Source: Microcystis aeruginosa NIES-843
Lineage (GTDB): Bacteria; Cyanobacteriota; Cyanobacteriia; Cyanobacteriales; Microcystaceae
DNA length: 32,000 nt
Direction: 5' to 3'
Assembly: GCF_000010625.1 (NCBI RefSeq)
Contig: NC_010296.1
Span: 1,020,001 to 1,052,000, forward strand
Shown here: positions 1 to 32,000 of the stretch, piece after piece
How the letters are laid out: every line of letters starts with the position of its first letter
How positions within the stretch are numbered: the stretch's first letter is position 1
Notes under the pieces: model-generated
The model's database searches: none
Told to the model about the DNA's origin: nothing
Seen by the model: the letters and a program-made list of their open reading frames with translations, nothing else
Position numbers and translations under genes: made by a program

Positions 1-185
1 AAGCCAGACAGGAGCCAGAAAAAGATATTTATTAGAAAAGTCATGATCAAGCTAGAGGTTTAAAGACTGAGCGGGTTGCAATTATTTTTATTAATAAATA
101 TTTTACACAATTCATACCAGGTAAGCAAGAGAGCTACGCCACTACTACCGAATCATTACCCAAATCCGATCCCTAATAGCTGTAT

Positions 186-247
186 CCCGTCTCCCGTCTC
201 GGAGTCTCCTGTCTCGGAGTCTCCTGTCTCGGAGTCTCCTGTCTCGA
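186..247. repeat. Tandem repeat with 15-bp unit gtctcggagtctcct, three full copies plus partial flanking units
   Basis: Read directly: identical units at 196-210, 211-225 and 226-240, a partial gtctcga at 241-247, and cccgtctc doublets just upstream. This produces the SPVSE x3 run in the spurious ORF 76..528. Confidence 0.9.
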
Positions 248-275
248 CTAGGAAATTAATTTTGCACGACTACTT

Positions 276-490
276 AGGGTCTGCTGAAAAAGTTTTTCCT
301 GGGGGCAGGGTGTGGGGTGTGGGGTGTGGGGTGTGGGGTTTTACCGGTTTTGAGGAGGCCAATTACCTAATTTTCAGGGAAAAAGTCCCGGAATTTTCCC
401 CCCGATCCCCCCAATGGCCGGCACTTTTTGAGGGTAAAAAAGTCCAAAAGTCTTATCCAACAAGGTTTTTAGATTTATTCAGCAGACCCT
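276..490. mobile_element. MITE-A copy 1 (215 bp) with terminal inverted repeats agggtctgctgaa / ttcagcagaccct
   Basis: 13-bp perfect TIRs at 276-288 and 478-490. Flanking ctacttag is duplicated on both sides (8-bp TSD candidate). A near-identical copy in inverted orientation lies at 8966-9180. The interior carries a (GGGGTGT)n run. Confidence 0.85.
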
Positions 491-494
491 ACTT

Positions 495-550
495 AGTGAT
501 ATGGAAAGAATCCCCTGTCACAGCGTAGCTTGACGGTGGGAGTATGTCAA
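495..550 (+). mobile_element. Solo right-end remnant of the IS200/IS605-type element found intact at 5350-6816 and 15126-16624
   Basis: agtgatatggaaagaatcccctgtcacagcgtagcttgacggtgggagtatgtcaa matches the last ~56 nt of both intact elements (6761-6816, 16569-16624) and ends on the same TCAA. It is truncated on the 5' side by MITE sequence. Confidence 0.8.
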
Positions 551-560
551 TTGATTCAAA

Positions 561-2546
561 TTAATTAACTCGCTGCCATAAACGTTGAATTTCTTTCCTC
601 AGTTGTGCATCAGGAGGCTGGCTAAATTGTACAGAAGGATTGACCTGCACACCGGGAATATTCTGATTCCAGGGACTGTTGGAGACTGATTCTAAGTTTA
701 TGCCACTTATCACAGGGCGAAACCCGTAGCGGACGAATACTTCCTGTTGGGAAGGCTGTCTGAGAAAGGCGACAAACTCCCTGGCTGCTTTCGCTTGTCC
801 CTCATTCACATCCCGCCGTGCGATCGCCGCCGTCGCTACTGTCTCAATAGTCGGGTCAAGATAGTAGATTTGGTAAGGTTTTTCCTGGGTAGTTTGGGCC
901 TGGGACCAGCGATAGAGGGCGATACTTTCGTAGGTAGTCGCCACATCAGCGTCGTTGGATCCGCGAGCAATAAATTCCTGCAAGAGAATGTCACTCGAAA
1001 GGGGCGGCTGATAGACGGAACGCTTAATCAGAGCAAACAAAGATTGAATTCCCGGCCCATTCAAGTTAGTACCAGCTAGGGGACTTCCGCCAAGATTGGA
1101 CTGGGACCACAAACTTAAGGTTAACTGACCACTGTTGGAACGGCTAGGGTCTGTCATGACAAAATCGAAGCTTCCCCAGGTAGATTGTCCGCCGATAGCA
1201 GTCCAGTTACGCTTTTGCATGGCTCGTTCTACACTTTGCCATTGAAAGCGTCTCCCAGGGAAGATAACCTTTCCTCTCTCGGGCCAAGCGATACCCACCA
1301 GGAAGGTTTTGACAATGGGTTGGGGCGTATCGTAGAAGGGATTGCTTTCTCCCTGTACCGCCAGGCGATCGCGCAATTCCTCTAAGATTTCCCCATTGGC
1401 TGGAATGAGGATAGTAGGCGTAAAGTCATGTTTCTGGTCGATGTAGTTATTAACTATGTCCTGAGAGCCTTGAAACTTCAGTTCTAAGTTAATGTTGGGA
1501 TGAGATGCCTCGAATTGTGGCTCTAGGACTGCCAATGGTTCTTGAAGTTCCGTCCCACTGACGATGGTAAGGTTTTGCTGCACGCCAGGAAGAGGTGCAT
1601 AAGCTAAAGCGAAAGCAATTAGGGCGATCGCAGCCGAAATTATTGCCCGTCTGCGTTTCGATTGAGGGCTGTTTCTCCTAGTGGGAGGCGTTAAGAGTCC
1701 TGGTTGCATGGCGAGTAATTCTTGAATGCGGTTGTTAGTGGGAGGATGGGTGGCAAATAAGCGATTGACAAGTTTACCCTTGAAGGGATTAATAATTAGA
1801 AGGGGAGCTAACGCTGGGTTTTCTTCTGTGGATATTGACTGCTGTTGGCTGTTATTTTCTAATTTTTCTAAGGCGTTAGCGAGGGCGCGAGGATTTCCGG
1901 TTAAACTTGCTGAACCTGCATCAGCAGCATACTCTCTCGTTCGAGATATGGCTAATTGAGTTAAGGTAGCCGTAAGGGGCGCAAGTAGCAAGGTAGGGAA
2001 TAAGGCGGCTAGGCGGATGGGATTGGCGTTGCGGTAGTTAAACATGGCAAACATTCCCGTCATTCCTGTTTCCGTGAGGAGAGAAATTGCTACAGAAATA
2101 GTGACAGCAACTGTAGCAGTAAGGGCATCACCGTGTTTAATGTGGCTAAGTTCGTGGGCGATAACGGCTTCTAATTCGTCTTCAGGAAGCAGTTTCATCA
2201 ACCCTTCTGTAATGCAGACAACACCCCGTTGGGGATTCCTTCCAGTAGCAAAAGCATTAGGAGAAGAAGTAGGAATGATATACAGTTTAGGTTCTGGTAA
2301 ATTTGCCCTGTAGCACAGCACTTCAACTATGGGGTTGAGTATAGCTTCTTCTTGAGAATTGGCAGGACGAACATCAAAAGCGGCTAAAACAACTTGGTCG
2401 GAATAGAACCAGAGACTAAAGTTAATTACAGCAGCAACAATTAAGCCAATAATAGCTCCAATTGTCCCGCCAATGAGTAGATAAGCAGTCAGAACTAAGA
2501 TGCTGCTTAATAACGCTAATAAAGCAACTGTTTTTAAGAAGTTCAT
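561..2546 (-). CDS. M48 (HtpX-type) zinc metallopeptidase fused to a C-terminal periplasmic solute-binding-like domain, 661 aa
   Basis: The N-terminus has multiple TM helices, a HELSH(x)H zinc motif (AHELSHIKHGD) and a C-proximal ATHPP motif typical of HtpX/M48B. A further TM segment (AIISAAIALIAFALAYAPL) is followed by ~340 aa that share collinear motifs with the N-terminal domain of the 3529..5274 protein (PSRSNSGQ vs PTRSNSGL; FLRQPSQQEVFVRYGFRPV vs FILLPETQQIATDLGLRPGV). Confidence 0.8.
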   Translation of the reverse strand: MNFLKTVALLALLSSILVLTAYLLIGGTIGAIIGLIVAAVINFSLWFYSDQVVLAAFDVRPANSQEEAILNPIVEVLCYRANLPEPKLYIIPTSSPNAFATGRNPQRGVVCITEGLMKLLPEDELEAVIAHELSHIKHGDALTATVAVTISVAISLLTETGMTGMFAMFNYRNANPIRLAALFPTLLLAPLTATLTQLAISRTREYAADAGSASLTGNPRALANALEKLENNSQQQSISTEENPALAPLLIINPFKGKLVNRLFATHPPTNNRIQELLAMQPGLLTPPTRRNSPQSKRRRAIISAAIALIAFALAYAPLPGVQQNLTIVSGTELQEPLAVLEPQFEASHPNINLELKFQGSQDIVNNYIDQKHDFTPTILIPANGEILEELRDRLAVQGESNPFYDTPQPIVKTFLVGIAWPERGKVIFPGRRFQWQSVERAMQKRNWTAIGGQSTWGSFDFVMTDPSRSNSGQLTLSLWSQSNLGGSPLAGTNLNGPGIQSLFALIKRSVYQPPLSSDILLQEFIARGSNDADVATTYESIALYRWSQAQTTQEKPYQIYYLDPTIETVATAAIARRDVNEGQAKAAREFVAFLRQPSQQEVFVRYGFRPVISGINLESVSNSPWNQNIPGVQVNPSVQFSQPPDAQLRKEIQRLWQRVN

Positions 2547-2614
2547 TACTCGTCAATCTCCAGGGTAGTATTGTGGTGTTGATTTTTCCAGTTTAGTTGA
2601 TTTATTAGTCAGGT

Positions 2615-3337
2615 TCAAGAAATGATAAAATCAATATTTTCTTGAAAGCCACTCAATTCTTCACTCAAATTTCTTAACTCTATAAGTTCTTCCGAATTAG
2701 TCAAGTCAGCCGTCCGCAATTTATTTTGTAATTGTTGCAGAACCCCAGCCGAGTCTTGAATCACAGTGTACAAGCTAGTTAATTTTGCTTGACGAGTATC
2801 TTGTCCTTGTTGTGCTAATTCAATATTCCGTTCTAAACTGGCTTGCAACTGTTCTAATTGTTTACGAGATACACCGAAACTCGAACGAATTTTACTTTTA
2901 ACTTCCAAGAGTTGCTGTTGTAACTCATTGATTGATAATAAGGATTCACTTTCTGGCAAACGTTGAGCAATTTGTTCTATTTTTGGGGGAAGTTCAATAG
3001 CACTATCGCAAGCTTGCTGTACGGCGATTAATAAGTCCATTTGCACTGAACTGCTGCTTAATAATTGGTTAGCTTCTTGACGCAGAACTTCTGCCTTTCC
3101 TGCTAAACTTTGAGCCGAACCTTGAATAACTTGCAGTTCCTGTTGTAATTGTTGTTTGACCCGTTTCTCCCCATCTGGTTCTCTAGCTTTCAAGGCGGTT
3201 GCGCCGACTACAGTTACCGCCAATGCTGTTGGTAAAGTAACAGTATTAGATAATCCCAAAAAGCGAACACCAACAACTAAAACGATCCCGCCTGCTAAAA
3301 CGGCTAAAGGGTAATAAAGAGGGTTAGCAATTTTCAT
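2615..3337 (-). CDS. Membrane-anchored coiled-coil protein, 240 aa, unknown function
   Basis: Two predicted N-terminal TM helices, then a long Q/L/E-rich heptad-like region. It lies between two same-strand genes with short spacers, so it is probably in an operon with them. Confidence 0.7.
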   Translation of the reverse strand: MKIANPLYYPLAVLAGGIVLVVGVRFLGLSNTVTLPTALAVTVVGATALKAREPDGEKRVKQQLQQELQVIQGSAQSLAGKAEVLRQEANQLLSSSSVQMDLLIAVQQACDSAIELPPKIEQIAQRLPESESLLSINELQQQLLEVKSKIRSSFGVSRKQLEQLQASLERNIELAQQGQDTRQAKLTSLYTVIQDSAGVLQQLQNKLRTADLTNSEELIELRNLSEELSGFQENIDFIIS

Positions 3338-3492
3338 TTTTAGTTAACCGTTGATGATTGCTGGTTGATGATTTAGTAGATTAATTCAGGAATTAATCAC
3401 AGTCTCTACATTTGGTTGACTTACAAATGCGCCTCGGAACTCCGAATTCCGCCCTGCGCTTGACTCGGCGGCGAAGCCACCTCCGAATTCCA

Positions 3493-3527
3493 TTCATAAT
3501 TCATAATTCATAATTCATAATTCATTA
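3493..3527. repeat. Heptanucleotide tandem repeat (ttcataa) x4 plus one imperfect unit
   Basis: Read directly. It lies immediately 3' of the stop codon (3529-3531, minus strand) of the vWA gene. Confidence 0.9.
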
Positions 3528-3528
3528 C

Positions 3529-5274
3529 TTAAAACTCTACTTGCAAGTCTCCCATCACAGTTGATATAGTCGCTGGATCTCCTTGACGATAGTAACCGCC
3601 GTTAACTTCGGCAATTTTTTGCAAAGCCTGGGGATTAAATTCTCCTTCTTTCCCATAACCAATAGTAAAGAAAGCAATTCGCTGATCGGAAGAAAAGCCA
3701 CTCTTTTGCAACTCTTGTTCCAACTGATCCAGATTAATTTGTGACCCCGAATCTTCTCCATCAGTTAAGATTAACACGGCATTAATAGTATCAGTCCGCA
3801 AATTTTGAGATAGCCAGTTGCGGGCATAGAGGGCGCTATCATAAAGTCTGGTTCCACCACTGGACCGCAGTTGGCCAATAAATTCAATGCCGCGATCTCG
3901 CCCCTGTGGAGTTCCTTCTATAATCACAGGTTCGTTAATAACTGAATTGAAACTAATTAGGGCAATTCTTTCCTTCGGTCCCAGGTTCTGAACGTAATTA
4001 AGTAAAGTATTCTTAACTGATGTCAGTTTTTGCCCTTCCATCGACCCAGAAGTATCAATTACTACTGCTACTTGCGACGGTTTCTTGGCATAATTTTGCC
4101 AGCTTTTAAGCATGGCTTCAACTACTTCTGGTTGGGGCGAACGGTAAGAGTCATAGGTGGGTTGAGGATTCACGCCAAATTCAGCAGAAAACTTGCTTCC
4201 CAAGGCTACTCCTGGAACACCCGGTCGCAGTCCCAAATCTGTGGCAATTTGTTGGGTTTCGGGCAAAAGAATGAATTCAATTACCTTTTCAGCAGCTTCT
4301 TTTTCTCGGTCACTTATCCAAGGCGCATGGGCTAAAATTGCCCGCATATTGGAACTGAAAGTAGCCTTGGGATAGACGGCTTGATAGCGCGTTTGATTGG
4401 AACCAGCTTGGCTGTTAGCAGCAATTACCAAAGACTCGTAAACTGAGGCTACTGAAGCCCAAAAGGGTCCGTTGGCGACCATAGATTGGGCAAGGGAAGC
4501 GGTAGAAGTACCATAGCGAGTGATTTTACTCTGGATCTGTTGAATTTGTCCCTGATATTTTTCTACGTCAGCTACAGTCAGATCTTCTGGGCGCTTACCT
4601 GCTACAGCAGCAAATTGGGCCACCAGGGTTTGTAAGCCAGAATTAGAACGGGTAGGCGCGGTGTGGACGTAAGTGATGGGGAGGGGTGGGGCTTTGGGAT
4701 CGAGTTGGCGGTAGTTACCCAATTTAGCTAGGGCGACGAAGGGATCTTCTACTTTTTCTAAACCCTTGGCGAGGTCAGCGGTTGTCATGAAAACCATCGG
4801 ACTGTAGGCGATCAGGGGTGAGTCGGTAATTTCCGGGATGTAATTTTGTCCGGGAAATAGCTTGTTCATCTGGTAGATGAGTTGACTCTGATAAATTTCG
4901 CCATCGACGGATAAAAGGGTGGGAAATTCGGGCGCATCGGCTTTGAGAGTTCCATTTTGGTACTGTTGGGCCAGCGAGAGAATCGTTTGGACCACATCGC
5001 CGCTTCCTTTAGCTTCGCAACTGAGGTAAAAGGCTTCACCGCTAGCGAGTTTGGGTTGGCTTTGGTTCAATTTCGTGGCTGCTTGCTGACAGAATTGGGC
5101 TAGGTCGCTTCCCACGAGAAATTTGACTTCAAGTCCCTGTTGTCTGGGTTGTTGGCTTCCTTGTTGTTGGGGTTGCTGTCCACAAGCGCCTAGAAATACT
5201 AAGGTAGACAGGACGGTTAAGGGAGTAACTGAGGTTAAATAACGAGAAAAAGGAAGATTTTGGCGTTTAATCAT
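3529..5274 (-). CDS. Putative lipoprotein with an N-terminal solute-binding-like domain and a C-terminal von Willebrand factor A (vWA) domain
   Basis: Signal peptide with a lipobox-like LGAC. The C-terminus has vWA MIDAS-type motifs (VAVVIDTSGSM ... LILTDGEDS). The ATG at 5274 (MIKRQNL...) is preferred over the TTG at 5298 given in the ORF track. Confidence 0.8.
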   Translation of the reverse strand: MIKRQNLPFSRYLTSVTPLTVLSTLVFLGACGQQPQQQGSQQPRQQGLEVKFLVGSDLAQFCQQAATKLNQSQPKLASGEAFYLSCEAKGSGDVVQTILSLAQQYQNGTLKADAPEFPTLLSVDGEIYQSQLIYQMNKLFPGQNYIPEITDSPLIAYSPMVFMTTADLAKGLEKVEDPFVALAKLGNYRQLDPKAPPLPITYVHTAPTRSNSGLQTLVAQFAAVAGKRPEDLTVADVEKYQGQIQQIQSKITRYGTSTASLAQSMVANGPFWASVASVYESLVIAANSQAGSNQTRYQAVYPKATFSSNMRAILAHAPWISDREKEAAEKVIEFILLPETQQIATDLGLRPGVPGVALGSKFSAEFGVNPQPTYDSYRSPQPEVVEAMLKSWQNYAKKPSQVAVVIDTSGSMEGQKLTSVKNTLLNYVQNLGPKERIALISFNSVINEPVIIEGTPQGRDRGIEFIGQLRSSGGTRLYDSALYARNWLSQNLRTDTINAVLILTDGEDSGSQINLDQLEQELQKSGFSSDQRIAFFTIGYGKEGEFNPQALQKIAEVNGGYYRQGDPATISTVMGDLQVEF

Positions 5275-5349
5275 GAGTCTTGACAGAGTAATAACCAATA
5301 AAGCACGAAGTTACTCGGATCAATGCAGATGGGATGAGAACATATTTCC

Positions 5350-6816
5350 CTAAAATGTCGGATGAATGCCCCCGCTAAATTTTTCGACAAGACATCAACC
5401 TTTGCGGGGGATGAAATCCGACCAAGATATTAACTGCGAAGCACTATTTTAATTCTACCATTTGTAGGTAAACTGTGTTATACTTAATTTAGCCAAAGGT
5501 CGAGGATGTTAGATGCTAGTCGTAGAAGCAAAGCTAAAAAACGGAACACCAGAGCAATATCACCAGCTTGATGAAGCTATCAAAACTTCTCAGTTTGTGC
5601 GTAACTCTTGTGTTCGTTATTGGCGGTTCAATCAAGGGACAACCCGTAATGATCTCCAAAAACTTTGTGCTGTACTAGCTAACAATAAAGAGACCCCTTG
5701 GGTTAATAAATTAAACTCTCAAGCTCGTCAATCGGCTGCTGATAGAGCCTGGCAATCAATTAATAGGTTTTACCAGAATTGTCATGCCAAGATACCAGGG
5801 GAAAAGGGTTTTCCCCGATTTAAAAAACCTAGTCGTTCGGTTGAATACAAACTAACGGGCTACAAACTATCTGAGGATCGACGTAAAATCAGATTTACTG
5901 ACGGTTTTAAAGCAGGAGAATTTGATTTATGGTGTAGTCAAAAAACCTTAGTTTATTATTCAGATCAACAGATTAAACGGGTAAGAGTTGTTAGACGTGC
6001 CGATGGTTATTATTGTCAGTTTTTGATTGACGTAGAACGGCAAGAATACCATGAACCAACGGGACAAATAACAGGAATTGACTTAGGTTTAAAGGAATTT
6101 TATACCGATGCCCAAGGTAATACTGTAGAGAATCCACGTTATTTAAGAAAGTCAGAAAAACGACTGAAAAAAGCACAAAGGAGATTATCAAAACGATTTC
6201 GCAAAGGAAAGAAACAGTCTAACAACTATCACAAGCAACGGATAAAAGTAGCTAGGCTTCATCTTAAGGTATCAAGACAACGTAAAGACAAAGCAATTAA
6301 AGACGCTTTGGCGTTAGTCCAGTCTAATGATCTGGTAGTCTATGAAGCTTTAAAGGTAAGAAACTTAGTCAAAAACCGTAAGCTTGCCAAGTCGATTTCT
6401 GATGCTTCTTGGTATCAATTCACCGAATGGTTGAATTATTTTGCCAAGATTTATCGGATTGTTTGTATTGCTGTTCCTCCCCATTTTACTAGCCAAGATT
6501 GTTCAGTTTGTGGGACGAGAGTTCAAAAAACCTTAAGCACTAGAACTCATCAATGTCCTAATTGTCAAACAGTCTTAGATAGGGATCATAATGCAGCAAT
6601 AAATATTCTTAAAAAAGGGTTGAAATATTTGGGAAATCATCTCAACGGTACTGTTGGGCAAACAGAAACCGACCCAAACGCCTTGGGAGAGTCCGGCCTC
6701 TGGATTCTTAATGGAGACATTGAGAATCTAAGCTGTCTCGTTGAACAAGGAATTTCCGATAGTGATCTGGAAAGAATCTCCCGTCACAGCGTAGCTTGAC
6801 GGTGGGAGTATGTCAA
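5350..6816 (+). mobile_element. IS200/IS605-family element carrying tnpB only (no tnpA), copy 1, 1467 bp
   Basis: Boundaries come from alignment with copy 2 (15126-16624). The shared left end starts at ctaaaat(g/a)tcggatgaat with a subterminal hairpin (cccccgc 5369-5375 / gcggggg 5404-5410). The shared right end stops at gtatgTCAA. No terminal inverted repeats or TSD, as expected for this family. An extended -10 sequence TGtTATACT lies at 5476-5484 upstream of tnpB. Confidence 0.85.
5513..6799 (+). CDS. tnpB: TnpB (IS605 OrfB-type RNA-guided RuvC nuclease), 428 aa
   Basis: RuvC-like D/E/D contexts are present (ITGIDLGLKEF; LVVYEALKVRNL; DRDHNAAINIL), with a CxxC...CxxC zinc finger (CSVCG...CPNC) between the second and third motifs. 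The length and K/R-rich central helix are typical of this family. Confidence 0.9.
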   Translation: MLVVEAKLKNGTPEQYHQLDEAIKTSQFVRNSCVRYWRFNQGTTRNDLQKLCAVLANNKETPWVNKLNSQARQSAADRAWQSINRFYQNCHAKIPGEKGFPRFKKPSRSVEYKLTGYKLSEDRRKIRFTDGFKAGEFDLWCSQKTLVYYSDQQIKRVRVVRRADGYYCQFLIDVERQEYHEPTGQITGIDLGLKEFYTDAQGNTVENPRYLRKSEKRLKKAQRRLSKRFRKGKKQSNNYHKQRIKVARLHLKVSRQRKDKAIKDALALVQSNDLVVYEALKVRNLVKNRKLAKSISDASWYQFTEWLNYFAKIYRIVCIAVPPHFTSQDCSVCGTRVQKTLSTRTHQCPNCQTVLDRDHNAAINILKKGLKYLGNHLNGTVGQTETDPNALGESGLWILNGDIENLSCLVEQGISDSDLERISRHSVA

Positions 6817-6836
6817 ATTGATCTCCCCGGCCGGGG
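6650..6836 (+). ncRNA. Predicted omega-RNA (reRNA) of TnpB copy 1: scaffold over the tnpB 3' end and right end, plus flanking guide
   Basis: In this family the guide RNA is known to overlap the tnpB 3' end and right end and to read into the flank. Local stems are visible (ccgtca/tgacgg 6781-6806, gagaca/tgtctc, gattct/agaatc). In copy 2 the gattct>gatttt change keeps a G-U pair. The 5' boundary is not determined. The predicted guide is attgatctccccggccgggg (6817-6836). Confidence 0.5.
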
Positions 6837-7217
6837 ATACCCTAGTGGTGCTGAGAACTCTTGAAAGTTTTTCTGTACAAGGATTTGCAGTCAGACTGGG
6901 GGGTGTCAAAAGGAGCGGCCGTATGAGATGCTCAACTTTCCCAACTTAAGGTTATCCCCACACCAGATACTCTCCTCTTAGTGCGATCGCTGCTTTGAGC
7001 CTGTGCATTAACAAACTATACTGCCTATAGGAAATTTTAGGACAAATGCTTGAACTGGCAACTCCGGCACTCCCGTACAATCTTAACGAGCAATCTGGAT
7101 AAACATCTTCAATGCTGCTTTTGAGAAGGAGACGGGTTGCTAAAGCCTCTATAATAAGTAGCCATAGAGATGCCGACAACTTCCCCTGTCGATAGCGAAT
7201 AAGGAGAAAAAAACCCA

Positions 7218-7580
7218 GTGTTTGTCCTCAAAGGTTACGAGTATTTTCTAGGATTTCTGCTTGCTTGCAGTTTAGTACCAATCCTATCCCTAACTGCCTC
7301 CAAAGTCCTGCGGCCTAGTGGTGGTGGTCCGGAAAGACGCACCACTTATGAATCGGGGATGGAACCGATCGGCGGTGCTTGGATTCAGTTTAACATTCGT
7401 TATTATATGTTTGCCCTCGTTTTCGTGGTTTTTGACGTGGAAACCGTCTTTCTCTACCCTTGGGCAGTAGCTTTCAATCAATTGGGCCTATTAGCTTTTG
7501 TAGAAGCACTGATCTTTATTGCTATCCTTGTGGTTGCTCTCGTCTATGCTTGGCGAAAAGGAGCCTTAGAATGGTCATAA
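7218..7580 (+). CDS. ndhC: NAD(P)H-quinone oxidoreductase subunit 3 (NDH-1 subunit C)
   Basis: The 120-aa three-TM protein is recognisable full-length as NdhC (…[12 protein letters not shown]…[12 protein letters not shown]…). GTG start. Followed by ndhK and ndhJ in the conserved order. Confidence 0.95.
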
Positions 7581-7627
7581 CGGCCATAATTTTCCTTATT
7601 TTTGACTTTTCATAAGAGGATAACCCG

Positions 7628-8371
7628 ATGAGTCCCAACCCTACCAGCGAATTTAAGCAAATTATCGAACAACAAAGCGAAAAAATCCTCAATCCCATCG
7701 AACGCACCAAAGTTACCCAGGATTTATCGGAAAATGTCATCCTCACCACCGTTGATGACCTGTATAACTGGGCGCGTTTGTCAAGTCTTTGGCCGATGCT
7801 ATACGGTACAGCTTGCTGTTTTATCGAGTTCGCGGCCTTGATTGGTTCCCGTTTTGATTTCGATCGCTTTGGTTTAGTTCCCCGTTCTAGTCCCCGGCAA
7901 GCCGATTTAATCATCACTGCCGGTACAATCACCATGAAAATGGCCCCCGCTTTGGTGCGTCTGTATGAAGAAATGCCGGAACCTAAATACGTTATCGCCA
8001 TGGGTGCCTGTACGATTACGGGGGGAATGTTCAGCAGTGACTCCACCACTGCGGTTAGAGGGGTAGATAAACTTATCCCCGTGGATGTCTATATACCCGG
8101 TTGTCCCCCTCGTCCGGAAGCGATTATCGATGCGATTATTAAACTGCGGAAAAAAGTCGCTAACGAATCTATTCAAGAACGCGGGACTGTCCTCCAGCAA
8201 ACCAATCGTTATTACAGCACTACCCACAAAATGCAGGCCACGGAACCGATTCTTACGGGTAAATATCTGCAATCAGCCACCCGTCAAGCACCTCCGAAAG
8301 AGTTGCTAGAAGCCACCGGTATGCCTGTTCCCCCCGCTCTTTTGACCACGAAACAAAAGGAAGAAATCTAA
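7628..8371 (+). CDS. ndhK: NAD(P)H-quinone oxidoreductase subunit K (NDH-1 NuoB homologue)
   Basis: Fe-S ligand contexts are present ([26 protein letters not shown]). 247 aa, in the ndhC-K-J operon. Confidence 0.95.
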
Positions 8372-8875
8372 ATGACTGAAGAAACGACAGCTATTGTGCA
8401 AGCTGGCCCCACTTCGATTTGGTTAAGCGAAAATGGTTTTGAGCATCAAGCTTTAGAAGCTGACCATAGTGGTGTGGAATTGATTAAAGTAGAAGCAGAC
8501 TTTTTAATTCCTCTGGCCACTGCTTTATACGCTTATGGCTTTAATTATCTCCAATGTCAGGGTGCTTACGATTTGGGACCGGGGAAAGAATTAGTTAGTT
8601 TCTATCATCTGGTCAAAGTAACCGATAATGTCGATAGTCCCGTGGAAGTGCGCTTAAAAGTCTTTCTTCCCAGAGATAATCCCCGGGTTGCCTCGGTTTA
8701 CTGGATTTGGAAAGCAGCTGACTGGCAAGAACGAGAAAGTTATGATATGTTCGGCATTATTTATGAAGGACATCCCCACCTGAAACGGATTTTAATGCCG
8801 GAAGATTGGGTCGGTTGGCCTCTACGCAAAGATTACGTTTCTCCCGAATTCTACGAACTACAGGACGCTTACTAA
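8372..8875 (+). CDS. ndhJ: NAD(P)H-quinone oxidoreductase subunit J (NuoC homologue)
   Basis: Start codon immediately follows the ndhK stop codon (no intergenic gap). Conserved ERE(S)YDMFGI and HP(H)[10 protein letters not shown] motifs. Confidence 0.95.
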
Positions 8876-8896
8876 GTCGAGAATTTAATCAGTAAC

Positions 8897-8931
8897 ATCG
8901 GGTTAGAAGATATTTCTAGCCCGATTTTTTT
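8897..8931 (+). terminator. Rho-independent terminator of the ndhCKJ operon
   Basis: 10-bp stem atcgggttag / ctagcccgat (one G-U pair) with a 9-nt loop, followed by T7 (8925-8931), 22 nt after the ndhJ stop. Confidence 0.8.
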
Positions 8932-8965
8932 GAGATTTAGGGACAAGATAAGCTCTTGAGTATTT

Positions 8966-9180
8966 AGGGTTGGCTGAATAAATCTAAAAACCTTGTTGGG
9001 TAAGACTTTTAGACTTTTTGTCAATCAAAAAGTACCAGCGATTGGAGTGATCAGGGGGAAAATTCAGGGACTTTTTCCCTGAAAATTAGGTAATTGGCCA
9101 CCTCAAAACCGGTAAAACCCCACACCCCACACCCCACACCCCACACCCTGCCCCCAGGAAAAACTTTTTCAGCAGACCCT
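8966..9180. mobile_element. MITE-A copy 2 (215 bp), inverted relative to copy 1
   Basis: Its reverse complement aligns end to end with 276-490, including the (CCCCACA)n run and the TIRs (agggttggctgaa / ttcagcagaccct). Flanks are (g/c)tatttag on both sides, a 7-of-8 bp TSD candidate. Confidence 0.85.
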
Positions 9181-9196
9181 ATTTAGTCAGTTAAAT

Positions 9197-10702
9197 CTAC
9201 ATTTCGTAGCCAAACTTATTGGCATCTACTTCTTGTAAATTAATATCGATTAAACCGTATTCTAACCAGCGTTGGGAAACCTTGACCGCCATGGCAGGAT
9301 CCGACTCCAAAGGTTCCCCCCATTCGTGGTCGGTTTCGGGATACATTTTAGTGGTGGCATCAATTCCCATTCTCCCCCCCAAACCGACCTTTTCGCTGGC
9401 AAAATCGAGGCTATCAAAGGGGGTTTCCGGGAGAATAAACACATCGCGAACCGGATCCACTTTAGAACTAATTGCCCAAACCACTTGCCGGGGGTCGCGA
9501 ATATTAATCTCCTTATCGACGACGATGACAAATTTAGTATAGGTGAACTGGGGTAAGGCACTCCAAAAAGCTAAGGCCGCTCGCCGCGCTTGTCCGGGAT
9601 AGGCTTTATCAATGGAGATAATCGCCGCTTTATAGCTTAAAGCTTCCATCGGCAGGAAAAAATCCCTGATTTCCGACACCTGTTGCCGTAAAATCGGCGT
9701 ATAAATACGATTAAGAGCGATCGCCATCATCGCTTCTTCCTTGGGAGGACGACCACTAAAAGTGGTCAAATAAATGGGGTCACGACGATGGGTCATGCAG
9801 TGGAAATGAATCAGGGGTGAATCTTCCACACCGCCATAGTAACCCATGTGATCACCAAAGGGTCCATCTGGCAATACCTCTCCGGGAGTAATTGTTCCTT
9901 CGAGGACGATTTCTGAGTCGGCCGGCACTTCCAAAGCAAGGGTTTTACATTTGGCTAACTGTACCCCGGAACCGCCGTACAATCCCGCAAACAGCCATTC
10001 GGAGAGATCTACGGGGATAGGAGTGGCAGCGGCCATGATAATCAGAGGATCTACCCCTAAAGCGATGGCTATTTCTAATTTTTTGCCCATCTGTGCCGCT
10101 TTTCGCAGGTGACGCGCCCCACCGCGCACGGACAACCAGTGGACGGTCATGGTATTGTGAGACTGTAGCTGTAGGCGATAGACACCGACATTAGGGGTTC
10201 CCGTTTCGCAATCTTTAGTAATTACTAGCCCTAGGGTGATAATCTGGCCTGCATCGCCCGGATAGGGACGAATCATCGGAATTTTCTTTAAATCTACTTC
10301 ATCCCCTTCTAAAATCACCTGTTGACAGGCAGGAAAAAAGTTACGGTTGGGTTTCGCTTTCAGGACATCAAATAAAACTTTACCAAAATCGATCGCTTGG
10401 GAGAGTTTTTTCGGCGGTTTCGGTTGTTGCAAGAGGGCGAGTTTTTTGCCTAAATCTTCCAATTCTTCGGGTTTATTCAGGTTCATCGCCCAACAGATGC
10501 GTTCTACCGTTCCCATCAGGTTAATAGCGACGGGAAACTCTGCTCCTTGCACGTTTTCAAACAGTAGGGCCGGTCCCCCCACCTGCAGCATCCGATTAGC
10601 GATCTCGGCAATTTCTAAATCGGCAGAGACCGATGCACTAATGCGGCGTAATTGGCCACGATCTTCTAAAAGCTTAATAAATCCTCGTAAGTCTCTAGCC
10701 AT
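9197..10702 (-). CDS. UbiD-family (prenylated-FMN dependent) aromatic acid decarboxylase, 501 aa
   Basis: Full-length resemblance to UbiD-type decarboxylases (N-terminal MARDLRGFIKLLE..GQL.RI; central GG.RH..K). In cyanobacteria this family is linked to plastoquinone biosynthesis. Confidence 0.85.
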   Translation of the reverse strand: MARDLRGFIKLLEDRGQLRRISASVSADLEIAEIANRMLQVGGPALLFENVQGAEFPVAINLMGTVERICWAMNLNKPEELEDLGKKLALLQQPKPPKKLSQAIDFGKVLFDVLKAKPNRNFFPACQQVILEGDEVDLKKIPMIRPYPGDAGQIITLGLVITKDCETGTPNVGVYRLQLQSHNTMTVHWLSVRGGARHLRKAAQMGKKLEIAIALGVDPLIIMAAATPIPVDLSEWLFAGLYGGSGVQLAKCKTLALEVPADSEIVLEGTITPGEVLPDGPFGDHMGYYGGVEDSPLIHFHCMTHRRDPIYLTTFSGRPPKEEAMMAIALNRIYTPILRQQVSEIRDFFLPMEALSYKAAIISIDKAYPGQARRAALAFWSALPQFTYTKFVIVVDKEINIRDPRQVVWAISSKVDPVRDVFILPETPFDSLDFASEKVGLGGRMGIDATTKMYPETDHEWGEPLESDPAMAVKVSQRWLEYGLIDINLQEVDANKFGYEM

Positions 10703-10882
10703 GATGAAGAAATGTAAATAAATCCCTCTCTCTATTATCTCTTAGGGCGGCAGTTTCGGTGGGGGATAGTCACCGGTTTGAGAGTTGGAGGCGATTCTCG
10801 TCTAGAATTAAGTAAAAAAATCCCCATCTCGCCAGCTTCATTCCTACCCCTAAATTTATGCTTATTCAGCCCGGAGGTCAAC

Positions 10883-11977
10883 ATGATTAAGGATATTGAA
10901 ATTAGTAATTTTAGATGTTTTGAGCATACCAAAATTGAAGGTTTTGAGCGAGTTAATTTAATTGGTGGTAAAAACAATTCAGGGAAAACTGCCTTGTTAG
11001 AGGCAATATTTTTATATAGTTATCCCTATCCAAATACTATTCATCCCTACATCAGAGGAATCATTCGTAGGCAATCTTTAGCAGTTGTTCAGGCTGTTCC
11101 CAAAAATGCCTGGGATAATTTATTATTCAATCTTGATAGAGAAAATATTATTGAGTTAAAAGGCTCCCAATCTAATCAAGGGGATAAATTGGTAAAAATA
11201 TCGATTTCCGATTCTCTTAAAGATAGCGTTTTAGGAATCTCTGAAGACTTACAAAAATTATACGATTTTATCGCTAAAAATAAATCAGTTATTTCTATCT
11301 TAAATATTCACACAAGTTTTGACCATGATAATGACTCAAATGATGGTCAACTGAACTATTTTTTAATTGCTAGTTCTGAGGGAATACTCGCTTTGCCTGA
11401 TGCGGGTGATGAGGAACCAGTAATCATTGCCGCATCTGTCAATAAATCTTTGGAAGAATTGAGCGAGTCCTATACTAAAATAGTTTTTAATGAACAGGAA
11501 GAAGAAGTGCTAAAAGCTCTACAAATTCTCGATCCGTCCATTGAAAAAATAGAAAGTTTTTTTCTGGGTGAACCAAATTTATATCTGAAAAGAAAAGAGA
11601 GAAAACGCCTACCCATATCTCTGTTTGGTGAAGCTATTAATCGTCTGATAGAGATGATTTTTGCTCTACTCATCAATCCTAAAAAAATTATTTTTATCGA
11701 TGAAATAGAAAATGGTCTTCACTATACTGCTTACCCAGATATTTGGAAAACTTTATTCCGATTAGCTATCGAACTAGATAGCCAAATTTTTGCCACAACC
11801 CACAGTTTAGAGATGATCCAAGCTTTTGCCGATGTGGGGTTAGAATATTATCCAGAAGAGGGGGCCTATTTTGAACTAGCAAGGAGTCCCAGAACTGATA
11901 AAATTATCGGTATTAAAAGTGAATTAGATATCTTAGATTACGCTCTCAAGCATAATGATCGAATCAGAGGTGAGTAG
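10883..11977 (+). CDS. ABC/AAA-type ATPase of the AAA_15/AAA_21 (OLD N-terminal-like) kind, 364 aa
   Basis: ATG at 10883 follows GGAGG (10874-10878). N-terminal MIKDIEISNFRCF..., Walker A GGKNNSGKTALLEA, signature-like SLFGEAINRL, Walker B IIFIDEIENGLH, then FATTHS. The upstream extension to 10778 lacks an RBS and any conserved look. Confidence 0.8.
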   Translation: MIKDIEISNFRCFEHTKIEGFERVNLIGGKNNSGKTALLEAIFLYSYPYPNTIHPYIRGIIRRQSLAVVQAVPKNAWDNLLFNLDRENIIELKGSQSNQGDKLVKISISDSLKDSVLGISEDLQKLYDFIAKNKSVISILNIHTSFDHDNDSNDGQLNYFLIASSEGILALPDAGDEEPVIIAASVNKSLEELSESYTKIVFNEQEEEVLKALQILDPSIEKIESFFLGEPNLYLKRKERKRLPISLFGEAINRLIEMIFALLINPKKIIFIDEIENGLHYTAYPDIWKTLFRLAIELDSQIFATTHSLEMIQAFADVGLEYYPEEGAYFELARSPRTDKIIGIKSELDILDYALKHNDRIRGE

Positions 11978-12849
11978 AATCGTGGCTAATGTAATAATTG
12001 TTGAAAGTCAAGATGATGCGGCTTTTTTACGAGCTATTATTGAGCATATTAATGAATCGAATCATTTAACGATAACTATTGTTGAATTTTATATTCTAGA
12101 CGGAATAGAACGAGAAAATTATCGTAGCCTTGAACAACGACTGAAACGACTTAATAACGGGAGCATCTCACCTTTGCAATGAGCATAAATACTTAGTGGA
12201 AAAATAGGCTTTTCGAGGGTAATTCTTGTTTTAATTCTCCATGTACGCAGTCTTTAAAAGCCTCTATTTCGTTCCAAGACACGATTAAGAGTGGCTTTTA
12301 GGCTAAGTATAATTACTTATCGCGTAAGTGAGATGCTCCCTTAATAACACCCTGCTCAAAGATGATATTCAAAAGATAGGTATTGTTTTAGATTTAGACG
12401 AACAAACCAGACAAGAAAGACTTGCTCTGGTTAGTCAATGTATTCAAAGAGTTTTTAGAGAAGCAGTCAGGATAGATGATACCCAAAAGCTATTTCAATT
12501 AAATGCTTCTACGAATACTCAAATAGGTTGTCATTTTCTTCATGTTAATGAACAGGGGGAACTAGAGACAGTGTTGAGAGAAATTAAAACCCAAGATTCT
12601 CCCCATGCTGATTGTGTAGAAGCTTGGCGATCCTGTCTTGCACAAAAAAATATTGATATAAATCGTAAAAAAATTGATAAATTGTGGATTCAAAACTATA
12701 TCAGGGAAGATACACCATCACAGAATGAAAAAAGAGAGGCTAAGAAATATTGTAATTTATCCCATGCTTTAACCAAAAAAGACATTTGGAACTTTGAGCA
12801 TGAAGTATTAAATGAACTCAAAGAATTTTTACAACTATTTGCTGTCTAA
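11955..12849 (+). pseudogene. Toprim-like partner of the ATPase (DUF4435/DUF4276/DUF3226/RloB-like class), interrupted by a 182-bp MITE; reconstructs to 234 aa
   Basis: It overlaps the ATPase stop by 23 nt. The N-terminus NVIIVESQDDAAFL and the downstream IGIVLDLDEQ give an E...DxD Toprim-like pattern. Removing 12159-12340 and one TSD copy joins ...EQRLKRLNN to TLLKDDIQK... in frame (checked codon by codon). Confidence 0.7.
12159..12340. mobile_element. MITE (182 bp) with 13-bp perfect TIRs gggagcatctcac / gtgagatgctccc and an 8-bp TSD ttaataac
   Basis: TIRs at 12159-12171 and 12328-12340. TSD at 12151-12158 and 12341-12348. No coding capacity. It introduces a stop after 7 extra codons. Confidence 0.9.
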
Positions 12850-12850
12850 T

Positions 12851-12879
12851 CAAAAATCCCCCTAGAAATCTAGAGGGAT
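12851..12879 (-). terminator. Terminator hairpin for psbV, shared with the convergent plus-strand gene
   Basis: Stem atccccctag / ctagagggat (one mismatch) with a 4-nt loop. On the minus strand it is followed by TTTTT. It lies between the stops at 12849 (+) and 12902 (-). Confidence 0.65.
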
Positions 12880-12901
12880 TGAGAGATATATGGAGGGCAA
12901 T

Positions 12902-13387
12902 TTAGAAGTAAATTGTACCCCCCCAGCGCTCGTCTAGACGGGGAGCAACCAACATATAAGCGGCGACGTTATACACATCATCTTCGGTCAGATTGCGTAA
13001 TTCTGGGAAGATATCCGGACGGCTAACATTGGGATGGAGTTCGCTTAGATCATCTTCACCATCGTAACTGGTGGGATGTTCTAGATAATCAATCAATGCT
13101 AACAGATTATCTCTGGGAGGTTCCGCTTTTGCTAGATCACCCAGACCCAAACTGACGTTATTATTAGTTTTGGTTTTACCTTGCAGGTGACACTTAGTAC
13201 AATTGGCGACAAAAAGTTTCTGTCCTTCCGTCGCTTGTTCAGAAGTCAAAGTCACCGATTCCCCTGCGTCATTGAGGGTGATGGTGAGGGTTTTTTCATT
13301 GAGTTCTAAGGCACTAGCGCCGTTAAGATTGAATTGTAATACAAAAAAGACTACAGCGATCGCTGCTACAATCAAACGTTTGATCAT
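12902..13387 (-). CDS. psbV: Photosystem II cytochrome c-550
   Basis: Signal peptide, haem-binding CTKCH, and a C-terminus ...RLDERWGGTIYF typical of PsbV. Confidence 0.95.
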   Translation of the reverse strand: MIKRLIVAAIAVVFFVLQFNLNGASALELNEKTLTITLNDAGESVTLTSEQATEGQKLFVANCTKCHLQGKTKTNNNVSLGLGDLAKAEPPRDNLLALIDYLEHPTSYDGEDDLSELHPNVSRPDIFPELRNLTEDDVYNVAAYMLVAPRLDERWGGTIYF

Positions 13388-13515
13388 TGTTCTCCTACTC
13401 GCAATTGTTCCAAGAAAGGGGATTTTAAGGTGACTAAAAAATTTTCTCCTCTGGGAGGGTATCGATCGATTCTAAGTGATCACGGACACCGAGAAGATCG
13501 CAGTTGGGAATAAAG

Positions 13516-13722
13516 TCAAGGGGACGTTTCCGTTTTAGAGGCGGTTACTCCTGAGCGTTGGGATAAAATCAGTGAGATAATTGCTTTAGCATCTTCTAGG
13601 GCGAGATTAGTCTGCCGATCTTTATAGGAGATGCCTAATTGGTCGCAAAGTGACAACACAGATTCATCGGCCAGATCGTACTCTGCCGCAATATCAGCGA
13701 TCGATAGATCAGCAAAACCCAT
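13516..13722 (-). CDS. Small conserved protein, 68 aa (possibly an IF2 N-terminal-like helical domain)
   Basis: Clean ORF with a plausible compact helical sequence (DLSIADIAAEYDL..ESVLSLCDQLGI). The family assignment is from memory only. Confidence 0.55.
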   Translation of the reverse strand: MGFADLSIADIAAEYDLADESVLSLCDQLGISYKDRQTNLALEDAKAIISLILSQRSGVTASKTETSP

Positions 13723-13800
13723 AGTCTAACACACCCACCAAGGATAGAGAATACTTATTAGTCACCATAATTATCATGCCATTGCCGGGGACATTCTTAA

Positions 13801-13899
13801 CAGTGATCAGTTATCAGTGATCAGTGATCAGTGATCAGTTGTGAGTTTTCAGTTCACTGATTACTGTTTACTGTTTACTGATCACTGAAAAAAGCTCCC
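13801..13899. repeat. Heptamer-repeat hairpin element H1: (cagtgat/cagttat)n arm, spacer, complementary (actgatc/actgttt)n arm, then tgaaaaaagctccc
   Basis: Read directly. The arms are mutually complementary. The same architecture recurs at 19344-19469 and 31005-31226. Confidence 0.85.
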
Positions 13900-13903
13900 A
13901 TCA

Positions 13904-13965
13904 CCCTAAACCCCATCTCCCCACACCCCACACCCTACACCCCACACCCTACACCCCATTCCCCC
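13904..13965. repeat. C-rich degenerate repeat (ccccaca / ccctaca units), giving G-runs on the minus strand
   Basis: ccctaaaccccatctccccacaccccacaccctacaccccacaccctacaccccattccccc was read directly. It is related to the run inside MITE-A. Confidence 0.8.
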
Positions 13966-14177
13966 AAAATTCCCTAATTTTCCCGACTTTTGCCTTTTTA
14001 TTCCCTAAGATAGAGACTCGTGTAAACAAATTTAATTAAAATCGCAAAAAACCTGAAAAAATACTAAAATGTGATTAAGAATGTTATTTTTAGCGTTGTA
14101 AGGCTAAATCTTTCTCGATAACATTGTAATCATACCTCCACACTCTTTTGTACAAAGGACTGCACCTTTGTTAACTT

Positions 14178-14447
14178 ATGGATATACAACTGATCAACAT
14201 CGGCTTCGGTAATATTGTTTCCGCTAATCGGGTTATCGCCATCGTTAGCCCAGAATCTGCTCCTATCAAACGCATCATCAGTGATGCTCGGGATAAAGGC
14301 TGTTTAATCGATGCTACCTACGGAAGACGGACTCGTGCGGTGATCATCACCGATTCTAGTCATGTAGTGCTGTCGGCCATTCAACCGGAAACCGTGGCTC
14401 ACCGTTTCGTGGTCAACAAGGAAGCGCCTGTTAATAGTAGCAACTAA
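14178..14447 (+). CDS. remA: RemA/DUF370-family regulator
   Basis: The 89-aa sequence [30 protein letters not shown]...A......IDAT.GR.TRAV is characteristic. Conserved remA-gmk adjacency. Confidence 0.9.
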
Positions 14448-14459
14448 GTCATTAACCCC

Positions 14460-15014
14460 ATGCAACCCGGTCAATTAATTGTCATTACCGGCCCTAGCGG
14501 TGTGGGCAAGGGTACGCTAGTCCGGCATTTACTAACTCGTTTCCCTAACCTCTACCTGTCCGTATCCGCCACTACGCGCCCACCTCGACCGGGTGAAATT
14601 GAGGGGGAAGATTACTACTTTCTCGACCGTCCCAGTTTCGAGGAGAAAATGGCAGCCGGAGAATTTCTAGAATCGGCCGAATACGCGGGCAACTACTATG
14701 GGACACCCCAATCAGCGATCGCCGCTCAATTAGCAACAGGCCAGACCGTAATTCTAGAAATCGAATTGGAGGGAGCCAGACAGGTCTGTCAAAGCTTCCC
14801 CGAAGCGAGGAGAATCTTTATCCTACCCCCCAGTTTCGAGGAATTAGAACGTCGTTTGCGCGGCCGGGGCAAAGATGCCGAAACAGCGATCGCCCGCCGT
14901 CTAGAGCGCGCCCAAGAAGAATTAGCCGCCAGCGAGGAATTCCCCGATCAAATCGTCAACGATGACCTAGAAACCGCCCTAGATGCCATCGAGAAGATTA
15001 TTTTTAGCCGTTAG
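14460..15014 (+). CDS. gmk: Guanylate kinase
   Basis: P-loop GPSGVGKGT, with SATTRPPRPGE..G.DY.F and AEY.GNYYGT motifs. Confidence 0.95.
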   Translation: MQPGQLIVITGPSGVGKGTLVRHLLTRFPNLYLSVSATTRPPRPGEIEGEDYYFLDRPSFEEKMAAGEFLESAEYAGNYYGTPQSAIAAQLATGQTVILEIELEGARQVCQSFPEARRIFILPPSFEELERRLRGRGKDAETAIARRLERAQEELAASEEFPDQIVNDDLETALDAIEKIIFSR

Positions 15015-15015
15015 C

Positions 15016-15120
15016 TGTTGGGGTTTAGGTGTTGGGGTTTTAGGGGTTTTAGGGTTTTAGGGTTTTAGTTGAAATTTCCCACTTCCCCACTTCCCCTAAT
15101 CCTTATCCCCCATTCCCTAA
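15016..15120. repeat. G-rich degenerate tandem repeats (ttttaggg / gttgggg units) followed by a C-rich tract
   Basis: gttggggtttaggtgttggggttttaggggttttagggttttagggttttag, then cccacttccccacttcccctaatccttatccccc. It lies between the gmk stop and the IS left end. Confidence 0.85.
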
Positions 15121-15125
15121 GTTAC

Positions 15126-16624
15126 CTAAAATATCGGATGAATACCCCCGCTACATTTTTCGATAAGATACTCACAAAAATTAGCGGGGGATGAAATCCG
15201 ACCAGAATATCAATGACCCTGAGCGAAGTCGAAGGGTCAGCAACGGAGCATCGGTTTAATTCCACCATCTGTGGACAAACTGTGTTATAATCTACTTAAC
15301 CAATGGTCGAGAATTGTTAGATGCTAGTCGTAGAAGCAAAGCTAAAAAACGGGACACTAGAGCAATATCACCGGCTTGATGAAGCAATTAGAACATCTCA
15401 GTTTGTGCGTAACTCTTGTGTTCGTTATTGGATGGATCATAAGGGTACAACCCGCAATGATCTCCAAAAACTTTGCTCGGTACTAGCTAACAATAAAGAG
15501 ACCCCTTGGGTTAATAAATTAAACTCACAAGCACGTCAATCGGCTGCTGATAGAGCCTGGCAATCAATTAATCGGTTTTACCAGAATTGTCATGCCAAGA
15601 TACCGGGAAAAAAGGGGTTTCCTCGGTTCAAAAAGCATAGTCGTTCCGTTGAGTATAAACTAACAGGCTACCAACTATCTGATGATAGACGTAAAATCAG
15701 ATTTACTGATGGCTTTAAAGCAGGAGAATTTGATTTATGGTGTAGTCAAAAGACGTTAGTTTATTATTCAGAACAACAGATTAGACGGGTAAGAGTTGTT
15801 AGACGTGCTGACGGTTATTATTGCCAGTTTCTGATTGACGTAGAACGGCAAGAATACCATAAACCAACGGGACAAATAACAGGAATTGACTTAGGGTTAA
15901 AGGAATTTTATACCGATGCTCAAGGTAATACTGTAGAGAATCCACGTTATTTAAGAAAGTCAGAAAAACGACTTCAAAAAGCACAACGACGATTATCTAA
16001 GAAATTCCGTAAAGGAAAGAAACAGTCTAAAAACTATCATAAGCAACGGGTAAAGGTAGCCAAGCTTCATCTTAAAGTATCAAGACAACGTAAAGACAAA
16101 GCAATTAAAGACGCTTTGGCGTTAGTCCAGTCTAATGATCTGGTAGTCTATGAAGCTTTAAAGGTAAGAAACTTAGTCAAAAACCGTAAGCTTGCCAAGT
16201 CGATTTCCGATGCTTCTTGGTATCAATTCACTGAATGGTTGAATTATTTTGCTAAGATTTATCGGATTGTTTGTGTTGCTGTACCACCGCATTTCACTTC
16301 TCAAGATTGTTCAGTTTGTGGGACGAGAGTTCAAAAAACCTTAAGCACTAGAACTCATCAATGTCCTAATTGTCAAACAGTCTTAGATAGGGATCATAAT
16401 GCAGCAATAAATATTCTTAAAAAAGGGTTGAAATATTTGGGAAATCATCTCAACGGTACTGTTGGGCAAACAGAAACCGACCCAAACGCCTTGGGAGAGT
16501 CCGGCCTCTGGATTTTCAGTGGAGACATTGAGAATCTAAGCTGTCTCGTTGAACAAGGAATTTCCGATAGTGATCTGGAAAGAATCCCCCGTCACAGCGT
16601 AGCTTGACGGTGGGAGTATGTCAA
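15126..16624 (+). mobile_element. IS200/IS605-family tnpB-only element, copy 2, 1499 bp
   Basis: Preceded by TTAC (15122-15125) and ends in TCAA (16621-16624); these are the cleavage motifs I recall for IS608-type elements. Left-end hairpin cccccgcta / tagcggggg. Colinear with copy 1 at a constant 9808-bp offset from tnpB to the right end. The left end is ~32 bp longer because of a palindromic insert (15214-15239). Extended -10 TGtTATAAT lies near 15283-15291. Confidence 0.85.
15321..16607 (+). CDS. tnpB: TnpB (IS605 OrfB-type RNA-guided nuclease), 428 aa, about 95% identical to copy 1
   Basis: Same length as copy 1, with all RuvC and zinc-finger motifs intact. I counted roughly 22 amino-acid differences, mostly in the N-terminal two thirds. 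Confidence 0.9.
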   Translation: MLVVEAKLKNGTLEQYHRLDEAIRTSQFVRNSCVRYWMDHKGTTRNDLQKLCSVLANNKETPWVNKLNSQARQSAADRAWQSINRFYQNCHAKIPGKKGFPRFKKHSRSVEYKLTGYQLSDDRRKIRFTDGFKAGEFDLWCSQKTLVYYSEQQIRRVRVVRRADGYYCQFLIDVERQEYHKPTGQITGIDLGLKEFYTDAQGNTVENPRYLRKSEKRLQKAQRRLSKKFRKGKKQSKNYHKQRVKVAKLHLKVSRQRKDKAIKDALALVQSNDLVVYEALKVRNLVKNRKLAKSISDASWYQFTEWLNYFAKIYRIVCVAVPPHFTSQDCSVCGTRVQKTLSTRTHQCPNCQTVLDRDHNAAINILKKGLKYLGNHLNGTVGQTETDPNALGESGLWIFSGDIENLSCLVEQGISDSDLERIPRHSVA

Positions 16625-16644
16625 AATCAAAAAACTAACCGCAG
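16458..16644 (+). ncRNA. Predicted omega-RNA of TnpB copy 2, with guide aatcaaaaaactaaccgcag
   Basis: Same reasoning as for copy 1. The sequence from ~16100 to the right end is nearly identical between copies. The guide is the 20 nt after TCAA (16625-16644). The 5' end is undetermined. Confidence 0.5.
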
Positions 16645-16664
16645 CAGCAAGACAAGAAAGCGCA

Positions 16665-17267
16665 ATGATTCCTACCGTTATTGAAACCACAGGCCGGGGC
16701 GAACGCGCCTTCGATATCTACTCCCGACTACTCCGGGAAAGAATCGTCTTTTTGGGACAAGAAGTAACCAGCGACCTAGCTAACCTAATCGTCGCCCAAT
16801 TACTCTTTCTAGAAGCAGAAGACCCCGAAAAAGATATTTACTTGTATATCAACTCCCCCGGTGGTTCCGTTTCGGCCGGATTAGGGATTTTTGACACCAT
16901 GAATCAAATCCGTCCCGATGTCAGCACCATTTGTATTGGTTTAGCTGCCAGTATGGGGGCTTTTCTCCTCAGTGCCGGCAAACCGGGCAAAAGAATGAGC
17001 CTACCCAACTCGCGGATCATGATTCACCAACCCCTCGGCGGCGCCCAAGGTCAGGCCACCGATATCGAAATTCAGGCCAAAGAAATTCTCTATCTCAAAC
17101 AATTACTCAATGAACACCTAGCTAGTCATACGGGTAAACCTCTCGACCTCATCGCCGAGGATACGGAAAGGGATTTCTTTATGTCCGCCGAAGAAGCCCT
17201 AGACTATGGTTTAATCGATCAGGTGATCGATCGCAGTCCTTCCGCTTCTAACCCCCCCAGTAAATAG
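16665..17267 (+). CDS. clpP: ATP-dependent Clp protease proteolytic subunit
   Basis: Motifs ...[19 protein letters not shown]..., catalytic Ser context [11 protein letters not shown], and His context IMIHQP. Confidence 0.95.
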
Positions 17268-17274
17268 TTATGAT

Positions 17275-17302
17275 TGGGTAGGCTCTGTCTACCCAGATTT
17301 TT
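17275..17302 (+). terminator. Rho-independent terminator of clpP
   Basis: Perfect 7-bp stem tgggtag / ctaccca with a 7-nt loop, then gaTTTTT, 8 nt after the stop. Confidence 0.75.
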
Positions 17303-17478
17303 GTAAATATTTAGTAAGCGGAAATTAATCATCGATCGTCGTTATTAATATTAAATAACAATGAAAAGTTCTAGCGGATTGGGTTAAGATCGAGACGTAA
17401 CCCGAAGAAAATTGCAACAGGAATCGGTAGAAACCCCCCGGTGGGTTATAAAAGGAAATTTTTTTACTGGCAATCCCT

Positions 17479-17940
17479 ATGAACTATCATCCACCCTCAC
17501 AGCCCCTGCCCGCCCCCTGTATTATTGATTCTGGCGTGGTCATCGCTAAAGAAGATATGCGTCGTCTCCTCGATGATCTCGGACGAGTTCGCTACATCCA
17601 TAGTCTCGAAGGAGTGATTCAGAGTGAAGGGGAGGGATGGATAGTGGAAGTTTTCGCCGATTATCAGCAAAGCACCCTAGTTGCTAACTACAGTCTTTAT
17701 CTCAATACCTATAGCTTCGATTGTCTGCGTTTAACCCGCTCTCCCGACGGTGAAACCTATTTTGATCTGATCCAAGACAATCGGCAATTACGGCTAATTC
17801 CCCTGAGTAATCCACTCCAAGACCCCGATATGAAAGCCCGTCTCAATGCCGATACCCTCGAAGCCATGGTTACTCAGGTACTTTCTGCTAAGTGGGATGT
17901 GCAGTTTGAAGACGAAGACGACAACGATTGCCCCTTTTAG
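17479..17940 (+). CDS. Hypothetical protein, 153 aa, with an acidic C-terminus
   Basis: Clean ORF with a compositionally normal sequence. I recognise no family. Confidence 0.55.
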   Translation: MNYHPPSQPLPAPCIIDSGVVIAKEDMRRLLDDLGRVRYIHSLEGVIQSEGEGWIVEVFADYQQSTLVANYSLYLNTYSFDCLRLTRSPDGETYFDLIQDNRQLRLIPLSNPLQDPDMKARLNADTLEAMVTQVLSAKWDVQFEDEDDNDCPF

Positions 17941-17956
17941 GCAGCGAGCAAAAATA

Positions 17957-18017
17957 CTGGTTACTGATAACTGATAACTGGTTACTGATAACTGATAACT
18001 GATAACTGATAACTGAA
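17957..18017. repeat. Heptamer tandem repeat (ctgataa / ctggtta units, about 8 copies), single arm
   Basis: Read directly. It abuts the GTG start of tgt (18021). Confidence 0.9.
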
Positions 18018-18020
18018 ACA

Positions 18021-19145
18021 GTGGGATTTTCCTTTGAATTAATCGCCCGGTGTCCCCAAACTGGTGCGCGGGTTGGGGTTTGGCATACTCCCCACGGACC
18101 GGTAGAAACACCCCGTTTTATGCCCGTGGGAACTTTGGCCACGGTGAAAGGTTTGACCCCCGCTCAAATCGCCAGCACGGGGGCGCAAATGATTCTCGCT
18201 AATACCTATCACCTGCATCTGCAGCCTGGAGAAAGTATTATCGAGAAAGCGGGAGGTTTACACGAGTTTATGGCGTGGAATCAGCCAATATTAACAGATT
18301 CTGGTGGATTTCAGGTATTTAGCCTCAGTCAACTGCGGCAAATTAAAGAATCGGGAGTCACCTTTCGATCGCCCCGGGACGGTAGAATAATCGAAATTAC
18401 GCCAGAAAAATCGATTCAGATTCAAAATGCCCTCGGTGCTGATGTGATTATGGCCTTCGATGAATGTCCCCCCACGGGAGTCAGTCATGAGACCATGAAA
18501 GCATCCATAGAACGCACCTATCGCTGGTTAGAGCGCTGTCTGAGGGCCCATCAACGACCCCAACAACAGGCTTTATTCGCCATAGTGCAGGGGGGAATCT
18601 ATGAGGATTTACGGGCAGCGGCGGCGGAATCTTTAGTAAAACTCGATTTACCCGGTTATGCTATCGGTGGCGTGAGTGTGGGGGAAGAAACGAGCCTAAT
18701 TCATCGCATTGTCCAGATAACTGCCCCTTTACTCCCCGAAAATAAACCCCGTTACCTGATGGGAGTGGGAACCTATCGAGAAATGGCCAAGGCGATCGCT
18801 AGTGGCATAGATCTGTTTGATTGCGTCATTCCCACCCGTTTTGGTCGCCATGGCACGGCTTTGGTGCGGGGAGAGCGTTGGAACCTCAAAAATGCCCGTT
18901 TTAAGGAGGATTTCGCCCCTTTAGACGAGACTTGTCCCTGTTACACCTGTCAACACTTTAGCCGTGCCTATCTAAATCATTTAATTAAATCGGGGGAGAT
19001 GTTGGGTTATATTCTCTTATCTCTGCACAATATCGCCGAATTAATCAGATTTACCCGTGAAATTCGTCAATCTATCCTAGGGGGGACTTTTGCCCAAGAT
19101 TTTGCCCCTTGGCTTGAGGATGCCTTAGATGTTACCCCAACGTGA
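18021..19145 (+). CDS. tgt: Queuine tRNA-ribosyltransferase
   Basis: Motifs [27 protein letters not shown] and the zinc site C.CYTC...SRAYL.HL. GTG start. Confidence 0.95.
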
Positions 19146-19195
19146 TAAAATTTCAGGAAACGTTTGAAAATTTTCTTGTCAAGGTAGATAGAGAG

Positions 19196-19333
19196 ATGGA
19201 AACTGCACTTTTGTTGGCCAAATTGCCGGAAGCATACCAAATTTTCGACCCCTTAGTCGATGTCTTGCCCCTGATTCCCCTATTTTTCCTCTTGCTGGCC
19301 TTTGTTTGGCAAGCATCCGTCGGTTTTAAATAA
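19196..19333 (+). CDS. psbK: Photosystem II reaction centre protein K (precursor)
   Basis: The internal ATG at 19196 gives [45 protein letters not shown], a typical 45-aa pre-PsbK. The ORF-track start at 19142 overlaps tgt and adds non-conserved residues. Confidence 0.9.
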
Positions 19334-19343
19334 ATCGACCCTC

Positions 19344-19469
19344 AATTATCAGTTATCAGTGAGCAGTTATCAGTTATCAGTTATCGGATTTGAGTTTTAA
19401 GTGAAATGACATCTTTTCAATTATCACTGATCACTGTTTACTGATCACTGTTTATTGAAAAAGCTTCCC
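19344..19469. repeat. Heptamer-repeat hairpin element H2
   Basis: (cagttat)n arm, ggatttgagttttaagt core, complementary (actgatc/actgttt)n arm, then tgaaaaagcttccc. It fills the gap between the convergent stops of psbK (19333) and the pentapeptide gene (19473). Confidence 0.85.
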
Positions 19470-19997
19470 AGATTAAAACAAAGTCCAGGTTAAATCAGCA
19501 TCAGTCAAGTCCACATCTTCTAAAATTGCCCCGCGCAAATCGGCATAACTGAGATCCGCACCCCTGAAACTGGCCCCGGTGAGATCGGTAATAAATCCGT
19601 CTCTTTCGGGACTAGCACGAAAATTAACCAGGCAAAGTCGGCAATCAGCGAAATTAGCTCGATATAACAGGGAGCCACTCAGATTGGCATAGTTGAGATC
19701 GGCTCCGCAAAAGTTAGTTTTGCCTAAGTCCGTGCGTTGGTCGGAAGTGGAGCGAAAATCCGTATCGATTAATACGGCCTGCTGGAGATTAGCACTGTTG
19801 AGATTAACACCGTTTAAGACTGCTTTGGTTAAATAAGTGGCTTCTAAATTGGCTTCGATGAGATTAGCCCCGCTTAAGTCCGCATCTCGTAAACAAGCTC
19901 GATAAAAGTCCACTTGACTTAAATCTGCTCCCCAGAGAATCGCCTCACTTAAATCCGCTTCTCTCAACAGCGATCGCGCAAGGCGTATTTTTCCTAA

Positions 19998-21360
19998 TGG
20001 GACTTAAACGCCAAATAAAGATCAAATCGAGTATAATCGTTAAAGAGTAAGCACTTTACGTTGAAAGATCAGCGATGAAAGAGACAACCCCAGCCGCGAT
20101 GCCCCCATGCTTTGACCGATGGTGTCGGCGGTTTGACAATTGCTTCAAAAACGAAGCGCAAAAAAACGGCTTCAGACAATATTTAGGAGGATTATTAGGG
20201 GAAAGTGAGAGGAAAAACCTCACTCAAATGGCCAATAATGCCGTCGGAGTAGTTTATAACCGATTACATCACTTTTTGACCGAATCTCCCTGGTCAGACC
20301 GTCAGGTGAATGAATGTCGGTTGCAAGTGATGAACCAATGCCGCCAGACGCAAATCCCCCGAGGATTTTCCCTGATTGTCGATGACTCAGGACATCGAAA
20401 AAGTGGCAATCTGACCGCCGGAGTTGGCAGGCAGTACCTAGGAGAAATTGGCAAGACAGACAACGGAATAGTCGCCGTCACTACCCATCTCTACGACGGC
20501 AAAAAAAGTGTCCCCCTAGACATTGAAATTTATCAACCGGCTAGTTCCTTAGCCGAGGGGAAAGAAGACAAAGAATTTAAGAAGAAACCAGAGATAGCGA
20601 TAGATTTAATTGACCGGAGCTTAACCAGAGGCTATCGACCGAAAATCGTCTTAATAGATGCTGGTTATGGCAACAACACAAATTTTCTCAAAGCCCTGGA
20701 AGAAAGAAAGCTAAAATACTTAGGAGGATTGGCAAAAAATCGAAAAGTAATTATTGAAAAAGAAGGGGGTGTGGAAGAAACAATCCAGCTTGAGCAACTA
20801 GCAAAAAGCCTATCAGAAAAGGATTGGGAGAAAATCACCCTAAATCTAGATAAAGAAAAAACGGTTTGGGTAGCGGTATTCAGAGCGAAAATATCTCAAC
20901 TAGAAGGAGAAAGGAACTTGGCGATCGTCATGAATGCAAGTTCAATGGAAAAAGCCACAGAGGTGGACTATTTCATCACCAATGTAGTTGAGGCAGATAC
21001 AGTAACAGCTTCGTGGATAGTGAGGACTTACACCGAAAGAAATTGGGTGGAAGTATTCTACCGAGAAGCCAAAGGATGGTTAGGGTTAAGGGAATATCAA
21101 GTCAGGGATAAACGAAGCTTACTTCGTCATTTTATCCTGGTGTTTTGTGCCTATACATTTATCCTGTGGCATAAGTTAACTGGGGGATTGCAAAGGCAGT
21201 GGGCGAATCGACCTTTAAACACTTTTGTGGAAGCCTTGGAAGCTTTTCGGACAGCGATGTCTTTCCGTTTCTTTGAGTGGCTGACCGAGAATCGGGATGT
21301 GTTTGCCGCTTACAAAGCCAGTTTAGGCTTTGTTTGGGCTTGAAATTTGTTTAAGTCCCA
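19998..21360 (+). mobile_element. IS701-family (IS4-related) insertion sequence, 1363 bp, with 4-bp TSD CTAA
   Basis: Ends tgggacttaaac... / ...gtttaagtccca are imperfect TIRs. CTAA occurs at 19994-19997 and 21361-21364. A single DDE transposase ORF lies inside. Confidence 0.85.
20075..21343 (+). CDS. IS701-family DDE transposase, 422 aa
   Basis: Acidic-residue contexts LIVDDSGHRK and VLIDAGYG, plus YTERNWVEVFYREAKG (the Y-R-E-K signature of IS4/IS701-type enzymes). The N-terminus matches the IS701-like pattern (…FRQYLGGLL…ERKN…). Confidence 0.85.
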   Translation: MKETTPAAMPPCFDRWCRRFDNCFKNEAQKNGFRQYLGGLLGESERKNLTQMANNAVGVVYNRLHHFLTESPWSDRQVNECRLQVMNQCRQTQIPRGFSLIVDDSGHRKSGNLTAGVGRQYLGEIGKTDNGIVAVTTHLYDGKKSVPLDIEIYQPASSLAEGKEDKEFKKKPEIAIDLIDRSLTRGYRPKIVLIDAGYGNNTNFLKALEERKLKYLGGLAKNRKVIIEKEGGVEETIQLEQLAKSLSEKDWEKITLNLDKEKTVWVAVFRAKISQLEGERNLAIVMNASSMEKATEVDYFITNVVEADTVTASWIVRTYTERNWVEVFYREAKGWLGLREYQVRDKRSLLRHFILVFCAYTFILWHKLTGGLQRQWANRPLNTFVEALEAFRTAMSFRFFEWLTENRDVFAAYKASLGFVWA

Positions 21361-21556
21361 CTAACCGCGCCTGTCGCAGATCGGCACGGCAAAAATTGAC
21401 TCCTGGGAGGGCAATATTAGTTAAGTCGCTTTCCCGCAAATTAATACCCCGAAAATCTCTTTCTCCCTCCCGATAGCGTTGACAAAGTTCTTCTAGGAGC
21501 ATGGAAATTTTTTTCTATATCATAATTGAGGCAAAATGTCAAGGGTTTGGTAATTT

Positions 21557-21919
21557 TTATTTAGGGAGATGGAAAGTTGGCAGACTCTCGAATTCTCGGG
21601 CCCGTTGACGCATTTGCTGACTAATGCGATCGCAAACCACCTTACAGAGATCATAGATCACGGGGTCGGTAATTTGATAGTAAACGCTGACTCCTTGGGG
21701 TTGCCGCGAGATAATTCCCGCTTGGGTTAAAGCTTTCAGGTGTTTGGAGAGATTGGCCTGACCTAGTCCGGTAGCTTCGGCGATTTCTTTACCATTCATC
21801 GCGCCTAATTGCAAGCAACTGAGAATCTGTAGGCGACTGACTTCCGACAGGACTTTGAAATAGTCCGCCACCGAAGCGAGGACGACGCTAGAGGTTTGGG
21901 GGGAGAAACTGTCCAACAT
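21557..21919 (-). CDS. ArsR/SmtB-family winged-helix transcriptional regulator
   Basis: FKVLSEVSRLQILSCL...GAMNGKEIAEATGLGQANLSKHLKALTQAGIISRQPQGVSVYY is a typical ArsR HTH. It sits directly upstream of, and co-oriented with, the pentapeptide gene. Confidence 0.85.
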   Translation of the reverse strand: MLDSFSPQTSSVVLASVADYFKVLSEVSRLQILSCLQLGAMNGKEIAEATGLGQANLSKHLKALTQAGIISRQPQGVSVYYQITDPVIYDLCKVVCDRISQQMRQRAREFESLPTFHLPK

Positions 21920-22115
21920 AGGTAGGTAATAAAGTGACCAGTTAAAAAGGCTGACAATAGGTTATCGTTTAAAACTTTATAACTATTGACTACTATAGTT
22001 TAACTGGAGAGGTAACTAGAGTCTAGTCTGCAAGCTCGATCGAGATTGGGTCATTCAGGAATCTACTGCTGCAAGAGTGCCTCCTAGCTCCACCAACAGA
22101 CTTTTTCAGCAAACC

Positions 22116-23126
22116 CTAACTATAACCGAGCATGGTACTGATTAACTGCCGGACCGTAGTGCTAGGATGGTTCTCCAAATTGCTTGGTAAAGCCCATTCT
22201 GAGTCAAGATAGGACATCTTCAGTAAATCTCTCACTTGTTTTGATTTAGCTTGTCCTGTACTTTGAGCAACCCCAAAAGCCTGATAAAGTTCTGTGGCCG
22301 AAATGTGGGGATTTTGAGTAGGATCGAAGAGAAAATTGACCATTCCTAGGGCGTGAGTAATGCCAGCAGCCCAGGAATTAGCCTTACCTTTTTCTAGGGG
22401 AGAGGGACGCTTACGAGCTAAAGTTGCAGTTAATTGGCGAATAAGTTGGGCGTATTCTTCATTAAGATATTGAGCGGCAAATTTATCGGTAATAGCGGTA
22501 ATTTCTTGATATTTGACCTGCATTGCCTTGGGAACATTTTCCGATTTAGAAACAGCTGGAAGCGTTTTTTTCGATGTTGCTGCCGCTTGCTGTTTAGCAC
22601 GTTGTTCAGCATTATATTTTTCTTGAAAAGCTGTTAAACCCTCCTGACTGGTGATATCAAAACCCTGCTGATGCGCTTGTAACAGGAGATTTTTCATAAA
22701 ACCGGCACTGTTGGTATCGTTCATCAGTTGACCAAAGCGATCTCCTAATTGCTCTAAATATTTAATAATAGCCTTAGCCTGAGTTAATTTATATTCTCGT
22801 CCCAAAAATTGCCAAAAACTAATTAATTCAGGGATAGCATCTTCGGTTTCCGTCGGATCGAGTATAGTAATTTTGCGTGGTAAAATCTTCTCCATTAAGA
22901 TTTGCACATCTGCCTTAGTCATGGTAGCAAGGGTATAACCTTCATAGAGATAGCCCAACTCAATCAAGGTAGCAATCCAACCACCACCTTCTTCTTTTTC
23001 TTGATAATAGGCCTCTCCCTCTGGCGAATTGATATATTCTTCGATCGCTCCAGTAATATAATCTTCTAATAAGGGTTCGGCTTCATCGTAGTCTAAATTA
23101 TCTAATTGTCGGATATTAAAAGTCAT
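22116..23126 (-). CDS. Conserved hypothetical protein, 336 aa (C-terminal region may be a DUF6398-type domain)
   Basis: Long clean ORF with a K/Q-rich linker. The C-terminal segment ...KGKANSWAAGITHALGMVNFLFD...AFGVAQSTGQAKSKQVRDLL recalls that domain from memory only. Confidence 0.6.
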   Translation of the reverse strand: MTFNIRQLDNLDYDEAEPLLEDYITGAIEEYINSPEGEAYYQEKEEGGGWIATLIELGYLYEGYTLATMTKADVQILMEKILPRKITILDPTETEDAIPELISFWQFLGREYKLTQAKAIIKYLEQLGDRFGQLMNDTNSAGFMKNLLLQAHQQGFDITSQEGLTAFQEKYNAEQRAKQQAAATSKKTLPAVSKSENVPKAMQVKYQEITAITDKFAAQYLNEEYAQLIRQLTATLARKRPSPLEKGKANSWAAGITHALGMVNFLFDPTQNPHISATELYQAFGVAQSTGQAKSKQVRDLLKMSYLDSEWALPSNLENHPSTTVRQLISTMLGYS

Positions 23127-23261
23127 AACTCTAGTTTTCCTCCGAGGCTTTCCTTTAATTTTAGGGGATTAGCTGACCGACGACCAAACTGACGCTAAAA
23201 TAGTCTTTGCTGTCCGGGGTTGTTGCTTGCTCCTGACGGTGGTTGTAACCGGTAACTGAAC

Positions 23262-24713
23262 ATGACTTCGATTCGTCAACTGCATCAACAACTCGTTAAT
23301 AAAGAAAAAACAGCCGTCGAAATCGCTACAGAATTTCTCGCTCGTATTCAAGCGCTCGAACCACAAGTAAAAAGCTTTCTCCATTTAACCCCGGATTTAG
23401 CCCTCGCACAAGCCCAAAAAGTGGACGAGAAAATCGCCAGGGGTGAATCGCTGCATCTGTTAGCAGGTATTCCCATCGCATTAAAAGATAATCTCTGCAC
23501 CAAGGGTATCCCCACCACCTGCGCTTCCCGGATTTTAGAGAATTTTGTCCCCCCCTACGAGTCCACCGTTACCCAAAAATTACGGGATTTAGGAGCAGTT
23601 ATCGTCGGTAAAACCAATTTAGACGAGTTTGCTATGGGTAGTTCCACAGAAAACTCCGGTTATCACGTTACTGCTAATCCCTGGGACTTATCCCGGGTGC
23701 CGGGAGGCTCTTCGGGGGGGTCGGCTGCGGCTGTGGCCGCTCAAGAATGTGTGGTCGCCCTAGGATCGGATACCGGTGGCTCAATTCGTCAACCGGCTTC
23801 ATTTTGTGGCGTTGTCGGGCTAAAACCGACCTATGGCTTGGTTTCTCGCTTTGGTTTGGTGGCTTACGCTTCTTCTCTCGATCAGATCGGTCCCTTTGGT
23901 CGTACCGTAGAAGATGCGGCGATTTTATTACAAGCGATCGCAGGTTACGATCCCCAAGATTCCACCAGTCTCAATCTGCCGATTCCCGACTATAGCCAAT
24001 TCCTGAAAACCAGTTTAAAAGGGTTAAAAATTGGCGTAATTAAGGAAACTTTCGGGGAAGGTTTGGATCAGGTCGTTGCTGAGGCAGTTAATCAAGCTTT
24101 AGCGCAGTTAAAGGCCCTCGGTGCCACAATTAAAGAGATTTCCTGTCCCCGTTTCCGTTACGGATTGCCCACCTACTACATTATCGCCCCCTCGGAGGCA
24201 TCAGCGAATTTAGCCCGTTACGATGGGGTTAAATACGGTATTCGGGAAGATGCCGATAGTTTGATTGATATGTACACCAAGACTCGCGCCAAGGGTTTTG
24301 GTGCGGAAGTTAAGCGCCGGATTATGTTGGGAACCTATACCCTCTCGGCGGGTTATTATGATGCTTATTACCTGAAAGCACAAAAGGTAAGGACTTTGAT
24401 CAAAGAGGATTTCGATCGAGCTTTTCAATCGGTAGATGTGTTAGTTTCTCCCACTTCACCGACCACAGCTTTTAAAGCCGGGGAAAAAACGGCGGATCCT
24501 CTGAGTATGTATTTATCAGATTTAATGACTATTCCCGTCAATTTAGCCGGTTTACCCGGGTTAAGTCTTCCCTGCGGTTTTGATGGGCAAGGTTTGCCAA
24601 TTGGTTTACAATTAGTCGGTAATGTGCTGCGCGAAGATCAATTATTTCACGTCGCCCACGCCTACGAACAGGCCACCGATTGGCACAAACGTCAACCATC
24701 TTTTACAAATTGA
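23262..24713 (+). CDS. gatA: Glutamyl-tRNA(Gln) amidotransferase subunit A
   Basis: Amidase signature [12 protein letters not shown]...[12 protein letters not shown]. Full-length GatA-like, 483 aa. Confidence 0.95.
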
Positions 24714-24744
24714 TACAATTGCTGGTGGCTATCTTTTGCTGGTA

Positions 24745-24846
24745 AGTAGTCGTGCAAAATTAATTTCCTAGTGAAGATAGGCAAGAGGCACTCTTGCAAG
24801 AGGCAAGAGGTGTTTAGATATGTGTAATTAATTTTGCTTAGGTACT
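24745..24846. mobile_element. MITE-B (102 bp) with TA target duplication and TIRs agta...gcaaaattaatt
   Basis: The empty site is visible at 28403-28412 (ccggtagccatc), and the filled site is ctggTA[agtagtcgtgcaaaattaat...attaattttgcttaggtact]TAgccatc. The interior has (ggcaagag) repeats. A related right end occurs at 251-272. Confidence 0.85.
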
Positions 24847-24863
24847 TAGCCATCAAGTAAAAA

Positions 24864-24983
24864 TCAGCAACACTGAAAATGTCTCAAGTCTTCTCTTAAT
24901 TGGGGACAATTTGCCAAAAAAGCGTTTACCTCATCATCCCATTCTAAGTTGAGCGGCAGCCGCCAAACTTTGGCTTTTATAAA
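24864..24983 (-). pseudogene. C-terminal stub (39 codons, no start) of an unidentified small-gene family
   Basis: The minus strand reads FIKAKVWRLPLNLEWDDEVNAFLANCPQLREDLRHFQCC*, bounded upstream by an in-frame stop right after doc. A degenerate second copy (with an in-frame stop and MITE-D) lies at ~25684-25910, and a third partial DNA match at 28432-28454. Confidence 0.5.
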
Positions 24984-25014
24984 TCACTTTGGTAAGGTCG
25001 AATCCAACACGGTG

Positions 25015-25401
25015 TTAGCTTGCTCCAACGTTTTGCCGTAACCAATTGGTAAAGGCAACACGTTCTAATTCACCAGAGGCTAAAGCTAAAATGACTCGTT
25101 CTTGCTCATCTACAAAAGCATTAATCTCCAGTCCATTCAACACCAGAAATGTTTCCATTGCCCCATGACCAGTGCGCTTGTTGCCATCAAGAAATGGGTG
25201 ATTCATCACAATTGAAAATCCCAAAGCTGAAGCTTTATCAACAATTGTCGGATAAAGATCCTGCCCGCCAAATGTCATGCGTGGTTGAGCAATAGCAGAC
25301 TCTAAAGAACCTAGGTCACGAATACCCATAGCTCCTTGGGACTGTTGAATAATTTGATGATGTAAATCGAGGACTTCCACTAATGTTAGATAGCGTATCA
25401 T
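25015..25401 (-). CDS. doc: Doc-family (Fic fold) toxin
   Basis: HPFLDGNKRTG motif, 128 aa. The start overlaps the upstream antitoxin stop by 4 nt (ATGA). Confidence 0.9.
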   Translation of the reverse strand: MIRYLTLVEVLDLHHQIIQQSQGAMGIRDLGSLESAIAQPRMTFGGQDLYPTIVDKASALGFSIVMNHPFLDGNKRTGHGAMETFLVLNGLEINAFVDEQERVILALASGELERVAFTNWLRQNVGAS

Positions 25402-25598
25402 GCTAAACGACGATAAAGTTCAGCGTTTTTCTTGAGTACATAGCTTGATGCTTGAGTAAATTCGTTTTTAGGACCAACCAACCAATCTTCTATGCTGGCA
25501 CTGAGTAAGTCTTCAGGGGAAACTTGGCTGTTCTGAGCTAACTGTTGTAATCGTCGAAACTGCTCATCTGAGATATTAACAGTAATGGAAGCCATCAA
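25398..25598 (-). CDS. Antitoxin for Doc (RHH-like N-terminus), 66 aa
   Basis: A short beta-strand-like ITVNIS followed by helices. Position and 4-nt overlap with doc are typical of a type II TA operon. Confidence 0.75.
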   Translation of the reverse strand: MMASITVNISDEQFRRLQQLAQNSQVSPEDLLSASIEDWLVGPKNEFTQASSYVLKKNAELYRRLA

Positions 25599-25721
25599 AA
25601 ACCTCTCAATAGTCTAAATATTTAACATTATAACCTCCGTAAACCTAAATATGGAACCTGTTACAGTTAATTAACGCACCCCTCAAGTCTTCTCTGTGGC
25701 CCAGCAATGCTCTAAAGTTGA

Positions 25722-25831
25722 TATAGCGTTTTTCAGTCTGCTGAGGTACAAAAGTTATGGGTTTTAGGCAAAAGGCAAGAGGCAAAAGGGAAGAAAAATA
25801 GGTGTACCTCACTAGCTTAGGAAACGCTATA
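25722..25831. mobile_element. MITE-D (110 bp) with ~28-bp imperfect TIRs tatagcgttt...gaggtac / gtacctc...aaacgctata
   Basis: Read directly. The interior (ggcaaaaggcaagaggcaaaagg) is related to the MITE-B core. It interrupts the second copy of the stub sequence. Confidence 0.75.
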
Positions 25832-25961
25832 TTTTAATTGGGGACAATTTGCCAAAAAAGCTTTCACTTTGTCATCTCACTCTAAGGGTGAAGTTAGCTG
25901 TCTGGCAATAACGCAACTGCCAACTTGACCGGATTATCTGCTGGTAGATGTGACCCATTTT

Positions 25962-26969
25962 TTAGAGTTCTTCTACTTGATATCCCTGTCTCTTGGCAAT
26001 TTCAAGGATTGGGTTGATGTTATCAATCCCCCACTGATTACAAACGGCAATTGTCTGACCATCTCCGGTTTGGAGTAACTGCTCCTCGTTTAAGAAGTAG
26101 CGTTTAGCCCCTCCCTTTTCCGTCGCTTTTTCTAGTAGGGCAACAACACCAAAGCTACGATGAATTTCATCAGGGAATATCTGGCGTAATTGGTCGAAAG
26201 TTGTGTCCGGATTTGTTTGGAGGTGATGAGTAACGATAGCTAGTACGAGCTGGCGCTTATTGTAAATATTTCCAAGGAACTGATATTGCGTCTTATCTTT
26301 ACTAAAACTGGCAGCCGTTCTCTGAGCCGATGCTTGCTCTCTCACCTTCACTTGGTACTCTTCTGCTTCTGGCAATGGGATAATTTGTTCAATGTCAAGC
26401 AGAAGCTCTTCCCCAAGCTTATAGGGTTGTAGCCGAACACAACGGATATCCAAATCTCGATCGTTTAGCCACATTACCGTTGTGGTTAGCTCTCTAGAAA
26501 AGTTAGCCGATGCCAAAACAATTCTGACATCCTTTGGAAATTGCTCTTCTAGGGCATTACTCCAGCCCAAAAAGTTGAGGATTTCTTCCTCAGCATTTTT
26601 ACCAATACAACGTTTTTCAAGATATTGCTGGTAAATTTCAACAGCTCTTTTGAAGGTCAATGTAGAAACCATCGCGGCATAGCGAAGTGCTTGAAGTTCC
26701 ATGTGGGCACCAGTGTCATCTCTTTTAAGTTCAATGACTACTAAGTTCGCTTGTTTATCAATGCCGAGCAGATCAATTCTTCTAGCTCCTTCAGTCCATT
26801 CTGAAAACTCTTCAGAAATGACCAACGTATCTGGAGAGATGACTGTGATTTTATCTCTTAGAGCAGCTTGGAGGTCAGAACGCTCTTGAATTTTCTCTAT
26901 GCCAAACTGTGTGTTCTGGACTTCAGTAATTTGTTTATCTTTGAAAGTATAGAGAGGCATGAGTTCCAC
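25962..26969 (-). CDS. NucS/DUF91-like PD-(D/E)xK nuclease-fold protein with a C-terminal extension, 335 aa
   Basis: Core RIDLLGIDKQANLVVIELKRD gives a D...E-x-K pattern in the beta-strand context typical of DUF91/NucS C-terminal domains. The C-terminal ~110 aa (…FGVVALLEKA…RYFL…VCNQWG…) resembles the domain often fused to DUF91 (possibly DUF4268, from memory). Confidence 0.7.
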   Translation of the reverse strand: MELMPLYTFKDKQITEVQNTQFGIEKIQERSDLQAALRDKITVISPDTLVISEEFSEWTEGARRIDLLGIDKQANLVVIELKRDDTGAHMELQALRYAAMVSTLTFKRAVEIYQQYLEKRCIGKNAEEEILNFLGWSNALEEQFPKDVRIVLASANFSRELTTTVMWLNDRDLDIRCVRLQPYKLGEELLLDIEQIIPLPEAEEYQVKVREQASAQRTAASFSKDKTQYQFLGNIYNKRQLVLAIVTHHLQTNPDTTFDQLRQIFPDEIHRSFGVVALLEKATEKGGAKRYFLNEEQLLQTGDGQTIAVCNQWGIDNINPILEIAKRQGYQVEEL

Positions 26970-27134
26970 TAGCTTTAGACAATGATTTATACATTATACA
27001 GTTAAAACTGAACCCAAGTAAGACAGCTAACGGCCATGGTCAGCGGTGGTAATCAAAAATGGCGTTGCTGAATCAAGATATGAATACTAATGAATGCACC
27101 TATCCACAAGTTAGCCTAGTTCTAGGTTTTAAAA

Positions 27135-27755
27135 ATTGCCAAAGAAGACAATTTCCTAGAAGTACAATTGAGGTTTTATTCCCGTTTCTTCAGTGAAATC
27201 TTCCTCTATCTCCACCAAACGGACTTAAGCAACAACTGGCAGGGAGTAGTTATTTATCCTCGGCGTTCAGTGGAAAGCGTAGAGACTGCTTGTTATGGGG
27301 AGTTAATCAACTCCAGCAGGATTTTACGTTTTTATCTCGAGGAATTAAGGGAAGGGGAATCCCTGGGAATATCAATGTTACAGTTAATTGTAGCACCAAC
27401 CGCCAGAGCGATCGAGCAAGGAAAACAATTAATTCCACGGATTAGAGAAGAATTCCCTAATCTCAAACAACAGCCAGAACTTTTAGAATTGATAGAGACA
27501 ATTTTGGTTTATAAGTTACCCCAAGTCAGTAGAAAGTAGATAGAAGCGATGTTTAGTTTAAGTGATTTAAAACAAACTAAAGTGTATCAGGAAGCTTTAG
27601 AAGAAGGTAGAGAGGAGGGCCGACAAGAAGGTGAATTAGCAGCAAAATTAGCCTCTATTCCTCGTTTATTGGCATTAGGATTAAACTTTGAACAGATAGC
27701 ACAGGCTTTAGAATTAGATATCGAACAGGTTAGACAAGCAACTCAAAGGGAATAG
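27135..27755 (+). pseudogene. Rpn-family (DUF2887 + DUF4351, PD-(D/E)xK putative transposase) gene remnant, N-terminally truncated with an in-frame TAG
   Basis: …LEVQLRFYSRFFSEIFLYL… and …ILVYKLPQVSRK*IEAMFSLSDLKQTKVYQEALEEGR… match the cyanobacterial Rpn-like family pattern. Stops lie upstream of ~27135 and an in-frame TAG at 27537-27539. Confidence 0.7.
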
Positions 27756-27767
27756 GAAAGGTTCAAA
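27416..27767 (+). repeat. Left copy of a 352-bp direct duplication (period 596 bp) covering the Rpn-remnant 3' part and the 68-aa DUF4351 ORF 27549..27755
   Basis: Aligns with 28012-28363 with 4 substitutions and no indels (checked by constant offset). Confidence 0.9.
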
Positions 27768-27852
27768 GCGATCGCACTAAGGTTAGATAGCGTATCATGC
27801 TAAACGACTTTTGTACTATAGCAGAGAGACTAGCTGTGTCATCATTAGACAT

Positions 27853-27962
27853 CTCCGAAAACGTAGGGACAATTCATGAATTTTACTCCAAAAATGTAGG
27901 GACAATTCATGAATTGTCCCTACCAAGGGTTTCAGATTACGCATATTTAATTTTCGGAAATA
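27853..27962. mobile_element. Small palindromic MITE-like element containing a perfect 28-nt palindrome
   Basis: Outer inverted repeats ctccgaaaa (27853-) / ttttcggaaa (-27960). A half-copy gtagggacaattcatgaatt lies at 27863-27882 and the perfect palindrome gtagggacaattcatgaattgtccctac at 27896-27923. Confidence 0.6.
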
Positions 27963-28011
27963 TCTATTCTCTATCATCTGGGATTATTGGCATATCTGTA
28001 ATGATTTGATG

Positions 28012-28363
28012 GCAGGGAAAACAATTAATTCCACGGATTAGAGAAGAATTCCCTAATCTCAAACAACAGCAAGAACTTTTAGAATTGATAGAGACAATCT
28101 TGGTTTATAAGTTACCCCAAGTCAGTAGAAAGTAGATAGAAGCGATGTTTAGTTTAAGTGATTTAAAACAAACTAAAGTGTATCAGGAAGCTTTAGAAGA
28201 AGGTAGAGAGGAGGGCCGACAAGAAGGTGAATTAGCGGCAAAATTAGCCTCTATTCCTCGTTTATTGGCATTAGGATTAAACTTTGAACAGATAGCACAA
28301 GCTTTAGAATTAGATATCGAACAGGTTAGACAAGCAACTCAAAGGGAATAGGAAAGGTTCAAA
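28012..28363 (+). repeat. Right copy of the 352-bp duplication, containing the identical 68-aa DUF4351 ORF 28145..28351
   Basis: See the left copy. Inside the 68-aa ORF the only two differences are synonymous (gca/gcg Ala, cag/caa Gln). Confidence 0.9.
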
Positions 28364-28663
28364 CTTTGACAAATTGATACAATTGCTGGTGGCTATCTTT
28401 TGCCGGTAGCCATCAAGTAAAAATCGGCAACCCCGAAAATCTCTCAAGTCTTCTGTAGCTAAAGAGAAATCAAAAGTACAAACCCAATAAGACAAAATTA
28501 TTCCTAATCTGCCTTCTTCTAATTCGCTGACTGCCACTATTTGATTATCAGTATTTCTTAAAACAATTGTCCCATTTTTGTATATATCCGTAAATCCGCC
28601 AGTTGCTATACACGGACTACCGACTTGCCATTGATTATTAATTGGCATTAAGTAGGGAGGCAC
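28310..28663 (-). CDS. Hypothetical small protein whose C-terminus reads through into repeat sequence
   Basis: The likely start MPINNQWQVG is at 28648. Compared with the homologous stub at 24864 (…tgc TGA), this copy has tgc CGA, so the frame continues ~45 codons into the antisense of the DUF4351 repeat. No family recognised. Confidence 0.35.
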   Translation of the reverse strand: MPPYLMPINNQWQVGSPCIATGGFTDIYKNGTIVLRNTDNQIVAVSELEEGRLGIILSYWVCTFDFSLATEDLRDFRGCRFLLDGYRQKIATSNCINLSKFEPFLFPLSCLSNLFDI

Positions 28664-28740
28664 AATTATTTGTAGGATGGGTTAGCGGTAGCGTAACATA
28701 ATCGGGCGTTGGGTTTCATGCTTCAACCCAACCTACGTTC
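28651..28740. mobile_element. MITE-C copy 1 (90 bp, hairpin-rich)
   Basis: About 90% identical to the reverse complement of 31071-31160. Contains the hairpin gttgggtttcatgcttcaacccaac. Flanked by a 26-bp direct duplication (28625-28650 = 28741-28766). Confidence 0.8.
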
Positions 28741-28860
28741 TTGCCATTGATTATTAATTGGCATTACTTGTTTAAATATTGTCATAGATCCAGTGAGAGT
28801 ATTAACTGGACTAGCTATTACTGCTTACTGCATGGCAACCAACAAAAATGTGGACAAAGC

Positions 28861-29093
28861 TTTAATCATATACAACTTCAAAACTAATACAAATATTCCA
28901 CAACGCCTTATTGTATTTTTACTGAAAATTTTTTATAACATTTTTAAATTATGTACGTTATAACTATTAAGATTATTAAACCAATCTTAGTATTTGAGTA
29001 TTAATTACTTACTTTTTTGTTGGTGCTATAATATTTTTAACTTTATTTAAATAAAAGTCATGCAAAAAATACAAGTGATTCCAAGAAAAGGTA
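28861..29093 (+). promoter_or_regulatory. AT-rich leader-like tract with a candidate extended -10 promoter (TGcTATAAT, 29024-29032)
   Basis: I counted 51 G/C in 28861-29100 (~21% GC), far below the rest of the window. No ORF. It ends at the CRISPR-type repeat. No good -35 sequence is visible. Confidence 0.4.
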
Positions 29094-29130
29094 GTTCCAA
29101 TTAATCTTAATCCCTATTAGGGATTGAAAC
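29094..29130 (+). CRISPR. Solitary 37-nt CRISPR-type repeat GTTCCAATTAATCTTAATCCCTATTAGGGATTGAAAC with no spacers and no second repeat
   Basis: It has a GTT... start, an internal 6-bp hairpin aatccc-tatta-gggatt and an ATTGAAAC 3' end (the 8-nt handle of Cas6-processed class 1 repeats). It closely resembles 37-nt repeats I recall from Microcystis and other cyanobacterial I-D/III arrays. I found no other copy in the window on either strand. Confidence 0.65.
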
Positions 29131-29203
29131 TTGGAGGCAAAAATCAGCGATACTGATATTGAGATCACGATGGTGAATCCAGAAGAGATAAAGGAGACAG
29201 AAA

Positions 29204-29536
29204 ATGGATAACGAAACCGTCACTTATTCCCTAGAAGCAGTTCTGACAAGGATTGAGGGGAAAATTGACTCTCTGGAAAAACGGATCGATGACAGATTTG
29301 ATAAGGTAGATAAGAGATTTGATAAGATAGAAGAACGGTTGACGAAAGTGGAAATAGGACAAGTCGAACTCAAAGGGGAGATTAAAGCCTTAGATGAGCG
29401 ACTAACCACAGAAATTAAAGGGTTAACTGCAAGAGTCGCCTATCAGGAATTTACCAATCGGGGGATTCTCATCGCTCTGGTTGTGGCCATTTTAGGAGGG
29501 GCTGCTAAACTTTTTGGTTTTTTCCCCAATCCCTAA
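29204..29536 (+). CDS. Coiled-coil protein with a C-terminal TM anchor, 110 aa
   Basis: Strong RBS AAGGAG 8 nt upstream. Repetitive (R)(I/F)DK... heptads, then GILIALVVAILGGAAKLFGFF. Family unknown. Confidence 0.7.
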   Translation: MDNETVTYSLEAVLTRIEGKIDSLEKRIDDRFDKVDKRFDKIEERLTKVEIGQVELKGEIKALDERLTTEIKGLTARVAYQEFTNRGILIALVVAILGGAAKLFGFFPNP

Positions 29537-29639
29537 CAGCGATCGCCCTAAAATGCTGTAGAATTAGCTTGACAAAAGTGAGACAAGGCCAAAGACTCTC
29601 TCGAAATGCAGTTAAATAATTGGATGGCGACCTAAAAAT

Positions 29640-30992
29640 ATGAGTGAATTAACTATTCGTCCAGCTAAAATTAGTGGTGTCATCCCAGATTCGATCGCCG
29701 CCGAGGTGGGTTTTGAAATCGGGGATGCGCTCCTCTCTATCAATGGTAATCGTCCCCGGGACTTAATCGATTATCAATTTTTATGTGCCGATGAATTTTT
29801 AACCCTAGAAGTGCTTGATAGTCAGGGCAAAACTCACCGGATAGAAATCGAAAAAGATTATCATGAAGACTTAGGTTTAGAGTTTGAAACTGCCCTTTTT
29901 GATGGCTTAATTCAGTGCAATAATAAATGTCCTTTTTGCTTTATCGACCAACAACCAGAGGGCAAAAGAGAAACTTTATACTATAAAGATGATGACTATC
30001 GCTTAAGTTTTCTCTATGGCAGTTATTTAACCTTAACTAATCTCACCTCAAAAGAATGGCAGCGGATCGAAAAGATGCACATATCACCGCTTTTTGTGTC
30101 CGTTCATGCCACGGAACCCGATCTGAGGATTCGTCTCTTAAAAAATCCCCGCGCTGGTCAAATTTTAGACCATTTAAAATGGCTACAAGCCAGACAATTA
30201 CAAATTCATGCCCAAGTGGTAGTTTGTCCCAATATTAATGATGGAATTCATCTCGAAAGAACCCTGTTAGATCTGGTTTCTTTTCATCGGGGAGATATTC
30301 CCTGTGTGGAGTCGATTGCCGTAGTTCCCGTGGGATTAACCCGCTTTCGTCCCCAAGAAGATGAATTAATTCCCGTTAGCCAAGAAAAAGCGCGAGAAGT
30401 GATCGAACAAGTCCAAACTTTACAGAAACAATTTTGTCAAGAATTTGGCAGTAATGTGGTATGGTTAGCCGATGAATGGTTTTTAATTGCCCGAGTCGAT
30501 TTACCACCTCAATCTCACTACGAAGACTATCCCCAAATCGGTAACGGGGTTGGCTCGATTCGTCAATTTCTTAGGGATTTCCAGAAGACAGCCAAGAAGT
30601 TATTACCTGCTCAAATTAATCCTTCTAGACGGTTAATATGGGTAGTGGGAAATGCGGTAGAACAAGCTTTTCAACCCCTAGTTAAACAGTTAAATAATCT
30701 GCGAGGTTTAACCGTGGAATTAGTGGCTTTAAATAGTGATTATTGGGGGCAGGAAATCACGGTTACGGGTTTATTAACCGGGCAAGATATTCTCAAAGGA
30801 TTACAAGGTAAAAATCTTGGGGATGGGGTTTTATTACCCTCCCTCATGCTCAAGCATGGGGAATCGGTATTTTTAGATGATCTCACCCTAGAAACTGTTA
30901 TTAATCAGTTAGGAGTCCCTATTTATCCAGTCCTGGGAGTGGAGGAATTAATTAAAACTTGTCTTACTCTCAATCCCTTGAACAAATCCTAA
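29640..30992 (+). CDS. PDZ plus radical-SAM (DUF512 / cyanobacterial FeS oxidoreductase-type) protein, 450 aa
   Basis: N-terminal PDZ-like segment (GFEIGDALLSINGN), Cx3Cx2C motif CNNKCPFC, and overall DUF512-like architecture. Confidence 0.8.
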   Translation: MSELTIRPAKISGVIPDSIAAEVGFEIGDALLSINGNRPRDLIDYQFLCADEFLTLEVLDSQGKTHRIEIEKDYHEDLGLEFETALFDGLIQCNNKCPFCFIDQQPEGKRETLYYKDDDYRLSFLYGSYLTLTNLTSKEWQRIEKMHISPLFVSVHATEPDLRIRLLKNPRAGQILDHLKWLQARQLQIHAQVVVCPNINDGIHLERTLLDLVSFHRGDIPCVESIAVVPVGLTRFRPQEDELIPVSQEKAREVIEQVQTLQKQFCQEFGSNVVWLADEWFLIARVDLPPQSHYEDYPQIGNGVGSIRQFLRDFQKTAKKLLPAQINPSRRLIWVVGNAVEQAFQPLVKQLNNLRGLTVELVALNSDYWGQEITVTGLLTGQDILKGLQGKNLGDGVLLPSLMLKHGESVFLDDLTLETVINQLGVPIYPVLGVEELIKTCLTLNPLNKS

Positions 30993-31004
30993 TCTTGAGA
31001 ATAG

Positions 31005-31226
31005 ACAATTATCAGTAATCGGTGATCAGATTTGAGTTTTTAAGTAGGTGGGTGGAATTAAATATAAGATGAACGTAGGTTGGGTTGAAGCATGAAACCC
31101 AACTCCCGCATGGGTTACGCTACCGCTAACCCATCCTACAAATAATTGTGCCTCCCTACTTAGTGAGCGGTATTAAGTAGAAAATTGCCGTTTTCTTGGC
31201 ACTGATCACTGATTACTGATTACTGT
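31005..31226. repeat. Heptamer-repeat hairpin element H3, interrupted by MITE-C copy 2
   Basis: Left arm caattatcagtaatcggtgatcag plus core atttgagttttt aagt. Right arm cactgatcactgattactgattactg. It lies between the convergent stops at 30992 and 31228. Confidence 0.8.
31071..31160. mobile_element. MITE-C copy 2 (90 bp), nested inside H3
   Basis: Aligns with the reverse complement of 28651-28740. Differences cluster in the central 12 nt. Confidence 0.8.
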
Positions 31227-31227
31227 C

Positions 31228-32000
31228 TTAGCCTAGCTCCGCATTACCTGTCCCTTGAAACATCAGCCAAGAGAGGAAAAAATTAGCCACAAAAATCGCT
31301 AATAAAGAAGTTACCACAGCCGTGGTAGTAGATTGACCAACTCCTTTAGCACCGCCGGTGGTGGTTAAACCCCAACTGCAACCGATAATAGCAATTAAAA
31401 CCCCAAAAATTAGGGACTTTAACATAGAACTAATTAAATCCCATGTTTCCAGAAAATTTTGGGCTGATTGTAAGAATAGGGAATAGGAAATACCGTAAAG
31501 ACTATCGGAAATAAATAAACCACCGAGTAGCCCTGTGACTAAAGAGATAATAGTGAGCAGGGGTAACATTAAACTACAGGCAATCACCCGAGGAATGACC
31601 AAATAATCGATCGGATCGGTTTTTAAAATATATAAAGCGTCAATTTGTTCTGTTACTCGCATTGTACCAATTTCGGCGGCAAAAGCCGAGCCAACTCTCC
31701 CCGCCACCACCACCGCGGTTAAAACCGGGGCTAATTCTCTTGTTAAAGCCAAGGAAAGGACTCCCCCAACAAAACTACCCGCCCCAAAAAAAATAAATTC
31801 TCTGGCTACCTGAATAGTGAAAACCATACCCACAAAAGCAGCAGTAATTAGGGCAATTGTCAAGGATTCTGGCCCCACAATACTCATTTGTTCCAGAGTA
31901 TTACGCCGGTGGATTTTGCCATTAAGAATATGTAAAAAAGTTTGTCCCGCTAACAAACCGGCAGCCCCCAAACGCTGAAACCATAAACTTAAACCACCGG
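31228..32000 (-). CDS. MlaE/Ttg2B-family ABC transporter permease (partial; N-terminus lies beyond the window)
   Basis: Multi-TM protein with the RVTEQIDAL motif typical of MlaE-type permeases. The reading frame stays open to the window edge. Confidence 0.85.
   Translation of the reverse strand, partial: GGLSLWFQRLGAAGLLAGQTFLHILNGKIHRRNTLEQMSIVGPESLTIALITAAFVGMVFTIQVAREFIFFGAGSFVGGVLSLALTRELAPVLTAVVVAGRVGSAFAAEIGTMRVTEQIDALYILKTDPIDYLVIPRVIACSLMLPLLTIISLVTGLLGGLFISDSLYGISYSLFLQSAQNFLETWDLISSMLKSLIFGVLIAIIGCSWGLTTTGGAKGVGQSTTTAVVTSLLAIFVANFFLSWLMFQGTGNAELG

Follow-up and report, generated by a model that had tools for sequence, protein, structure and literature searches.

The 32,000-nucleotide stretch of the Microcystis aeruginosa NIES-843 chromosome analysed here (the window) carries a two-gene module, an ATPase gene followed by a partner gene (gene B), between a UbiD-type gene and psbV. 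The flanking genes are housekeeping genes, as an earlier note on this DNA had claimed. A UbiD-family decarboxylase gene on the reverse strand lies to the left (positions 9197–10702), recognized by its open reading frame (ORF) and by the Pfam matches of an orthologue (UbiD_N, UbiD, and UbiD_C); the gene of cytochrome c550 (psbV; 12902–13387, reverse strand), identified from the ORF list and the orthologous locus, lies to the right. A scan for promoters and terminators located a terminator-like hairpin of psbV at 12855–12880, and its counts over the region 10650–12950 were close to those expected from shuffled sequence. The best promoter-like site (12285–12313) falls within a miniature inverted-repeat element (MITE-A) that interrupts gene B, and was given no weight.

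The first gene of the module (10883–11977, forward strand) encodes an ABC ATPase of the Rad50/SMC type. Its ORF runs uninterrupted from an ATG at 10883 to a stop codon at 11975–11977 and includes a run of seven T residues (11557–11563) that leaves the frame intact here, whereas other Microcystis alleles have frameshifts at this run. The presence of an intact ATPase of 364 amino acids is borne out by this ORF, by a Walker A motif (GGKNNSGKT, residues 28–36), a Walker B motif (IIFIDE), and an H-loop (TTHS), and by matches to the Pfam families AAA_15 (4.7e-23) and AAA_21 (9e-17). Among the defence models of PADLOC, the protein matches AbiLi (PDLC02336) over its full length (2.3e-59, residues 1–356 on profile positions 1–334 of 340) and PDC-M38A (PDLC04611) over residues 1–339 (4.7e-54). 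The match to AriA is partial (5e-25, residues 88–312 on profile positions 149–373), and those to mad3 (1.5e-14) and HEC-01A (5e-12) are weaker still. RecF, Rad50, and SMC are matched in the N-terminal part, which in the case of RecF and Rad50 amounts to about 45 residues only. The AF2 model of the ATPase (pLDDT 85) has its top PDB folds among PtuA of the Septu system, Rad50, the heads of SMC proteins, retron Eco8, and Ts OLD (6p74, 4e-10); the closest solved fold is that of PtuA (8sux, 5e-12). A separate PDB match to AriA (8ux9, E = 3e-3) is restricted to the C-terminal part.

Gene B exists in the window as two fragments on the forward strand. The 5' fragment (11955–12158) comprises codons 1–68 counted from an ATG at 11955 and encodes the first strand of the fold together with residues E17 and D21; the 3' fragment (12341–12849) comprises codons 69–234 and the stop codon and encodes the D83xD85 motif, a GELE motif (138–141), and a helical C-terminal domain. 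Read from the ATG, the ORF overlaps the ATPase gene by 23 nt, as previously noted, but an in-frame GTG at 11982, 4 nt past the ATPase stop codon, is more likely to be the true start. This GTG is favoured by homology and by a Shine-Dalgarno-like sequence (AGAGGTGAG, 11966–11974, forward strand) that would serve it: the homologues begin at the residue aligned with V10, one gene caller picked the GTG start in locus L002, and in 80 other genomes the protein starts at the equivalent of residue 9–10, with a typical gene overlap of 4 nt.

The reconstructed partner protein matches Pfam DUF3226 (PF11536) with 66.1 bits (cut-off 27; residues 12–230 on profile positions 2–204 of 208) and PADLOC PDC-M38B (PDLC04623) with 1.3e-8, a match that counts for the reconstructed or intact allele only, since the gene in the window is split. 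Both profiles are matched by all 58 aligned homologues (best PDC-M38B match 2.4e-16). The similarity to the AriB model is marginal (E = 1.7e-3, residues 13–90), and searches of Pfam and PADLOC with the reconstructed protein gave no match to AbiLii, RloB, or Toprim at E ≤ 1 and none to DUF4435. The earlier note had been unable to place either protein in a named family and considered the partner short; the profile searches that it proposed assign the ATPase to AAA_15/AAA_21, AbiLi, and PDC-M38A and the partner to DUF3226 and PDC-M38B, and 234 amino acids lies within the norm of the family (220–240).

Gene B is interrupted between codons 68 and 69 by MITE-A, which is 182 bp long (12159–12340) and has no ORF of its own. 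Its terminal inverted repeats (TIRs; 12159–12171 and 12328–12340; GGGAGCATCTCAC / GTGAGATGCTCCC) agree without a mismatch over 13 bp, and the TIR 13-mer occurs at these two places in the window only, against 0.01 expected by chance. The element is flanked by two copies of an 8-bp target-site duplication (TSD; TTAATAAC) at 12151–12158 and 12341–12348, a sequence that occurs only once where the site is empty in other strains. The insertion reported earlier is independently confirmed by 13 other Microcystis loci that carry one TTAATAAC and no insert at this position, and 67 copies of the element with exact TIRs were counted on metagenome contigs. These 67 copies are a lower bound; 44 of them are flanked by TSDs of 8–9 bp whose sequence differs from target to target, and 28 share at least 96% identity with the copy in the window. 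MITE-A is thus short and non-coding, has TIRs and a TSD, occurs in multiple copies, and has empty sites in relatives, as is characteristic of MITEs. No full copy was present in the other loci compared; among these, L015 has one truncated relative within its ATPase gene. In-silico removal of MITE-A and one copy of the TSD yields a single ORF of 234 codons that ends at 12849, which upholds the claim that the frame is restored exactly, and a search of other strains recovered the uninterrupted gene in four genomes (L012–L015; 97–98% identity), of which L014 is M. ichthyoblabe FBCC-A1114. Because the insertion parts the catalytic glutamate from the DxD motif, the nuclease of gene B cannot be made. 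An assembly artefact is ruled out as the origin of the allele: at least nine contigs encode exactly the same N-terminal fragment of 75 amino acids, including its tail GSISPLQ, which derives from the MITE, and the allele occurs in five different sequencing runs as well as in a JGI metagenome.

MITE-A resembles insertion sequences of the ISKra4 family in the start of its TIRs (GGGAGCATC) and in its TSDs of 8–9 bp, which suggests that it is related to them. A 1282-bp element at positions 11544–12825 of locus L143, whose ORFs match the ISKra4-family transposase NF033572 (6e-62, 210 bits against a cut-off of 205), has TIRs (GGGAGCATCCCAA / CTGGGATGCTCCC, beginning GGGAGCATCCCA) that share the 9–10 outermost bases with those of MITE-A and agree at 11 of 13 and 10 of 13 positions overall. 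The link consists in this similarity of the TIRs, and no full-length autonomous insertion sequence with exactly the TIRs of MITE-A was recovered. Since removal of the element and one TSD copy gives the exact wild-type sequence of other strains, MITE-A could in principle act as a reversible switch, with recombination between the 8-bp copies re-activating the nuclease gene. Such a switch is highly improbable: exact restoration is a plain consequence of any insertion that generates a TSD, no sign of excision was found, the identical disruption recurs as a fixed allele on several independent contigs, and other alleles have been irreversibly destroyed by deletions.

Conserved residues, a structural model, and profile matches of homologues point to a Toprim fold in the product of gene B. 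Residues E17, D21, D83, and D85 are invariant across the 58 aligned partner sequences. In the AF2 model (pLDDT 91, pTM 0.88), E17 follows the first strand (residues 11–16) and D83xD85 closes the third strand (75–83), so that the protein has the glutamate after strand 1 and the DxD motif after strand 3 of the four-stranded alpha/beta core that define Toprim domains. The Pfam Toprim profile (PF01751) is matched by 17 of the 58 homologues, one of which (P0112) passes the cut-off (26.2 versus 23.1 bits, profile positions 2–86 of 96); other matches within the set are to OLD-like_TOPRIM (6), mad4 (20, best 8.6e-6), and, weakly, AbiLii (3) and RloB (2). Together, the invariant acidic residues, their placement in the model, and the score of P0112 bear out the earlier view of the partner as a Toprim-fold protein. 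Structural comparison with solved proteins gives weak support: a Foldseek search of the PDB returned nothing at E < 1e-3, its best fold being the RT-Toprim protein of retron Eco2, a weak match (E = 8.5e-3, probability 0.95, TM-score 0.43–0.47); PDB sequences searched with a profile of the DUF3226 alignment gave chance matches only (E > 0.7), and a Foldseek search of the viral structures of BFVD with the partner model gave none below E = 0.04. According to the model, the product of gene B is a protein of 225–234 amino acids whose N-terminal Toprim domain is followed by a helical domain at the C-terminus; DUF3226 can be interpreted as a family of putative Toprim nucleases.

The two genes belong together far beyond Microcystis. 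The family is widespread, with 936 partner proteins recovered along with 255 loci in genomes, and its pairing with the ATPase is strict. In 79 of 80 genome loci, the ATPase gene lies directly upstream of the partner gene on the same strand, usually with an overlap of 4 nt; the same pairing is found at loci L007–L011 and L157–L160, and the adjacent, co-oriented arrangement that PADLOC expects of PDC-M38 is present also in the window (with an overlap of 23 nt, or a gap of 4 nt if the GTG is used). The pair is thereby shown to be co-conserved; its genes are translationally coupled and, in cyanobacteria as well as in a number of other phyla, are nearly always neighbours. The 150 ORFs flanking 45 loci outside Microcystis are mostly housekeeping or metabolic genes with few defence matches; in locus L007, for example, the pair is inserted between leuC and leuD. 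In cyanobacteria, the pair is therefore usually a solitary cassette among housekeeping genes, outside defence islands. The small defence islet envisaged by the earlier note stands as far as the position between housekeeping genes is concerned, whereas the surroundings are those of a solitary cassette and not of an island. Carriage on a mobile element is unsupported, because the pair is nearly absent from plasmid and phage collections, where a tblastn search with the partner gave only three weak matches from Acinetobacter (31% identity). Searches of the literature library used here returned no publication on DUF3226 or PDC-M38 and nothing relevant on Microcystis MITEs and defence.

Several defence systems combine the same two kinds of protein. 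The closest counterpart is PDC-M38, which is itself a computational candidate: both proteins of the window match its models (A, 4.7e-54; B, 1.3e-8) and their genes are adjacent on the same strand, but the copy in the window differs by its interrupted B gene and is non-functional. With AbiL of Lactococcus (AbiLi plus the RloB/Toprim-like AbiLii), which has been classed with PARIS as an ATPase + TOPRIM system (PMC13064643), the module shares an ATPase that matches AbiLi end to end and the order of ATPase before Toprim gene; the partner, however, is not of the AbiLii/RloB type but belongs to the DUF3226 Toprim family, with a C-terminal helical domain of its own. PARIS (AriA plus the DUF4435 Toprim tRNA nuclease AriB) has the architecture in common and probably also the logic of an ATPase scaffold or sensor with a releasable effector. 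Its components differ in that the ATPase of the window has 364 residues compared with 464 in AriA, which it matches in part and not over the full length, and in that the partner matches AriB at 1.7e-3 only and gives no Pfam match to DUF4435. MAD3/MAD4 of the MADS system and HEC-01 are also pairs of an ATPase and a Toprim-like protein, but the scores of the window proteins are far weaker than for PDC-M38, and MADS is a multi-gene, methylation-associated system, none of whose other genes is present at the locus. OLD-family nucleases and GajA of Gabija contain the same two domain types, and the RT-Toprim protein of retron Eco2 is the best PDB fold of the Toprim model. In OLD and GajA, the two domains are fused in one protein, whereas the window and all 79 paired loci have two separate ORFs, and neither a UvrD/GajB helicase, which accompanies class 2 of the OLD family, nor a reverse transcriptase is encoded near the pair in the window. 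PtuA of Septu, finally, is the nearest solved fold of the ATPase but has an HNH nuclease as its partner, where the present module has a Toprim protein.

By analogy with PARIS and AbiL, intact alleles most likely work in a PARIS/AbiL-like manner, with the ATPase as infection sensor and the Toprim nuclease as effector. In PARIS, a hexamer of AriA detects the trigger and releases AriB, which then cleaves tRNA (PMC11464382). An oligomer of the ATPase would accordingly keep the Toprim protein inactive and sense a phage cue; ATP-dependent release would then activate the predicted metal-dependent nuclease, which would cut host nucleic acid (tRNA or DNA) and so abort the infection. It is from homology and architecture that we infer both the defence role of DUF3226/PDC-M38 and this division of labour between sensor and effector.

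Two other roles have to be weighed against defence. The pair might be a selfish addiction module resembling toxin–antitoxin systems, in which the ATPase is the antitoxin and the Toprim protein the toxin and which has no dedicated role against phages. Pairs of AAA and TOPRIM_OLD proteins acted as toxin and antitoxin in toxicity-neutralization assays in E. coli (PMC10440598), and the solitary position of the pair among housekeeping genes, as between leuC and leuD in L007, recalls small mobile toxin–antitoxin cassettes. Nevertheless, this role is unlikely. PARIS and AbiL, which have the same architecture, provide defence by a mechanism of the toxin–antitoxin kind, so that one role does not preclude the other (PMC11464382, PMC13064643); plasmids seldom carry the pair; and locus L015, in which the ATPase gene is broken and the putative toxin gene intact, speaks against a constitutively active toxin. 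The adjoining housekeeping genes and the match of the N-terminal segment of the ATPase to RecF, Rad50, and SMC would also fit a housekeeping function in repair or RNA processing, with a RecF/Rad50-like ATPase and a Toprim protein like RecR or RNase M5. Such a function is very unlikely, since the pair is patchy in distribution, strain-variable, and repeatedly pseudogenized or cassette-swapped within a single genus, unlike essential or core genes, and since the best matches over the whole length are to defence models, whereas those to RecF and Rad50 cover only some 45 N-terminal residues. Defence is accordingly the preferred reading, and the locus is probably a chromosomal copy of a two-gene ATPase + Toprim module of the PARIS/AbiL-like kind that belongs to the catalogued candidate anti-phage family PDC-M38.

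The locus between the UbiD gene and psbV varies greatly among Microcystis strains, which carry intact pairs, swapped cassettes, or one of many independent knock-outs. Gene B has been disrupted independently at least six times: by MITE-A at codon 68/69 (window), by a repeat element at codon 79 (L163), by a second element, MITE-B, at codon 119 (L001–L006), by an element with an ISL3-like TIR at codon 131 (L162), by a break at codon 159 (L161), and by a 5' deletion (L016). MITE-B (113 bp) occupies the site equivalent to 12500–12501 in at least six other Microcystis assemblies; in the window, the alignment shows this target, a TA dinucleotide, to be vacant, and a copy of MITE-B lies elsewhere (approximately 25724–25836). 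The ATPase gene has been hit as well. In L015, it carries a MITE next to an intact gene B; the run of seven T residues has been shifted in both directions (P0149 and P0151 versus P0150, which end in alternative frames after ...EKIESFF); in L170, the run is reduced to six T residues in an allele whose gene B is also broken; and further lesions include in-frame deletions (P0145) and a deletion that fuses both genes (P0154, locus L171). Strains appear to swap parts of the module as cassettes: the nuclease allele of L020 and L027 is only 42% identical and stands beside an ATPase that is 90–94% identical, and the ATPase of L016 has had its middle portion replaced. The allele of the window is one of many that have decayed or been swapped independently, a pattern that fits a dispensable accessory pair under fluctuating selection in a genome where active MITEs and IS elements abound.

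The earlier note had attributed the loss of the effector alone to a toxicity cost, and selection might indeed favour knock-outs of gene B, if autoimmunity or toxicity of the Toprim protein is costly, while a harmless ATPase persists. This explanation accords with the six separate disruptions of gene B and with the ATPase gene, which is intact in all four of them where it was checked; the frameshift of L170, found in an allele in which gene B had been disrupted beforehand, looks like a second hit, and with a single ATPase event counted, the binomial test for target size yields p = 0.017. The value rises to p = 0.15 once the ATPase lesions recovered by a reciprocal, ATPase-based search that tested effector-specific inactivation are included, namely the frameshifts in both directions, the in-frame deletions, and the fusion of both genes. 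A split of 4 to 1 is found among the alleles for which the state of the other gene could be determined; this falls short of significance, and the count for gene B is inflated because sampling started from that gene. L015, moreover, has the very configuration that a toxic effector should forbid. In PARIS, AriB by itself is only mildly toxic and requires AriA for activation (PMC11464382), so that by analogy the loss of the ATPase would be equally disarming. Selective loss of the effector thus appears doubtful, and its ascription to toxicity, a non-significant trend, is not established.

[quoted passage not shown] The module of NIES-843 is a dead copy of a candidate defence system with an orphan ATPase; the splitting of its nuclease gene is real but represents fairly ordinary decay of a defence gene, and this instance adds no new mechanism. 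Its significance lies in the family. Proteins that carry public labels such as "AAA family ATPase" or "chromosome segregation protein SMC" and "hypothetical" or "DUF3226" become a candidate defence pair of the AbiL/PARIS class. Tentatively, DUF3226/PDC-M38 may represent a distinct, uncharacterized class of ATPase + Toprim immunity that is enriched in cyanobacteria, solitary among core genes, and prone to cassette exchange, and whose nuclease gene would, in Microcystis, be preferentially hit first owing to the cost of the effector. If so, the alleles at a single locus, some active, some inactivated, and some re-armed, would form a natural series in which the cost of abortive-infection immunity and its turnover could be studied. 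The Microcystis locus, with its intact, swapped, and repeatedly broken alleles, provides material on what such a system costs and on how MITEs affect the defences of a bloom-forming cyanobacterium.

The ATPase gene (10883-11977, forward strand) is an uninterrupted open reading frame of 364 aa both in the ORF list and in the sequence, and the downstream partner frame, read from the ATG at 11955, stops after 75 codons. A script run on the window sequence placed a 182-bp insert with perfect 13-bp terminal inverted repeats (TIRs; GGGAGCATCTCAC / GTGAGATGCTCCC) at 12159-12340, between codons 68 and 69 of the partner gene, with the 8-bp direct repeat TTAATAAC on either side (12151-12158 and 12341-12348). 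Removal of the insert and one repeat in silico restores a single 234-aa frame ending at 12849; the 13-mer TIR is absent elsewhere in the window (0.01 matches expected). The coordinates and numbers of the earlier note all proved correct, although its 23-nt gene overlap holds only from ATG 11955. An in-frame GTG at 11982, which lies just downstream of AGAGGTGAG (11966-11974) and aligns with the starts of homologues, is the likelier start and would leave the genes 4 nt apart.

The 5' fragment in the window comprises 68 native residues with E17 (numbered from ATG 11955) but without the DxD motif, and the 3' fragment is devoid of strand 1. Because E17 and DxD are on separate fragments and strand 1 is missing from the 3' piece, no active nuclease is possible, and the module is non-functional in this strain, whatever the ATPase does. 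The 75-aa product with its MITE-encoded tail GSISPLQ occurs on at least nine contigs (the six shown represent five sequencing runs and one JGI metagenome), and the window allele is real.

The reconstructed partner belongs to Pfam DUF3226 (66 bits, cut-off 27, nearly the whole profile), a family with 936 members in a profile search. In PADLOC, it matches PDC-M38B (1.3e-8), with faint similarity to AriB (1.7e-3) and mad4 (2.8e-3). An alignment of 58 sequences has invariant E17, D21, G79, D83, D85, G138, C157, C164, K179, W181, Y185, R187, and D189 and a nearly invariant GELE motif (138-141). In the AF2 model of an intact allele (P0001; pLDDT 91.4, pTM 0.88), strand 11-16 ends at E17 and strand 75-83 ends in D83-L-D85, with alternating helices in between and a helical domain from residue 140 on; this predicted order of strands and helices is the Toprim layout. 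When the 58 members were scanned singly, all matched DUF3226 and PDC-M38B, and smaller numbers matched Toprim (17/58, best 9.3e-6), OLD-like_TOPRIM (6/58), Toprim_4 (4/58), and RloB (2/58) in Pfam or mad4 (20/58), AbiLii (3/58), and AriB (1/58) in PADLOC. One member, P0112, exceeds the curated Pfam threshold for Toprim (26.2 vs 23.1 bits; residues 4-93, profile positions 2-86 of 96). The fold searches are only suggestive: the top PDB match of the partner model is the RT-Toprim of retron Eco2 (9i2f; E = 8.5e-3, probability 0.95, TM-score 0.43-0.47), with no PDB fold below 1e-3 and no match in the viral structure library; a DUF3226 search against PDB sequences also gave no match. Our conclusion is that the DUF3226 proteins form a divergent Toprim family, mainly because E...DxD is invariant in the right structural positions and because members match Toprim profiles. 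The Toprim-like fold proposed in the earlier note agrees with these catalytic-type residues (E17, D83, and D85) and their positions in the model.

The upstream protein is an ABC-type ATPase. It matches AAA_15 (4.7e-23), AAA_21 (9e-17), AAA_23, and the SMC_N N-terminus in Pfam, and in PADLOC AbiLi (PDLC02336, 2.3e-59, end to end) and PDC-M38A (4.7e-54); the PADLOC matches to AriA, HEC-02A, mad3, GajA, PtuA, and Old are weaker and partial. NCBIfam models such as RecF, Rad50, and MAD3 match only a P-loop segment of about 45 residues. The folds nearest to its AF2 model, built from 48 homologues (pLDDT 85, pTM 0.87), are PtuA of Septu (8sux, 5e-12), Rad50, the ATPases of retrons IA/Eco8, SMC heads, and Thermus OLD.

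The two genes are strictly paired, so the other ground for refutation named in the earlier note, a lack of co-conservation, does not apply either. A scan of one genome per species yielded 255 partner loci; among the best 80 of these, an ATPase of the window type lies directly upstream on the same strand in 79, typically with a 4-nt overlap, and the sole unpaired locus is truncated by a contig end. The two genes are translationally coupled. Most of these 80 loci are cyanobacterial (Microcystis, Planktothrix, Microcoleus, Anabaena/Dolichospermum, Nostoc, Pseudanabaena, Crocosphaera, Spirulina, and Chamaesiphon); the others are from Desulfobacterales, Saprospiraceae, relatives of Thiomargarita and Beggiatoa, Brachyspira, Neisseriaceae, and a Saccharibacteria MAG. 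The pair also occurs in Aliarcobacter, where it adjoins relaxase/T4SS genes.

Close homologues bear the names M. wesenbergii or M. aeruginosa. In Microcystis, the gene order is ndh genes, UbiD, pair, psbV, remA, and gmk, and the pair is a solitary cassette amid housekeeping genes also in Planktothrix and Oscillatoria. A striking example of such a cassette within a biosynthetic operon is GCA_054019275 (L007:4911-6705), where the pair separates leuC (aconitase family large subunit) from leuD. The 150 ORFs around 45 non-Microcystis loci encode chiefly LysR regulators, DUF4139/4140, phosphoglycerate-mutase-like proteins, acetate kinase, FabD, AroA, Xfp, and MnmE. Defence-model matches among them are scattered (PDC-S03, 5; dGTPase, 4; another AbiLi/HEC-01A ATPase, 2; DrmA, 1); Pfam Uma2 also matches five neighbours, which may be the same proteins as the five PDC-S03 matches. 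The "small defence islet" of the earlier note is therefore an apt description as far as the small islet is concerned, but the mainly housekeeping neighbourhood in these genomes lends a defence role no support by association. The putative defence role rests on homology to systems of the AbiL and PARIS class and on the listing as a PADLOC candidate.

The pair is a member of Pfam DUF3226 and the PADLOC candidate system PDC-M38, since it agrees with them in every respect open to sequence testing. It shares its architectural class with AbiL, PARIS, and OLD/Gabija but is none of these: a partner other than AbiLii/RloB sets it apart from AbiL in the strict sense, the lack of DUF4435 and the only partial AriA match of the ATPase distinguish it from PARIS, and in contrast to OLD/Gabija, its ATPase and Toprim domains are split over two proteins. 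Neither DUF3226 nor PDC-M38 was found by name in a literature search, so the family is catalogued but uncharacterised. The core interpretation of a defence-type ATPase and Toprim pair broken by a MITE is supported, and the window copy is pseudogenised.

[quoted passage not shown] The PARIS effector AriB is held by a hexamer of AriA; once the hexamer senses a phage protein, AriB is set free, forms dimers, and cleaves tRNA-Lys (PMC11464382). Pairs of AAA and TOPRIM_OLD proteins acted as a toxin and its antitoxin in E. coli (PMC10440598). We infer that the intact pair works like PARIS and AbiL: by analogy, the Microcystis ATPase would act as sensor and chaperone, and the DUF3226 protein would be a metal-dependent nuclease effector.

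The insert, here called MITE-A, belongs to a young and active family. The target TTAATAAC is present as a single, uninterrupted copy at the same point in 13 aligned Microcystis loci, and a search of other strains recovered the uninterrupted partner gene (97-98% identity) in four genomes (LSC13-02, M015S2, M. ichthyoblabe FBCC-A1114, and M. wesenbergii Mw_QC_B), which bears out a precise insertion. A TIR-N(135-165)-TIR scan of metagenome contigs detected 67 elements in 65 stretches; 44 of the 67 have exact 8-9-bp duplications of unrelated target sequences, and 28 share at least 96% of their sequence with the copy in the window, many of them being identical to it. A 1282-bp relative (L143:11544-12825; TIRs GGGAGCATCCCAA / CTGGGATGCTCCC) contains ORFs that match the transposase model NF033572 of the ISKra4 family (6e-62; 210 bits, cut-off 205), which, judged by TIR similarity only, is the probable parent family. 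A tandem pair of MITE-A copies (L117:1838-2215) is separated by the 8-bp spacer GAGTTTAA, which recurs before the first copy and whose last six bases (GTTTAA) follow the second, suggesting insertion beside, or duplication of, a pre-existing copy.

A knock-out by a MITE is unsurprising given the mobilome of Microcystis; the window alone carries several MITE copies in addition to genes for a DDE transposase and two TnpB proteins. The two TnpB-type genes (5513-6799 and 15321-16607; 428 aa each, OrfB_IS605 and Cas12f1-like TNB domains) share upstream sequence (5401-5507 / 15181-15314) and a conserved 57-nt block at their 3' ends (6760-6816, 16568-16624; solo third copy at 494-550), which in an IS605-family element may correspond to the right end or to the omega-RNA region. 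Another IS is represented by a 422-aa DDE_5/DDE_Tnp_1 transposase gene (20075-21343). Intergenic arrays of 7-nt units (13797-13890, 17953-18016, 19342-19465, and 31184-31226; also 301-343, 9104-9155, and 13897-13970) are of a CAGTGAT/ACTGATA and a CCCCACA type, some arranged as inverted pairs. The window also contains a 300-nt direct repeat (27416-27715 / 28012-28311), whose two copies, 596 nt apart, are 98% identical and contain 36-nt sub-repeats, and a 335-aa ORF (22116-23126, reverse strand) with a C-terminal DUF6398 domain (3e-44).

All Microcystis alleles compared occupy the same position between UbiD and psbV. The pair is intact in L012, L013, and L014. In at least six assemblies (L001-L006), among them M. 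wesenbergii TW10 and one complete genome, the nuclease gene is interrupted at codon 119 by a different, 113-bp element (MITE-B; TIRs TAGCGTTT/AAACGCTA, TA duplication); a TA-flanked MITE-B copy of about 113 bp with the same TIRs is located in the window at about 25724-25836. The nuclease of L162 (P0004/P0006) is native to residue 131 and continues into an element that starts with GGCTCTTCGGTTT and recurs in other Microcystis contigs; that of metagenome contig L163 (P0013) breaks at residue 79, into a repeat found also at window positions 357-484 and upstream of UbiD in L001-L004. In the window, this repeat is part of a 224-nt inverted repeat pair (268-491 / 8965-9188; 92% complementary), probably another MITE family. 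Further nuclease lesions are a break at residue ~159 (L161, P0003) and, in strain T1-4 (L016:2874-4561), a 5' deletion of residues ~8-48, including E17 and D21.

The ATPase gene is also affected. In L015, whose nuclease gene is unbroken, a truncated relative of MITE-A with the same right TIR follows ATPase codon 23; the ATPase P0145 bears two in-frame deletions; and in P0154/L171, a deletion fuses residue ~207 of the ATPase to an alternative nuclease allele. Frameshifts in both directions (-1, +1; P0149/P0151, P0150) fall on a run of seven T (window 11557-11563), which could be a mutational hot spot; sequencing error is less likely. The six-T variant in L170 (336-1037) is confirmed in DNA and appears to be a second hit, because the nuclease gene of this locus is broken as well, at codon 159.

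Other alleles are mosaics. L020 and L027 (both 2914-4702) have two intact genes and an ATPase 90-94% identical to that of the window, but nearly the entire nuclease gene, together with the last ~17 ATPase codons, has given way to an allele with just 40-42% identity; this alternative nuclease (P0009) is common (281 member sequences). In L016, a much more diverged version has taken the place of the ATPase centre (~residues 42-290) and lowers whole-protein identity to 53%, although both ends are nearly identical. This mosaicism at one chromosomal locus is cassette-like. The promoter region of L027 contains a 230-bp MITE (2550-2779; TIRs GGCTCTTC.../...GAAGAGCC, target duplication GGCAGTT) ~130 nt upstream of the ATPase start, whose TIR type also starts the element that breaks the DUF3226 gene of L162.

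The suggestion that the effector alone is inactivated while the ATPase is kept holds for the window, L001-L006, L161, and L016 but not for L015; among alleles in which the state of the other gene was checked, the nuclease alone is broken in four and the ATPase alone in one. Counting all independent lesions (~6 in the nuclease gene, ~4 in the ATPase gene; target sizes 705 vs 1095 nt), the binomial p is 0.15, or 0.017 if just one ATPase lesion is accepted. Effector-first loss is a trend rather than a result, because lesion sampling began from the nuclease protein and because errors may be present among the homopolymer frameshifts or the deletions in MAGs. As L015 shows, the nuclease gene can be tolerated intact without its ATPase, which fits the precedent of PARIS, where AriB by itself is only mildly toxic and its activation requires AriA (PMC11464382). 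The most reusable points to emerge from these alleles are the swapping of cassettes and the recurrent, independent inactivation of the pair at one locus.

Follow-up and report, generated by a model that had tools for sequence, protein, structure and literature searches.

A 32-kb stretch of the Microcystis aeruginosa NIES-843 chromosome (hereafter the window, meaning the whole stretch analyzed) contains, just in front of the gene of a 110-aa coiled-coil protein, one 37-nt sequence with the appearance of a CRISPR repeat, and this raises the question of what a repeat without companions is doing at such a site. An earlier note on this DNA had described the sequence as preceded by an orphan leader and had offered two answers: either it is all that is left of a collapsed array, or it has been recruited as a Cas6 processing or Cas-binding site of the downstream gene. 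We found no mention of this particular copy (29094-29130) in the literature, in which the sequence of the repeat turned up in only two papers. Here we compare the window with the DR1 arrays of Microcystis and with the corresponding locus of sister strains, and we weigh these answers and others against each other. The coordinates of the window features and the layouts of the sister loci are collected in Table 1.

Results

The window holds one complete type I-D repeat

The sequence GTTCCAATTAATCTTAATCCCTATTAGGGATTGAAAC has no other match within the 32-kb window at up to three mismatches (shuffled sequences, n = 100, gave 0), and its runner-up among the ungapped matches to the 37-mer agrees in 25/37 positions, as compared with a maximum of 24 in 50 shuffles. 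This runner-up, at 29785 within the DUF512 coding sequence, was considered as a second repeat and treated as a chance match, because it exceeds the shuffle maximum by only one position and lies inside conserved coding sequence. The Rfam family CRISPR-DR5 (RF01318) matched the repeat over its full length (1-37) with 50.1 bits (gathering score, 40), and it was the sole Rfam match, both at the gathering threshold across the window and at E <= 1 around the site. The single 37-nt CRISPR repeat with a GTT start and a hairpin that had been proposed from the letters alone is, therefore, confirmed as a unique copy. The hairpin itself is also present, but its size had been underestimated, since the computed fold gives a 9-bp stem and not the 6 bp claimed before.

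When compared with the canonical DR1 repeat of Microcystis, the window repeat is identical in 36 of the 37 positions, the one change being A to T at position 18. This T is also found in other mini-array repeats of the ftsH-DUF512 locus and is absent from the main arrays, which have A or G there. It abolishes an internal mismatch of the canonical DR1 and produces a perfect stem in the window lineage, the hairpin energy being -10 kcal/mol for the window repeat versus -5.3 kcal/mol for canonical DR1.

The window contains neither the two or more repeats with spacers that would make an array, there being a single copy per 32 kb, nor the two repeat-like units 15-60 bp apart that would make a crRNA-like mini-array, which are present in sister strains. 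A search for a hidden spacer, delimited by a degenerate repeat about 35 nt up- or downstream of the repeat, yielded nothing above chance. Also rejected was a degenerate second repeat at 29513-29549 (inverted repeat I4), where the 110-aa gene has its 3' end: the AATCCCTA motif there specifies FFPNP*, a conserved C-terminus that is shared by paralogues lacking a repeat. Pfam scans of about 29 ORFs of the window detected no cas genes, the only relatives being two TnpB/OrfB_IS605 copies. Together with the repeat scan, they bear out the previous statement that spacers and cas genes are missing from these 32 kb.

Table 1. Features of the window around the lone repeat, and layouts of the corresponding locus in the window and in sister strains
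Feature	Position in window	Strand	Basis or loci
MITE, 95 bp	28647-28741	.	Flanked by a 27-bp direct duplication (28624-28650, 28740-28766)
AT-rich lineage-specific intergenic DNA, 233 bp	28861-29093	.	Composition (20.6% GC)
Extended -10-like TGCTATAAT	29024-29032	+	Consensus match only
Solitary DR1-type (type I-D) CRISPR repeat GTTCCAATTAATCTTAATCCCTATTAGGGATTGAAAC	29094-29130	+	Single copy, Rfam CRISPR-DR5, identity to array repeats
Repeat hairpin, 9-bp stem and 3-nt loop	29107-29127	+	Computed fold
ATTGAAAC, would-be 8-nt 5' handle after a Cas6d cut downstream of the stem	29123-29130	+	Inferred from the sequence and the Cas6d rule
Conserved 73-nt region, repeat to start codon	29131-29203	+	Near-identical in 20/20 gene-bearing syntenic loci
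110-aa coiled-coil protein with C-terminal hydrophobic segment	29204-29536	+	Identical to BAG01026.1 (NIES-843)
DUF512/TIGR03279 radical-SAM-like gene	29640-30992	+	Conserved right-hand anchor in all strains
Layout: single repeat			Window, L001-L004, L036, L037
Layout (commonest): ftsH, terminator, leader-like region, R', 34-nt palindromic spacer TTTGTAGGGTTGATTCATGAATCAACCCTACAGC, repeat, 73 nt, gene, DUF512			L031, L033, L045, L046, L048
Layout: three to five repeats, two complete ones enclosing a 619-bp segment that encodes a 147-aa membrane protein			L012, L013, L035, L047, L049
Layout: 403-bp ORF-bearing segment bounded by two complete repeats			L032
Layout: gene-proximal repeat interrupted by a MITE of about 150 bp			L030
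Layout: repeat reduced to GAAAC, 73 nt and gene intact			L034
Layout: two repeats with a different palindromic spacer directly before DUF512, without the 110-aa gene			L005 (M. novacekii)

The same repeat builds the arrays of a type I-D system in Microcystis

Arrays built from this repeat were searched for in one genome per species by using the 37-mer with two free positions, and matches were obtained in 18 stretches, 17 of them from Microcystis. These Microcystis stretches include DR1 arrays of 25-106 units, and the array of L021 has csc2, a cas3-type helicase gene, cas6, cas4, cas1 and cas2 upstream of its leader, i.e. a type I-D operon. Thus, the earlier suggestion to look for arrays of the same repeat beside cas6 gave a positive answer, and the assignment to class 1 holds in the more precise form of type I-D. 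Yang et al. 2015 (PMC4428289) associate DR1 (GTTCCAATTAATCTTAAACCCTATTAGGGATTGAAAC) with subtype I-D in 12 of 14 strains of M. aeruginosa and list DR1 arrays of 112, 20 and 40 repeats for NIES-843. It is, then, very probable that the lone repeat shares the NIES-843 chromosome with a complete type I-D system located at another site. The lone repeat resembles the units of the DR1/subtype I-D arrays (PMC4428289; RF01318) in its GTT start, its hairpin and its ATTGAAAC end but differs from them in being single and in having no spacer, no canonical leader and no adjoining cas genes.

A separate observation made on this repeat is that Microcystis phages carry copies of the host DR1 downstream of a strong promoter.

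The DNA upstream of the repeat does not resemble a CRISPR leader

The segment that precedes the repeat had been described as low-GC DNA carrying an extended -10 sequence and as an orphan leader. The first part of this description was reproduced, the GC content of the 233-bp segment being well below the 42.9% of the entire window and the TGCTATAAT box lying 62 nt upstream of the repeat. The second part was not. Six independent DR1 arrays (L007, L010, L011, L014, L017 and L021) have in common a leader of about 300 bp with 46-47% GC, which terminates in ...CTTTTACCACTGGGCG directly ahead of the first repeat, and a second leader type is common to the L008 and L015 arrays; in BLAST comparisons, neither type showed similarity to positions 27000-29093 of the window. 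Judged by these sequence comparisons, 28861-29093 is no CRISPR leader.

The segment was found in the window lineage only (L001-L004 and L036, besides the window itself), and its final 70 nt or so are found in L037 as well. To its left, the 95-bp MITE disrupts the 5' end of a minus-strand ORF (28310-28663). When the MITE was removed in silico the ORF started near 28785, which makes the AT-rich tract an ordinary divergent intergenic region. Hence, what had been taken for a leader is better described as lineage-limited divergent intergenic DNA beside a MITE-disrupted ORF. An origin of this DNA in phages or plasmids was also considered and rejected, since the AT-rich segment and its junction with the repeat had no match, outside the repeat itself, in collections of phages, plasmids and viral contigs. 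A simple scan of 28700-29700 flagged no sigma-70 two-hexamer promoter, the TGCTATAAT box included, and no terminator, hence none between the repeat and the gene.

These results bear on a further explanation of the lone repeat, namely that it is a chromosomal solitary repeat unit (SRU) acting as a Racr-like decoy, which would draw Cas6d/Cas7d away from type I-D immunity and so weaken it, and whose transcript might include a protein gene as well, as in the pair RacrIC1 and AcrIC5. Racrs have viruses, prophages and plasmids as their carriers and are produced as small RNAs (Camara-Wilpert et al. 2023, PMC10651486). The window copy shares with SRUs and Racrs (PMC10651486) that it is a lone repeat matching the subtype of its host and is preceded, within 250 bp, by a promoter-like box (the TGCTATAAT box, a consensus match that the sigma-70 scan did not flag), and co-transcription with a protein gene has a precedent among them. 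It also shows the features by which SRUs are defined, because it is intergenic, matches a known repeat, has no neighboring partial repeats and resides in a host with the cognate subtype; moreover, type I-D SRUs are on record in viral contigs, and the DR1 copies of Microcystis phages mentioned above, with their strong promoter, would fit the same pattern. In contrast to Racrs, however, the window copy is chromosomal and has no mobile-element context, its right flank being a core gene and both flanks chromosomal, and the AT-rich segment and the junction are unmatched in the phage, plasmid and viral collections. No terminator was detected after the repeat, ahead of the gene, and synteny (see below) points to descent from a chromosomal mini-array and not to insertion. 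We therefore regard a decoy function of this copy as highly improbable.

The repeat stands at a junction shared by sister strains

On the other side of the repeat, AAGGAG at 29191-29196 is placed 7 nt 5' of the ATG at 29204, in agreement with the well-initiated 110-aa ORF that had been noticed 73 nt downstream of the repeat, and a 13-codon upstream ORF (29170-29211) overlaps the start of the gene. The family of the 110-aa protein is large and multi-copy in Microcystis (1135 matches; NCBI name 'DUF4164'), and its members occur in tandem clusters beside pilin genes and also at an M50-peptidase locus. The protein of the neighboring DUF512 gene is identical to BAG01027.1 of NIES-843.

Searches with the identical protein, with its close orthologues and with a 31-mer of the 73-nt region yielded a syntenic set of 20 gene-bearing loci, to which the gene-less L005 was added. 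Among the 20 loci there are at least eight upstream architectures, which have nothing in common ahead of the repeat but converge on the order repeat, 73 nt, gene and DUF512. The 73-nt region is conserved regardless of the sequence upstream in these 20 loci, eight of which were chosen by the 31-mer taken from that very region. The BLAST homology between the window and L012/L013 has position 29094 exactly as its first base, and at least five unrelated upstream sequences meet the repeat precisely at its first base. Further repeats, two to five in all, are found at the same junction in L012, L013, L031-L033, L035 and L045-L049; the protein cluster of the commonest layout comprises 80 member sequences, TAIHU98 and PCC 7806 among them. 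The question whether other strains hold a longer array at this locus can thus be answered affirmatively, and the earlier reading of the repeat as a collapsed array was essentially right. Moreover, the repeat-gene junction, a lack of conservation of which had been named as an argument against the earlier proposals, is conserved in the syntenic loci.

Sister strains also have ORF-sized segments that are bounded by complete repeats (403 bp in L032; 619 bp in L047/L013), and these cassettes had no match in phage and plasmid collections.

The mini-array at the junction shows decay. The upstream repeat, R', is degenerate and has a mutated 3' handle (GAAAG or AATAC), which would be the 5' handle of any crRNA. 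The 34-nt spacer between R' and the gene-proximal repeat is invariant in all of the aligned loci, and its 28-nt core consists of a palindrome that is dispersed in the genome and occurs outside the CRISPR context too (L009, L034, L025), a variant of it lying in the window at 27896-27923. As to the gene-proximal repeat, its variants AGAG and AAGG, which are those of many sister lineages, lose the canonical hairpin in the computed fold, and no compensatory changes were seen in its stem. The mean pairwise difference was 0.066 for the repeat, 0.024 for the 73-nt region and 0.22 for the intergenic DNA after the gene, a comparison that is biased towards conservation in the 73-nt region and its neighbors, since an exact 31-mer of that region had served to find eight of the loci.

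The lone repeat as a probable relic of a mini-array

Taken together, these results make it probable that the 37-mer is the gene-proximal relic of an old, cas-less DR1 mini-array rather than a purpose-built regulatory device. Relatives have what such a relic should leave behind, i.e. extra repeats at the same junction, degenerate repeats and a frozen spacer. According to this proposal, the repeat comes from an old, non-adapting mini-array of type I-D repeats, which in many Microcystis strains lies between ftsH and the DUF512 gene, immediately ahead of the 73 nt and of the 110-aa gene. Unrelated AT-rich DNA would, in the NIES-843 lineage, have taken the place of all that lay upstream of the last repeat (the palindromic 'spacer' and the degenerate first repeat, the leader-like region and the flank with ftsH), and one repeat would have been left. 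The location of the breakpoint at the first base of the repeat suggests that recombination took place at or within a repeat, although we infer this step. A lone repeat that has no dedicated leader would not be expected to acquire spacers.

Some observations, however, run counter to a relic. The repeat-gene junction survives across several species-level lineages of Microcystis, the hairpin is perfect in this lineage and even better than that of canonical DR1, unlike what simple decay would predict, and the repeat and the 73 nt are less diverged than the intergenic DNA downstream, as far as the biased sample of loci goes.

The clean breakpoint could also be explained if DR1 units were attachment-like sites of recombination or integration at which segments such as ORF cassettes or the AT-rich DNA are exchanged. 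The fact that at least five unrelated upstream sequences abut the first base of the repeat, and that the 403-bp (L032) and 619-bp (L047/L013) ORF segments sit like spacers between complete repeats, would agree with such a role. Nevertheless, only one locus and a handful of cassettes have been seen, the window scan found no DR1 repeat at the far end of the AT-rich segment, the cassettes are unmatched among phages and plasmids, and ordinary homologous recombination between repeats suffices to produce clean junctions. We consider exchange sites of this kind very unlikely, and the same applies to the route envisaged for them, in which repeat-repeat recombination or aberrant Cas1-Cas2 integration would drive the exchange and the lone repeat would represent the current state of the site.

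Transcription and possible Cas6d cleavage of the repeat

The repeat is probably transcribed within the 5' region of the mRNA of the 110-aa gene, and the candidate promoter would be either the TGCTATAAT box or another one inside the conserved 110 nt. If transcription started at the TGCTATAAT box, the repeat would be part of the 5' region of the gene, since no terminator was detected between them. No published TSS or dRNA-seq maps for Microcystis were found in the literature.

It is known that Cas6d cuts type I-D repeats after the stem and that an 8-nt 5' handle remains (review PMC10212523). By this rule, the mRNA of NIES-843 could be trimmed so as to begin at ATTGAAAC (29123), and Cas6d may cleave the lone repeat after its stem in this strain. 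Incidental cleavage is made plausible by the type I-D system of NIES-843 and by the intact hairpin of this copy, and the variation of the repeat among strains indicates that any such cleavage would be a by-product and not a selected function.

The alternative is that the repeat has been retained in the 5' region of the mRNA because Cas6d, perhaps with Cas5d/Cas7d bound on ATTGAAAC, links expression of the 110-aa membrane protein with the status of the type I-D system. The persistence of the repeat-73 nt-gene junction in every gene-bearing architecture would be in agreement with this idea, as would the intact and unusually stable hairpin of the window strain, the presence in NIES-843 of type I-D cas genes including cas6, the interval without terminator between the repeat and the gene, and the 8-nt handle left by a Cas6d cut after the stem (PMC10212523). 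The sister strains, however, tell against it. The stem is broken (AGAG, AAGG) in many lineages, with no compensatory changes seen, a MITE interrupts the repeat in L030, and a GAAAC remnant is all that L034 has of it, while the 73 nt and the gene remain intact; conversely, M. novacekii (L005) retains repeats and has no gene. Paralogues of the gene likewise do without any repeat, which was absent at 6/6 paralogue loci examined elsewhere; among the paralogues considered as carriers, no repeat was found in L023-L029, and L039-L044 lie at other loci. The recruitment of the repeat as a Cas6 or Cas-binding site proposed previously is thus unsupported, on account both of the lineages that break, split or delete the repeat while keeping the 73 nt and the gene and of the six paralogue loci without it, and we consider it unlikely.

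A broader version, in which DR1 units are maintained at this locus because, in strains with an intact hairpin such as NIES-843, a Cas6d-cut mRNA with a ATTGAAAC handle would assemble type I-D Cascade subunits and tie production of the membrane protein to CRISPR-Cas activity, and in which the repeats would serve in addition as exchange points of ORF cassettes, appears to us quite improbable.

Discussion

The reading that we prefer, a gene-proximal relic of a decaying mini-array, places the window repeat close to phenomena that are already known. Ectopic, partly degraded repeat copies have been described in CRISPR-positive genomes (Shmakov et al. 2023, PMC10120712), and the window repeat is, therefore, another case of a known phenomenon. 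It has in common with these degenerate or orphan repeats (PMC10120712) that it stands alone, that it is partly degraded in relatives and that its genome harbors an active system of the same subtype. It differs from them in not lying in or beside a cas locus and in the conservation, across lineages, of its place before one gene.

A second comparison concerns the crRNA-like regulatory mini-arrays, which consist of two repeats and a conserved spacer, the CreA-type and the type I-D cas10d-targeting ones being examples (PMC10120712). Sister strains come close to this arrangement, since an invariant spacer separates exactly two repeat-like units in them, at a distance of 34 nt. In contrast, the window has one repeat and no spacer, and even the mini-array of the sister strains differs from the regulatory ones in that it is far from cas genes, that the 3' handle of R' is mutated and that its spacer is a dispersed genomic palindrome.

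In the absence of comparative evidence, a lone repeat should not be taken as a hidden array, a leader or a regulator. The comparison made here leads to a relic, and for this window very little changes. The locus does, however, represent a natural series, in which the same junction is found with an intact, a weakened, an interrupted or a deleted repeat in strains that have type I-D systems, and it would lend itself to examining whether a cut by Cas6d in the 5' region of an mRNA has any consequence.

Upstream ORF and coiled-coil protein family

The 110-aa protein encoded downstream of the lone copy of DR1, the 37-nt type I-D CRISPR repeat of Microcystis, belongs to a large Microcystis family whose members range from 103 to 146 aa, and the family genes are found in tandem runs of 5-7 copies that adjoin pilin genes. 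A 21-nt tandem duplication in the 110-aa gene itself suggests that the length changes in the family arise through repeat slippage in the coiled coil. A 13-codon upstream ORF (MVNPEEIKETENG) was read from the sequence within the conserved 73 nt that separate the repeat from the gene, and it overlaps the main start codon in a different frame.

Mobile and duplicated elements

A 95-bp MITE breaks the 5' end of a minus-strand ORF in the window, and further copies were present in L022 (100% identity) and L001. The window copy is flanked by an unusually long direct duplication of 27 bp. In the metagenomic strain L030, a MITE of about 150 bp with the ends TAGCGTTT...AAACGCTA lies inside the gene-proximal repeat, i.e. 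the DR1 unit immediately before the conserved 73 nt, where it was inserted after GTTCCAATTA.

A dispersed palindromic element, GTAGGG..ATTCATGAAT..CCCTAC, was found in Microcystis intergenic DNA. In the ftsH-DUF512 mini-array, the cas-less DR1 units that precede the 73 nt and the 110-aa gene, the invariant "spacer" is the variant GTAGGGTTGATTCATGAATCAACCCTAC of this element. The window also carries a 300-nt direct duplication, with the copies 596 bp apart, that gives rise to two identical 68-aa ORFs adjoining a DUF2887 fragment. Cas-related domains are confined, within the window, to two 428-aa TnpB-type genes (OrfB_IS605 and a Cas12f1-like TNB domain).

Features of the window and of comparison loci (L numbers, mainly Microcystis)
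Feature	Locus	Coordinates
110-aa protein family	window	29204-29536
110-aa protein family	L025, L028, L043, L044	
21-nt tandem duplication	window	29288-29329
13-codon upstream ORF	window	29170-29211
95-bp MITE	window	28647-28741 (28624-28766 with flanking duplication)
95-bp MITE	L022	3596-3690
95-bp MITE	L001	11869-11963
ORF broken by MITE (-)	window	28310-28663
~150-bp MITE	L030 (reverse complement)	about 5230-5381
Palindromic element	window	27896-27923
Palindromic element	L009	6177-6204
Palindromic element	L034	9176-9203
Palindromic element	L025	5130-5252
300-nt duplication	window	27416-27715, 28012-28311
68-aa ORFs	window	27549-27755, 28145-28351
DUF2887 fragment	window	27168-27539
TnpB-type genes	window	5513-6799, 15321-16607
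Variant starting units	L008	4160-4267
Variant starting units	L015	about 7195-7302
ORF segment between complete DR1 repeats	L047	701-1319
ORF segment between complete DR1 repeats	L013, L012, L035, L049	
ORF segment between complete DR1 repeats	L032	430-832
ORF segment between complete DR1 repeats	L005 (M. novacekii)	about 873-1317
Three phage repeat copies	L038 (Ma-LMM01, NC_008562.1)	3001-3181 (about 35762-35942 of the record)

Unusual DR1 arrays and phage-borne repeats

In some DR1 arrays (L008 and L015) the first one or two units belong to another repeat variant, GAAGCAATTAAGCTTAAGCCTTACTAAGGATTGAAAC, and a second leader type precedes them. Other loci contain ORF-bearing segments of 403-619 bp with a complete DR1 at both edges, as if they were giant spacers. 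One product is an AT-rich membrane protein of 147 aa, another is 111 aa long, and a third is small and looks secreted; tblastn gave no match to the 147-aa ORF in the phage collection or to the 111-aa ORF in the plasmid collection.

Phage Ma-LMM01 carries three copies (GTTCCAATTAATCTTAAACCCTATTAGGGATTGAAAa) of a repeat identical to the host type I-D repeat at 36 of 37 positions. Annotation in the phage record is limited to a "56 bp repeat unit" plus hypothetical proteins, and no mention of the copies was found in the papers searched. The same copies were also observed in phages MaMV-CH01, CH02, DL01 and DL02. They are directly preceded by a TTGACA-N17-TGCTATAAT promoter, and copies 2 and 3 are followed by an identical 19 nt, with an inverted version about 60 nt further on. 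One possibility is that these phage-carried repeats are solitary-repeat or mini-array elements directed against the host type I-D system.
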